Source: an uncultured Bacilli bacterium
Lineage (GTDB): Bacteria; Bacillota_I; Bacilli_A; RF39; UBA660
Assembly (NCBI GenBank): GCA_947629315.1
Contig: CANRDB010000001.1
Coordinates: forward strand, 4,829-68,828
DNA length: 64,000 bases
Reading direction: 5' to 3'
Position numbers and translations under genes: made by a program. The notes beneath the pieces were generated by a model. That model was not told the DNA's origin. It saw only the letters and a program-made list of their open reading frames with translations, and did not search any database. Positions 1-64,000 of the stretch are shown here, in pieces (the stretch's first letter is position 1; the number at the start of each line of letters is the position of its first letter).

Positions 1-1217
1 TTTCTTTTTTCTTGATGGATATCTAGTTCTAATCGTTTCATTTGAAGAAAATCAGTTGTTTTTACAACGGTTGAACCTACCTTTACCATCGCCTCCAAAG
101 GAATTTGAATAAGACAACCACTACTGGCCTCTTTCACTCTCTTTTTACCAAGATAAATGACATCTATTTCTTTTCCTACATCCTCTTTTCCTAAGATGCG
201 AATTCCATCCTGAACATGGATATCAGCAGACAATTTAATTTCTACGGTCGTCGGAGTTTTTTTGGTAACTACCCCTACCGGTACTCCCATATGATTGGGT
301 CTATATTCATTGATAAATTGGTGATAATCCTCATGAAATAAAAAGCCTTTTGTAAATCCTCTATTGAAGATCTGTAACAATTCTTCTTGATCTTGGGAAG
401 ATATCTCTATTTTTCCTGTTTGAACATAGGAGTCAATTGCTTTTCGATAAATAGAAGTAACCACATATACATATTCCGGTCTTTTCATTCTTCCTTCTAT
501 TTTGAAACTATCCACATGATTGTCAATTAAAGAAGAAAGATTTTCAAGAGTATTTAAATCTTTCGTACTTAATAAATAAGAATTGGTATTCTTTTTCTTA
601 CCATCCACAAGTAAATCGTAAGGTTGTCGACAACATTGTGCACAAGTTCCACGATTTCCACTTCTTCCTCCAATTAAACTACTCATTAAGCACTGACCAG
701 AATAGGAAATACAAAGGGATCCATGGATAAAGATTTCCATTTCTAAAGAAGTATGTTCCCGTATTTTTTTGACCAGTTCAATAGGTGTTTCTCGCGCTAA
801 TACCACCCGCTTGATTCCTAATTCTTCTAGTAGTTTTACACCCTCTAAATTGTGGACATGCATTTGGGTAGAAGCATGAATTTCTAACGAAGGATACAAT
901 TGATGAAGTAAATCCATCATACCTAAATCTTGGACAATTACCGCATCCGCAGAAATCGTTTGCAGAAACTCTACATATTCCAAAAAATGTTTTACTTCCG
1001 ATTCGTAGATTAAGGTATTAATAGTAACATATACTTTTACACCATATAAATGGGCATACGTAATGGCTTCTTTTAATTGTTGCTCATTAAAATTGGTCGC
1101 AAAACTACGCGCACCGTACAAATTTCCCGCTAAATAAACTGCATCACATCCACCTTGAATGGCAGCATACAAACTTTCCATACTACCTGCTGGCGCTAAC
1201 AACTCTGGCTTTTTCAT
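1..1217 (-). CDS. Peptidase U32 family protein (collagenase-like; YegQ/PrtC-type), 3' end runs off window
   Basis: Minus-strand translation starts at ATG 1217..1215 and reads MKKPELLAPAGSMESLYAAIQGGCDAVYLAGNLYGAR..., the canonical U32 N-terminus. The ORF stays open to the window edge and is absent from the track only because it is truncated. Confidence 0.65.
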   Translation of the reverse strand, partial: MKKPELLAPAGSMESLYAAIQGGCDAVYLAGNLYGARSFATNFNEQQLKEAITYAHLYGVKVYVTINTLIYESEVKHFLEYVEFLQTISADAVIVQDLGMMDLLHQLYPSLEIHASTQMHVHNLEGVKLLEELGIKRVVLARETPIELVKKIREHTSLEMEIFIHGSLCISYSGQCLMSSLIGGRSGNRGTCAQCCRQPYDLLVDGKKKNTNSYLLSTKDLNTLENLSSLIDNHVDSFKIEGRMKRPEYVYVVTSIYRKAIDSYVQTGKIEISSQDQEELLQIFNRGFTKGFLFHEDYHQFINEYRPNHMGVPVGVVTKKTPTTVEIKLSADIHVQDGIRILGKEDVGKEIDVIYLGKKRVKEASSGCLIQIPLEAMVKVGSTVVKTTDFLQMKRLELDIHQEKR

Positions 1218-1274
1218 AAGACATCTCCATTCCCTCTTATTATATAGAAAAAAAGAAGATTTGAAAACGTTTTT

Positions 1275-2099
1275 TCAATCTTCTTTGATATGATTTGTTA
1301 AAGGGGCAATCGTTAACCCACGCGATTCAATATAGGAAACAATATTTGGAAATTCCTCTAGGAATTGATTAGTCACTTCATACGTCAAAAAAGTCCCCGG
1401 CTTTAAAATTTTCTTGGTCGTCTGTAATGGTTTATGACGAATTACTTGCTCGGTAGTAATAGAATAATAGTGATAATCCTGACAGAGCGTATGGAGTTGT
1501 TCATCTTGTGTAGCGCTAAAGCAAAGGAGTGGTTCTTGTTGATAGGTAAGAAGTTTCTGTCTCATGGCAAGAAAATCTTTTTCTTGATGATCTGTTAAGA
1601 GAATTTGATGACCATTTTGAATAGCCTGTTCTATTACTTCAGATTGACTTTGAAATTGATAATTCTGTAATACCAAAGACACCTTATAATCGCCTAATTT
1701 CTCTAAAACAGAAGACAAATTTTTATGATCAGTCAGAAGGATGATACTCACCATTTTTTTCTTCGCATTGCCATAGGGAATCCATTTGTCTAAATAATTA
1801 TCTAAATTAGATACCGGTTTCGTCTTTACATACTGTAAATAATCTGGATTGTAAGTACCTATCTTTTGCATTTCTCGGTAGCTCGCATCTACATCTACTT
1901 TCATAGATGGCAGTCCTGGAACTACAAATGAGTCAAAAACTAAAGCATTTTCTCCTTCCTTTTGGTATTGATTTTGATCACTCTTAATTTGAACCATAAT
2001 ATCATCTACTTCTTTGACGACGGTAGCTGTTTGATTGGTTAAGAAAAAACTAAAACAAAGAAGCGCCAAAATCCCGATATATTCAAAAAAACGTTTCAT
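1275..2099 (-). CDS. Hypothetical membrane-anchored/secreted protein (possibly a divergent polysaccharide deacetylase/YibQ-like); start probably at MKRFFEYIGIL
   Basis: 286-aa ORF with an N-terminal hydrophobic segment. No clear catalytic motif was recognised. Confidence 0.35.
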   Translation of the reverse strand: MKRFFEYIGILALLCFSFFLTNQTATVVKEVDDIMVQIKSDQNQYQKEGENALVFDSFVVPGLPSMKVDVDASYREMQKIGTYNPDYLQYVKTKPVSNLDNYLDKWIPYGNAKKKMVSIILLTDHKNLSSVLEKLGDYKVSLVLQNYQFQSQSEVIEQAIQNGHQILLTDHQEKDFLAMRQKLLTYQQEPLLCFSATQDEQLHTLCQDYHYYSITTEQVIRHKPLQTTKKILKPGTFLTYEVTNQFLEEFPNIVSYIESRGLTIAPLTNHIKED

Positions 2100-2188
2100 A
2101 AACCACCTACTAGAGTATATGAAAAAGGATATCATTTATCACTAATCACCAAAACAAAATCCCTGCATATTCTATTCATGAAAGGAGA

Positions 2189-2434
2189 ATGTCTATGTTT
2201 AACAATAGCAATAACATGGTTCCAAATCCTAGTATGCCAGTCTCTTACTCTCCTGCTGTCCAGGATGAACGTGTTGGGTTTTTGGGTCCATTCTTATTAG
2301 GAGGCATTACGGGAGGACTCGTTGCCCCTTTCTTCTATGGCGGAAATTATGGGGGAAACTACGGTGGTTATAACCCTCCATACTATACCAATAATTACTA
2401 CTACCCACCTTATCCATACTATGGACCTTATTAA
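2189..2434 (+). CDS. Small Gly/Tyr/Pro-rich protein (possible spore-coat-type low-complexity protein)
   Basis: 81-aa ORF preceded by an AAAGGAGAA ribosome-binding site. C-terminal half is GGNYGGNYGGYNPPYYTNNYYYPPYPYYGPY. Confidence 0.45.
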   Translation: MSMFNNSNNMVPNPSMPVSYSPAVQDERVGFLGPFLLGGITGGLVAPFFYGGNYGGNYGGYNPPYYTNNYYYPPYPYYGPY

Positions 2435-2532
2435 AAAGTACTGACATGGTAAACTAATTTACCAATCAATTTTTTTAGAAAGAAAATGGGTGGCGAAGAA
2501 CTGCACCAAAAAAGTCCAACCAATGGACTTTT

Positions 2533-3219
2533 TCATTTGCCTAAATATTGAAAAATTTGACTCATATCGACACTATATTCTTTATAGTTATGAGGATTAA
2601 CATACACTGGTACTTGTCTAATCTGATATTGATCTAAAACAGAATCAATTTCTTGAAAGAACCATTCACTTTGAAAGTGATAAAGGATTTGATTCTCAGG
2701 ATTTTGATACTGAGCTTCTAACCGATACGGATGTCTTCCATTAATCGTTACCTGCTCATCCAAAGATACATCCTCAATTTTTGCATAAATAATAAAATGA
2801 TAAGAAAAAATTCTTTTCTTTTTATAGGATATATAAATAGGAATCGATAAGAAGATACAACCGATTAGAGCAAAGATTCCACCGGAGAGAATAAAAACCC
2901 ATAGAGGTGCTTCCTTGATAGCGAACTCTACTATTCGATGGGGATTATTAGAGTCATAGTAGATGGTTATCTTCTCCCCCTCTTCCATCGAAGCAGAAGT
3001 AGGAAGTTTTTCTCTATAAATATCATCACCGATAGTGTATTGAACATATACAGAGCGATTGCCATTTTCATCCGTTTCCACTTTAGTCACAATGGCTTCT
3101 TTTTCAAGATAGGTACTCATCGACTTTTGAACGCTCCAAAAGGCAACCAACTCTATCGACCCTACGAGTACAAAAATAACCCCCATGAATGTTAATATTT
3201 GTTTCATACTATTCACCAT
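2533..3219 (-). CDS. DUF3592-like membrane protein
   Basis: 228 aa with an N-terminal TM, a soluble domain (KVETDENGNRSVYVQYTIGDDIY...) and a second TM. Confidence 0.4.
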   Translation of the reverse strand: MVNSMKQILTFMGVIFVLVGSIELVAFWSVQKSMSTYLEKEAIVTKVETDENGNRSVYVQYTIGDDIYREKLPTSASMEEGEKITIYYDSNNPHRIVEFAIKEAPLWVFILSGGIFALIGCIFLSIPIYISYKKKRIFSYHFIIYAKIEDVSLDEQVTINGRHPYRLEAQYQNPENQILYHFQSEWFFQEIDSVLDQYQIRQVPVYVNPHNYKEYSVDMSQIFQYLGK

Positions 3220-3257
3220 TATTAGTATACCATGATTTTTCTAAATAAAAAAGGAAG

Positions 3258-4826
3258 CTATTTTGCTTCCTCTGTTGCTCTAGTTTCTCGAATGACAGTA
3301 ACCTTGATAGTACCAGGATATTGTAACTTTTCCTCAATTTGATTTTTGATATCACGAGCCACTTTATGACTAGCTACATCATCAATCTCTTCTGGTTTTA
3401 CCACTACACGAAGTTCACGACCTGCCTGCATAGCATAAGCTTTATCAACTCCAGAGATATCATTAGCAATCTCTTCCAAATCATGAAGTCTTTGCACATA
3501 GTTCTCAAGAGAATCATTTCTAGCACCAGGTCTACTCGCAGATACAGCATCCGCAATCGCCACTAATTCCGAAATAACGGAAGTAGGTGCGGTATCCCCG
3601 TGATGAGATTCAATGGCATTGATAACAACACTATTTTCTTTATAGCGTTTAGCAAGAGAACTACCAATCTCGACATGGCTACCTTCCATTTCATGATCAA
3701 TGGCTTTTCCAATATCATGAAGTAAACCAGCTCTTTTAGCAAGCATGACATTCTCCCCTAACTCGGCAGCCATAATTCCCGCTAAATGAGCGACCTCAAT
3801 AGAATGGGTCAACACATTTTGACCATAACTGGTTCTAAAATGCAATTTTCCTAATGTCTCAATGAGTTCGGAATCCATCTTCGTAATTCCTAATTCAAAT
3901 AAGGCTGCTTCTCCATACTCTAATATCTTTGCTTTCATCTCTTTTGCCGTCTTATCGTATATTTCTTCAATTCGTGCGGGATGAATTCGACCATCTTTAA
4001 TTAACGTTTCAATCGTCACCCGTGCAATTTCACGACGTAATGGATCAAAACTAGAAAGAACAATTGCCTCTGGAGTATCATCAATAATTAAATCGACACC
4101 CGTTACAGCTTCAATCGTTCGTATATTTCGTCCCTCTCTACCAATAATTCGACCTTTCATGTCCTCACTTGGTAAATCGACTACCGTTACGGTTTGCTCT
4201 GAAGATACATCACTAGCATATCGTTGCATCGAAGAAATGAGCATACTTTTCGCATTTCGATCAGCCACTAATGCGGCTTCTGCCTCTTGCTCCTTAATAT
4301 AAGTAGCAATTTCTAATGACATCTCTTCTTCTACTTTTTTCATGACAATTTCTCTAGCTTGTTCTTGATTATATCCTGCAATTTTTTCCAGTAACTCATA
4401 TTGTTGTTTTTTTATTTCTTCCACTTTTGCTTGTTCGTCTTGGATATCATTTTGTTTACTAATAAGATTATTTTCTTTCTCCTCTAAAAGATTTTCCCGA
4501 TTTTGAAGAGACTGATCCCGTCTATTAATATTCTCTTCACGAGAATCCAAGCGTTGCTCTGTCTTCTTTAATTCATTTTTTCTCTCGCGAATCTCTTCCT
4601 CGGCTTTTTTCGTAAGTTGGTTAGCTTCCTCTTTCGCTTCCGCTAAATAATCTTTTTTTATTTGTTCTGCCTCTAATTTGGCATTTCCTAATAAATCTTC
4701 CACTTTCTCAGCTGTCTTTATATTCCGTACATAATGGAAGATAAACATTACAATTATTCCAACAACAAGTCCTGCTAGGACTAGCAAAATGGAGATTAAA
4801 ATATCTGGCATACTTAACTCCTCCAT
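3258..4826 (-). CDS. rny: Ribonuclease Y
   Basis: 522 aa with N-terminal TM, coiled coil, KH domain ([12 protein letters not shown]) and HD domain ([17 protein letters not shown]...LLHDIGKA). GGAGG ribosome-binding site upstream. Confidence 0.92.
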
Positions 4827-4863
4827 TTCTAAATATCAAGTGATTATCAACCACTCTAGTAAT

Positions 4864-4893
4864 ATTGTAAAATGGATTGCTTAATAAGTCAAG
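4864..4893 (-). promoter_or_regulatory. Sigma-A-type promoter upstream of rny (TTGACT-17-TACAAT)
   Basis: On the minus strand: cTTGACTtattaagcaatccatttTACAATatt, followed by GGAGG and the rny ATG. Confidence 0.45.
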
Positions 4894-4963
4894 AAAAAAG
4901 TACAGGAGCTCATGTCTTTTTTAGTGAAAAAGACAAAAGAAAAGCAAAAGAATCACTTATCGT

Positions 4964-5986
4964 TTATTCTTCTGCTCCACCGATTGCAAGAGTGTCATGA
5001 CTAGCATAATATTCTCTTACTTTCGCTTCAATCTCATCCTTTTTATCAGGATTTTTCTTTAACCATTCCTTTACATTTTCTTTACCTTGCCCTACTTTTT
5101 CACCTTCGTAAGCATACCAAGAGCCACTTTTCTCTAAAATACCTGCTTCGGCTCCTAAATCGACAAGTTCACTAGTTATCGAAACTCCCTCACCATACAT
5201 AATATCAACTGTACAAGTTTTAAAAGGAGGTGCCATCTTATTCTTAACAACTTTAATATTGGCTTTATTACCAATAATGTCAGTACCTAACTTAATTTGT
5301 TCCCCTCTTCTAATTTCAAGTCGCACAGAGGCATAAAACTTTAAAGCACGTCCACCAGGAGTTGTCTCAGGATTTCCATACATCACGCCGACTTTTTCAC
5401 GCAATTGGTTAATGAAAATACAAACCGTATTGGTTTTATTGATGACACCAGACAATTTTCGCAATGCCTGACTCATCAAACGAGCTTGTAAACCAACGTG
5501 AGAATCTCCCATCTCTCCCTCGATTTCTGCTTGAGGAACTAAAGCGGCAACAGAGTCAATTACGATAACACTAATAGCACCACTACGAACAAGTGCTTCA
5601 CAAATCTCCAATGCTTGTTCTCCATTATCGGGTTGACTCAATAATAACTCGTGAATATCTACCCCTATTTTAGCAGCATATTGTGGGTCTAAAGCATGTT
5701 CAGCATCGATAAAAGCAGCACGTCCACCTCTCTTTTGAGCCTCCGCAATGGCATGAAGCGCAAACGTTGTTTTACCACTAGATTCAGGCCCGTAAATTTC
5801 AATAATTCTTCCCTTGGGATAACCACCAATTCCGAGGGCAGCATCTAACGATACTGAACCACTAGGAATGGTATCGATTTTCTGATGTTCATGTTCTCCT
5901 AATTTCATCACAGCACCTTTACCGAATTGCTTTTCAATATCTGCCATGACTTGATCAAGTGTTTTATCACCAGATGTCTTTACCAT
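4964..5986 (-). CDS. recA: Recombinase A
   Basis: 340 aa with Walker [10 protein letters not shown] and the conserved RecA core ([29 protein letters not shown]). Confidence 0.97.
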
Positions 5987-6083
5987 AAATCTTCCTCCTT
6001 CAATCTTTCATGTCTTCATTATACTACTGGATATTTTTCTTGTCAATAGTTTTCGCGAACAAATGTATGTAATTTTTGTATCT

Positions 6084-6602
6084 TTATTTTTCCACTTTTT
6101 CTATTTTATCAACACGATACTTATGCATTTTTTTATATTGGCGCAATTTTGTAACCCAAAAATAAAAAACTGCTAAATAAAGACTATTCCACAAGATAGA
6201 AGAAACAATGCTTTGAAAATAAATGGACCATTGCCACATAGACATTCCTAAAAGAACAAAGAACACCGCTAGTACAGTACGATATAACCATATAATAGTC
6301 ATGCCGACTAAATAGGTATTCATAAAATCTATCGCTATATAGTGAAAAATCGTATGAACAAGGTAACTCACTCCTAAAAAAAGCAAAGCATGTAAAAATA
6401 AGGTATTCGTATAAGAAATATCATATAGAGCACCCAAGAGAAAAGCAATGCTATAATAAAACTTTTTAGATTGCCGAAAATAAGGATAAATAATAACTAG
6501 CGATAATAAAGTACAGAGAGGTTGCAATACTGTATGAGGCGAAACTGTACATAAAAGTATATCATCTAGTAGAAAAGACGACAATAAGACGATATAAATC
6601 AC
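6084..6602 (-). CDS. mreD: Rod shape-determining protein MreD (polytopic membrane protein)
   Basis: 172-aa multi-TM ORF overlapping the 3' end of mreC by 4 nt, the typical mreC-mreD operon position. Confidence 0.6.
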   Translation of the reverse strand: MIYIVLLSSFLLDDILLCTVSPHTVLQPLCTLLSLVIIYPYFRQSKKFYYSIAFLLGALYDISYTNTLFLHALLFLGVSYLVHTIFHYIAIDFMNTYLVGMTIIWLYRTVLAVFFVLLGMSMWQWSIYFQSIVSSILWNSLYLAVFYFWVTKLRQYKKMHKYRVDKIEKVEK

Positions 6603-7450
6603 GAAGCATCGACCTCCCGAACCAAAACAGTAACAAACGACAAATCTCCCGTAGAAGCACTTGGTTTTACAGAAACCTCTTTTGCTAAATCAAAACTATC
6701 CGTCGATACATCTTGAACGGTACCAATGAATAAACCGCTTGGAAAACGATCACTTAATCCCGTCGTCGTCACTTTCGCACTGATTGGAATATCAACATAA
6801 TCACTAATTCCCTCAATTTTATAAGTTTGCGTCTTCGCATCATAACCAGTCAATAAACCATACGCATATTTTCCTTTTGTCAATTCTATTTTCACAGATA
6901 CCTGATTCTCCAAATGTGGACTAGTTAACAACTTCACCGTACTCGTATGGGCACTAGTTTGGGAAATATAACCAATCACACCACCATTTCCCATAACCGC
7001 CATATCTACCTGAAGACCATCTTTCTCTCCTTTATTAATCGTAAATGAAGATAACCAATAAGTGGCATCTCTACCGATAACAGAAGCATGAACCACTTGA
7101 TATTGAGATAAAGAAGCATCCATTTCTAACAATTTTTTCAATTCTTCATTTTCCTTGGTCAATTCCTCAATCGTCGCTCTATTTTGTTCTTCCGATTGAT
7201 AGTCCCGCTCTAACTGTTCATGTTCTTCCACCAATTGATCGTATTTGGAAAAGAACGATAACTTATCTTGAAGAAATCGAACGGGTGTCGCAAAAATATT
7301 TCCTACTACCAAGACCGTATCTTTCACACCTTTTTCAATCCAAGATAATTTTCTATTTACAGAAATAGAATAAGCCGTAACTCCTAATAGGAATGTAATG
7401 ATAACGATCCCAATGATACCGTACTTTTTCCAGTTCTTTTGAAATTTCAT
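6599..7450 (-). CDS. mreC: Rod shape-determining protein MreC
   Basis: 283 aa with an N-terminal TM, a coiled-coil region (EEHEQLERDYQSEEQNRATIEELTKENEELKKL) and a beta-rich C-terminal domain. Confidence 0.8.
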   Translation of the reverse strand: MKFQKNWKKYGIIGIVIITFLLGVTAYSISVNRKLSWIEKGVKDTVLVVGNIFATPVRFLQDKLSFFSKYDQLVEEHEQLERDYQSEEQNRATIEELTKENEELKKLLEMDASLSQYQVVHASVIGRDATYWLSSFTINKGEKDGLQVDMAVMGNGGVIGYISQTSAHTSTVKLLTSPHLENQVSVKIELTKGKYAYGLLTGYDAKTQTYKIEGISDYVDIPISAKVTTTGLSDRFPSGLFIGTVQDVSTDSFDLAKEVSVKPSASTGDLSFVTVLVREVDAS

Positions 7451-7454
7451 CCTC

Positions 7455-8150
7455 TCACCTAACTTCTTCCTGTATTTTATTCTCTAAAAAACTATAATAG
7501 TTATGCTTTCCTATAATAATATGATCCAACATTTTTATTCCTAAGATTTCTCCTACTTGTTCTAATTTTTCGGTCAATTCTATATCTTCCCGACTTGGAA
7601 GAACATTCCCAGAGGGATGGTTATGACAACAAATAATCGCACTAGCAGAAACGCGATAAGCTTCTTTAAAAATCTCTCTTGGATGAACCACACTATAATT
7701 AATAGTTCCTACAAAAAGTTGTTTATCGCCAATAATCTGTTTAGCAGTATCTAGATAAACAACATAAAAATATTCCTGTTTCTTATTCCCTATCCGAGGG
7801 CGATAATATTCATAGACCATTTGACTACTCGTTAATTTTTGATGCTTGATATCGGTCTGTTCTCTCTCCATACGACGCGAAAGTTCTAGAGATGCCAACA
7901 ACGTACAAGCTTTTGAACGACCAATCCCTTTCATGTCCACTAACTGCTCATACGATAACTCTGCTAGTGCAGGAAGAGAATCCACTTTTTTCAACAATTG
8001 ACATGCCAAATCTTTAGAAGACTGATTCTGATAACCCGTCTTCAACAAAATAGCCAATAATTCTTCATTGGATAAGTTCTCTACTCCATAATGTTCTAAT
8101 TTTTCATAAGGCCTTTCTAATACCGGTAATTCTCTAATCTTCACTACCAT
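7455..8150 (-). CDS. radC: RadC-family JAB/MPN domain protein (UPF0758)
   Basis: Helix-hairpin-helix N-terminus plus the JAMM motif HNHPSG and SREDIELTEKL. The longest ORF starts at 8165, but MVVKIRELP (8150) is the more likely start. Confidence 0.85.
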   Translation of the reverse strand: MVVKIRELPVLERPYEKLEHYGVENLSNEELLAILLKTGYQNQSSKDLACQLLKKVDSLPALAELSYEQLVDMKGIGRSKACTLLASLELSRRMEREQTDIKHQKLTSSQMVYEYYRPRIGNKKQEYFYVVYLDTAKQIIGDKQLFVGTINYSVVHPREIFKEAYRVSASAIICCHNHPSGNVLPSREDIELTEKLEQVGEILGIKMLDHIIIGKHNYYSFLENKIQEEVR

Positions 8151-8598
8151 TGACATATTCCTCATATTTTTCTAAAATTTGACTACTGATAGAAGAAATA
8201 ACAACCCCATCATCTGTACCTTGTAAAATCATATCATAATTTTGTAGAGACTTTAAAAACGTTGGATTGGTAACCAAAAACTCTTCTGTAATCGTATGAT
8301 AACCAATAGAACTAAAATAATTATTCATTTTAATCAAGTTGTCAGCATCTTTCGTAATACCGATATAGACATCATATTGACCATTGTTTTCTCGATAGAT
8401 ATAGTTCGTTAACGATAGTGTTTTTTTCTCCATCTCTTCTAAAGAATCATACGTATCATAACGAATAAAATAGAGCATCTCCCCAGAGTTGGAAGTCAAT
8501 TCAAGTCCACGGAAAGATTCATATTGTTCTAGAAATGTTTTTGCTAGAAAAAAACCGACGATTAATGCAATGAATATGGATAAAAAGTATTTTTTCAT
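8134..8598 (-). CDS. Hypothetical membrane-anchored protein
   Basis: ORF 8134..8637; likely start MKKYFLSIFIALIVGFFLA. Overlaps the radC start. Confidence 0.4.
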   Translation of the reverse strand: MKKYFLSIFIALIVGFFLAKTFLEQYESFRGLELTSNSGEMLYFIRYDTYDSLEEMEKKTLSLTNYIYRENNGQYDVYIGITKDADNLIKMNNYFSSIGYHTITEEFLVTNPTFLKSLQNYDMILQGTDDGVVISSISSQILEKYEEYVNGSED

Positions 8599-8733
8599 AA
8601 TATCACCATATTTATTGTATGTCCTCAAACTGTCCAAAAATGTCGAATATAGGTCGAATTATTCAATATAGTAGTATAGCGATTTCCTCCTGCAAAGTCA
8701 ATTATTTTCAAGAAAAAAAGTCGACATTGTCGA

Positions 8734-11040
8734 CTACTCTTCTGAAGAATCTTTATCTCCATATTTCACAAGTACTTCTCTTGGTTTAGAACCATTCTGT
8801 GGTCCTATAATTCCTCGCTCTTCTAATAGGTCAATACAACGAGCTGCACGGTTATATCCTAAACGGAATCTTCTTTGTAATAAAGAAGTACTGGCTTTTC
8901 CCTGTTCTACTACAAAATCTACAATTTCATCATAGAGAGGCTCTTCCATCGCATCTGATTTACTTTCCACACCCGTAATAGCATGCTCCTCTTCTATGGT
9001 CTGTTCTAAAGATTTATCATAATTTGCTTTCTGTTGTTTACATACGAAATCAACAATAGCTTTCGTTTCTTCTTCAGAAATAAATGTTCCTTGAATACGA
9101 ATAGGAGTATTAACACCTTGTGGTAAAAAGAGCATATCTCCTTTTCCTAACAATTTTTCCGCACCAATCATATCCAAAATGGTACGAGAATCGATACCAG
9201 AAGATACGGCAAAGGAAATACGAGAAGGAATATTAGACTTAACAACTCCTGTAATAACATCAGTGGATGGACGTTGCGTCGCTACAATCAAGTGAATTCC
9301 TGCTGCCCGCGCCATTTGCGTAATTCTCATGATAGAATCTTCTACTTCTTTAGCAGCTACTAACATCAAATCCGCTAACTCATCGATAATAACGACAATG
9401 TATGGCATCAATTTTACCTTTTCCTCATCTGGCTTTGACTCATTTTCTTTCATCAAATGCTCATTATAACTGGTGATATTCTTGGTCCCACTACGTTCAA
9501 AAATATCATAACGATTCTCCATCTCAGCCACTATTTTTTGTAAGACAATATTGGCTTTTTTAGGATCTGTGACAACTGGCGTTAATAAGTGAGGAACCCC
9601 ATTATAGACGGATAATTCTACTTTTTTAGGGTCCACTAAAACAAGTTTCACTTCATCTGGTTTTGTACGCATCAAGATAGACGCTAAAATACTATTAATA
9701 CAAACAGACTTACCACTACCAGTAGAACCTGCTACCAATAAGTGAGGCATTTTATTAATTTCTAGGAATCGACATTCTCCTTCAATATCTTTTCCTAATA
9801 CTGCCAATAATTTTTTATCTAAAGATTTATCTTCCTCATTAGCTTTTAAAAGTACTTCTCGTACACCAACCATGGAAATGGTAGGGTTTGGAAGTTCAAT
9901 ACCAACCGTATTCTTACCAGGAATAGGCGCTTGAATACGAACATCTTTGGCCGCTAACGAAAGAGCAATCTCACGGTTAAGACCTAATATCTTACTAACC
10001 CTTGTACCCGCTTTAATCTCTAACTCATATTGAGTTACAGCAGGACCGACTTTCGCACGAACTACTTTTCCCTCAATTCCAAAATCTCTTAGTACTTGTT
10101 CTAGAGTTGGAATATTTTTCTTAATTGCCTCTTGATTTTCCTTATTACTATTTTTCGTTGTCTTATTCAAAAGATTCAATGGTGGATATTCCCAATGAGT
10201 ATTTTCTTCATAGACTTCGACTCTCGTCACTTCTCCCGTCTCTTCATCGACAACCGGTTCCATCTTTGTTTGATGCACTTCTTCTCTTGGGATAACACGA
10301 CGATTATCTTCCTCTACCTTATCATCATCCTCAGATTCATCCTCTTCGTCCTCTGATTCCTCCTCTTCCTCATCGTCATCATCAGCCTCTTCATGCTTAC
10401 GACTAGAGTGTTCCGCAATTTTATGCATCTTTTCCTTAGCCTTCATCAAGGTATCATAAATAGAGATACCTGTAAACATAATGAATCCGCAAATCATCAG
10501 AGCAATCGATACGACAATCGTACCATCTAGTGTTAAAAGAGCAACAAACAAGCTAGAGAAAATCGCACCAATTACTCCCCCTCCTAAATTAGACATAGAA
10601 GAAATGAGAGTATTGCCTTCGCTTTTGACAAAGTGCATAACACTATCAATGGTCTCAGAAACAACCGTCGTCGTATCTTTTACCAATTGAAAATGTTTGA
10701 CATCAATATTCTCTAAATGATTTAAATATGCCGTATGTGATAAAATTAACGCACAAATGAGCATAATATAAAGCCCTAAAAATTTAACATTTAAAAAGTC
10801 TGGACGTTCCCGACGGATAATCATAAAAATACCACAGATTCCTACTACAACTAGTAAAATTGCCCACCAAGTTCCCACTAAGAAAGCAGCAAACCCTTTA
10901 ATGATATCCGCAACAATTCCAAAAGGACAACATCCAATAATCGCAATTAATACTAAACCAAAACCTTTTAGTTCTGACAAATTTGTAGATTTTTCCTCTT
11001 TTGCTTTTTTCTTTTGTTTCTTCTTTTCCATCGTCATCAC
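8734..11040 (-). CDS. ftsK: DNA translocase FtsK/SpoIIIE
   Basis: 768 aa with N-terminal TM segments, an acidic linker ([18 protein letters not shown]), an FtsK ATPase domain ([17 protein letters not shown], Walker [12 protein letters not shown]) and a C-terminal gamma winged-helix domain. Confidence 0.95.
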
Positions 11041-11274
11041 CTATATTATAAGTATACCATAAAATCAGGCCGTAGAGAAGAAAAAAGAAAATAGAATTAA
11101 CTATTTTCTGCTCTATTTTCAGTATCGTTTAAATTATCATTGTATATTTCATAAATTTTAGGTCCAAATAATACAGCAATCAAAACAATAATAATTACAA
11201 TAATAATAAACTTTGGCGCTGGATTTTTCATATGTGGGTCTCTTCTACTACCCATATTGTCATGTGCTGGCATA

Positions 11275-12516
<1,242 letters not shown>

Positions 12517-12615
12517 CTACGATTTCATTTTATCATATTTTTCTATAAAAAAGAAGATTTTCATCATATTCCTCAAAATTTTTTCATACACTTTATTGAA
12601 AAAAGGAGGAAACAG

Positions 12616-13113
12616 ATGATAAACAAAAAAGGAGTTTGGTTTTTAACATTATTCAGTTTAATTTTAGTTCTAAGTGTCTACTATATCACCATGCCACCAG
12701 AATTACTTGTCACTAGTAAAAAAAATCCATCTAATGACAATTCCCAACCAGTTGCCAATATGGAAGAAAGCAGTATCCTTGTCGCATTAAGAGTAGAAGC
12801 AGATGAAACAATGGAAGAAGAACTATCCTCTTTAAAGAAAATCATCAGCAATGCCGAGAGTTCTGTAGAAGATAAGAATAAAGCATTTGAAAAAATCAAA
12901 GAACTGAATTCTAATCGCAGTGCGGAAGAAAATCTAGAATCCAAAATTGAATCTACTTATCAACTCCAATCATTTGTCAAAATTAATGGCAATGTCATCG
13001 AGGTCATCGTTCACAAAAGTGAACACGACAGCAAATTGGCAAATGATATCATGAGAACCATTCAAGAAGAATTTGATACCTCTAAAAATATTACTGTGAA
13101 ATTTCAAAAATAG
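12616..13113 (+). CDS. spoIIIAH: Stage III sporulation protein AH
   Basis: N-terminus MINKKGVWFLTLFSLILVLSVYYITMPPE is close to B. subtilis SpoIIIAH (MLKKQTVWLLTMLSLVVVLSVYYIMSPE), and the YscJ/FliF-like C-terminus is ...INGNVIEVIVHKSEHDSK...ITVKFQK. GGAGG ribosome-binding site upstream. Confidence 0.75.
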   Translation: MINKKGVWFLTLFSLILVLSVYYITMPPELLVTSKKNPSNDNSQPVANMEESSILVALRVEADETMEEELSSLKKIISNAESSVEDKNKAFEKIKELNSNRSAEENLESKIESTYQLQSFVKINGNVIEVIVHKSEHDSKLANDIMRTIQEEFDTSKNITVKFQK

Positions 13114-13194
13114 GCAGAATGAGACACCAAACAAATTTTTTCTCATAAAATACTATGAATATGATAAACCACCCTATCAGGAAGTGAGGGAGCA

Positions 13195-13401
13195 ATGAGA
13201 AAAAATATTTTAACAAACAGAGAAAAAGAAGTGTTTGATTTGTTAATTCAAAACTATACAACCAAAGAAATTGCAAAGCAGTTAAAAATTAGTGAAAAAA
13301 CAGTTCGAAATCACATCTCGAATACCATCCAAAAAATTGGTGTCAAAGGAAGAGCAGCTGCTGTTGTTGAACTATTACGGCTAGGAGAAATTTCTTTATA
13401 A
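13195..13401 (+). CDS. gerE: LuxR-type sporulation transcription factor GerE
   Basis: 68-aa protein LTNREKEVFDLLIQNYTTKEIAKQLKISEKTVRNHISNTIQKIGVKGRAAAVVELLRLGEI is near-identical in pattern to B. subtilis GerE. Confidence 0.85.
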   Translation: MRKNILTNREKEVFDLLIQNYTTKEIAKQLKISEKTVRNHISNTIQKIGVKGRAAAVVELLRLGEISL

Positions 13402-13448
13402 AATGCATGTATATGCATTTTTTTCATATAATTTATTGAGGTGTTACT

Positions 13449-14405
13449 ATGTTAAAAAACATGTCTATGAAAAAAATTATTACCTCTTCTATTGTATTGA
13501 TGATTGTCTCTCTTCTTTCCTTTCTCCCCAACAAACCCAATAATCAGTTAGAAATTCCAACGAGTATTGAATATGTCAGTCAGAATGTTCAAACCCATAC
13601 TATCTACTTATTGGATAACAATAACTATATCAGTAAAACATCAATTAAAATTCGTTCGGAAGATAAAGAAGACATCGCTCGAGAATTGCTAGAGACTATG
13701 ATTCAAGAAGGAAAAAATAGCGATCAAATTCCTAGTGGATTTCTTCCCATTATCCCTAGCAATACAAAAATTAATGCCTTATCCATTCAAGAAGATACTC
13801 TGAAAGTAGACGTTAGTGCAGAGTTCCTAAATACCTCCAAAGAATTAGAAGAAAAACTGATTGAAGCTGTCGTCTATACTTTAACGAGCATTGATGGCAT
13901 CCAAAACATTATTCTTTATGTAGATGGGAACATCCTAACGAAACTTCCGCAAACGAAAATCAATCTTCCTACCACTTTGAATCGTCAAATTGGCATTAAC
14001 AAAACATATCAATTAACCGCTCTTACCAACGTCACCGCCACCAACATCTACTACATTCGTAAATACAACGATAACTACTTCTATACGCCTGTTACTAAGA
14101 TTACCAATGACAATCGAGAAAAAATAGAAATTATTATTGAGGAACTTAGTAGTTCGGTTCCTCAAAACAATCTCATGAGTTTTCTAAATAGCAATACCCA
14201 ACTACTGAATTTTACGATTGATTATGACCAAATGATTATCTGTTTTGATGAATACATTTTTAACGATTTAGAAACCAAAGACATTTTGGAAGAAGTCCTC
14301 GATACCATCTCTCTTTCCATATATGATAACTATCCAGTAGAAGAAGTAATCTTTCAAGTCGATAACCAAGAAATTGCGAAAACTACTGTAAAATCTATTG
14401 AATAA
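13449..14405 (+). CDS. GerM-like sporulation/germination protein (GerMN domain protein)
   Basis: Signal peptide/TM followed by GerMN-type segments (HTIYLLDNNNYISKTSI...ARELLETMIQEG...IPSGFLPIIPSNTKINALSIQEDTLKVDVSAEFLN...VVYTLTSIDGIQNIILYVDG). Confidence 0.55.
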   Translation: MLKNMSMKKIITSSIVLMIVSLLSFLPNKPNNQLEIPTSIEYVSQNVQTHTIYLLDNNNYISKTSIKIRSEDKEDIARELLETMIQEGKNSDQIPSGFLPIIPSNTKINALSIQEDTLKVDVSAEFLNTSKELEEKLIEAVVYTLTSIDGIQNIILYVDGNILTKLPQTKINLPTTLNRQIGINKTYQLTALTNVTATNIYYIRKYNDNYFYTPVTKITNDNREKIEIIIEELSSSVPQNNLMSFLNSNTQLLNFTIDYDQMIICFDEYIFNDLETKDILEEVLDTISLSIYDNYPVEEVIFQVDNQEIAKTTVKSIE

Positions 14406-14451
14406 TATTATTTTTTATTGTATAATGTACTTGTTCCTTTGGAACGGGTAT

Positions 14452-14528
14452 GTCTCAGTAGCTCAGCTGGATAGAGCATCGCCCTTCTAAGGCGAGTGTC
14501 AGGGGTTCGAATCCCTTCTGGGACACCA
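14452..14528 (+). tRNA. tRNA-Arg (anticodon TCT), CCA encoded
   Basis: Cloverleaf GTCTCAG/TA/GCTC-AGCTGGATA-GAGC/A/TCGCC-CTTCTAA-GGCGA/GTGTC/AGGGG-TTCGAAT-CCCCT/CTGGGAC-A-CCA. Confidence 0.9.
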
Positions 14529-14537
14529 TTCGAGAAT

Positions 14538-14561
14538 AACTTGCTTCGGCAAGTTTTTTTT
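14538..14561 (+). terminator. Rho-independent terminator after tRNA-Arg
   Basis: aacttgc-ttcg-gcaagtt hairpin followed by a T8 run. Confidence 0.7.
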
Positions 14562-14593
14562 ATGCCTTTTCAAAATTTTAAAGGAAAATTCCA

Positions 14594-14630
14594 TTCAAAT
14601 TTACATTCTTTCCTATTTCATGATATAATG
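14594..14630 (+). promoter_or_regulatory. Putative extended -10 promoter (TTTACA-18-TGaTATAAT) for the SecA-like gene
   Basis: caaatTTACAttctttcctatttcaTGaTATAATgataaaag lies upstream of the 14652 start. Confidence 0.4.
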
Positions 14631-14651
14631 ATAAAAGTAAAATAATAGAGT

Positions 14652-17600
14652 ATGAGGTGTCACATGAGTCAATCGGATAAATTAAAACAAATAACAGGTA
14701 GAGTAAAACGAGAAATGGACCGCACCATTCGTGAAATTAATCGTTACTATGCCAGTTATAGTCAAGAATTAGAAAACAGACAGATTCTAGATCCTAACAA
14801 CGAAGAACAAAGGGCTTTAGCAGAGCAATTCTTTCAAAGAGAGACAGAAAATCTAAAACAGGAATTACATCAATTCATCGAATCTGGCATCAATGAAGAA
14901 GATGCCTTAAAAAGTGAATTACCTCGCGCTTATGCTTTAGTCAAAACAGCGAGTAAATTTTTATGGAACAAGCCTCACTATGATGTTCAATTAATGGGTG
15001 GTATTCTTTTAAATGATGGATATGTTTCCCAAATGGCTACTGGGGAAGGAAAAACGCTAACAGCTGCCCTCCCCGCCTATTTAAATGCTCTTCTCGGTAA
15101 AGGAGTACATGTCTTAACACCAAATGCCTATCTAGCAAAAAGAGACCAAGAAGAGATGGGGGAACTCTACGGCTTACTAGGTCTATCTTGTGGTCTTGCC
15201 AATACTGAACGATTCGATTTTACACAGGCAGATGTACAGCGCCGAATGGATGAAATTATAGCGCGAGAAGTTTCCGAACTTTCTTATCAAATCGACTGTT
15301 CTTCAGCAGGAACTAAAAAAGGACGAAAAACGGATACGGAAACAAGCCAAAGAAGAATTAAAAAATGAATGTCTCGCAAGAAAAAGAAAAGTATATCAAA
15401 TGGATATTGTCTATGGAGCAACCCATGCCATTGCTTTCGATTATCTATGGGATGGTCTTGCGCAAGAGGAACAAGGGACCGTACAACGGATTGGACAACC
15501 AAACTTTGCTATTATCGATGAGGCAGATGACGTACTTTTTGACAGTGCGAGAACTCCTTATATTATTTCCGGTTCTCAAGAAGATGAGGAATTGAGAATT
15601 CGAAGTGAAGATGCCGAAAATGTGGTGAAATCTATCAAACAGGCAAATGAGGCAGTTTCCTATCTATACGATACCATTCAATTTTGGCAAAGAAAAAATG
15701 GAGAAGTTCTAGAAGGAGAAATCCCTGAAAATGAGAAACACAAACGAAAAGATTATGTCTCTTTTGAAAATGACATGAATCTAGCGCTCATTACGACATC
15801 GCAAACTCGTGAATGTGAATTAACCACCCTAGGAGAAACGATTATTTTTCAAAAGTACTATGGACAACAAATTCAAGAGATATTAAATAAAAATCAAGAT
15901 CTTATTATGTCATTGGAACAAAATGGAGCTCCCCTACTAAAATCGAATGTGGACTATTTCATTAATTTAGATGGAGAGATTTCTCTTGCTCCTCGCGCAT
16001 TTGCTTACTTAGTCGCGGGAGAATACATCTCAGAGTTATCTAATCTATTTGTTCATTTCCGTGGGAAAGAACTACTCCAAGATAGTGAATTTATTCAAAA
16101 TGCTTTGAAAGCATGGTTCACGTATCAAGAAGGACATGATTATGCCTTTGATGAGAAAACTTCATCAGTAGTACCAATCATTAACGGTCGAATTTACAAA
16201 GGTAGAAAATACGCTAAAGGATTTCAACAAGCTCTAGAAGAAAAAACCAAAGTATTATTACAAAAGCAATTGGGAGATAGAGCGCCAAAAATCAACGAAT
16301 CCAGACTAACAGAGACATTAGCGTCTATCCCTACCAATGCTTTCTTTGCTCGCTACCAGAAAGTTGGAGGAATGACGGGTACTTCTGCTGTTTTTGCTTT
16401 CAATAACCTTTATGGTCTAGATTCCTATGCGGTACCGAGAAACCGTCCTCGACAAGTTATCGATCACGGAGAGAGATTCTATACAAATAAGGATGCGAAA
16501 TATGAAGCTATTTTCCAATTGGCATTACAAGCCTATCAAACAAAACAACCACTCCTTATTTCTACCACTTCTACGGAAGAGAGTGAACTTCTACAGAAAT
16601 ATTTAATATCTCGATTAGAACAATATCAAAGAGGACTTCCAGAACGGGAAAGAAGAGCGATTAAGATTCCAGTTTTAAATGCCAGTGTTACCAAGTTGGC
16701 AGATGAAGCTAAAATTATATCTAACGCCGGTATTCCTGGGGCGATTACCATTGCAACTGAAATGGCTGGTCGTGGAACAGATATTAAATTAGGAGGAGAA
16801 GTTCCTGATAAACAAGAATTAATTCAGTCCATGCTTAAAATTAAAGTAAGGTCTCTTGTGGAAAAAAGAAAAAAAGCAGGTCTTGTCGATGAACAAAAAT
16901 ATAAAACACAACTGACTTATAAAAAAAGAATAGACCAAGAAGCAAGACAGTGGATTATTGATAACATCGGTATGGATGCCATTGCCAAAGAAATTGAAGA
17001 ACCTTATCGCCTATTAAAACAAGAAAAAGAACAACGAGAAAGTTTTATTAAAAACAACTCAGCGTTTAAAGGATTAAAAGTTGTCGTTTGTGGACATTTC
17101 CCATCTGCACGGACAGATGACCAAGTCAAAGGTCGATGTGGAAGACAAGGTGATCCAGGAGAATATATCTTCCTAAGTGATCCTGATGATTTAGCGCATG
17201 TTGGTATCAATCCTACTACCATTGAACGTCTCAAGATTATCGCTAATAGCCAACCAGATCACTGCATCGTAGAAACAGCGAACTCCAAACTATTCCACCT
17301 TCGAAAAATGATTTTATCCGCACAACGTCATAACGATAATATGAGTCATGAAAACATTCTCTCCTCTCTTCAATTTGATGCCGCTATCAGTACTTGCCGA
17401 GAGAGTGTTAGAAAAGTAACTGATCGATTCAAGCAAACAGAAAATTACATATCTTATATGAAGATAGCGATTGATAATACCTGTCAAAGTATTCTAGAAG
17501 GTTCTTCTGAAAATAAGAACTATACTTATCCTGATATAGAACGAAGTACCATCCAAAAGGCACATCTTAATCTTCCAAAAGTATGTTCTCTTTGTGAAGA

Positions 17601-18366
17601 CTTCCTTGGGGTAGAGATATCCCCTGAACTACTCGCATCCGCTAGAACAGTTCGGGATGTGAAAAATATAATCGAACAGAAAAGTACTCAGAGATTAGAA
17701 GTCTATATCGATCAACAGAAAAAGGAACAAATCAAAAAGTTAAAAGAGAAATATCAAAAACATAATGCGAGAATCTTAAACATTTCGGAAATCGTCAATT
17801 TATTCCGACAGACAGGAATTCAAGGATTAAAAGGTTATGTGCAAGAGCGTCTTAACTTCAAAAAATATGCAAAACTTTCCGATATCGAATTAGAAGCGGA
17901 AGTTACCGAAACGCTCAATGAATCTTTCAAAGAAAAATTTTATCAAACTATCAATCGTGCATGGGATAAATTTGAAGAAGATATTGAGGAATTTAAATTG
18001 CAAGTACAATGGACGAATCAATTTGAGTCTCATCCGTTGTCACCAGAAAGCATTCAAAGTTCTATCCAACGTGATTTCTTTCACTGGATGGATACATACC
18101 AAGCAAGACTCGTCCATGATACGATTCATCCAAGCATTTCTAAAGAGAAAGGTCCAAAGGAAGTGTATCCCGTAAGAATTACGACCGAGGGCATCCAAAG
18201 AGTTGCCGATGATTATGATGAAGAATTACAGGATGAAATTACCAACATTTCGGAAGAGGCATCTGTTCTTGGAGTACTTTCTAGTGATGAAATCGTCCCA
18301 TACAAATTAAAGCCATACGTCAGTATGCCAAATCGAAACGTAGAAAACAGAGGAAGAAGAAGATAA
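14652..18366 (+). pseudogene. Divergent SecA-family preprotein translocase ATPase (SecA2-like paralogue, about 1,226 aa if intact) interrupted by a +1 frameshift in an A-run
   Basis: ORF 14652..15368 carries SecA NBD1 ([66 protein letters not shown]). ORF 15400..18366 continues in the +1 frame with DIVYGATHAIAFDYLWD...IIDEADDVLFDSARTPYIISG, GMTGTS, VPRNRP, ATEMAGRGTDIKLGG and KGRCGRQGDPGEYIF. The downstream frame is open from 15262. Removing one A from the A6 run at 15315-15320 gives ...[20 protein letters not shown]... (compare B. subtilis SKDEKREAYAADITY). Confidence 0.6.
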
Positions 18367-18447
18367 TTCTTCTTTTTTCATTCCCTTATGCAACTTCATT
18401 ACTCCTTTTTATATTCTTCACGTACCTTATAATAGGAGGTTAAAAAT

Positions 18448-18717
18448 ATGAATGATGAAATATATCAATATGCTCTACAAAAAATTGAGTGTGATAGTCA
18501 ATTCAAGCCAATTGGATGTTATGGTAATTCCCGTGGCAGTACTGGCCCAACTGGCCCTACCGGTCCGACTGGTCCCCAAGGACCCGCTAGCATCACCATA
18601 GGTACCACAACAACAGGCGCTCCAGGAACAAGTGCAGCTGTTACCAATTCTGGTACTAATCAAAATAGTATTTTAAATTTTGTGATTCCTGCAGGAGCAA
18701 CTGATGCTATGTCATAA
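18448..18717 (+). CDS. BclA-like collagen-like (GPT-repeat) protein with C-terminal beta-domain; candidate 5' segment (C1) of an interrupted exosporium-type collagen gene
   Basis: MNDEIYQYALQKIECDSQFKPIGCYGNSRGSTGPTGPTGPTGPQGPASITIGTTTTGAPGTSAAVTNSGTNQNSILNFVIPAGATDAMS. A GGAGG ribosome-binding site is upstream. The final gga gca act g|at codons carry the junction motif seen at the other element boundaries. Confidence 0.6.
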   Translation: MNDEIYQYALQKIECDSQFKPIGCYGNSRGSTGPTGPTGPTGPQGPASITIGTTTTGAPGTSAAVTNSGTNQNSILNFVIPAGATDAMS

Positions 18718-18742
18718 ATCACAAAAAAAGAATTGATTAGAA

Positions 18743-20977
18743 TCAATCCTCAATTTCTTTAATCAACATTTGATATAACGCACGATTTCCTTCCTCTGTT
18801 AAATGAATTTTATCCACTCGTACATATTCTTTATGTTGTTGAATCTCTTCATAAAAAGGAATAATATGGAGAGACGATATTCCCAATGTTTCTAGTAATA
18901 TCTCGTCCTCTTCTGTCATCGCTACTACATATAACTCATTTTCTTGGCACAATTGGAAAACTGTTTGTATTTCTTGTTCCAATCTTGGTACCTGACTATC
19001 AAAAGCTACTACTAATCGATAAGTTAACGTATTACTATCCGCAGCTTTTTGAAGTTCTTGTTGCAAATCTTGCCAAGTAAAATCTTGCCGAACAATAAAC
19101 TGTGCTTGTTGATATTCCTGATGTAGTTCATTAAAAATATTCACTAAAACATCATTACCGTAAAAGGTAATTTTATTTTTTAATTCTTCTTCATGATGAT
19201 GAATAATCTCTTCTTTTTTCTGTTGATATCGATCTAGATAAACTTGATAAATAGATTGATAAATTAAGTTGGTGTAAGCCTTTCTTCCTTCTGGAGTTAA
19301 GTGGATACCATCCGCATAAAAATACTTTGAATGTCCTTGTGATGCAGTCTCCCAATCAATAATATGTAAATTAGAATGACTCTTACTTAACTCTTTTAAT
19401 TTACTATTTACATGGACATCTTTATCGTTAGTAACCGTAATCCAAAAGACATCTCTATCACCACACGTTTGTAAAATTTCTTCCTTACAAGAAGAAGAAC
19501 AATCTCCATTCGCACCCAAATTCAATATTACAGGATTACCTAACAGATTACTATCCTCTAATTCTTCTAAAATACCGTTCGCTACCCAAATAGAACGTGA
19601 TACCTTCGCATCAAAATATCCATTTGGAAATTGTTTATAGAGATTATCAACAGCTCCTAACATAATAGAATCCCCGACTCCAACTACGGATAACTCAGAA
19701 ACAATCTTTTGAATTTCTTGTTCCCCATTCTCTAAATCCTCTAAAACAGAGAACCAATCTTCTTGTTCCTGTTGTAATCGATCCGCATACTCTTTTTGTT
19801 TTTGTTGAATAACCTCTTCATTAGCCGCTAACTCTTCTTTTAGTCTTTTCATTTCTGCCGTATGATCCTTCGTTTGTGCATAACAATAAACACCAGGAAC
19901 ACAGATGACACACAATATGATAGCCATCGCTGCATGCATTCTCGTTCTAGCATGGGGTCGACTACTGATGCTAAAATGAAAAACGGAACCTACTACAAGC
20001 ACTCCTAAAAGAATCGATAAAATCCGTACAGAATCCGACATTGAAAAGGCTTGCAAAAAGTAAATAATCGGATACTGAACCAAGTAGATGCAATAACTTC
20101 TATCTGAAAACCAATGAACAATTCGGTTTCCTACCCCTGCTAATTTGTTTACCATCAAAGTACTATAATCAATCATCCGACAAGTAATAAGAGATACTAT
20201 CAACATTGCTACTGCCCAAGAAGGTGCAGAAGCATCGATTGTTAAAAATAACCAAACTAAGAGAACAAAATATCCTCCAAAAAGACCATAGGCAATCAGA
20301 GAATGTTTCATGTTTTTTAGAATAAGTGGATAATAATAAAACTGAATAAACCCTAAAGTCATTCCCCAAAATAAGGAAAACATTCTCGTAAACGTATGAT
20401 AGTAAACCACCATAATATCTTGCGTGCCACTCATTTGATAAAAATACCAAGCACTTCCTATCGATACTACCAATAATAGTAAACAAGGAATCATTTTATG
20501 AATATGATCTCCTATTTTACGTAATATTTGATAGAAGAATGGAAAAAGCAAATCAAATTGCAATAAAATAGAAATATACCATAAATGCATAAATGGAGAA
20601 TCTAAGTGTCTAGCAAAATAATCTAAATTCGCCCCTAATTGCCAAAAATTATTATATCCTAACAAAACAGATGTTGTCTCTGGTTTTAAATTCAACCATG
20701 TATACTGGGAACAAAAAAACACAACAAAAAGAGTTAAGAACACAGTCAATAACAAAGGAAAATATATTTTAGTAAACAGTCTCTTATAATATTCCCAAAT
20801 AGAAAAATGATTCTTATGAAAAGCTGAAACGCACGATAGATAGCCACTTAACACAAAGAAACAACAGACCGCTAAATAGCCTCCTTTTAAAACATGCAAA
20901 TGATAAAGCAAAACGGCAATGCATGATAACACTCGTAAATAATCTAGTGCATAATAATACTTCTTAGTACTTTCCAT
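18743..20977 (-). CDS. Acyltransferase-3 family membrane protein fused to an SGNH/GDSL hydrolase domain (OatA-like O-acetyltransferase)
   Basis: 744 aa with about 10 N-terminal TM helices (YALDYLRVLSCIAVLLYHLHV...), then a coiled coil, then an SGNH-like domain (VVGVGDSIMLGAV...). Confidence 0.75.
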   Translation of the reverse strand: MESTKKYYYALDYLRVLSCIAVLLYHLHVLKGGYLAVCCFFVLSGYLSCVSAFHKNHFSIWEYYKRLFTKIYFPLLLTVFLTLFVVFFCSQYTWLNLKPETTSVLLGYNNFWQLGANLDYFARHLDSPFMHLWYISILLQFDLLFPFFYQILRKIGDHIHKMIPCLLLLVVSIGSAWYFYQMSGTQDIMVVYYHTFTRMFSLFWGMTLGFIQFYYYPLILKNMKHSLIAYGLFGGYFVLLVWLFLTIDASAPSWAVAMLIVSLITCRMIDYSTLMVNKLAGVGNRIVHWFSDRSYCIYLVQYPIIYFLQAFSMSDSVRILSILLGVLVVGSVFHFSISSRPHARTRMHAAMAIILCVICVPGVYCYAQTKDHTAEMKRLKEELAANEEVIQQKQKEYADRLQQEQEDWFSVLEDLENGEQEIQKIVSELSVVGVGDSIMLGAVDNLYKQFPNGYFDAKVSRSIWVANGILEELEDSNLLGNPVILNLGANGDCSSSCKEEILQTCGDRDVFWITVTNDKDVHVNSKLKELSKSHSNLHIIDWETASQGHSKYFYADGIHLTPEGRKAYTNLIYQSIYQVYLDRYQQKKEEIIHHHEEELKNKITFYGNDVLVNIFNELHQEYQQAQFIVRQDFTWQDLQQELQKAADSNTLTYRLVVAFDSQVPRLEQEIQTVFQLCQENELYVVAMTEEDEILLETLGISSLHIIPFYEEIQQHKEYVRVDKIHLTEEGNRALYQMLIKEIED

Positions 20978-21122
20978 ATTTCAAACCTCATTCATTGTGA
21001 TTATATATCATAAAGCCTTAAAATTCAAGACACTTTACGTCAATCCTAACTAATATTTTGTGAGAAAAAAACATGATTATTTGTTTCATTTTATTTTATG
21101 CAATTAGAAAGGAGTTATACTG

Positions 21123-23120
21123 TTGAATCAAAAAAGAGTGGCATTATATCTACGATTATCCAAAGAAGATATCGACAAGCCAACCAAGTTCTCTATCAGC
21201 GAAAGTATCAAAAATCAAGAACTATTACTGCGTGAAGAAGTGAAAAAACACCCTGATTGGGTCGTAGTAGCTGTCTATTCTGATGAAGACTTTTCAGGAG
21301 CAGGAACTTATCGACCAAGCTTTGACAAAATGATTCATGCCTGTGAAAAGCACATGATTGATATCATTCTCTGTAAAAGTCAGTCCCGTTTTTCTAGAGA
21401 TATGGAATTAATTGAAAAATATATTCATAACAAATTTAAAGAATGGAATATACGATTCATTAGTATCGTAGATAATGCCGATACTGATAACGATGGCAAT
21501 AAAAAATCTAGACAGATTAATGCTCTTGTCAATGAATGGTTTCTAGAGGATTTATCCGATAATATTCGGGCAACTTTACGAACAAAATGGCAGCATGGAG
21601 AATGTACCGCTGCTTTCGCTAAATATGGATTTCTAAAAGATCCCCAACATAAAAATCACCTAATCATAGATACGGTTGCTAGTCAAACCATTCAAGAAAT
21701 TGCTCATCTCTTTTTAGAGGGAAAAGGTCCAGAAACCATCGCTCACATTTTAGAACAGAAGCATATTCCTAGTCCTTATGAATACAAACTACAAATGGGA
21801 AGTAAACTAAAAATTCCTTTGCTTTCCTTAAACCATCCAAAAATAATTACTAAAAACGGAAAATATATTTTTACCCTTTTTCCAAGTGGAGAACCAATAG
21901 ACCATGTCGTCCTATCCATCCTACCATTTCAAGATTACGATATGACACTAACTCTCATAAAACAAAGTGGCAATGTAAAGGTTTATTATTCCCAGGAGAA
22001 ATTCTCTTCTGCTATCGAAACCGTATTGCCGGTTGAACATTCTTCATTTTGGAGACAATTGCCTATCAATCTTTCTATTTCTCATATTCAACTACTGGCT
22101 ATCTATTGTCTTCCAAACAATTTAGAAAAAACTTATTTAGAATGGGAAATAAACATCCATACCCTACCGTCTCATGATTTTTCTTTAAACATCCAATCCT
22201 TTGATGCAATACACCAACCAATTGATTTTTGGCAGTATCGAATCAGAAAAAAATATCAGTGGAATAGTCGGACAATCTATCACATTTTGAAAGATGAAAC
22301 TTATCATGGTACCTTAATTCAAGGAAAAACAAAGCGAATCAGTTATAAAAATCATACTAGTATTGCTACTCCCAAAGAGCAATGGTATGTTCAAGAAAAT
22401 ATTCTCCCTAAAATTCTAGATGATCAAACTTGGATAGCTATTCAAAATAAATTACAACTACATCCACGCGCAAGCAAAAATGGAAAACACCCTATCTTTA
22501 CTGGAAAAGTTTTTTGTGGAGTATGTGGAAAACCTCTTCAAAAAAACTCGAGCAGTTCTCTTGCTTCCCCTGTTAAAAAAGAATATTTAATTTGTAAAGC
22601 AAGAAAAGAACATTGGAAGAATTGTGAAAACAAAAAATCATTTCCCGTTTTAGAATTACAAAAATTAATCATTACTCAATTTCAAAATTTATGGAATTCC
22701 TATTACGATATGACTACCTTAAAGCAGATTCATAAGGAAGAACCCCATCATCAAACTATAGACGATCTCATGAAAGAAGAACAAAATTTACAAGAAATTA
22801 TCCAGCAGAATAACCAAATTCTTTATCAATTATACAAAGATAAAAGCACTGGCCTCATGGATGATTCTTGTTTTCATACCCTACTTCTACAAAATCAACA
22901 GGAAATGGATACTTATCACCAAAGATTGCAAATGATTGCCCAAGAGTTAAAACAGATTCAAACGAAACAGGAATTTTTCATGTCTACTGTGTGTGAATTT
23001 CTCAATACTCATTCCTTTGAAGACTATTTTTCAACCATTCTACAGCATTTTATTAGCAGCATTTTCATTGGAAAGCTGAACCATCATCAAAGAACAATCC
23101 AAATTCATTGGAAAATCTAA
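21123..23120 (+). CDS. Large serine recombinase 1 (resolvase/invertase catalytic domain plus recombinase, zinc-ribbon and coiled-coil domains), TTG start
   Basis: [13 protein letters not shown] (nucleophile Ser), [40 protein letters not shown], and a C-terminal CGVCGKPL...C zinc ribbon. About 60% identical to recombinase 2 over the catalytic domain. Confidence 0.85.
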
Positions 23121-23132
23121 TTTTGTGGTTTA

Positions 23133-23270
<138 letters not shown>

Positions 23271-23281
23271 TTATCTGTTTG

Positions 23282-24796
23282 TCAAAATATCCACTCTATA
23301 GTAACTACTCTTTTTCCCTGTTCTATATTGCCAATTTGTATTCGTTGAATAAAATTCTTTACCGTCTTAAGGGAAAGTTCAAGTTTTCTTTTAGAAAAAG
23401 AAAATGACATTTGTTCTTTTTTCATATTGGCAAGAGTATTTGATAACTTCTCTAACTCTTTGATATAACTTTTTTTGAGATTTTGAAAAACCTCATCATC
23501 TAGTTGTTGTTGAACATAATCGTCATACACTTTTTTTAAGCCTCGTTCTTTTTGATGGTAATCTTTTTCTAATCGTTCAAATTCTTTCTTATATAATAGA
23601 TTCTGTTCTATACTATATTGCTTCTCATATTCTAAAAGCAATTGTTCGTCGACAAATTGATGATAAAACTTCAAAAATTCTTTGAACACTAAAGATTCTA
23701 TCACATCCAAACGAATAGAGGTATGATTATCACAATGTTGCCAATAACTTCTTCTATCACGACAAACTAAATACGAATACACAGAATGGCTAGAAGAATT
23801 TTTTTCAAAGGATTGTCCACATTTTTGACAATATATTTTTTTACTAAACTCATAAATTTTACCCGTTTTAGATTGAATTCTCGTCTTTTGTTGCATTCTT
23901 CTTTGTACCTCATTCCACATCGATAAAGAAATAATCGGGTCATGCTGATGAGATACAACAATCCAATCCTTTTTTTGAAGAGAAATTACCTTTTTATTTT
24001 TATAGGAAATTTTTCGATATTTTCCCTGTACTACACTACCAATATACACTTCATTTTTTAAAATATCTGCAATTGTTTTTTCACTCCATTGATTACTAGT
24101 CGATGGTCCATAATATTTAGAACCTATTTCTTTTTTATATTGACTGGGAGTTGGAATCCCTTGATGATTCAAACACTGCTTAATTTTAGAATATCCATAA
24201 CCTTTCGCATATAACGCATATATTTGTTGAACATATTTAGAAGCAATCGGGTCAATTTCTAAATGATTTTTATCTTTCTTTTGGTAACCAAAAGGCGCAA
24301 AAGAACCGGTAAATAGACCAACTTCTTTTTTATTTCGTAATGTTTTACGAATATTTATAGAAGAATCTTCCAAATACCATTCATTCATCAAAGCATTGAT
24401 TTGTCTGGTTTTTTTATTTTCTTCTACAGAGGTATCAGCATGATCAACTAAACTGATAAAACGAACGTTCCACTCTTTAAATTTATTATGAATATATTGT
24501 TCAATTACTTCTAAATCTCTCGAAAAGCGAGACTGACTCTTACATAATACAATATCAATATTTCCTTGTTCACAATCTTTTAGCATGCGGATAAAAGCTG
24601 GTCTTTCTCTATCGATACCAGAGTAATCCTCATCAATATAAATATCAAAGATATCCCATCCTTCTTCTTGAACTTTTTGAAGTAACATTCTCCTTTGATT
24701 TTGAATACTTTCACTAAAGTCTTTTTTATCAATATCTTCTTTGGATAATCGCAAATAGATTGCTACTCTATTGTTCCCTATCATAAGATTCCTCAT
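23282..24796 (-). CDS. Large serine recombinase 2
   Basis: [55 protein letters not shown] and a CQKCGQSF...C zinc ribbon. Its 3' end abuts and overlaps the C2 collagen fragment. Confidence 0.85.
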
Positions 24797-24983
24797 TTTG
24801 AGAAAGAATTTCTTGTTCTAATACCGCCAACAACTGACGATTAAAAGTTTCTTTCCTTTGTTCCATAGACTTTTCCTCATCATGGAATACATTGATTATT
24901 TCAATATTATATTTCATATTTTCACCATTACAAAATATGAAAAAAAGCGAAGATTTATATCTCCACTTCTTTCTCCTGCAAAA

Positions 24984-26012
24984 TCATTTTCGCTGTTGGC
25001 TAATATCTAATACCCATAAAATATTCGATGGTAGAATACTTCCACAATACGAGCATATCTTATCAAAGAGTCCCACATTGGCGCCACAATTGTGACATTT
25101 TTTCACACTATTCATCGTAAACTTCGGATAATAATTTTGATTACGAATCAAGGTTACTGTTTCTTTTCCCTGCACTTTTTTGATGCGACCATTGCGTTCA
25201 AAATACTTTCGAATAATAAAAGTAATTCGAATGGCAGGAATATTCCCCTTCTTGATAACTTTATAAGTATCATACTCTAAAATTTCAAAATCTACTAAAT
25301 CTTGATATTGAGGAAAAATTTTCTCATCATAGTAATGCACCAACAATTGGTAATTTAAATCTTGAATAATCTTTTGATTACTCATCCGAACTTTATCAAT
25401 CATAATTCTATCATTCCTTAAGTCACGATAGGTAATCACTTTTACCAAAAGATAAGGAATCAAAAGAAAAGTATACAATAGATGAAGAGTAAATAGCATA
25501 ACAGGTAGTGTCACGAACATCAACATAACGGCAATAAACCAAGGATACTCTCCTGACTGTAAAGTTCCCATAAACGATATACCTGTCAAAATCATGCAAG
25601 TGCTTCCCAAAAAGATTTTATACTTTTTCATAGAAAAAATCTGTTTAAAGGATTGTGTCAAATTTTTTTGATGAACTCCCTGTTCTAAATAAAAAGAAGC
25701 TCCACAATAAGGGCAACCATCGTAAAACTCTTTTTCAGTAGCATGATATCCACATTCAGAACAAGTAAATTCATTATCCCCTCTAGATAATGTCATTGTA
25801 TAAGTTATGTTATCATCAAATTTCTTTTCACGATAAAGACGTTTTCCACCTTGATAATAATTTTTCTCTATCTTATTAGCTTTATAAACAGAATCGTTTC
25901 GGTTTCCATTTAAAGTACGAACAAATAACTGATCTTTATGTCGAAAAATCTCCTCTACTACAAGATTCTTTTTAGCAAGTCTTTGTAAATGCATTTGTAA
26001 AGGACTTGGCAT
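24984..26012 (-). CDS. Hypothetical membrane protein with two CxxC...CxxC zinc-ribbon motifs (cargo of E_b)
   Basis: 342 aa. Motifs CSECGYHATEKEFYDGCPYCGASF and CHNCGANVGLFDKICSYCGS, with 2 TM helices in the middle. Confidence 0.5.
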   Translation of the reverse strand: MPSPLQMHLQRLAKKNLVVEEIFRHKDQLFVRTLNGNRNDSVYKANKIEKNYYQGGKRLYREKKFDDNITYTMTLSRGDNEFTCSECGYHATEKEFYDGCPYCGASFYLEQGVHQKNLTQSFKQIFSMKKYKIFLGSTCMILTGISFMGTLQSGEYPWFIAVMLMFVTLPVMLFTLHLLYTFLLIPYLLVKVITYRDLRNDRIMIDKVRMSNQKIIQDLNYQLLVHYYDEKIFPQYQDLVDFEILEYDTYKVIKKGNIPAIRITFIIRKYFERNGRIKKVQGKETVTLIRNQNYYPKFTMNSVKKCHNCGANVGLFDKICSYCGSILPSNILWVLDISQQRK

Positions 26013-26083
26013 ACTATCACACTCCTACTATTCTCATTATAACAAAAAAAGTCCTCATCACAACTATTTTTTTCTATTTTGAC

Positions 26084-26158
26084 AATGAACTATGGAGCAA
26101 CTGGTCCAGTAGGTCCTACTGGAGACGTTGGCCCTACGGGTCCTACTGCACTCACTTA
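26084..26158 (+). other. Collagen-like gene fragment C3 (24 codons)
   Basis: [24 protein letters not shown]. The gga gca act g|gt junction motif sits at 26093-26104, and a second junction cct act g|ca is at 26141-26149. Confidence 0.55.
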
Positions 26159-26256
26159 AAAGTGGCACTTTTGCCAAAAATTAGAACGAAAATAAGCACT
26201 TTACATTTCATTTGAAATATTATATAATACAAGTAACTAGAAAGAAGGGATTATAA

Positions 26257-27651
26257 ATGAAAAAAGTAGTAGGAACAGTAATGAAAGGGATGCTTGTTAC
26301 TTCAGGAGTTGTCACTGCTGTTGGTTGTACATTAGCTATCAGTAATCATTTGTTGAAATCAGATGATCTTGTTCTATCCAATCACAATGGTAGCGAAGTA
26401 AAACAAGCAAATGTTTTAGCGGTCGCTCAAAATCAAGTAAAGGAAGCGGAAGTTCAAGAGGCAAAAGCCAACCAAGAATTGACAAAAGCAACAAATGAAA
26501 AAGCAGAGGCAGAAAAAGAAGTTCAAAAAGCGAAAGAAACTGTGAAAGAGGTTCAAAAGGAAAAAAGCAAAGCCGAAGCACAATTAAAAGAAGCCAAAAC
26601 AGAAGAAGAAAGAAAACAGGTAGAAGATCAAATTAAAGTTTTAGAAGAAAAAGTGAAAGAAGCTGAAAATAATCAAAAAGCAGCAGAATCAAAAGTACAA
26701 GAAGCAGAGACTAAGGTTCAAGAGGCTGAAGTGAAAGTTCAAGAGGCTGAAGCCAAGGTTCAAGAAGCTGAGGCTAAAGTTCAAGAAGTACAAGAGACAG
26801 AAATGAAGAAACAAGAAGTAGAAAAACAAGTTCAAGAAGTTCTTCCAGCAAATCCTTCAAAAGAAGAAACTCAAACTACTGTCAAAGAAGAAAACACTAC
26901 CAAACCAGTTGAAAATAATCAACAAGTAACGACTCAAGAAACAAAGCAACCAGAGACAAAACAAACTGAAACGAAACAACCAGAGACAAAGCAAGTTGAA
27001 ACAAAACAGACTGAAACGAAAAAAGAAGAATCTTCAACAAACAATAATTCTTCTAATAATAGTTCTTCTAGATTAACGCAAGAGGCTTTAGAGGCTGCAG
27101 CGAGAGCAGAACAAAAATGGAATGAGGAATATCAAAAATTCCTTGCTGATCAAAAAGCAGAAGCAGATGCTAAAAAGCAAGCAAGAGATGAGGAAGCTAA
27201 AAAAGCAGAAGAGGCTGCTGAAAAAGAATTGGAAGAAAGAAGACAAAGAGAATCAACAGACAGTTTAAAGAACTTTGGTTCAGCGACTACTGATACCGTA
27301 TTTGGAGATAGAACTTTTACATTTGCTCAAAAGAATGTAGATTTACCATTTAATCCAGATATCAAAGAAAATCCAAAGAAAGTGACTTGTACAGGAGACC
27401 ATTGCGGAAAGAATGAACAAGGTTACATTTGGTTTGCTAGATTTAATAACAATTTAAATCTTGATATCTTTAAAGAACCTGGTAGTGATCGTTATGTAAG
27501 TAGTGTTCTTATTGGAAAACGTGGCGATGTAGAATATTGGACGCAATATGCACCAAGTGTTGTAAACGGTCATCAATTTGTAGAGTGGAAAGTAACAGAT
27601 ACTACTGAATATGGTATGAAAATTAAAGTTTATACTGCCATTTATAAGTAA
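26257..27651 (+). CDS. Surface-exposed coiled-coil (lipo)protein with KVQEAE repeats and a Cys-containing C-terminal domain (cargo of E_c)
   Basis: 464 aa. Signal peptide with lipobox-like TAVGC, tandem repeats AESKVQEAETKVQEAEVKVQEAEAKVQEAEAKVQE, and a PETKQ repeat region. A TTTACA-17-TATAAT promoter lies upstream inside the element. Confidence 0.6.
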   Translation: MKKVVGTVMKGMLVTSGVVTAVGCTLAISNHLLKSDDLVLSNHNGSEVKQANVLAVAQNQVKEAEVQEAKANQELTKATNEKAEAEKEVQKAKETVKEVQKEKSKAEAQLKEAKTEEERKQVEDQIKVLEEKVKEAENNQKAAESKVQEAETKVQEAEVKVQEAEAKVQEAEAKVQEVQETEMKKQEVEKQVQEVLPANPSKEETQTTVKEENTTKPVENNQQVTTQETKQPETKQTETKQPETKQVETKQTETKKEESSTNNNSSNNSSSRLTQEALEAAARAEQKWNEEYQKFLADQKAEADAKKQARDEEAKKAEEAAEKELEERRQRESTDSLKNFGSATTDTVFGDRTFTFAQKNVDLPFNPDIKENPKKVTCTGDHCGKNEQGYIWFARFNNNLNLDIFKEPGSDRYVSSVLIGKRGDVEYWTQYAPSVVNGHQFVEWKVTDTTEYGMKIKVYTAIYK

Positions 27652-27830
27652 TGAAAGAGCGAAACAATTCGCTCTTTTCTTTTGACCTATGATTAAAACT
27701 ATCCTTTTAGAATAATATACATTGAGGAGGTTTGATGATGAAAGTAATCAGTCATTTTAAAGATAATGGTGAAAATTTAACAAAAGTTATAGAAGAATTG
27801 TTAAAAAATATCATTCAAAAATAAAGGCAA

Positions 27831-30925
<3,095 letters not shown>

Positions 30926-30960
30926 ATTTCTCTTTTCTACTTTTTTCTTTTTTCATATCG

Positions 30961-31899
30961 TTATTGTATTAATGATGGAATACCTTGAACATCTACTTCC
31001 ATGCTATATCCATCGTCACCAATCGTAGCATCTGTAATAATCTTATCGATTATATCTACATAACTAGTTCCATAAGTATTATTAGCCGTCCGAATAACCA
31101 CACGAGCAGCTGTTACAGTATCTTTTTCTCTATAGGCATCTACTAAATTCATACCTTGCATATTATAACTAAACATCAAATACTGATTACCATTGACTGC
31201 TTGACGAGTAAGGGTTACATTTGTTGCCCCTGAACCTTCTATTTGTGCACGAAGTTCTTCATCACTATGACTACTAAGACTACTAAAACTTCCAGGAATC
31301 ATTTCAACTTGAGCAACCCATGTAGGATTATTCTCATCATCGGTAATTAATAGCCATTCTCCATCAACGGCTGTTGAATAATCTACTGGTACTTTATAAC
31401 TTACATTTCCTACTTTTACATTAAAGGTATTAGCAACTGGTGTAACAGATCCTCCACTAGAATTACTTCCCGTATTACTGTCGGAATTACTTCCTGAATT
31501 ACTAGTACTAACATCACACTTATCACCTTTACAACCGCCACCATTATTATCCTCTTTCTTATTAGAAACTAATAGAACTACTACAACGGCTACTGCAATC
31601 ACTACTACTGCTATCACGATAGCAATAATCATCTTATTATTTCCACCAGCCTTTGGTGGTACACTATTCATTGGTTGTTGCATCACTGGAGGAACTGGTG
31701 ATTGTGGTGCCCCAGGAACAGCTGGCATAACAGGTGTTACAGGGGATGCAGGTGCCCCTGGAGCGGCTTGTTCGATTGGTGCAACAGGTGTTGCAGGTGC
31801 TACTGGAGTTACAGGAGCAACAGGCGTTGCAGGTGCAGTTGGTGCTACTGGTGAAACAGGCTGAACTGCTGGTATTGAATTTGCATTATTTTCATTCAT
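30961..31899 (-). CDS. Membrane protein with proline-rich (PVAPV-repeat) cytoplasmic N-terminus, single TM and extracellular domain
   Basis: [35 protein letters not shown]...[20 protein letters not shown]..., with an N-terminal module paralogous to the 36709..38907 gene. Confidence 0.55.
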
Positions 31900-32152
31900 T
31901 TTTATTTCCTCTTTCCTTCTTCTTTATACTCAACACATTCATTGAGTCTATAAATGTTTCTTCAAACGATGAATTTTTGAGTAAAACAATGTTGTTTTCT
32001 GACTGCCGCTTTCCTTCTTAGTTCCTCCTTACTAACTCGTATTCCATTCCAAACTACTAAGAAAGTTACAGCAATCTATCTTCTACCTACTCTATAATGA
32101 TAATACCCCTTTTTAAAGGAATAGTCAAGTATAAAGTTACTTCTTTTATAGG

Positions 32153-33802
32153 TTATTCATATGGATAAGTAGACGAACTCACATTTGCCACTTCTTGAAT
32201 CATATCATCTGTAATCGAAGAATCTGTAGCTTCTAAAGAAATTTTCATAAGAGTAAATTCTGAAAATGTATAAAGCATCACTTTTTCAATGACACGATTC
32301 TTACCATCGTGATAAAATCCCTTATAAATATAATACTCACGACCATTCATTTTCTTTTTTTTAGAAAAAGTAAGCAATTGATAGGTGCCGTATCTAGAAT
32401 TATAATCTTTTATCGTTTTATTTAAAATATCGATGTGAGAAGTAATGATTTGTTCCGCATCAGTATAAACATTATCCAACTGGTAATCTAACATATATTT
32501 ATAGTAAGAACTTAAGAATTCGTAAGTATAATCCATATAGTAAGATCTACTACCAAATATATCAGTAGAATATAAATAATTCGTAATCTCTAGCCAATGA
32601 TTTGGTAATTGGATAGTCCATTGTTCTGCAAGATGTTCGGACTGATTGACAATCCTTTTTAGATTAGAGTATAGATTATCTCCCCTCATCTCTGTATTCG
32701 TATAAAAACCTACTTCTTTAGCAGAAGTTACACGGATATGATTGACCAATTCAGCAGGTACACTATCGCTATCAATGGTGATTCTCAAAGTACAGTTTTT
32801 CGCAATCTCAAAAAGCATTGTAACTTCTTCTGTTTCAAAAGGATTTATATAGGATTCACTACTTGAGAAAGTATAGGTTTCTCGAAAAATATAAAGTGGA
32901 TAGGCGCTGTCTTCTACTTTTTCAAGAGTAGTTTGATAGTTTTGATACATTTGAGAGTTCTGTCTTTTAAACTGGGAATCTGCATACATATCATCCAAAA
33001 CAGTATAGATTGGATATAAACTGGTCATAAAACTAACTTCAAAATTTAATACTGTATCCTCATGTTCATACCGATATCGATAATGAGAGACATTTGACTC
33101 AAAACGAGTTAATTCTAAAACATCCGGTATTTCGTATTCAATTCTATAGTTTACACTAGCGAGTTCCCCTTTTTTGGTTTTGAGAAATTGGTTATTTAAA
33201 TCTTTATCTTGATTCCAGCCAATACTAGAAAGTTCCATTGGGTACTGATAATTTTGCTGCTCCTGTTGAGGATGAACTAGTGAGAAATCTTCTAACATGT
33301 ATTCAAAACTATCCAATAAAATATCAAACTGTTGATGAGGTGCCTGATAACTCCACATCACGATTCCCTCATCTATTTTGGTAAAAATAAATAAAATCTG
33401 ATTCTCTGCCGATTCATAGAGAACCTGATATCCTGGATATTGGCGTTTAGAAATTGTAATATCTTCTTCAGCAATTAATTCATAACCTTCATTTTGTTTA
33501 CTAAATTCATATAGTAATGTTCCTTTTAAATTTTCCAATGTTGTATAATCCGTTTCTTCTAGAGGAAGATACTGTAAAGAAACAGAACTCTCATCATGAC
33601 TTAAAACCGTCTGATATTCCTGTTCTTCTTGTACTTTCCATGTAGTATCATAATGGAATGTATAATAGTCATTCTCATATACTCTCGTTTGAATACGACT
33701 TGGATTCCATACTATATAGGCAATTACACAAGAGATTCCTAATGTCATCGTTACAAAGAAAGCAATCACTACTAATTGATATTTCTTCCACCAGTTTTTC
33801 AT
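32153..33802 (-). CDS. Hypothetical N-terminally membrane-anchored extracellular protein
   Basis: 549 aa with a single N-terminal TM (LVVIAFFVTMTLGISCVIAYIVW). Overlaps the upstream gene by 4 nt, suggesting an operon. Confidence 0.45.
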   Translation of the reverse strand: MKNWWKKYQLVVIAFFVTMTLGISCVIAYIVWNPSRIQTRVYENDYYTFHYDTTWKVQEEQEYQTVLSHDESSVSLQYLPLEETDYTTLENLKGTLLYEFSKQNEGYELIAEEDITISKRQYPGYQVLYESAENQILFIFTKIDEGIVMWSYQAPHQQFDILLDSFEYMLEDFSLVHPQQEQQNYQYPMELSSIGWNQDKDLNNQFLKTKKGELASVNYRIEYEIPDVLELTRFESNVSHYRYRYEHEDTVLNFEVSFMTSLYPIYTVLDDMYADSQFKRQNSQMYQNYQTTLEKVEDSAYPLYIFRETYTFSSSESYINPFETEEVTMLFEIAKNCTLRITIDSDSVPAELVNHIRVTSAKEVGFYTNTEMRGDNLYSNLKRIVNQSEHLAEQWTIQLPNHWLEITNYLYSTDIFGSRSYYMDYTYEFLSSYYKYMLDYQLDNVYTDAEQIITSHIDILNKTIKDYNSRYGTYQLLTFSKKKKMNGREYYIYKGFYHDGKNRVIEKVMLYTFSEFTLMKISLEATDSSITDDMIQEVANVSSSTYPYE

Positions 33803-35496
33803 AATTTCACCATCACAATCAATAAGTATTGAAACTGCGACATGACTATGACTTTATATTTTTTATTTTCATACACATATCGATTATCTTCATTGGATAC
33901 TTCTTGATATCCATCCTCTAATAATTTTGCTTGAAAGGCCGATGCATATTGCATATTACTGACGTATTCTGGAGTTTCGTTTTTATAACGTAGACTGACA
34001 ACCCCGTCTTGATAACTTCCCTTGATTAGTTTTAATGGAATAGTCTTTTCAATATCACCAATGGCAGCATACTTCTTCCAAATTTTATCAGGAATCGTGT
34101 TCACTTCTTGTTCTTGAGTATCTTTTGTATACCGATAATATCGTTCTTTCAAATCATCAAAAGGAACAGACACAATGGTATCAAAATCTTTTTGCTTGAT
34201 GTTATCATATGCTTCTTCTATCAATTCTACAGGGAGAGAAAAAGAAACATTACTATCAATAGACACAGGAACATTCATTCCCACAACCGCACCATCTAAA
34301 TTGAATAATGGACTTCCCGCATCAGATGCTCTCATCGGAATGATAGTTCGTACATATCCTCTCATACGAAGGGCTATTCCAGACTGCAAACTAAATCCCA
34401 CACCAGTCTTGCTATTTACCGTAAAGATTGGATCTTCTAATTGGGCATTCGTAGGACTAATCGTGACTGGATTTCCTTTTTCCTCTTTTAATTTCAAAAG
34501 AGCGATATCCGTATTGGGATTGATGGTGATAATTCCATCCAAATCATAATAATTTCCTTGATAATCTCGGATAGCAATATACTGTGCATTCTCTAAGGAA
34601 CTTTTAATAAAACTCCAAGTTGTTATCAAAATTCCCTCTTTTAAAAAGAAACCATGAGCAGTTGTAATCAATTCATTGTTATAATAAGAATTCAGTAAAA
34701 CAACACTATCAATGGTACGAGTTAACAATTTTTGAAAAGTATTTTTAGAAACATGGTCTAATTGATCATAGTTGTAAATGGAAGAAAAGTTATCACTTCC
34801 CCGAAAAGAATCAATAATATTGGTAGTATTTTTACTTTCTAAAGTCTCTATATTTTGATAGTAGACATTGATACTAGATTCATCAAAAGCTTCCTCAAAT
34901 ATATAGAACAGTTTATACTCACCATCTATTTTTTGCCATTCATAGTAAAGAGTTATATCGACATTCATTTCCTCTTTGTATAAAGGATTATTCTCATCGA
35001 TATTCATCATGGAAACATTAGGCACAAGAATAGTAGATATAAAACTTTTATCATCCACTGCTGTCACATAAATCTCTCCCAAGATAGAGTAACGACAATC
35101 TCGCAAATTGATAGCTTGAAAGGTTTGACTTAAATTCGTATAAGTATAAGAATTGAGAAACTCATCATCATCAGATTGAACAGGTGTGGAATAACGAAAA
35201 TCCATAAAAGTATTATAACGTTGATAATACTCTAACGTCGTTTCCTCTTCTCCGTTCGCTAAAAACAATAATTCCGTAACCTGTTTACTTTTCTCTTTGA
35301 TTTCTTGTTCCACATCATTACTCTCTACCTGTATCTCTTTCGTTAATGTGTATTGGGAATCAAATTCTTTCATGAGGTCTTGCAATTGCTTAGTATTCGT
35401 TAAAATGGCTTTAGAGGAGTCAAAATGCAAAGTCATAGCATACAAAGTAGTTATACTCATGAGACAGAGCATTAGAAATATACTAACTTTCTTCAT
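33799..35496 (-). CDS. Secreted protein with trypsin-like (S1 family) serine protease domain
   Basis: Signal peptide, then ITTAHGF (His), DIALLKL (Asp) and ASDAGSPLFNLDGAVVGM (Ser), arranged like a chymotrypsin fold. Confidence 0.5.
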   Translation of the reverse strand: MKKVSIFLMLCLMSITTLYAMTLHFDSSKAILTNTKQLQDLMKEFDSQYTLTKEIQVESNDVEQEIKEKSKQVTELLFLANGEEETTLEYYQRYNTFMDFRYSTPVQSDDDEFLNSYTYTNLSQTFQAINLRDCRYSILGEIYVTAVDDKSFISTILVPNVSMMNIDENNPLYKEEMNVDITLYYEWQKIDGEYKLFYIFEEAFDESSINVYYQNIETLESKNTTNIIDSFRGSDNFSSIYNYDQLDHVSKNTFQKLLTRTIDSVVLLNSYYNNELITTAHGFFLKEGILITTWSFIKSSLENAQYIAIRDYQGNYYDLDGIITINPNTDIALLKLKEEKGNPVTISPTNAQLEDPIFTVNSKTGVGFSLQSGIALRMRGYVRTIIPMRASDAGSPLFNLDGAVVGMNVPVSIDSNVSFSLPVELIEEAYDNIKQKDFDTIVSVPFDDLKERYYRYTKDTQEQEVNTIPDKIWKKYAAIGDIEKTIPLKLIKGSYQDGVVSLRYKNETPEYVSNMQYASAFQAKLLEDGYQEVSNEDNRYVYENKKYKVIVMSQFQYLLIVMVKL

Positions 35497-36647
35497 GACA
35501 ATCTCTCCTTTAATACCGCCACGATATATTTACTCGCATCCTTAGCTTTATTTCCATTTAAATACGTATCGTGAAAAGCTTCAGCTATCGTCTCATCATA
35601 GATATATCGACCACTATTATCACGTGCTACCGCATAAGAAGATATGGTAGCTCTCCATTCATCTATGGATAACTTACTTTGAAAATCTTTTTGATAATTT
35701 TGATAGGCTTCTTCTACAATTCCCTGAGCATACTCACCAGACTTTGACTCCACTCCAATTTGTGATAACACACTATAGTTTTCAGAATCAATTAATAAAA
35801 TAGAAGTAATTCCATGGCTTTTTAAAAGAGCGATGAAAGACAAATAATGTCCCATCTCATGGGCAACTGGCGAATAAATCGTCGCATTGGGTGGAAAATG
35901 TCCAGCGTGAGAAGCATCTTCGGTTGCTACCTTTAATCTCGTAGGATTTAAAAAGTAAGAAGAACTTAAAAACATTTGGGTCTTAATTACCAATTGGTAT
36001 TGGGAAGATGAAATATTCGCAAAAGCAAAAATCGGTAAAAAAGAAGCAATGACACCACTACGAGACATACTCTCATTTTTAAGAGTTAAATTCGTTAGAT
36101 ATCCCCTTGTCGTAGGAAATTCTTCATATATCTTCTCAAATACTTTTCCCAGTTCTTCAGCAAACTCCACATCCATTTCACATAAATTAATAGCAGTAAT
36201 TCCATATTTCACCGTAAAAGTCTTCTCTAACTCTTGTATTTTTAAAGGACACTTCCTCTTTTGTAGTTTAGAATCCTCTTCAATCAATTGATAAGCTAAT
36301 TCTTTCGTATCTAGATGATCACATTTATAAGTATTATCAGAAACAACAGAAGAAACAGTTCCTCCTGGTTGCATAACCGTTCCCTCTTGTAATTCACAAA
36401 GATTATTGGTAAGTTGCATCGTAGCTACTTTCTCCTCTAAGTGATTCTTGCGAAAATAATAGGATGGCTCTTGATGGAACAAAAGATATCCTAACAACAA
36501 TAAACCACATAGACAAATACTCATCCCGGACCCAGCAAGAATCATTAGAACGTGATTTCTATTTTTCGTCTTTTTACTACTATAACCACAATTTGGACAG
36601 TACCGAAACCGAGTTTCTAATTCGTGATGGCAGTGGAAACACTTCAT
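35493..36647 (-). CDS. Zn-ribbon/TM-anchored putative zinc metalloprotease (HEMGH motif)
   Basis: MKCFHCHHELETRFRYCPNCGYS, one TM, and an extracellular domain with HEMGHYL. The longest ORF starts at 36680. Confidence 0.45.
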   Translation of the reverse strand: MKCFHCHHELETRFRYCPNCGYSSKKTKNRNHVLMILAGSGMSICLCGLLLLGYLLFHQEPSYYFRKNHLEEKVATMQLTNNLCELQEGTVMQPGGTVSSVVSDNTYKCDHLDTKELAYQLIEEDSKLQKRKCPLKIQELEKTFTVKYGITAINLCEMDVEFAEELGKVFEKIYEEFPTTRGYLTNLTLKNESMSRSGVIASFLPIFAFANISSSQYQLVIKTQMFLSSSYFLNPTRLKVATEDASHAGHFPPNATIYSPVAHEMGHYLSFIALLKSHGITSILLIDSENYSVLSQIGVESKSGEYAQGIVEEAYQNYQKDFQSKLSIDEWRATISSYAVARDNSGRYIYDETIAEAFHDTYLNGNKAKDASKYIVAVLKERLS

Positions 36648-36708
36648 ATCATAGCCTCCTATTCTCTTCCATTTTATCACAATTTTGACAAGAAAAAAAT
36701 AGGTTTCC

Positions 36709-38907
36709 CTATTTTATTTCAACCGGTTTTGTGTAAGTGATTTCATTAGAGATATCCCTTACTTCAAAAGCAAAATAGTATCCTTTTCCTTTTGGAACAT
36801 TTTGAAGTACTAATTGATAATCACTTGGTGTTGTTTGATAAGATTGAGCAGTAGCCGTACTTTCCCAATCTTTCGCAAAATATCCACTATTATCTAATAA
36901 CCGATACTTATTAGTTTCAAAGGTTAGTTCAGAATAATCCTCTAACTTCAAAATAGTCATTGATGGTAATAATTCTCTATCATCATCTGACTTTCCTACC
37001 ACATTGACAATAGAACCTTTGTTACTACTCGTTTCAATGGTAGCAACTGCTGAATGATTAATAGAATCTTTGACTACGATATTTGCATTATAAACATTCT
37101 TACTTTTCTGTTCCACAAAAATTGGTCTTTTCGTCTTATTCTTTGAATTAGAATACATCATAATCTTACCATCAAAATTAGCTTTCAATTTTCCATTGTT
37201 ATCTAATGTTGTATCATCACTTTGATAGATGAGAGAATAATCATTTCCATTCTTTTGAAAAATCATATAGGAAGCATTCGCAAAACTTTCTTTTTGAGAA
37301 GCACTAAGTTTCATAGAATAATCATTATTCGCTACACTAACAGTATTCTTTGATAAATCCATATTATAAGTAGAATTGGTCTTTCGATATAAATCAAATT
37401 GCTTTAAGAACGCGGTAAAGGTACTATCTTTTCTACTAGGAAGGTTAGAGAGTGCCTCTAAATTTCTATCAATAACTTCCCCACCATTATATGGGAAGAA
37501 AATAGATAATCCTTTTGAATCCTCCTCTAAGGCATAATTATATTTTACTGCCTCTTTAATAGCTGTAAGTACTTTATCGGCTTCAGTAGGCGCTAAAGCT
37601 TGTAACTGAAAGACAAGTGTATATAAATCAACACTATCGAAAGCAGGTTCAGTTGCTCCATACTGGAAGATATTCGCTCTCGTACGAGCAATGGTATAGT
37701 AATCTCGATTGACACTTAATTTATCGGCAAAAGCATCTAATGTCGTTTCAACTTCTTTAATTTTTGATAAATCCAAAATAGAATAAGTCGTTGGAGCATT
37801 CTGATAACGAGCATACATATCAATAGGAGTCGTATTGAGGTGATCAATGAATTTCTTTCCAAATTCATATCCCCTATCAGAAATCTCAATCTCCTCTAAA
37901 AACTTAAACTTATCAATAGTTGCTGCTGCCAAAGATACCTCTTCAGAGGCTACCATATAATTAGCATAATCATCCATGACACTAGCAACTTCTAGTCCTC
38001 CTAATAAACAATTAATAAATAAAACGGAATCTAATTTTTCTTTACTAAATGGACTACCTTTTAAAGCCTCTTCCAATTCTGCTAACGAAATATTGTCGCC
38101 ATAGATTTTATCAGACTCCAACCCTTGAATTCCAGAACCATGATCCCAGAAAATCAAATCATAGTACTCTGCTGGATATTCGGTATAAGTTTGTGTTAAA
38201 AAGGTTTGAAGAGTTTGAGCAGCCCCCATATTTTTGACTTCTTGTTGTTTTACTTTTTGAAAACCACTTGGTGTCAATCGATAAACAGAACTTTCGTCCG
38301 CTGCGATGTAATCATTTTTCCATGTTTTAGATCCACCTGCCATTAAAATAATGTTATTATTCTCTAAATCAATATTTTCTGGTTTAATATAACCCAACTC
38401 ATTACTAGCATATCCACCAGAATGTTCAAGATCAGATCCTACCATATAAATTAAAATCGTACGATTTACTTTCTCTGCTTGTGGTTCAACAGTAGGCTCC
38501 TCTTTATCTTTTTCAGGAGATTGATTCATCCATAGAGCAACTACTACCATAGCAATGGCTGCTACGACTGCCACAACAATAATCACTAACCATAACTTGT
38601 TATTTTTCTTTGGTGGCACTGTATTCTGCGTTGGTATGGCCCCCATATTCGCTACTGGTGGTGTCGGTATCACTGGGGATGGTGTTTGCGGTTGAGCGGG
38701 CGCCACTGAAGGAACTGGGGATGGTGCTACTCCAGGGGCAGTTGGCATAACAGGTGTTCCCGTTGCAACTGGTGCTACTGGAGAAACTGGTTCAATTGGT
38801 GCAACAGGCACAGGTGCCACTGGAGTTGGCGTTTGTGGTTGCGTGGGTGCCATTGGTACTACTGGTGGAGTAGTACTTTCCATATTGGAATTATTATTTT
38901 CATTCAT
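36709..38907 (-). CDS. Clostripain-like (peptidase C11 family) cysteine protease with proline-rich N-terminal cytoplasmic tail and TM anchor
   Basis: MNENNNSNMESTTPPVVPMAPTQPQTPTPVAPVPVAP..., a TM, then ILIYMVGSDLE...LIFWDHGSG (His)...FINCLLGG (Cys), the typical C11 catalytic dyad context. Confidence 0.55.
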   Translation of the reverse strand: MNENNNSNMESTTPPVVPMAPTQPQTPTPVAPVPVAPIEPVSPVAPVATGTPVMPTAPGVAPSPVPSVAPAQPQTPSPVIPTPPVANMGAIPTQNTVPPKKNNKLWLVIIVVAVVAAIAMVVVALWMNQSPEKDKEEPTVEPQAEKVNRTILIYMVGSDLEHSGGYASNELGYIKPENIDLENNNIILMAGGSKTWKNDYIAADESSVYRLTPSGFQKVKQQEVKNMGAAQTLQTFLTQTYTEYPAEYYDLIFWDHGSGIQGLESDKIYGDNISLAELEEALKGSPFSKEKLDSVLFINCLLGGLEVASVMDDYANYMVASEEVSLAAATIDKFKFLEEIEISDRGYEFGKKFIDHLNTTPIDMYARYQNAPTTYSILDLSKIKEVETTLDAFADKLSVNRDYYTIARTRANIFQYGATEPAFDSVDLYTLVFQLQALAPTEADKVLTAIKEAVKYNYALEEDSKGLSIFFPYNGGEVIDRNLEALSNLPSRKDSTFTAFLKQFDLYRKTNSTYNMDLSKNTVSVANNDYSMKLSASQKESFANASYMIFQKNGNDYSLIYQSDDTTLDNNGKLKANFDGKIMMYSNSKNKTKRPIFVEQKSKNVYNANIVVKDSINHSAVATIETSSNKGSIVNVVGKSDDDRELLPSMTILKLEDYSELTFETNKYRLLDNSGYFAKDWESTATAQSYQTTPSDYQLVLQNVPKGKGYYFAFEVRDISNEITYTKPVEIK

Positions 38908-38926
38908 TTTTTTTACTCCTTACTTT

Positions 38927-39346
38927 TTATTGGCAAGTATAACCTTGCTCCTCTAAGTTTTTTTGATAATTGTCATAGGTTAGTCGTGAGAGTTGTAAAT
39001 CAGACATTGTTTCCTCACTCATCTTTTCAATATCATAGGTCACAACCATCGAATAACTCTTCCCATCGACTGTTGTTTTAAAAGTTACTCCTTTTTTATC
39101 GCCGTATTGTTGTTGTAACAATTTTTCTGACAGTTTTTGAGAAGACTGGGCCAACTCTTCACTTTCATAGGTTTGCGAATAAGTCGTTCTCACCTTGACC
39201 ATGACATCGTCTTTATAATCAACTTTATATTTTAAAACCGTACCGTCCTTTTCTACTGATTCACATTCCAATGTTTTATTATTTCCACAACCAGTTGTCA
39301 AAATAATAACACTTAAAATGATAAAACAAAGGATTGTCTCTCTCAT
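38927..39346 (-). CDS. Small lipoprotein
   Basis: MRETILCFIILSVIILTTGCGNN with a lipobox. AGGAGG ribosome-binding site 7 nt upstream of this start. The longest ORF extends to 39400. Confidence 0.6.
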   Translation of the reverse strand: MRETILCFIILSVIILTTGCGNNKTLECESVEKDGTVLKYKVDYKDDVMVKVRTTYSQTYESEELAQSSQKLSEKLLQQQYGDKKGVTFKTTVDGKSYSMVVTYDIEKMSEETMSDLQLSRLTYDNYQKNLEEQGYTCQ

Positions 39347-39579
39347 CTTCACGCCTCCTCTATTCTTATTAAGAGTATCATAAATTCCATAAAATATCAA
39401 TTATTCCTATTTCTTTTTTCATTATTTTTCTGCTAAAATTTTCTCATCCTTGAAATCTTATCACTAAAATCTTTGAAAAAGCATTTTGGAAGAATTTTCT
39501 CTTTGAAACTTTCTCGGAATCCAAAATTATTATTGTATTATTACATAAAATATTATAAAATAATCTCGGTGAGAAAAAT

Positions 39580-40512
39580 ATGGAATCAAAAGAAAAAGAA
39601 ATGGAAAAAATCTCTGCAAAAGAAGAAAAAGAAAAAAAGAAACCAAAAAAGAAAAAAAGAAAATGGAAATTAACTAAGCAAGATAAAAAGTTAATTGCTT
39701 TTAGTATTTTACTAATTGGAATTTTTCTTTGCGTTGATTCCTCTATTCATTTATATACTTGGTACAAAGATTCCAAAGAAATTCAAAATCTTACTGAAGA
39801 AATTAACGACAATGTCACCATCGAAGAAGTGAAGGAGGATACTAATACAAACGATAGTAATTCTCAATCTAACGTAGAAGTTATCGAACCAAAAGAAAAA
39901 CCAAAAACCAATAATCCTTATTGGGATTATATCAAAATGTCCCTTATCGATGTTGATTTTTCCAAATTAGAGAAAACTAACTCAGATGTTGTTGGATGGA
40001 TTCAAGTAAACGGAACAAACATCAATTATCCCTTTGTTCAAACAAATGATAACGAATATTATTTGACACATTCTTTTAATAAATCTCGAAATAGTGCGGG
40101 ATGGGTATTCTTAGATTATCGAAACGATATCACTACTTTGGATCAAAATAATATCTTGTATGCTCATGCACGTCTCGATAATACGATGTTTGGTTCTCTT
40201 AAAAATATTCTAAAAAATAACTGGTATAAAAATACCGATAATCATATTATTAAGTTATCTACCAAATATCAAAATACATTGTGGCAAGTCTTTAGTATCT
40301 ACCATATTCCTACTACAAATGATTACTTAACAATCGATTTTAGTAGTGAAGAAGAATTCAAAAAATTTGCGAGCATGCTTCAAAAACGAAGTAAATATAA
40401 GTTCGATACGACAGTTAGTGGAACTGATAAAATCTTAACATTATCCACTTGTTACAGTAATAATGAAAAATTAGTCATTCATGCCAAACTTATTAAAATT
40501 CAAAATAAATAA
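39580..40512 (+). CDS. srtB: Class B sortase
   Basis: Lys-rich N-terminus, a TM, and a sortase fold with conserved His (NILYAHAR) and catalytic TLSTC. Confidence 0.8.
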   Translation: MESKEKEMEKISAKEEKEKKKPKKKKRKWKLTKQDKKLIAFSILLIGIFLCVDSSIHLYTWYKDSKEIQNLTEEINDNVTIEEVKEDTNTNDSNSQSNVEVIEPKEKPKTNNPYWDYIKMSLIDVDFSKLEKTNSDVVGWIQVNGTNINYPFVQTNDNEYYLTHSFNKSRNSAGWVFLDYRNDITTLDQNNILYAHARLDNTMFGSLKNILKNNWYKNTDNHIIKLSTKYQNTLWQVFSIYHIPTTNDYLTIDFSSEEEFKKFASMLQKRSKYKFDTTVSGTDKILTLSTCYSNNEKLVIHAKLIKIQNK

Positions 40513-40543
40513 AAGGTATTCCCAATAAAATGGAATACCTTTT

Positions 40544-41194
40544 TTAATCGGTTAACCAAACACAATAGAGGGTTTCTTGTACTTTAATATCCTCTGGTGT
40601 AAAAGTATTAGCAATTTGTTGAAAAGCAGAATCGACAGAACCCATTTTAACGTTTCTTTCCATCTTCATAGGAGATAGACAAAGATCCGTCGTAGGCTGA
40701 AAGTCTACTTTTCGACAATCCTTTAATTGTTTTTGAGATGCTTCGGCAATCGCTAAAGCTTGTTCATAAGCATCCTGATAAGCCTTTTTCAAAACTTGTT
40801 TTTTTACTTTTTTTTCTTCCTTCACTCCAAAATGAACTTGATAAGCAGGAGGAGTCTCTAGTTTTGAGATTTCTTCCATCAACCGCGCTAAAAGTTCTTT
40901 ATCATAATCAAACTTTAAAAGAGCATACTGATTATACTGATAGCCATGTTTTTCATAACTTCTCGTCTGTTCATTATATTTTTGATCTTCCCGAATAACA
41001 AAACTACTAGTTTTTAAATCTTCCACAGTAAATTGATGAGGGAGGAGAATCTCTTTTACAAAAGTATCTACACTCTCTACCCCTTTTCGTAATACATCCT
41101 CATAACGATTATCAGTTGCGACAAACGTTAACGCTAAACGAACTTCATTTGGTTTTACAAACGAACTTCCTGTTCCTTGTACATAAATTTCCAT
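40544..41194 (-). CDS. SIMPL/DUF541-like protein
   Basis: 216 aa with the SIMPL-like pattern (EVRLALTFVATD...KAYQDAYEQALAIAEASQKQLKD). Confidence 0.45.
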   Translation of the reverse strand: MEIYVQGTGSSFVKPNEVRLALTFVATDNRYEDVLRKGVESVDTFVKEILLPHQFTVEDLKTSSFVIREDQKYNEQTRSYEKHGYQYNQYALLKFDYDKELLARLMEEISKLETPPAYQVHFGVKEEKKVKKQVLKKAYQDAYEQALAIAEASQKQLKDCRKVDFQPTTDLCLSPMKMERNVKMGSVDSAFQQIANTFTPEDIKVQETLYCVWLTD

Positions 41195-41206
41195 ATCTAT
41201 CGCTCC

Positions 41207-42493
41207 TTATTTCTTTGGTATAATAACTTCTTTACCACCCATATATGGTTGTAACACTTTTGGAATCTTCACACTTCCATCGGCTTGATAATTATTCTCT
41301 AACAAAGCAATTAAGGCTCTAGTAGAAGCTAATACCGTATTATTGAGAGTATGTAAATAATAGTTTCCTTTTTCACTCTTCGCACGAATACCTAATCTTC
41401 TTGCTTGAGCATCTGTTAAATTAGAGCAAGAACCAACTTCAAAGAACTTCTGTTGGCGAGGACTCCATGCTTCAATATCACATGATTTATATTTTAAATC
41501 CGCTAAATCCCCACTACAACATTCTAATTGTCTAACAGGAATATCTAAACTTCTAAATAATTCCACAGTAAATTGCCACATTTTTTCATACCATTCTTCA
41601 GAATCTTCTGGTTCACAGATGACAATCATTTCCTGCTTCTCAAATTGATGAACACGATAAATTCCTCTTTCTTCAATACCATGTGCTCCCACCTCTTTAC
41701 GGAAACAAGGAGAATAAGATGTCATCGTAATTGGTAAAGTTTCTTTCTTAATAATTTGATCTTTAAATTTACCAATCATAGAGTGTTCAGAAGTTCCAAT
41801 TAAATATAAATCTTCCCCTTCTATTTTGTACATCATAGCATCCATTTCCGCAAAAGACATCACTCCTGTTACGACATCACTTCTAATCATGAATGGTGGA
41901 ATGCAATACGTAAATCCTTTCTCAATCATAAAGTCACGAGCATAGGCAAGCATCGCACTAGATAGTCTAGCAGCATCTCCCATCAAATAATAAAAGCCAT
42001 TTCCAGAGGTTCTACTACTAGCTTCCTTATCTAATCCATTAAAACTTTCCAAAATATCCGCATGATAAGGAATCTCATAATCAGGAACAATCGCCTCTCC
42101 AAAACGTTTTAATTCCACATTTTCTGAATCGTCTTTACCGACAGGAACATCATCTGCAATGATATTAGGAATCACCATCATCTTCTCTTTAATCATTTGA
42201 CTTAATTCTTCTTCCCTAGATGTTAAAGTACTAATTTCAGATGACATTTCCGTAACTTTCTCCTTAATCGTCATCGCTTCTTCTTTTTTACCCTCCCTCA
42301 TAAGGGCGCCAATTTGGTCACTGAAACGATTCTTTTCAGCTCGTGCTTCATCCATCTTTTGTTTCGTCTCACGATATTCTTTATCCAAATCGTAAATTTC
42401 ATCGACAAGTCCCAATTTTTGCTCTTGAAACTTCTTGCGAATATTCTCTTTGACTAATTCTTTATTTTCTCTAATCAATTTAATATCTATCAT
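41207..42493 (-). CDS. serS: Seryl-tRNA synthetase
   Basis: MIDIKLIRENKELVKENIRKK..., N-terminal coiled coil, and class II core (FRKEVGAHG, GSCSN...). Start chosen at MIDIK after the ribosome-binding site GAAAGGTGATAAT. The longest ORF extends to 42580. Confidence 0.93.
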   Translation of the reverse strand: MIDIKLIRENKELVKENIRKKFQEQKLGLVDEIYDLDKEYRETKQKMDEARAEKNRFSDQIGALMREGKKEEAMTIKEKVTEMSSEISTLTSREEELSQMIKEKMMVIPNIIADDVPVGKDDSENVELKRFGEAIVPDYEIPYHADILESFNGLDKEASSRTSGNGFYYLMGDAARLSSAMLAYARDFMIEKGFTYCIPPFMIRSDVVTGVMSFAEMDAMMYKIEGEDLYLIGTSEHSMIGKFKDQIIKKETLPITMTSYSPCFRKEVGAHGIEERGIYRVHQFEKQEMIVICEPEDSEEWYEKMWQFTVELFRSLDIPVRQLECCSGDLADLKYKSCDIEAWSPRQQKFFEVGSCSNLTDAQARRLGIRAKSEKGNYYLHTLNNTVLASTRALIALLENNYQADGSVKIPKVLQPYMGGKEVIIPKK

Positions 42494-42547
42494 ATTATCA
42501 CCTTTCTTTACTATCATGAAATGATTATAAAATGAGAACTTAAAACT

Positions 42548-42745
42548 AAAAAAGACCAAAGGTATAGGAGTGCATAACACGGTACCATCCTACTTTGGTC
42601 TTAATTTCTTGATAACGGATTTATCCGAAAATGTTTACATTTCTCTCAGAAGTAGATTCATAATCCTCTGATGATTCCCTCACACCAACTGGGAACTCTC
42701 TTCGCATCATCCTATTATTACTAGTCTTCGTCCTCGATTTCTAGA
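42548..42745 (-). promoter_or_regulatory. T-box riboswitch leader of serS
   Basis: Minus-strand RNA contains AGAGAG, then the T-box sequence AAGTAGGATGGTACCGTG, then a terminator gaccaaagg...cctttggtc-UUUUUU that overlaps the antiterminator. A promoter TTGACA-17-TAAAAT lies at 42750..42778. Confidence 0.8.
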
Positions 42746-42819
42746 GTTTATTTTATCACGAAAGAATTTCCTTGTCAACAAAAGGCTCGCCCTATTTACC
42801 TTTGAAAGGGATTTCTTTT

Positions 42820-43704
42820 TTATTCACTTTCTTCCGGTTCAATATGAATTTGAATATATTGAATCGAATGACTAAATTTCTTAATCTTGGTTTCTAAAAT
42901 GTCAGCGATATCATGCGATTTTCTAAGGGAGGTATTTCCTTTCATCGTAATGATAAGATTCAAAGTAGATACCGAACCATAACGCATCAAAATGACATCT
43001 TTCACGTTGACAACACCATGTTGTTTCGCAATCAATTGTCTTAATCGATTTAAATAATCTTCATTCGTTTCTCTTTGCCCGAGAAGAGTACTGATATTTT
43101 CTCTCATAATACCAATTCCTACCCCGAAAATAAAGAGTCCAATGAGAATGGCTGCTGCTTTTTCAGCATAGAGGAGAATAGGAAATTGATCACTAAATTG
43201 AATTAGGATAGAAGAAAATAATACGACAATCGAACTAACGACATCTGTCCTACTCTCTTTTCCACTAGATAATAAGATAGCATTTTTATATTGCTTTCCC
43301 TTACGAATAATGTAACTAGATAAAAAATATTTAGCAAAGATTGTAAGCAAGGAAACTACAATCACTATCGCACTGGATACCTGTGCTTTACTAAGGAGAG
43401 AATTATAAATCACTCCAACACCCACACCAAGAATCATGACACTAATCCCTAAACTTGTTAGATATTCTGCGTTTCCATGGCCAAAAGGATGTTCCAAATC
43501 CGCCGGTTTTTGAGAAATATGACTACCAATAATTGCAAAAAAATCTGTCACTAAATCACTAAAAGAGTGAATTCCATCAGCAATTAAAGCCGTAGAGGTA
43601 AAGACAATTCCCGATACAATTTTAGAAATCGCTAAAAGAATATTGGTAACAACACTAACCGTCATTACCCTACTCACTTTATGCTCTTTTGTTTTCATTT
43701 CCAT
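42820..43704 (-). CDS. Cation diffusion facilitator (CDF) family metal efflux transporter
   Basis: 6-TM N-terminal domain (ADGIHSFSDLVTD) plus a C-terminal cytoplasmic domain. Confidence 0.8.
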   Translation of the reverse strand: MEMKTKEHKVSRVMTVSVVTNILLAISKIVSGIVFTSTALIADGIHSFSDLVTDFFAIIGSHISQKPADLEHPFGHGNAEYLTSLGISVMILGVGVGVIYNSLLSKAQVSSAIVIVVSLLTIFAKYFLSSYIIRKGKQYKNAILLSSGKESRTDVVSSIVVLFSSILIQFSDQFPILLYAEKAAAILIGLFIFGVGIGIMRENISTLLGQRETNEDYLNRLRQLIAKQHGVVNVKDVILMRYGSVSTLNLIITMKGNTSLRKSHDIADILETKIKKFSHSIQYIQIHIEPEESE

Positions 43705-43711
43705 AAGTCAC

Positions 43712-46291
43712 CTATTTTGCTTGATACCAATCGCTACCGTACTCGACATCCACTTTTAAAGGTACTTCTAATTCCATTACCTGTTCCATACAATCGACTA
43801 CAATTTGTTTTACTTTTTCAAATTCACTTTCTAGGCAATCGAAAACGAGTTCGTCGTGAACTTGAACAATCATCTTAGACTGAATATGTTCTCTTCGAAA
43901 AGCAGCATCAATATCAATCATTGCTTTTTTGATAATATCCGCACTCGTTCCCTGAATAGGAGTATTTAGAGCCATCCGCTCTGCTCCCTGTCGAATCATA
44001 TAATTTTTATTCTCTAATTCTGGAATCGTTCTTTTACGGTGAAACATCGTTCGCACATAGCCATTCTGATGAGCAGACTGAATTGTCTCATCCATATAGG
44101 TTTGAACACCTGGATAAGTACCCATATAGTTATCGATAAAGTTTTGAGCCTCTTTAGGAGTTACTCCAATATTTTCCGATAATCCATAACTACTAATTCC
44201 ATAGATGATTCCAAAATTCACTGCTTTAGCGACTCTTCGCATATCTTTTGTAACTTCCTGTTCCCCTACTTTAAAAATATCACTAGCCGTCTTACTATGA
44301 ATGTCTGCTCCTTCTTGGAAAGCTTGAATCAATTGTGGAATATGCGCTACATGGGCCAAGATACGAAGTTCAATCTGCGAATAATCACTACTTACAATAA
44401 GAGAATTAGGACTAGGCACAAAAGCCTTACGAATGAGTTTTCCATATTCATGACGAATCGGTATGTTTTGAAGATTTGGTTCAATGGAAGAAAGTCTTCC
44501 AGTACGAGTTAACGTCTGCGTATAAATCGTATGGATTTTTCCATCGTCCATAATCATGTCGATTAATCCTTCAATGTAAGTGGTATACAATTTTGTCAGC
44601 ATGCGATATTCTAAAATTTCTGGAATAATAGGATGTTTATCCTTTAATTTTTCGAGAACATCAGCAGCGGTTGAATATCCATTTTTTCCTTTCTTTCCAT
44701 GTGGAAGATTCAGTTTTTCAAACAATACTTCCCCTAATTGTACAGGAGAGGAGATGTTAAATTCTTCACCAGCATAGTTATAAATCGTATTTTTAGTAAG
44801 ATCGATTTTAATTTGAATTTCTTCTCCCATCTCTTGTAATGTTTTTTTATTCACACAGATACCATTATATTCCATAGTTGCTAAAACGTTTGATAAAGGC
44901 ATCTCGATTTCATAAAATAAATTTAATAATTCTTCTTGTTTCAAAGCTTCTAACAATTGCTTTTTTGTCTCATAAATAAATTTCGCTTTCGCAATACAAG
45001 CCCGTTCTATCTTTTCTTCTTCATACCCTTTTTTCTTATCGTAAAGTTCTTCTTTAAAGGGAATAGAATACCCTAGTTCATTTGCTAGATAAGCAATATC
45101 TTCCTTTTGATTATATTCCAAAAGATAAGAAGCAATCATCGTATCATATTCTACTTGATCAATATCAATACCATGCCACTTTAAGGCAACCGTTACTCTT
45201 TTCGCATCATAAGTATCTTTTTTTGCTTTCGTTAAAAAGAGAGGCTTTTCTTTCAAGATAGAATAAGGAACAAAATACCCTTTCTTTCCATCATAAACTC
45301 CCATACCAAGAAGATCAGTATGGTGATAATTGGAGTCCGTAGTCCCTAGATAAATCGCACACTCTGTAATGGTATCTAAGATACTTCCATCTGTCACTAC
45401 CTCATAAGAAATATCCTCTTGAATAGTTTTTGGCTCTCTTTTTTTCAAGAACGAATAAAACTCTAAATCCTCATATAAAGCATTCAATTTCTCAGTATCC
45501 TCTGGACGATAGAGAATATCATCCATATGAATTTCTAAAGGAACATTCCTTTCAATGGTAGCAATTTCATAACTCATGTATGCATCTTCTTTACCAGCCA
45601 CCAATTTATCATGCGTAGCTCCTTTCATTTCATCAATATGTTGATAGAGATTATCCAAAGTACCATACTCCACTAATAATTTTAGAGCAGTCTTCTCACC
45701 AATTCCTTTTACTCCCGGAATATTGTCAGAAGCATCTCCCATCAATGCTTTTAAATCAATCATACGAATGGGTTCAATGCCATACGCTTCTTGAAAGGTC
45801 TTTGGATTATAACGAATATAATCCTTTTGTTTTAACAATTTAATATCGACTTGATTCGATAACAATTGTAGTAAGTCTTTGTCACTACTAATGATTGTTC
45901 CTACATAATTGGGATCCTCATCACAAATACGTGCGAATGTTCCTATAATATCATCTGCTTCATAGTTATCTATTTCATAATACTGAATTCCCATATATCC
46001 AAGCATTTCTTTGGCAATGGGAAATTGTACTTTCAATTCTTCAGGAGTTTCTATTCTCCCTCCTTTATAGAAATCGTACTTAGCATGTCGAAAGGTTTTC
46101 CCTTTATCAAACGCAACAAGAATTCTAGTTGGCTGTTCTTCCTCAATAATCTTATTCATCATATTGGTAAAACCAAATAAGGCATTCGTTGGAAATCCCT
46201 TACTATTCTTCATAAAATTTCCATTATAAGCCGTCGCATAGTAACTTCTAAATAACAAGTTATTTCCGTCTACTAATATAATTTTCTCCAC
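43712..46291 (-). CDS. polA: DNA polymerase I
   Basis: 859 aa with a 5'-3' exonuclease N-terminus (MEKIILVDGNNLLFRSYYA), a 3'-5' exonuclease-like domain and polymerase motifs (RRVAKAVNFGIIYG, QVHDELVF). Confidence 0.97.
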   Translation of the reverse strand: MEKIILVDGNNLLFRSYYATAYNGNFMKNSKGFPTNALFGFTNMMNKIIEEEQPTRILVAFDKGKTFRHAKYDFYKGGRIETPEELKVQFPIAKEMLGYMGIQYYEIDNYEADDIIGTFARICDEDPNYVGTIISSDKDLLQLLSNQVDIKLLKQKDYIRYNPKTFQEAYGIEPIRMIDLKALMGDASDNIPGVKGIGEKTALKLLVEYGTLDNLYQHIDEMKGATHDKLVAGKEDAYMSYEIATIERNVPLEIHMDDILYRPEDTEKLNALYEDLEFYSFLKKREPKTIQEDISYEVVTDGSILDTITECAIYLGTTDSNYHHTDLLGMGVYDGKKGYFVPYSILKEKPLFLTKAKKDTYDAKRVTVALKWHGIDIDQVEYDTMIASYLLEYNQKEDIAYLANELGYSIPFKEELYDKKKGYEEEKIERACIAKAKFIYETKKQLLEALKQEELLNLFYEIEMPLSNVLATMEYNGICVNKKTLQEMGEEIQIKIDLTKNTIYNYAGEEFNISSPVQLGEVLFEKLNLPHGKKGKNGYSTAADVLEKLKDKHPIIPEILEYRMLTKLYTTYIEGLIDMIMDDGKIHTIYTQTLTRTGRLSSIEPNLQNIPIRHEYGKLIRKAFVPSPNSLIVSSDYSQIELRILAHVAHIPQLIQAFQEGADIHSKTASDIFKVGEQEVTKDMRRVAKAVNFGIIYGISSYGLSENIGVTPKEAQNFIDNYMGTYPGVQTYMDETIQSAHQNGYVRTMFHRKRTIPELENKNYMIRQGAERMALNTPIQGTSADIIKKAMIDIDAAFRREHIQSKMIVQVHDELVFDCLESEFEKVKQIVVDCMEQVMELEVPLKVDVEYGSDWYQAK

Positions 46292-46496
46292 TATATATTC
46301 ACCTTCTTATGTCCTATTATACCATAAATGATGAATTCCTACTTATCTATTTGGCAATAAGACTAAAAGTCATTATTTTACAAAAAAAAGTAGCGCTTTC
46401 CCTATCGGATATGTCTACTCTTTTGGTTTTTCTAAACTTTCTACTAACTATTTATAAATTCATTCTACCATTTTTATGATTAACAATAAAATTTTT

Positions 46497-47177
46497 TTAC
46501 TGAATATGATACTTTCTCTTACAAACACAGTCTTTTATCTTATGAAATCCAAACCATTCAAAAGATTCTCTACGGTGAATACGATAAGTTCCTTTACTCA
46601 AGGAAACGAGAGAAATTTTACAAGCAACATCTTTTCCTGGGCTAGAAATAAAATAAGATAATAAAACTTGGGCATCTCTTTTTAAAATGGAAGACAGTTT
46701 CGTCATGACATAAAAAGAAAAAGGGTCCTCCATTTCTTTTTCTAATTTCAAATTACATAAAAATAGAAAATCATAAGTATGAGAAATTTGATGGATTTGA
46801 AATAAATCTACATAAAAATAATGATATTTCACCTGTTCTATTCTTTTTACCGTTTCTTGATATTGTTCTTCTGTTTTTAGATACTCATTTCGAGTAATAA
46901 TTGTCCTTTGACTGACATTGGTTTCTAAAATTTTAGAATGGATTAATTTTTTCCCATCATAGTCAAAGTCTTCATAAATCATATCCCAATAAAGGGAACA
47001 ATCTTCTGGTAAAAATGGTTTTATTCGCAAATATGTTTTATAAGAGAAAACACCTTGATTCTCACTATGTGTTTTTTTAGTATGATCAATAAAAAAATTC
47101 AAAAATTCTTGATAAGTAAGAACCTTTAAGGCTCCTAATTTTAATTCTACCATATATTGTTGGATTTTTCGTTTCAT
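46497..47177 (-). CDS. Hypothetical protein
   Basis: 226-aa ORF with no recognisable motifs. Confidence 0.35.
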   Translation of the reverse strand: MKRKIQQYMVELKLGALKVLTYQEFLNFFIDHTKKTHSENQGVFSYKTYLRIKPFLPEDCSLYWDMIYEDFDYDGKKLIHSKILETNVSQRTIITRNEYLKTEEQYQETVKRIEQVKYHYFYVDLFQIHQISHTYDFLFLCNLKLEKEMEDPFSFYVMTKLSSILKRDAQVLLSYFISSPGKDVACKISLVSLSKGTYRIHRRESFEWFGFHKIKDCVCKRKYHIQ

Positions 47178-47210
47178 GATATAATAGGTTTACATTAGGA
47201 GGACATAGAT

Positions 47211-48680
47211 ATGTATCGTAATCAAAAAATATTAATCGGAGTTGGAAAACAAGAACTCGCAATTTTACCAAATATGGCTAATCGTCATGGACTCATTACG
47301 GGAGCTTCTGGTAGTGGAAAAACCATTACCCTAAAAGTAATGGCAGAAAGTTTTTCTAGTGCAGGCATACCGGTTGTATTAGCCGATATCAAAGGAGATT
47401 TAGCAGGAATGCCTTTTCCAGGTGCTTCCAATGACAAAATAGAAGAACGGCTTCAAACCCTAGCCATTTCTGACTTTACCTTTGAAAACTTCCCTACTCA
47501 TTTTTGGGATGTCTATGGAGAATTTGGGCATCCTATTCGGACAACCATTGAAAATGTTGGTTCTGACTTATTAGCGCGAATGTTGGGACTAACAGAGGCT
47601 CAAACAGGTGTCTTAACCATCGTCTTTAAGATTGCAAAAGACAATGGTTGGAAATTAATCGATTTAAAAGATTTAAGACTTGTATTACAGTATGTGGGTG
47701 ATAACCGCAGTCAATATACCTTAGAATATGGTAATGTCTCTCTACAAAGTATTGGAACGATTCAACGGAATTTACTCGTGTTAGAGGAACAAGGAGGAGA
47801 TTTCTTCTTTGGAGAACCCAGTATTTCCATCAAAGATTTTATTCGGTTCGATCCAACTGATGGTCGTGGTTTTATCAATGTCATTCATGCCGTAAAATTA
47901 TTTCAAAAGCCAAATCTCTATGCTACTTTTCTCCTCTGGCTGTTAACCGATTTATACAATACTCTTCCAGAAGTGGGAGATATCGCGAAACCTAAAATTG
48001 TTTTCTTCTTTGATGAAGCCCATCTTCTCTTTGAAGAAATGCCAGATTATATGATTAAAAAAGTGACACAAATCGTCAAACTGATTCGTTCAAAAGGAAT
48101 TGGTCTTTACTTTATTTCACAAAGTCCAAAAGATATTCCAGAAGAGGTTCTACCACAGTTAGGGAATCGTATTCAACATGCTTTAAGAGCCTATACTCCA
48201 GCAGAACAAAAAGTGATTAAAGCAGCCGCTAGTTCTTTCCGAGAAAATCCAGAAATCAATACGGAAGAAGCCATCATGTCTTTAGGAACAGGAGAAGCTT
48301 TAATCTCTTTCTTAAACGAAGAGGGAGAACCCAATATGGTAGAAGAAGCAACCATTCTTCCACCACAAAGTAGAATGGGAACCATTACAGAAGAAGAACG
48401 CCATTCCATTCTTGATAAAAGCCTCTTTAAAGGAAAATATGATACCAAGATAGACAATGAATCTGCCTATGAAAATTTAAAAATAGTCATAGAGGAAAAA
48501 CAGAAAGCGGAAGCACTCGCCTTAGAACAAAAACAAAAAGAAAAAGAAGAAAAGGCAAAAGCAAAAGAGAAAAAAAAGAAATCCAAAGCGGAAAAAGCAG
48601 CTGATAAAGTCACCAATTCGGCTATGAATACTTTAGGAAGAAAAATTGGCAATTCCCTATTCAAAGGACTATTTAAATAA
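47211..48680 (+). CDS. HerA/DUF853-like P-loop ATPase
   Basis: GLITGASGSGKTITLKVMAE Walker A, FFFDEAHLLF Walker B, and a Lys/Glu-rich C-terminal tail. Confidence 0.65.
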   Translation: MYRNQKILIGVGKQELAILPNMANRHGLITGASGSGKTITLKVMAESFSSAGIPVVLADIKGDLAGMPFPGASNDKIEERLQTLAISDFTFENFPTHFWDVYGEFGHPIRTTIENVGSDLLARMLGLTEAQTGVLTIVFKIAKDNGWKLIDLKDLRLVLQYVGDNRSQYTLEYGNVSLQSIGTIQRNLLVLEEQGGDFFFGEPSISIKDFIRFDPTDGRGFINVIHAVKLFQKPNLYATFLLWLLTDLYNTLPEVGDIAKPKIVFFFDEAHLLFEEMPDYMIKKVTQIVKLIRSKGIGLYFISQSPKDIPEEVLPQLGNRIQHALRAYTPAEQKVIKAAASSFRENPEINTEEAIMSLGTGEALISFLNEEGEPNMVEEATILPPQSRMGTITEEERHSILDKSLFKGKYDTKIDNESAYENLKIVIEEKQKAEALALEQKQKEKEEKAKAKEKKKKSKAEKAADKVTNSAMNTLGRKIGNSLFKGLFK

Positions 48681-48917
48681 CCATAAAAGAAAAGTCCACA
48701 AAATACAAGTAAGAGGAATTACTAAAAGAAACTTTCCTTTTCGATTCTTATGGTGAAAATAAAACATCGCAAATAGAGCACCAAAACTTCCCCCTATCCA
48801 AGCACTGCCAAGAAGATAGCGTTCGGGAATACGGTACTCTTTTTTCTTACTCTTCTGCTTATCTACTCCAAAAAGAAAAAAACTGACTATATTCATTACG
48901 AAAAAATAATAAAGCAT
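48669..48917 (-). CDS. DUF1294 membrane protein
   Basis: MLYYFFVMNIVSFFLFGVDKQKSKKKEYRIPERYLLGSAWIGGSFGALFAMFYFHHKNRK. GGGAGG ribosome-binding site. The longest ORF extends to 49034. Confidence 0.6.
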   Translation of the reverse strand: MLYYFFVMNIVSFFLFGVDKQKSKKKEYRIPERYLLGSAWIGGSFGALFAMFYFHHKNRKGKFLLVIPLTCILWTFLLWLFK

Positions 48918-48974
48918 ATGCCTTCCTCCCTTGAATTTCCTTATTCTATAAGGTATAATGAAGTTGGTGGTTGT

Positions 48975-49544
48975 ATGAAAATGATTGATTTTATGACAAA
49001 AACAGAATATATGCCGTCTAATCAAGAGAAACAAGATATCAAAATGGCACTGATTCTCCCTGATGGAACCATATTATTAGCAGACAAATCTCATGATGAC
49101 AAACCCATGAGGAATTATGGGGTAACTGGTCCTAGAAAGACGGTAGAAGTACATGTGGATTATGTTAGAATTCTCTGTGAACACTTTTTTCGCGATGATC
49201 AAGAATTATTAGAATACGCAAATCAAGAAAATTTTTATGCAGTCATTATGCACTGGATTCAACAGGGAATTGTCCTATTTAACAATAGTACTACTTACGA
49301 AGGACCAACGTTTATTCTGCATGGAAAACACGGGCAATTACTCATTCCAGATGATATCATCACCGAAGAACAAATCGAATCTTTATCATCCTTACAACCT
49401 TTCATAGATTATTTCCGAGATATTGAAGTAAAAAAGTTTACAACACAGGAACCAAATATTCATGCTGCTACAGAATTCTGTAGTGGAAATGAAGCAATAC
49501 CAACCTATTTAAAAGAAAAAGTCGGTCATGCGAAAACTTCCTAA
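48975..49544 (+). CDS. Hypothetical protein
   Basis: ORF 48918..49544; likely start MKMIDFMTK. Confidence 0.35.
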   Translation: MKMIDFMTKTEYMPSNQEKQDIKMALILPDGTILLADKSHDDKPMRNYGVTGPRKTVEVHVDYVRILCEHFFRDDQELLEYANQENFYAVIMHWIQQGIVLFNNSTTYEGPTFILHGKHGQLLIPDDIITEEQIESLSSLQPFIDYFRDIEVKKFTTQEPNIHAATEFCSGNEAIPTYLKEKVGHAKTS

Positions 49545-50019
49545 GTTACTCGTTATTTCCAATTTGGATTCTTGGCATGCAGAAGCTTTTTACCCTCAAA
49601 ATAATCTTAGAAATCATAAAGAGTATTGGGAATTATACATGAAAAGACATCCCAATTTATGTCTTGATTATAATCAATCAAAAACGGAAACAGCCCTTAT
49701 GGTCGCTTCGACACAAAAATTAGTATGGATGGACATTTCTAGTAATCCACAACAGGAAACGCACAAGAGTGGTATCCTTTTTTTACCAAAGAATCCATCC
49801 GATTCTCTATTATCTACTCTTTTTCTTTTAAAAGACTGTTTACAGGAACTCGCATTTCTAGAACTCGTCTATAATATTATAGAGAAAGATGGAACATATC
49901 GGTATCAATCAATGATTGGCATATCCCAAAAAGGAAAAAAATCAACCGATGTGATTGACCTATTCTATGAAAAATACTATTCAAAGGAATCTCATCCTAT
50001 CAAACAAAAAATAAGTTAA
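49528..50019 (+). CDS. Hypothetical protein
   Basis: 163-aa ORF overlapping the previous gene by 17 nt. Confidence 0.35.
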   Translation: MRKLPKLLVISNLDSWHAEAFYPQNNLRNHKEYWELYMKRHPNLCLDYNQSKTETALMVASTQKLVWMDISSNPQQETHKSGILFLPKNPSDSLLSTLFLLKDCLQELAFLELVYNIIEKDGTYRYQSMIGISQKGKKSTDVIDLFYEKYYSKESHPIKQKIS

Positions 50020-50039
50020 CGCATCCCTAATATGCGTTT

Positions 50040-50513
50040 TTATTTTTCCAAAAGGATATGGTTCAGTAAATGTTTTACTTCTTCTAAAATCATTTGCTTT
50101 CCCTCTCGTCTCGTTTGATTGGTAATGGTCAATTGTTGCTCATAATAAATTTGATGTTCTCGGTCATAAAGACTAATATACACCTTATAAGATTCATCCT
50201 CCTCATGACTCGGTTTCGAACCGTTCAATTGTCCTGTAATACCAATTCCATAGTCTGCATCGGCATACTGACTAATCTGTAAACTCATTTCTCTAGCCAC
50301 TTCCATACTGTACACAGTATAGGTAGATATCGTTTCTGGTAAAACACCCATCTTTATTTTGTACTCATTGGAATAGGTAACCGCACTAAAACGAAGAACA
50401 TTACTAGCGCCCTCAATATTAGTAATCTCATTAGTAATGAATCCACCCGTACAAGACTCCATCGCAGCGATGGTTTTATTTTGTTTTCTTAATTCATCTA
50501 CTATTTCTTTCAT
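50040..50513 (-). CDS. CinA C-terminal domain protein / nicotinamide-nucleotide amidohydrolase PncC-like
   Basis: MKEIVDELRKQNKTIAAMESCTGGFITNEITNIEGAS... is the typical CinA-C start. Confidence 0.8.
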   Translation of the reverse strand: MKEIVDELRKQNKTIAAMESCTGGFITNEITNIEGASNVLRFSAVTYSNEYKIKMGVLPETISTYTVYSMEVAREMSLQISQYADADYGIGITGQLNGSKPSHEEDESYKVYISLYDREHQIYYEQQLTITNQTRREGKQMILEEVKHLLNHILLEK

Positions 50514-50543
50514 GTCTTCCTCCTCAAGTTATGATAAACAATT

Positions 50544-51623
50544 TTAAGAATCTAATTTCTTTTGAATTTTCTCAAAAATTTCTTGCTTTCCATTTTGAAT
50601 GGTATGAATGGAAATCCCTCTATGTAAGGTATCAATAATTTTAGCGATAAATTTAGAACAATCTACCTCATAAAACCAATCTAACTTTTTAATCGTATCC
50701 GGAACATACGATAAATTCGTAGAATATAATTTTTCGAATAGATGATTTTGATAAGCCTCTTGAAATATCTCAATTCCCTCAGTAAAGAGCGCAAAAGTAG
50801 AAATTAAATAAACCTTATGAGCTCCTCTTTTCTTCAGTTCCTCTGCTACTTCTATCATAGAACTACCAGAAGCAATCATATCATCTACTACTAAAATAGT
50901 TTTATCTTGCACATCGGCTCCCATATAGATGTGATCAATAATTGGATTTTTTCCATTGACCACTTTACTTAAATCCCGGCGCTTATAGAATACTCCTACA
51001 TCACATCCTAGTAATTCTGCATAATACCGAGAACGTTCCATAGCTCCCATATCTGGACTAACTACTAATAAATTTTCTAAATCTTCTTGCTCAATTAAGG
51101 TCTCCAGAATGGTATGCGTAGGATAAAAATTCTCAAAGGGTAAATTCGGGATAGCATTGGCAACATTCGGATCATGAGCATCAAAAGTCACAATACTATC
51201 GACTCCTAACGTCTCTAATTCTTGAAGTGCCACCGCACAATCTAGTGACTCTCTTCCCTTTCGTTTATGTTGTCTAGATTGGTATAATAATGGCATAATC
51301 AAGGTAATATGTTCACTACGACCACTCGTAGCTGAAATGACTCGTTTCACATCTTGAAAATGTTCATCTGGTGACATACAATGTTGTTCTCCGTGCAAAG
51401 GATAAGAAATGTGATAATTCCCAACATCACATAAAATAAATAAATCTTGATGACGAACTGTTTCTTCAATGCGAACTTTTCCTTCGCCATTTGAAAAACG
51501 AATATCTGATATTTGCGTTAAATAAGATTCTTTCTGTTTCGTCATTCGTCGCAATTCTTGATCAACTTTCGCGCCTACTTCCTTAAAGTTATCTAATACA
51601 ATTAGTTTTACCGTTTTCCCCAT
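50544..51623 (-). CDS. prs: Ribose-phosphate pyrophosphokinase (divergent)
   Basis: PRPP synthetase-like architecture with the PRPP-binding loop ILVVDDMIASGSSM. Confidence 0.65.
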   Translation of the reverse strand: MGKTVKLIVLDNFKEVGAKVDQELRRMTKQKESYLTQISDIRFSNGEGKVRIEETVRHQDLFILCDVGNYHISYPLHGEQHCMSPDEHFQDVKRVISATSGRSEHITLIMPLLYQSRQHKRKGRESLDCAVALQELETLGVDSIVTFDAHDPNVANAIPNLPFENFYPTHTILETLIEQEDLENLLVVSPDMGAMERSRYYAELLGCDVGVFYKRRDLSKVVNGKNPIIDHIYMGADVQDKTILVVDDMIASGSSMIEVAEELKKRGAHKVYLISTFALFTEGIEIFQEAYQNHLFEKLYSTNLSYVPDTIKKLDWFYEVDCSKFIAKIIDTLHRGISIHTIQNGKQEIFEKIQKKLDS

Positions 51624-51713
51624 AAATTCCTCCTACAAAAACCGAACTATCTTCTTATGAGCATTATATTAAAAAGAGGAAAAGAAGTCAATGCCATAAA
51701 AAAAGAAATATAC

Positions 51714-52805
51714 CTACTTATATTTCTTTTGATAACCTGCTTCTGGAAGAACAATCGCTTGATCATATCCCTGTTTCTTTAATTTAGAAGAAAGGTAAGC
51801 TTTCTCTAATGTATACTTTGTATTATCCTCAAATGTTCCAGCTTCTTCTGAAAAAATAGAAGCTAAGACATAGTAATGATAACGAACCGCTTGTGCATCA
51901 TTTTGCATGCCTTGTAAAACATAAGTGGAAAGTGTAGAAAAGCAAAATAGAATATCCTCTTTTGGGATTTCGGTTTTATGCTCCACTATATCTCCAAAGA
52001 TAGTAAGTGTTCTTTCCGCATCTTCTTTCTTGCCATAAACTTTTTCCAAAGCCTCATACAACAGTTCCGGGTCATCGGTCGTATATGCCTTTAATACTGT
52101 ATCAGAACCCACTAAATCACATAATAGTTTCACCATCGTTACTTGATAAGGATAAACCTCCGTTAAGACAAATGGCTGATCGGAAGTATATTCTAGAACA
52201 ATCAACTGATCCATTCCCTCCAAAAACCAATCTGGAATTTTCTCATTATCTTGAATACTGTGCCCATCTTCATGTAACATCGTATCTTCATCATAACGAA
52301 TTTGAAAATAAACAATATCATGGTACTCTGGTAGATAAACAGCCAAAGTATTCTCTCCTACTGGTAAATTTCCTCGGAGCGCAAAACGAGTATTGACATT
52401 CAATAGTCGCTCATACACCTTTTCTTTATCCAAATAGGGATTATCTTGAAAATAATCCGCAAACCGATAAAAAGTATCTTTTTCCCGATTCGTTAAATAA
52501 GGATTTTCTCGAATCGCATTTAACAATAAATAATCATCCTCATTTTGTTCAATAGTAATATTTAATTCTTGTTCTAACTCTTTTAAAATATCCTCTTCGG
52601 CTTCTTCCTCTATAATTATTTCATTTCCACAAAATACATTTTCTGTTAACCAAGGTCTTTCCTGTGGATGATAATAAAAGGCATGCGAAAAAGTAGCCAC
52701 CGCTCCTACTATCATCGTATTCACACAGACGAGTGTTAATAATTTGTTGGCTAAATCCTTTTTATCGATATAAAATTTTAAATGACGAATAGAACCCTTT
52801 TTCAT
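51714..52805 (-). CDS. Hypothetical membrane-anchored protein
   Basis: Likely start MKKGSIRHLKF, followed by one TM (LLTLVCVNTMIVGAVATF). The longest ORF extends to 52862. Confidence 0.4.
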   Translation of the reverse strand: MKKGSIRHLKFYIDKKDLANKLLTLVCVNTMIVGAVATFSHAFYYHPQERPWLTENVFCGNEIIIEEEAEEDILKELEQELNITIEQNEDDYLLLNAIRENPYLTNREKDTFYRFADYFQDNPYLDKEKVYERLLNVNTRFALRGNLPVGENTLAVYLPEYHDIVYFQIRYDEDTMLHEDGHSIQDNEKIPDWFLEGMDQLIVLEYTSDQPFVLTEVYPYQVTMVKLLCDLVGSDTVLKAYTTDDPELLYEALEKVYGKKEDAERTLTIFGDIVEHKTEIPKEDILFCFSTLSTYVLQGMQNDAQAVRYHYYVLASIFSEEAGTFEDNTKYTLEKAYLSSKLKKQGYDQAIVLPEAGYQKKYK

Positions 52806-52870
52806 AAAATCACTAGGGCGTATTATACCAAGTTCTTCTCTTTCTGTCAAACAAAAAGACACCGTAGTGT

Positions 52871-55408
52871 CTATTCTGTTCTCAAAGCCTCTACTGGATC
52901 TTTTCGAGATGCCATACGTGCTGGGAATAATCCGGCAATAAGCGTTAATACAATACTAATGATAACGAGGATAATCGCACCAACAACAGGAAGTTGAGAG
53001 ATATTAGAAATATCCGTCACATTCTTAATAATCATGTTAATTGGAATATTCAAAAGAACGGTTGTCGCTATACCAAAGATACCAGCAGTAAATCCCTCAA
53101 TAATTGTCTCTGCTCTAAAGACACGAGAAATATCTTTTTTACTAGCTCCAATTGCTCTTAAAATACCGATTTCTTTGGTTCTCTCTAATACAGAAATATA
53201 CGTAATAATACCAATCATTATACTAGATACCACGAGGGAAATAGATACAAAAGCAATTAAAACATAACTGATAATGTCAATAATAGTAGTAACACCAGAC
53301 ATCATTACCCCTACGATATCCGTATAATTAATGACATCCTCTTCTCCTACACTATCATTATAGTCTTCAATTAATGACATCAATTCTTCTTTTGCATCAA
53401 AATCCTTTGGATATAGCAAAATAGAACTTGGGCTATCTAAATCAACAATTCCTAAAGCTTTCAAATTATCTTCATAAGTAGCTCCATAAGTCTCCATATA
53501 ATTCGCAATGACTTGCGCTAACTCCTCTTGAGATAGGGATGCTAAATAGGCTTGTTGCTCAGGTGTTAAAGCTGTCATATCAAAATTTTTATTGTCTGTA
53601 TTAAACTCTAATCCGGTAAACACATTAATGTCTGGATTGTCTAGTTGTTCTTTCACTATCTCTTTCTTTTTGATTTCTTTTACCACATACTCCGTAAGTT
53701 CTTTCGTATAGCCAATCTCTCCATGACTAGCAGTCAAAATAGCTTCTTCATTTGGTCGGATAATACCGACAATTGTTAAATCCTCTGATTCCTCTAATAC
53801 TTTTTTCATGTATTCATAGTCATCTTTTTTATTAACCCAAATACCAGATTGTTTTTCGTAATAATCAGGATTCAAAACCAATTTAAAAGTTAATCCAACA
53901 AGTTCATCAAACTCATAAGAAGTTGGTTCAAATTCAAATTTCTCACCAGCTGCTACCTTTTTAAAGAGATCTTCTACCTCTTTTTGATCTTTTAATCCTA
54001 ATGTATAAAGAGTATAGTCACTAATGTTATTCTCTTCATCCACCATCAATACCACTTCGTTATATTTCTCTGGCCATCTTCCATAAACTACATCGTATTG
54101 ACCTTTTAATAATTCCCCATTATCCATGAGTTCACGCCAAACATTATATTGATCCATAGAATAAGACATAGCCGTACTTCCAAAACCAATCTTATCCATA
54201 ATAGGACTCGGATTAACTTGAATAATCTCTTCTGATGTATCAGGATTAAAAAGTTGTAAATCTAGATTGTAAGAATACTGAATCGCATTCGTATAAGAAT
54301 CAAAAGTATCTTGATGGTCTTCTATATGTTTCTTAAATTTCTCTAAGTTATTCTGTGTAATTTGTGAAGTAAAAGAACTAACGACATTTCCTAAAATATC
54401 ATGAGAATAAATCTTATCTAAATCATGTTCTTCCACCCTAGCACCGCTAGACATTAAATCCATCATCGATGTCATATCTACGGTTGCTTCATCCAATTGG
54501 ATAGGATAAGAAGATAACGTATCTTCCTCTACTCTACTAATATATTGTCTTACTCCACTCGATAAAGAAAGTATGAGGGCAATTCCTATGATACCGATAG
54601 AACCAGCAAACGCTGTTAAAATGGTTCTCCCCTTTTTCGTCATCAAGTTATTAAGACTAAGAGTGAGCGCTGTTAAGAAAGACATATAAGTTTTCTTACT
54701 AGTCTTACTTTTTTTCTTTTCCTTTTCCCCTTCATAAGGATTAGAATCATCCACAATACTTCCATCTAATAATTTCACAATACGGGTAGAATAACGATCC
54801 GCTAAATCAGGATTATGGGTAACCATTACGACTAATTTGTCTTTAGCAATTTCTTTCAACAATTCCATAATCTGAATACTAGTTTCAGAATCCAATGCTC
54901 CTGTTGGTTCATCGGCAAGAAGAATATCTGGATCATTAACTAAAGCTCGCGCAATAGCCACTCTCTGCATCTGCCCACCAGACATTTGATTTGGTTTTTT
55001 ATTAACTTGATCTTCCAAGCCAACCTTTTTCAAAACCGCTAAAGCTCTTTTCCGACGTTCTTGTTTTGGTACACCAGAAAGTGTAAGCGCTAATTCTACA
55101 TTAGATAGTACTGTTTGATGAGGGATTAAGTTATAGTTTTGGAACACAAATCCAACAGAGTGATTTCGATAGGTATCCCAATCTCTGTCTTTAAACTCTT
55201 TGGTAGACTTACCATTAATAATTAAATCTCCACTCGTATAACGGTCCAATCCACCCACTATATTTAGGAGGGTTGTTTTTCCACAACCAGATTGCCCTAA
55301 AATCGATACAAACTCACTTTCCCGAAAGGAAATATCGATTCCTTTTAATGCTTCTACCTTCGTATCACCTGTGACATACGTCTTTGTTATATTTTTCAAT
55401 TTTAACAT
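52871..55408 (-). CDS. Fused ABC transporter ATP-binding/permease protein (MacB/FtsX-like)
   Basis: N-terminal ABC ATPase (GQSGCGKTTLLN, LSGGQMQRVAIARAL, LLADEPTGALD) plus a large extracytoplasmic domain and an FtsX-like 4-TM permease. Confidence 0.85.
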   Translation of the reverse strand: MLKLKNITKTYVTGDTKVEALKGIDISFRESEFVSILGQSGCGKTTLLNIVGGLDRYTSGDLIINGKSTKEFKDRDWDTYRNHSVGFVFQNYNLIPHQTVLSNVELALTLSGVPKQERRKRALAVLKKVGLEDQVNKKPNQMSGGQMQRVAIARALVNDPDILLADEPTGALDSETSIQIMELLKEIAKDKLVVMVTHNPDLADRYSTRIVKLLDGSIVDDSNPYEGEKEKKKSKTSKKTYMSFLTALTLSLNNLMTKKGRTILTAFAGSIGIIGIALILSLSSGVRQYISRVEEDTLSSYPIQLDEATVDMTSMMDLMSSGARVEEHDLDKIYSHDILGNVVSSFTSQITQNNLEKFKKHIEDHQDTFDSYTNAIQYSYNLDLQLFNPDTSEEIIQVNPSPIMDKIGFGSTAMSYSMDQYNVWRELMDNGELLKGQYDVVYGRWPEKYNEVVLMVDEENNISDYTLYTLGLKDQKEVEDLFKKVAAGEKFEFEPTSYEFDELVGLTFKLVLNPDYYEKQSGIWVNKKDDYEYMKKVLEESEDLTIVGIIRPNEEAILTASHGEIGYTKELTEYVVKEIKKKEIVKEQLDNPDINVFTGLEFNTDNKNFDMTALTPEQQAYLASLSQEELAQVIANYMETYGATYEDNLKALGIVDLDSPSSILLYPKDFDAKEELMSLIEDYNDSVGEEDVINYTDIVGVMMSGVTTIIDIISYVLIAFVSISLVVSSIMIGIITYISVLERTKEIGILRAIGASKKDISRVFRAETIIEGFTAGIFGIATTVLLNIPINMIIKNVTDISNISQLPVVGAIILVIISIVLTLIAGLFPARMASRKDPVEALRTE

Positions 55409-55424
55409 AGATTTCGCATCCTTT

Positions 55425-55868
55425 CTAAATATATTTTCGTAACAAGCACTGCCATGCCTGTCTTAAGATTCTTTGTTCTTCCTCCGTAAAATTACTTTGA
55501 AAGCACTTTTCTTTTCTTTGTAACAAATTCTCTACTTGCATTGCTTTTGAGATACCTAAATCTGTTAAGTAGACCTTGTAATTTCTCTTCGTGCTACTCT
55601 CCCTATCACGATAAATATAGCCTTTTTTTTCCAGTTTATTCATCACTTTTGTCGTCATTGATTTATCGGTCATGGATAAATTGGTAACTTCCGTCATGGA
55701 AAGTCCCTTTGGATGACAATGAAGCAATACTAGACCAATCATCTCACTTGCATCTACTTGATAAGTTTTTAAATCTCTCATAATTTGTTGATTCATGATT
55801 TTAAATAAATAACGTGCATGAATTAAAAATTTTTCGCTTTCTAACAAGTCTTCCTCATTCATAATCAT
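55425..55868 (-). CDS. MarR-family transcriptional regulator
   Basis: Winged-helix domain (LSMTEVTNLSMTDKSMTTKVMNKLEKKGYIYR). The longest ORF extends to 55913. Confidence 0.7.
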   Translation of the reverse strand: MIMNEEDLLESEKFLIHARYLFKIMNQQIMRDLKTYQVDASEMIGLVLLHCHPKGLSMTEVTNLSMTDKSMTTKVMNKLEKKGYIYRDRESSTKRNYKVYLTDLGISKAMQVENLLQRKEKCFQSNFTEEEQRILRQAWQCLLRKYI

Positions 55869-55944
55869 TACCCAACCTTGCATCAGTATAGCATGTTTAA
55901 GTTTAACTGTCAACTTAAATTTTATTAAAAATCATTAAAAAAAC

Positions 55945-56946
55945 TCATGAAAGAGTCTTTTCTAATTGATTTAAAAATTGTACCCCATTTGTCGTCCACT
56001 GACCATCCCGATAATAGTGCGCTAAATTGCCATAACGGACGATAGCTTGTAGAGGATAATCCGTCTTTTGATCTAATTCTTCAATAATTTCATGAGCTTT
56101 CTCAATCGGTGTTGCTAACGTCAAAGTAACATCTAAAACAAATCGCTTATCTTCATTAAAATTAGATAAATTGATTTCCGTCGGCAATGGAATTACTAAT
56201 TTTTTAGAAACAATATTCGTTCGGTCTAATTTCAGTAATCCATCTGACTTTTCATAAATGTAAAATTCAAATAATGTCTTTTTATTCGGAATTTTCTCTT
56301 CAAAATAGTCTTGAATATAGGAATACAATACCTCAAAAGACTGAGATTTCAAGTTAGAATTCAACTGATCTCTATCATCAAAGGAAACTAATCGTTTTTG
56401 TCCATACGAATCCGTATACTGAACAACGTATACATAATGGGTTTTCGCTGGCATACATTTTATTTTATCCTTAAAAGCAATATTTTTAGGTAATTGTTGA
56501 TTCAACTCTATATCTAAATCTAAATCTCCCCCATACTGCTCTTCTAATTTATTCACAAACTGTTCCTGTGTCTTCTTCACAAACTCACATTCAGTTGGCT
56601 GGATTACATAAATATCTTTAAAATGGTAATCATCGAAGACACGTTCCAAATATACCTTATCCCCAAAATAAGACCAAAAAGGTGACAATAAAAAGGCAAA
56701 AGATAAGATAAGGGAAAAAACTTTCGCTGTTCCATTATCATTACGAAAAGCTAAAAACATGATAAATAGTCCGAAAATAAACCCAAGCAATCCCAAATAA
56801 GTATTCGTCCCCACTAAAAACTGGGCACTTAAAATCCAGATATCAATAATCGGCCCATAAAATGGGATGAGAAAAATAGCCATAAACACTAATAAAATAA
56901 AGAATATAGCATCTCCCATATCAATTTTTCTTTTTGGTTTTCCCAC
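55945..56946 (-). CDS. Hypothetical membrane protein
   Basis: 3 N-terminal TM helices followed by a soluble domain. Confidence 0.4.
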   Translation of the reverse strand: MGKPKRKIDMGDAIFFILLVFMAIFLIPFYGPIIDIWILSAQFLVGTNTYLGLLGFIFGLFIMFLAFRNDNGTAKVFSLILSFAFLLSPFWSYFGDKVYLERVFDDYHFKDIYVIQPTECEFVKKTQEQFVNKLEEQYGGDLDLDIELNQQLPKNIAFKDKIKCMPAKTHYVYVVQYTDSYGQKRLVSFDDRDQLNSNLKSQSFEVLYSYIQDYFEEKIPNKKTLFEFYIYEKSDGLLKLDRTNIVSKKLVIPLPTEINLSNFNEDKRFVLDVTLTLATPIEKAHEIIEELDQKTDYPLQAIVRYGNLAHYYRDGQWTTNGVQFLNQLEKTLS

Positions 56947-57111
56947 GGTACTCCCTACTCTCTATAAGTTAGTATACCATAAAAATTTTAGAAAATCGAA
57001 TGAAATATCTCTTTTCTCCCCTCATTTGTCATTTTCTTTCATATAAAACACTATCAAGATTTTTGAATAACCATCCATAACCTATGTCATATAGTATATT
57101 AGGAGGATTTT

Positions 57112-58032
57112 ATGATGTACGACTATCAATTTGGAAACAAAGTCTATCAATACGGCCAAGATTTAGGAATGGAATATACAACCTACCAAATTATGGCACC
57201 TGAGCAAGAACAAGAAACACAGCCTGGTTTAGAATATAAAATGGTTCCTAGACCTATTTTCGATAATCCCAATTATCGTGGCAGCGGAAAATTAAAAGAC
57301 AAGGTTGCGATTATTACTGGTGGAGATAGTGGTCTTGGTAGAGCAGCTGCTATCGCCTTTGTCAAAGAAGGCGCAAAAGTAGTAATTCCCTATTACAATG
57401 AACATGTGGATGCGAATGAAACCAAAGATTATATTGAATCCCTAGGAGGAGAATGTCTCTTACTGTCCGGGGATATTTCCGATAACCATTTTTGCACAAA
57501 AATTGTGGAAGAAACCTTACAAAGATTTGGAAAAATAAACATTCTAGTCAACAATGCCGGTGTTCAATATCAACAAGATAGCTTAGAACATATCTGTGAT
57601 GAACAATTCGATAGAACGATGAAAGTAAATGTATATGGAATGTTTTATCTAACAAAAAAAGTTTTACCCCATTTACATTCAGGAGACTCCATCATTAACC
57701 TATCATCCGTCACAGCCTTTTTTGGAGAACCACAATTAATTGACTATGTTACAACGAAAGGTGCTATTATTGGATTTACAAGAGCCCTTGCCCGCAATCT
57801 TGCACTTAAAAATATTCGGGTAAATGCTATTGCCCCTGGATTTTTTTGGACACCTCTTCAACCTGCCTGTTGGGTCAAAGAAAAAATACCATCATTAGGA
57901 GCAGATGCCGCGATGGCAAGAGGAGCAATGCCTTATGAATTAGCCCCTACTTTTGTGTTTCTAGCGAGTGATGATTCTAGTTATATGACTGGTCAAGTCA
58001 TCCATAATAACGGCGGTCAAGTCATGGGATAA
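57112..58032 (+). CDS. SDR-family oxidoreductase (YhdF / general-stress-protein-39-like)
   Basis: AIITGGDSGLGRAAAIAF Rossmann motif, NNAG, and the YxxxK context. Confidence 0.8.
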   Translation: MMYDYQFGNKVYQYGQDLGMEYTTYQIMAPEQEQETQPGLEYKMVPRPIFDNPNYRGSGKLKDKVAIITGGDSGLGRAAAIAFVKEGAKVVIPYYNEHVDANETKDYIESLGGECLLLSGDISDNHFCTKIVEETLQRFGKINILVNNAGVQYQQDSLEHICDEQFDRTMKVNVYGMFYLTKKVLPHLHSGDSIINLSSVTAFFGEPQLIDYVTTKGAIIGFTRALARNLALKNIRVNAIAPGFFWTPLQPACWVKEKIPSLGADAAMARGAMPYELAPTFVFLASDDSSYMTGQVIHNNGGQVMG

Positions 58033-58101
58033 AGCAAAGGAAAAAGACAAGTAAATTTGAATAAACTTGTCTTTTTTGTTACCATCTTCCCTTATCACAA
58101 C

Positions 58102-59178
58102 TTATTTTAATGACAAATCTCTTTTACAATACACATATTTACTAAGCCAATACTCATCATTATGTTCATTATATTCTCCAACTGGAAGTTCACTTGCTAA
58201 ATCATTTGCTAATTCTAATATTTCCTCTTTTAATTCCACATGATTTTTATATTCTACAGGTATTTGTTCATATCCTAAATATGCTCCCATGATATTGCCC
58301 GTTACCGCTCCTGTCGAATCAGAATCACCATCATGATTAATAGAACAGATAATAGCATCTTTGAAACTGTTAGAATATTTTAAACAAGAATAAATAGCGA
58401 TAGCAAAAGTTTCTTCAGCTACCCAACCTTCACCAAGTTCACGAATGGCCTCTATATCATTTTTATGTTCTTCAGATAGTTTTATCGCTTGATTCACTAA
58501 TTCTATGAAATAATGCTTATATTCTTCATCAAAAATATCGAAGTTTTCTTCATATTGTTTCATGGATTTATCTAATGCTTCTTTGATAGTCAAATCTGTC
58601 CTTGATAAATACCATATTAAAGTTGAAAATACATAGGCTGGAATAATTCCAAGAGGATGTCCGTGAGTAATGGCACTTGCTTCAGCCCCAAATTGTCCTG
58701 CTATTTTAGAATCGTTCATAAATAGACCAATAGGAGCAACTCTCATAATCCCACCGCATCCTTTACTATGATTAATAGGCTGTTCAATCGTTCCTTTCGT
58801 TCCTGAAGATAATGCACTGATACAAGTGTTCCCTGGTGCTCGTGGAATATTTAATTCTTTTAATTCTTTAATCCAGGAAATAGAGGAATGATGATTGGTA
58901 TGATTTTGCGTATCTAACCAATCTAAATAGGAATGATAGATAGCATCAACAGGTAACATTGCGATTCCCCTCATAGCAATTCTTGTTTTTCTAAATAATA
59001 AAGCATTTGCTGTAAATAAAGTCATTTGGGTATCATCTGATATAATACCTATTCCACCTTGAAAGGTAGTTATTTCTTTCTCTTTGACCCCTTGCTTAAA
59101 CTCTATTTGATATCCAAGAGCATCGCCAATTGCCCCACCGATTAATGAACCACAAATTTTATCTCTCCTATTGTCCAT
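58102..59178 (-). CDS. ADP-ribosylglycohydrolase family protein
   Basis: N-terminal SLIGGAIGDALG and a DSDSTGAVTG C-terminal metal-binding motif. Confidence 0.75.
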   Translation of the reverse strand: MDNRRDKICGSLIGGAIGDALGYQIEFKQGVKEKEITTFQGGIGIISDDTQMTLFTANALLFRKTRIAMRGIAMLPVDAIYHSYLDWLDTQNHTNHHSSISWIKELKELNIPRAPGNTCISALSSGTKGTIEQPINHSKGCGGIMRVAPIGLFMNDSKIAGQFGAEASAITHGHPLGIIPAYVFSTLIWYLSRTDLTIKEALDKSMKQYEENFDIFDEEYKHYFIELVNQAIKLSEEHKNDIEAIRELGEGWVAEETFAIAIYSCLKYSNSFKDAIICSINHDGDSDSTGAVTGNIMGAYLGYEQIPVEYKNHVELKEEILELANDLASELPVGEYNEHNDEYWLSKYVYCKRDLSLK

Positions 59179-59423
59179 ATCTTTAACCTTCTTTTCTCAC
59201 TTGAACTAATTATGTTAATTTTATTCCATATATAAAGAAATAGCACTCAATCTAGCATAGATTAAGTGCTTACCACTTAAGGGCAAGTACTCAACTCGGC
59301 AAAGTTAAGTCTTCCCTTTTTATTTTATGCAAAGCATCCTTGACGTATTCATCATAACATAAAAACGACTTTTTGACAAGTCGTTTATATTGTTACTCGA
59401 AAAAATCGAGTTTGGTATCTATC

Positions 59424-59499
59424 TGGTGTCCCCAGTGGGATTCGAACCTACCTTTCACCCTTAGGAGGGGCGCGCACTATCCTAATATGCTATGAGGAC
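59424..59499 (-). tRNA. tRNA-Arg (anticodon CCT), CCA encoded
   Basis: Minus-strand sequence GTCCTCATAGCATATTAGGATAGTGCGCGCCCCTCCTAAGGGTGAAAGGTAGGTTCGAATCCCACTGGGGACACCA. One A-C mismatch in the T-stem. Confidence 0.75.
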
Positions 59500-59514
59500 A
59501 AAACAATCATACGA

Positions 59515-60135
59515 TTATCGTTTTTTTATTTTTTGCCTAGAAGAATGAGATATGCCCAATTGTCGAATAGGAACACCCTCTCCTATTCTCCTTGCAATAT
59601 CATAATAATCATATTCACTCACAAAGGGATATTCGTAGGCTGTTTTAAGATGTTCGTCTAAATCATCCATTTCAGAAATCGTTGTTGGGAAAAAATGTTC
59701 ACTACCTAGTTCCGAAATAAGTGGTCGTTTTAGGACATATCTACGACCATTCGTGAGATTATCAAAAAAGGCTTGATAACAAATATAATAACTTCCTTTA
59801 GAAATGATGGCTCCTGAAACATCACAAATAAATGATTTGGTAGCCACTCTTTCTGCAAACTGAGGATACAAAACCACTTCTTGCTCTGGAAACAAAGATG
59901 TACTAGTATGAAGAAGAACGGATTGAGTGAGAATTTTATCTAGCTCTACCAAAGAACATTGATGATGTTCTAAAAGGATGTGCCGTTGAAGTCGATTCGT
60001 TCCCCAACTTTGCATTTCTTGCTGACGCAAATAGAGAATTTGAGATTGAAGATCATCATCCCCCTCTTGCTCAATTTCCATAAGTGTATACCATTCATAA
60101 TCTTCTACCTTAAGCATCCATACCACCAATACCAT
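59515..60135 (-). CDS. Hypothetical protein
   Basis: 206-aa ORF. Confidence 0.35.
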   Translation of the reverse strand: MVLVVWMLKVEDYEWYTLMEIEQEGDDDLQSQILYLRQQEMQSWGTNRLQRHILLEHHQCSLVELDKILTQSVLLHTSTSLFPEQEVVLYPQFAERVATKSFICDVSGAIISKGSYYICYQAFFDNLTNGRRYVLKRPLISELGSEHFFPTTISEMDDLDEHLKTAYEYPFVSEYDYYDIARRIGEGVPIRQLGISHSSRQKIKKR

Positions 60136-60177
60136 TATAATGTTTTTTTCTTTGGCTTGTCAAGAAAAGAATAGGAA

Positions 60178-60699
60178 TTATCCTATTCTTAAAAAATGCA
60201 ACAACAAGATGATATATAGATTGGCCATCCGGTGAAAACTATGTTCAAACTTATGTCCAAATTCCACCGTACTAATTCCCTTATCTACTAAATTTACAAT
60301 CCAACTTTCTGCATATTTTGGAATTTTAACATCTAGTGGAAACATGTGTGTACGAATAATATCTTCTTCTTTTTCACTAAGTTCAAAATACTTCTTCGCA
60401 TTCTTCACAGCTGCTTGTGGATGTTTCATAGTATATAGTAATACTTTTTCCCGGAATGTTTCCTGATTATAGACACTATCTAAATAGAAATCATGTAGTA
60501 ATCCAGCTCTCGCTACTTGTTCATAATCTAGTCTTAAATATTTTGCTATTCTATAAGAATAGTAAGATACTTTTAATAAATGATTCAAGCGATTACTATC
60601 ATGATGTTTAATCTGACGCATTTCTTTACTAAATTCATTTTTGGATAAGATAGAAGAAACGATTGTATGGTATTCTTCATCTTGAATAATTCTATCCAT
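60178..60699 (-). CDS. HD-domain phosphohydrolase
   Basis: H...HD motif (AGLLHDFYLD). Likely start MDRIIQDEEY. The longest ORF extends to 60735. Confidence 0.6.
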   Translation of the reverse strand: MDRIIQDEEYHTIVSSILSKNEFSKEMRQIKHHDSNRLNHLLKVSYYSYRIAKYLRLDYEQVARAGLLHDFYLDSVYNQETFREKVLLYTMKHPQAAVKNAKKYFELSEKEEDIIRTHMFPLDVKIPKYAESWIVNLVDKGISTVEFGHKFEHSFHRMANLYIILLLHFLRIG

Positions 60700-61041
60700 T
60701 GATATCCTCCCTAAACCTACACCATTATAGCACAATTTTATAAAATAGCAAATTTTCTATCCATGATTCTTACTAAGCATCACATCATATTATATTTTAT
60801 TAAAACTACCACATTTCATGTAATGGAATAGTAATGATGAAATATTATTTTTAAATTTTTCCTACCTAGTATATTAACCTATTCTTATTATAGCATACCT
60901 TTTTCATTTGTAAATTGATTGTGTTCTTTTTTGGCACAAGTTTACAGTTTTTCTCACCCCAATTACTGTCAGGAGAGGATTTTCCTTACAAAAAAAGATG
61001 AGCATTTTTCATAAAGTAAGTCCGTTCATCTTTTTATCTAT

Positions 61042-62232
61042 TTATTTTAATTTTCCCTTTACCCCTTTAATTCCTTTAGATCCCATCACATATCCACTTA
61101 AGATGTTCGTATCAAAAACATAGATTTTCTTCTGTTTTTCTTTATAATCTTTAATAGCTAAAGTAATCATATCATCTAAAAGTTCTTGATATTTCTTACC
61201 AGTAGGTTCCCAAAGATAGAATGATAAACTACCTGGAATTGTGTTTGGTTCATTTAAATATACCTTTTTAGTTTCTTTGTCAATCAAAAAATCAATTCTA
61301 CAAACGCCACTTAAATTGAGCGCTCGAAAGGCTTCACAAGCTAAATCTCTAACTTCCTTCGTCATATGATGGTCAATCCGCGCTGGAATAATTCTACTAG
61401 CACTCGCCATACCTTTGCTTGCCTTTCCTTTTCCACCACCGATATATTTATCCTGATAAGTTAAGAAATCATCTGTCGATAGTACTTCTTCTATCTCACT
61501 CGTTTCTTGATGAGCATAATTACCAAGAACACTACAATTGACCTCTACTAAATTAGGAACGGCTTTTTCAACCACTATCTTTTGATCGTATTGTATAGCA
61601 GTTTCAATAGCTCCTGGTAAATCTTTATCCTTTTTCACAAAAGTAATCCCCACACTACTTCCCAATGTCGCTGGTTTTACGATGACAGGAAGTCCTAATT
61701 TTTGAATTTTTTTAATAATATCGTTAGAGGATTCTGCATATTCTGTATCATAGAACCAAACATAATCGACAATTGGTAAATTCATAGAGGCAAATACTTG
61801 TTTCATCACTACCTTATCTTGACCTAGAGCAGAACCTAAAACACCACTTCCTACAGTTGGAATTCCTATCGTTTTCAAATATCCATGAAGAGTTCCATCC
61901 TCTACATTATTTCCATGAACAATTGGAAAAGCAACATCTAATTCTGTGATATTTTTACGGAATAATCCCTTTTGCTTTTGAAGGTAGAATTTTCCATTTT
62001 TAGAAACTAGCACACAAGGAATTGCATATTTTTTCAAATCCGTAAAGTCTTTATATACTTCGATATCTAAAAGCATATGACCAGTATACCATGTACGGTC
62101 TTTCGCGATATAAATTGGTACAATGTCATACTTATCATGATTCATATTTTCGATAGCTTGTAAAGCAGAAATAATACTAACTTCGTGTTCTACTGTTTCT
62201 CCTCCAAAAATAACACCAACTTTAATTCTCAT
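61042..62232 (-). CDS. ddl: D-alanine--D-alanine ligase-like ATP-grasp enzyme
   Basis: MRIKVGVIFGGETVEHEVSIISALQ..., an ATP-grasp fold, and a C-terminal extension (396 aa). Confidence 0.65.
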   Translation of the reverse strand: MRIKVGVIFGGETVEHEVSIISALQAIENMNHDKYDIVPIYIAKDRTWYTGHMLLDIEVYKDFTDLKKYAIPCVLVSKNGKFYLQKQKGLFRKNITELDVAFPIVHGNNVEDGTLHGYLKTIGIPTVGSGVLGSALGQDKVVMKQVFASMNLPIVDYVWFYDTEYAESSNDIIKKIQKLGLPVIVKPATLGSSVGITFVKKDKDLPGAIETAIQYDQKIVVEKAVPNLVEVNCSVLGNYAHQETSEIEEVLSTDDFLTYQDKYIGGGKGKASKGMASASRIIPARIDHHMTKEVRDLACEAFRALNLSGVCRIDFLIDKETKKVYLNEPNTIPGSLSFYLWEPTGKKYQELLDDMITLAIKDYKEKQKKIYVFDTNILSGYVMGSKGIKGVKGKLK

Positions 62233-62244
62233 AACATCACTCCT

Positions 62245-63828
62245 TTATTCATTAAATAAATCTGGTAAATCATTTTCCAATAATACATAAGTTTCTTCTT
62301 TTTTTATCTTCTGGATGAGTGGAAAAGCTTGTTTTACATCCTTTAAGACATAAATGTGATTTTCATTAAATTTTGCCTCTAACAAGCCTTCATAAATGGG
62401 TTTCGTTTGTTCTTCGCCAACTAGGATAGCATAATCTACCTGTTCTGCAATTTCCATCCCTAATTTTTTATTCTCTTCCCATTGTTTTTCTCCTAATTCA
62501 ATCATTCCAGGAGTAACCACAATCTTTTCACCTGGCATCATTCCTAAAACCTCTAAAGCATCTTTCGCACCTACTGGATTAGAGTTATAGGCATCATCAA
62601 TGATATATAAATTTCCTATTAATTTTAATTCTAAACGATGTTCTACTGGCTGCAAACGACTAACTGCCCTTTTTAAATCTTCTATACTAATACCTAATTT
62701 ATATCCCAATAAAACACCCTGTAAAATATTATAAATATTATGTTTTCCTAACAATTTTGTACGAAAAGAATAGACGTTACTATCTCCTTTGAAATGGACA
62801 TCAAAGCAACTTCCCTCGCTAGAAAGTTTAATATTCGTAGCATAGGCATCTACTTTATGATTCGTAATTCCTACCCAATATAGTGCACATTTATTTTTTA
62901 CTGGATACTGAAGTTGATAGACATCATCTCCATTTAAAACAGCAAAACCATTCTCTGGAAGAGATTCCACTAGTTCAAACTTTCCTTCTTGAATGTTTTG
63001 TTGACTACCAAAACTTTCCAAATGGGCCTCTCCAATGACCGTTAAGACTCCATAAGTTGGTTTCATTAATCGACAGGTAGCAGCAATTTCTCCCTTTTTG
63101 AAAGCACCCATCTCCGCAATAAAATAATCTTCAAATTTATCGAGATAATTATTAATAGAATTAATCAGTCCATAAGGAGTATTAAAATTTTTAGGACTAA
63201 CAAACGTATTATATTTAATACTCAATATCTCATAAATAATATTTTTACTACTCGTCTTGCCATAACTACCAGTTACTCCAATGACGGGAATATGATACTC
63301 ATTCATTTTCTTCATAGCCTGTTTTTTATAATGCCAATAAACACATTTCTCGATAGGAATATTAAAAACATTCGCTACAGCAACGACAAAGTAAGATAAG
63401 TAGGTCAAAAGTCCTAAAAATAAATAATCCCATAAAAGATTCTGTTCACAGTAAGTAATGGACATGAACCCAATGATTAAGAAATAAATAAGAAAAATGG
63501 TAATCATTAATCTTTTGACACGAGATGTCACCACCAATGGTTTTTTTACTTGTTCTTTATTTCTTCGGGCATTATACTCTGCCGCTAATAAGAAATAAAA
63601 AACACCAAAAATAATTGCTGGAAGATATCCATTTAGAAAAAATAGAAAAGTCAAGATTGGAAACCATATATCTAATTCCAACCACACTTTTTTTGGATTC
63701 TTAAATATCCATAGAAAATATCTCCGCGATTCATCATAGTAATTTTGTTGTAACATATGAATTGCTTTTTTTAGTTTAAATAGGGTAAAAATCAAATATG
63801 GTACTAAGGAAATTAGAAATAAAGTCAT
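62245..63828 (-). CDS. murF: MurF-like Mur ligase (UDP-MurNAc-tripeptide--D-Ala-D-Ala ligase family) with an unusual N-terminal about 170-aa polytopic membrane extension
   Basis: P-loop GVTGSYGKTSSK at about residue 187, and C-terminal IIDDAYNSNP. The N-terminal 4-5 hydrophobic helices are not part of canonical MurF. Confidence 0.6.
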   Translation of the reverse strand: MTLFLISLVPYLIFTLFKLKKAIHMLQQNYYDESRRYFLWIFKNPKKVWLELDIWFPILTFLFFLNGYLPAIIFGVFYFLLAAEYNARRNKEQVKKPLVVTSRVKRLMITIFLIYFLIIGFMSITYCEQNLLWDYLFLGLLTYLSYFVVAVANVFNIPIEKCVYWHYKKQAMKKMNEYHIPVIGVTGSYGKTSSKNIIYEILSIKYNTFVSPKNFNTPYGLINSINNYLDKFEDYFIAEMGAFKKGEIAATCRLMKPTYGVLTVIGEAHLESFGSQQNIQEGKFELVESLPENGFAVLNGDDVYQLQYPVKNKCALYWVGITNHKVDAYATNIKLSSEGSCFDVHFKGDSNVYSFRTKLLGKHNIYNILQGVLLGYKLGISIEDLKRAVSRLQPVEHRLELKLIGNLYIIDDAYNSNPVGAKDALEVLGMMPGEKIVVTPGMIELGEKQWEENKKLGMEIAEQVDYAILVGEEQTKPIYEGLLEAKFNENHIYVLKDVKQAFPLIQKIKKEETYVLLENDLPDLFNE

Positions 63829-63836
63829 ACCATCAC

Positions 63837-64000
63837 CTAACTTTCTAAAAACACTCTCACAACATTAATCGTCCTTTTTAATCCCTCTAAATATGCATAG
63901 TGACTTCCTCCAGGATAGAGAATGACACCCGCATCTCGAATCAATTTTTCTAATTCATAAGCACATTCTAAAGGAACTGCTTCATCCTGATCTCCCCATA
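63837..64000 (-). CDS. Alpha/beta hydrolase-like protein, C-terminal end only (5' end off window)
   Basis: Minus-strand translation ...WGDQDEAVPLECAYELEKLIRDAGVILYPGGSHYAYLEGLKRTINVVRVFLES*. Confidence 0.4.
   Translation of the reverse strand, partial: WGDQDEAVPLECAYELEKLIRDAGVILYPGGSHYAYLEGLKRTINVVRVFLES

Follow-up and report, generated by a model that had tools for sequence, protein, structure and literature searches.

A long SecA-type ATPase gene with a one-base frameshift, from an uncultured Bacilli bacterium

We analysed a 64-kb window (the whole stretch of DNA studied, 64,000 nucleotides), in which two consecutive open reading frames (ORFs) carry the parts of a SecA-type ATPase. The features of the locus are given below with their positions in the window.

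14452-14528, + strand: tRNA-Arg(TCT), detected by ARAGORN and Rfam.
14538-14555: intrinsic terminator after tRNA-Arg(TCT), from a terminator scan.
14600-14629, + strand: putative sigma-70/sigma-A-type promoter (TTTACA, 18-nt spacer, TG-TATAAT), proposed from its 11 of 12 consensus matches only.
14652-15368, + strand: ORF1, 238 aa, in which a helical extension at the N-terminus precedes the first half of NBD1, with the Walker A motif MATGEGKT at 15033-15056.
14654-14666, + strand: Shine-Dalgarno sequence GAGGTG (14654-14659) and probable start codon ATG 14664, from the sequence and the gene call on contig L001.
15262-15368, + strand: zone open in both frames, where a net loss of 1 nt at any position fuses ORF1 and ORF2.
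15315-15330, + strand: A6 or A5 run, the likeliest site of the extra base, from the homologue alignment and the listing of runs.
15400-18366, + strand: ORF2, 988 aa, in a frame open from 15262.
18448-18717, + strand: collagen-like (GPT repeat) ORF, 89 aa, with the Shine-Dalgarno sequence AGGAGG, beginning 81 nt after the stop codon of the SecA-like gene.

ORF1 and ORF2 are both on the + strand, with a +1 offset between their frames. Deletion of one A from the A6 run gave a single ORF of 1237 aa, and the alignments of this joined reading to each of the 22 family homologues tested, and to the SecA of T. maritima, ran through the junction. The correct reading in ORF1 ends by approximately 15320, and its last ~16 codons are out of frame. 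The two ORFs together make up a single SecA-family gene whose frame is shifted by one base, as the original prediction had proposed. The first in-frame ATG is at 14652; the Shine-Dalgarno sequence GAGGTG is spaced 4 nt from ATG 14664, and the gene call on L001, a contig of the same species, starts at the equivalent of 14664. ATG 14664 is likely the true start, which gives a joined protein of 1233 aa and an ORF1 product of 234 aa. In terms of identities to the relative L083, the tRNA-Arg(TCT) gene marks a border, with conserved core genes upstream (eno and the spoIIIAH-like, gerE-like, and gerM-like genes) and fast-evolving sequence downstream.

ORF2 encodes the rest of NBD1 with the DEAD motif (15517-15528), then an enlarged PPXD, and NBD2 with TEMAGRGTDIKLGG at 16756-16797, GRCGRQGDPG at 17131-17160, and an insertion of its own; the 3' part probably encodes a divergent scaffold/wing/IRA1 region, followed by a disordered tail. 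The joined protein matched the Pfam families SecA_DEAD (PF07517; 9e-74) and P-loop_SecA (PF21090; 7e-37), and it matched SecA_PP_bind (PF01043) partially (5e-7, profile positions 57-110 only). It has the motor motifs of NBD1 and NBD2 and a PPXD inserted in NBD1, which place it in the SecA superfamily. The columns of Walker A (GEGKT), Walker B (DExD, here DEAD), TGT, the arginine-finger GRGTD, and motif VI GRxGRQG were invariant in an alignment of 23 family sequences, which bears out the earlier claim that all SecA motor motifs are present. Large insertions, also anticipated, were found in NBD1, PPXD, and NBD2. The insertion in the PPXD stem is family-specific and ~170 aa long, whereas a 62-aa insertion in the C-terminal region occurs only in the window's copy. 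Conservation is lowest in the NBD2 insert (10-19% identity) and the NBD1 insert (12-32%).

The AF2 model (pLDDT 80.9, pTM 0.73) predicts that the overall SecA fold is retained, with the scaffold helix and a two-helix-finger-like region both present. The top Foldseek matches to this model were SecA structures only, with ~1100 aligned columns, and the best TM-score was 0.77 against 6ITC (SecY-bound SecA). PF07516 (scaffold/wing/IRA1) did not match the window's protein, and one of the 23 family members matched it, at 1e-4. The C-terminal profile was collinear with residues 585-771 of canonical SecA (hhalign, 60% probability). A foreign C-terminal domain was rejected, since this profile and the Foldseek matches point to a divergent scaffold/wing/IRA1. 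The 400-aa C-terminal region noted in the original prediction is indeed very divergent, but it appears collinear with the scaffold/wing/IRA1 of SecA, to which the 62-aa insertion is added. The finger-tip tyrosine was not clearly conserved (canonical W..H..M..LR.GI.L..Y.Q.DP vs W..F......K.Q..LN). The zinc-finger tail, predicted to be absent, gave no PF02810 match.

The sequence aactAAAAAAggac occupies 15311-15324 and contains the A6 run at 15315-15320. The homologue alignment bounds the frame switch to approximately 15296-15331, an interval that holds both this run and an A5 run at 15326-15330. The break had originally been assigned to the A6 run; the region does contain that run, but the A5 run is an equally possible site. 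The A6/A5 site encodes a Lys-rich, low-confidence loop in the family-specific NBD1 insertion, and the AF2 pLDDT was below 50 at model residues 175-183, immediately ahead of the junction. The window holds 104 runs of A≥6, where its composition predicts 60, and the SecA-like gene contains 8 of the 104; the A6 run is statistically unremarkable. In the other full-length family members, a single ORF passes through the break region and the sequence there is unconserved; in the orthologue comparison that the original prediction had called for, there was no A tract at the break position. A -1 frameshift was ruled out by the many stop codons in the third frame. ATG 15400 has no Shine-Dalgarno sequence and ORF2 has no Walker A motif, so that neither translational coupling nor a gene split by design was accepted. 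In regards to the traits of programmed frameshifting, neither the site nor the two-ORF layout was conserved in orthologues, and no Rfam element of this kind was found.

The protein appears, from sequence comparison, to belong to a small uncharacterised family of ~1000-1400-aa SecA-type ATPases from uncultured Bacillota that is distinct from the curated SecA and SecA2. Neither PF07516 nor PF02810 occurs in approximately 40 clusters of 1000-1240 aa, and the C-terminal profile recovered only 46 representatives of 1.84 billion at E≤1e-10. P0039, an intact protein of the family, stands in a cluster of 64 members. The sole name across the ten clusters examined was "hypothetical protein", and literature searches on long or third SecA paralogues gave no match to the long SecA-like family. 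Family members occupy fixed chromosomal sites that form three synteny groups; the downstream neighbour is the collagen-like ORF in the window and two close relatives, and PPDK or Impact/uvrC in the other two groups. The plasmid collection yielded canonical SecAs only (~30% identity), which indicates that the long family is not plasmid-borne; the gene is chromosomal and vertically inherited. PADLOC defence models gave no match at the SecA-like protein, so the idea of a defence ATPase is without support. Syntenic orthologues were 42-55% identical between relatives, whereas the neighbouring genes were mostly 64-92% identical. At the window's site, the orthologues shared 42-49% identity vs 92% for enolase, 85% for FtsK, and 90% for PolA in the same relatives, and the low identity relative to neighbours held in the other two synteny groups too.

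An essential SecA usually ranks with the best-conserved proteins. The strong conservation expected of an essential single-copy gene is absent here, and the low orthologue identity beside conserved neighbours argues against a housekeeping role. The NCBIfam housekeeping scores were also below their cut-offs, at 419 bits vs 814 for TIGR00963 and 393 vs 800 for NF009538. The original prediction that this is not the housekeeping translocase is supported by both results. The gene is very improbably the organism's only, essential SecA in a lineage-specific long form, a reading under which the frameshift must be an artefact. Compatible with that reading are the absence of a second secA within the 64-kb window, the fixed core-genome position behind a near-consensus putative sigma-A-type promoter, the full SecA fold of the AF2 model, and the existence of long insert-bearing SecAs, e.g. 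those of the 1118-position Bacteroidota model NF009536 and of T. maritima and T. thermophilus with their inserts (PMC7023208). However, the identity of 42-55% between relatives contrasts with 77-92% for PolA, enolase, GyrB, and NifS, the SecA equivalog cut-offs are missed by a factor of two, and broken alleles occur in at least two species (the window's and that of L097). The genome collection was scanned with the family alignment, the patterns of which were universal SecA motifs and returned only unrelated canonical SecAs (Bacteroidota and other phyla). The SecA-like protein is probably not the essential SecA but an accessory motor that the cell can do without and whose gene is often broken.

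Illumina contigs of the same species (L001, L002, L091, and L092) were found by look-ups of neighbouring proteins; none spans 15293-18420, and L001 ends at 15291, 22 nt ahead of the A6 run. Over the 12.2 kb that could be compared with independent Illumina contigs from this population, the window agreed with them, with zero homopolymer-length differences. No other broken gene was seen among the ~45 ORFs examined in the window. An exact look-up of the ORF2 protein returned no record, and the JGI metagenomes gave zero matches both for an A-tract-tolerant DNA pattern and for a species-specific C-terminal peptide. A frameshift divides the orthologue L097 too (965 + 205 aa), its break lying in the C-terminal region, at positions 3251-3272 of its locus, unlike that of the window. 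A third orthologue, P0018, has a deviant truncated tail and is probably frameshifted as well. The breaks of L097 and P0018 come from low-coverage metagenome assemblies (~4x for L097) and are possibly errors themselves. On the strength of the contig agreement, the lack of other broken genes, and the breaks in L097 and P0018, the frame change of the window is most likely a real, recent, non-programmed inactivating mutation.

A homopolymer error of assembly or sequencing, with a true A5 (alternatively an A4 in the adjacent run) and an intact protein of ~1233 aa, is a possible explanation that we take seriously without preferring it. The change is of a single base in or beside short A runs, and samples that hold the same species have ~2x coverage, so that the underlying data may be thin. 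ORF2 remains open for 988 codons in a genome of 34% GC with every catalytic motif intact, but this is equally expected from a very recent mutation. The 12.2-kb match without homopolymer discrepancy weighs against an error, as do the intact state of the other ORFs and the independent frameshifted alleles in the family. We consider it quite improbable that the A run works as a functional switch, whether by slipped-strand phase variation or by transcriptional or +1 ribosomal slippage on AAAAAAG that restores some full-length protein. Re-pairing of tRNA-Lys by +1 on A-AAA-AAG, or slippage of RNA polymerase, would give the homologous reading TKKDEKR; moreover, frameshifted alleles recur in the family, and the gene is highly variable, as contingency genes are. 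However, A6 is short for efficient slippage and is one of the 104 such runs in the window, it lies in a non-conserved loop, the break of L097 is elsewhere, and no stimulatory element was found. The common A runs and the lack of a conserved tract in orthologues give no support to programmed frameshifting or to the phase-variable switch raised in the original prediction.

Our best explanation, which we believe about as much as we doubt it, is that a long accessory SecA-type ATPase gene has been inactivated here by a real, recent one-base insertion. The extra base, placed in a short A run of the surface-loop insertion in NBD1, would have inactivated the gene. Only the N-terminal fragment of 238 aa (234 aa if translation begins at ATG 14664) could then be made, joined at most by a fragment of 988 aa that has no Walker A motif. 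From its fold alone, the intact protein would be an accessory, non-essential motor for polypeptide translocation. Its clients or partners may form a narrow, rapidly changing set, and a canonical SecA encoded elsewhere in the same genome would work alongside it.

No terminator was predicted between the SecA-like gene and the 89-aa collagen-like ORF, which is kept after the SecA-like gene in the relatives L083 and L097. This ORF probably corresponds to the 5' portion of a larger gene that has been split. The downstream collagen-like gene is seemingly split by three serine-recombinase elements, with predicted excision junctions at 18702/23149, 23265/26103, and 26147/29445. The analogy with glycosylated surface proteins drawn in the original prediction is weak: the collagen-like ORF adjoins the gene here and in two close relatives, but PPDK or Impact/uvrC takes that place in the other synteny groups. 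A broader reading, which we regard as unlikely, makes the family a third class of SecA-type motor that has so far gone unrecognised. Its members would be hypervariable accessory ATPases for translocation or unfolding, evolving together with cell- or spore-surface clients that change rapidly. The client in the window's lineage would be the collagen-like protein encoded immediately downstream, its gene seemingly assembled by three serine-recombinase excisions; the locus lies beside homologues of spoIIIAH, gerE, and gerM. The recurrent frameshifts would then represent on/off variation of this surface-assembly pathway in the population, not decay.

By itself the frameshift is nothing unusual, and its main interest is that it hints at a gene the cell can do without. 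A separate SecA-fold family of 1000-1400 aa would widen the range of specialised Sec motors. Its members keep a fixed place in the core genome of uncultured gut Bacillota, but their sequences diverge at several times the rate of the neighbouring genes, and broken copies turn up repeatedly. The family would provide a natural example of remodelled peripheral domains (PPXD stem, wing, and loop inserts) around a kept ATPase core, and it bears on annotation, where long SecA-like genes now appear as "hypothetical protein" or as split ORFs.

To our knowledge, the known SecA paralogues (SecA2 with or without SecY2) are ~800 aa long and come from a few well-studied Gram-positive lineages. Each of them serves its own particular surface or virulence proteins. 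Similar to the SecA2 of Gram-positive bacteria, the SecA-like protein is apparently a second, dispensable SecA-family motor without a zinc tail, its AF2 model is about as similar to C. difficile SecA2 (6SXH) as to SecA1, and one synteny group adjoins a surface-type collagen-like gene with a glycosyltransferase near. In contrast to SecA2 (~760-800 aa), the family members are 1000-1400 aa long, and their hosts are uncultured gut and rumen Bacillota outside the known SecA2 lineages. The scores against SecA2 models were all under the cut-offs: 352 bits vs 930 for TIGR03714 (accessory Sec) and, for the SecA2-only models, 330 vs 1085 for TIGR04397 (B. anthracis), 254 vs 725 for TIGR04221 (mycobacterial), and 220 vs 1100 for NF012136 (Listeria). 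The best of these, 352 bits, is lower than the housekeeping-model score of 419 bits. No SecY2, Asp1-3, or GtfA/B genes and no gene for a serine-rich-repeat substrate were found in the window or beside nine other family members inspected. The suggestion that the protein is SecA2-like is not sustained by these scores or by the gene content of the window.

In regards to housekeeping SecA (SecA1; TIGR00963/NF009538; 1M6N, 3DIN, 6ITC), the SecA-like protein shares all ATPase motifs and the domain order NBD1, PPXD, NBD2, and probably scaffold helix, wing, and IRA1, and its AF2 model superposes on full-length SecA. It differs in ~400 extra residues (the N-terminal extension and the NBD1, PPXD, and NBD2 insertions), in a C-terminal region that is undetected by PF07516, in the missing SEC-C zinc tail, and in a gene that evolves several-fold faster than the adjacent housekeeping genes. 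Thermophile SecAs carry a 50-aa insert in NBD1 (Thermotogales/Aquificales) and a 76-aa insert in NBD2 (Thermales) (PMC7023208). The inserts of the SecA-like protein occupy the same two surface loops, and the frameshift lies within the NBD1 insert, which aligns with that of T. maritima. The thermophile inserts are conserved in housekeeping SecAs, whereas those of the SecA-like family are the parts of the protein that vary most.

The SecA-like gene was assembled as two open reading frames, which together encode one joined protein:

14652–15368, + strand: ORF1, 238 aa
15400–18366, + strand: ORF2, 988 aa, in frame +1 relative to ORF1

Both frames were open over 107 nt, from 15262 (ORF2 frame) to 15368, where the ORF1 frame closes, and the third frame was dense with stop codons. 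The sequence aactAAAAAAggac was located at 15311–15324, exactly where the original note had placed it. Removal of one A in silico converted the pair into a single 1237-aa ORF, and T. maritima SecA aligned directly through the restored junction. These results indicate a single SecA-family gene with a one-base frame break, as had been proposed. The probable start is ATG 14664, giving a joined protein of 1233 aa, because it lies 4 nt after the Shine-Dalgarno sequence GAGGTG and was chosen by the gene caller on a same-species contig. In an alignment with 22 homologues, the homologous frame switched from that of ORF1 to that of ORF2, bounding the break to roughly 15296–15331, an interval that contains two homopolymers:

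15315–15320: A6
15326–15330: A5

The break site lies in the NBD1 insert, within a loop of low confidence in the AlphaFold model. Because the ORF1 fragment (234 aa if counted from ATG 14664) contains Walker A only, and ORF2 has neither a Shine-Dalgarno sequence nor Walker A, the gene as assembled would not be expected to yield a functional motor.

The joined protein matched the Pfam models SecA_DEAD (9e-74), the SecA P-loop domain (7e-37), and the C-terminal half of PPXD (5e-7), with no match to the wing/scaffold model PF07516 or the SEC-C zinc motif PF02810. Walker A, DEAD, TGT, GRGTDIKLGG, and GRCGRQGDPG were all present at invariant columns of the family alignment, bearing out the claim that the motor motifs are complete. 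All NCBIfam SecA and SecA2 models matched, each at roughly half its curated cut-off or less; the best scores were 419 bits for housekeeping SecA (cut-off 814) and 352 bits for aSec SecA2 (cut-off 930). The AlphaFold model (residues 38–1237, from a 34-sequence family alignment) was confident (pLDDT 80.9, pTM 0.73). All 36 of its best PDB matches were SecA or SecA2, aligned over ~1100 columns, and the top TM-score (0.77) was obtained with 6ITC, the SecY-bound, substrate-engaged SecA of B. subtilis. A profile built from the final 388 residues was collinear with canonical SecA residues 585–771, at a probability of only 60%. These structural and profile matches indicate that the ~400-aa C-terminus, which precedes a disordered tail, is probably a strongly diverged scaffold/wing/IRA1 region. 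A foreign domain was rejected on the same ~1100-column alignment and collinear profile. The large insertions, the lack of a zinc tail, and the divergence of the C-terminus described originally thus stood, but the C-terminus itself is most likely diverged SecA. The extra length came from an N-terminal helical extension and from insertions in NBD1 (~60 aa), the PPXD stem (~170 aa), and NBD2 (~85 aa).

Two further segments were observed in the C-terminal region. At the wing-domain position, joined residues ~940–1010 (window ~17470–17680) resembled an acyl-carrier-protein/PP-binding four-helix bundle; PF00550 matched weakly in 6 of 23 family members, and ~80-aa ACP-like proteins matched C-terminal profile positions ~87–160. 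The phosphopantetheine-attachment serine (DSL motif) was missing from this segment. A 62-aa helical insertion beginning QKKEQIKKLKEKYQKHNARILNISEIVNLFRQTGIQGLKGYVQERLNFKKYAKLSDIELEAEV (window ~17750–17935, joined residues ~1033–1094) occurred within the family in the window copy only.

A search of 5.8 billion proteins returned ~40 clusters of 1000–1240-aa proteins, 28–44% identical and with an identical Pfam pattern, followed by canonical SecAs of 858–923 aa that matched over the motor only. When 1.84 billion proteins were searched with the C-terminal profile, only 46 representatives, up to 1426 aa long, scored E≤1e-10. The sole name across the ten family clusters examined was 'hypothetical protein [Firmicutes bacterium]' (MBE6151367.1), and literature searches returned nothing on a long SecA-like family of this kind. 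The plasmid search found no plasmid-borne member, and no defence-system model matched the SecA-like protein. The main interest lies with the family, which adds a new form to the SecA-type proteins; the frameshift in itself is ordinary. The window copy was about equidistant (39–42% identity) from most of the family, including the syntenic sister species.

We compared the window with the syntenic relative L083. The identities were 92% for enolase, 85% for FtsK, 94% for GerE, 78% for SpoIIIAH, and 69% for GerM, versus 42% for the SecA-like protein. PolA was 90% identical to P0165, which is very probably encoded on the same MAG contig as P0003, the SecA-like protein of L083, since its 111,787-bp contig shares both length and sources with that of P0003. 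The window PolA also matched a protein on a small ENA contig at 100%, followed by relatives at 82–90% and many more at 65–75%; the few with names were all MAGs labelled 'Firmicutes/Bacillota bacterium', which points to a host in an uncultured Bacillota lineage. P0013, from the third syntenic relative L097, was 44% identical to the window protein and 49% to P0003. Within synteny group b (listed below), the SecA-like proteins were 48–55% identical and their neighbours 43–92%, mostly 64–92%; in group c, the values were 91% for GyrB, 77% for MutL, and 45% for the SecA-like protein. An essential housekeeping SecA does not diverge in such fashion. Mainly because of this divergence rate, the family is probably paralogous and accessory, with the canonical secA located at another site in the genome, in agreement with the original view of a divergent, non-housekeeping SecA. 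Conservation relative to L083 dropped sharply from tRNA-Arg(TCT) (14452) onward, with gene order kept: upstream genes were 69–94% identical, and downstream values were 42% (SecA-like), 56% (collagen-like), 50% (acyltransferase-3/SGNH), and 52% (recombinase).

The window is ordinary chromosome, with recA, rny, mreCD, radC, ftsK, eno, polA, serS, and other housekeeping genes, as well as sporulation genes (SpoIIIAH, GerE-like, GerM-like). The seryl-tRNA synthetase gene (41207–42580) is preceded by an ordinary T-box leader (42563–42743, − strand). Upstream of the SecA-like gene are tRNA-Arg(TCT), then a terminator, and a near-consensus sigma-A-type promoter. Members of the family occupied three conserved positions:

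Group a (window, L083, and L097, the last from the gerM end to the recombinase only): eno-spoIIIAH-gerE-gerM-gene-collagen-like mini-ORF, with a large serine recombinase farther downstream
Group b (L085, L086, L094, L095; L090 for gene-ppdk only): rlmN-prpC-prkC-rsgA-rpe-...-nifS-trx-unknown-gene-ppdk
Group c (L087–L089, L093): unknown-xerC-like-gene-Impact...uvrC-mutL-gyrB

No SecY2, Asp, or Gtf gene was present in any locus of the three groups. The SecA-like gene therefore belongs to the core genome and is stably inherited; it is neither mobile-element cargo nor part of an accessory Sec locus. Together with the low aSec SecA2 score, this argues against the proposed SecA2-like identity.

In regards to the frameshift, a real recent mutation has about an even chance of being the cause. 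An assembly error in the homopolymer, with the gene intact in the organism, is a somewhat less likely alternative: a single base within a homopolymer is affected, the rest of the reading frame is free of defects, and searches recovered no contig or read that spans the break site. A generally error-prone assembly is opposed by Illumina data from the same population, in which four independent contigs (ENA samples ERZ27249635 and ERZ27249643) matched the window over 12.2 kb with three substitutions, one 10-bp deletion in a contig, and no homopolymer-length difference, and by the intact appearance of every other gene inspected. The deletion, in the low-coverage contig L092 (window 47589–47598), cuts a HerA-like ATPase gene into 131 and 328 aa; the HerA_C gene of the window (47211–48680, 489 aa) is intact.

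The L097 orthologue (413–3900, ENA ERZ27249467 NODE_3597) is also frameshifted, into P0013 (965 aa) and an overlapping 205-aa ORF with the remaining C-terminal region; its frame switch (−1 nt) lies in the C-terminal region near A7 (3251–3257) and G4 (3269–3272). In P0018 (957 aa), the final 18-residue tail deviates from the family consensus. This split and this tail suggest that the gene may be prone to inactivation. Slippage or a phase switch at the A run, as raised originally, is very improbable, and no sign of one was seen: every other full-length member is a single ORF, the loop sequence at the break is unconserved, the L097 break lies elsewhere in the gene, and no RNA element for a programmed shift was detected in the window. 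The A6 tract is short and unremarkable given the window composition, which has 104 runs of A≥6 (60 expected), 8 of them inside the SecA-like gene.

The collagen-like ORF (18448–18717) seems to be the 5′ portion of a gene that three tandem elements have split (whole region 18448–29831):

18703–23148: E1, large serine recombinase at 21123–23120, + strand
23266–26102: E2, large serine recombinase at 23282–24796, − strand
26148–29444: E3, large serine recombinase at 27831–29420, + strand

The elements have imperfect inverted repeats at their ends and are inserted at (GCA)ACTG, found at 6/6 junctions, inside G-x-y coding repeats. Their excision in silico restored one 268-aa collagen-like ORF. In this ORF the G-x-y repeats continue without a break, and a GT2-TPR glycosyltransferase gene (29840–30925) closely follows its end. 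In L083 and L097, the corresponding place is occupied by a mini collagen ORF together with a recombinase. The arrangement is like that of skin/SPbeta-type sporulation intervening elements or of a recombinase-driven switch. Two repeat-rich putative surface proteins had no Pfam match: a 464-aa protein inside E3 (26257–27651) with EAKVQE and ETKQ(P/T) repeats, and a 312-aa protein (30961–31899, − strand) that has a single transmembrane segment and an N-terminus rich in Pro (PVAP/TPVAP). A G-x-y signal at 31688–31858 is the antisense strand of the latter gene.

The intact protein would clamp an unfolded polypeptide between PPXD and the motor and pass it into a channel in the membrane, presumably SecYEG; the AlphaFold model is closest to the channel-bound conformation of SecA. 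Identity was 53–82% in the motor core and fell to 15–35% in the inserts and C-terminal region. The rapid evolution of these remodelled peripheral domains suggests that they co-evolve with a client or partner that is itself changing. In group a, the collagen-like gene follows by 81 nt with no terminator predicted between. A dedicated role in collagen export is speculative, because no signal peptide was visible by eye in the collagen-like protein and the linkage is missing from groups b and c, which also weakens the suggested glycoprotein-export connection. Known inserts in the SecA of Thermotogales/Aquificales and of Thermales occupy the same NBD1 and NBD2 surface loops as those of the SecA-like protein (PMC7023208).
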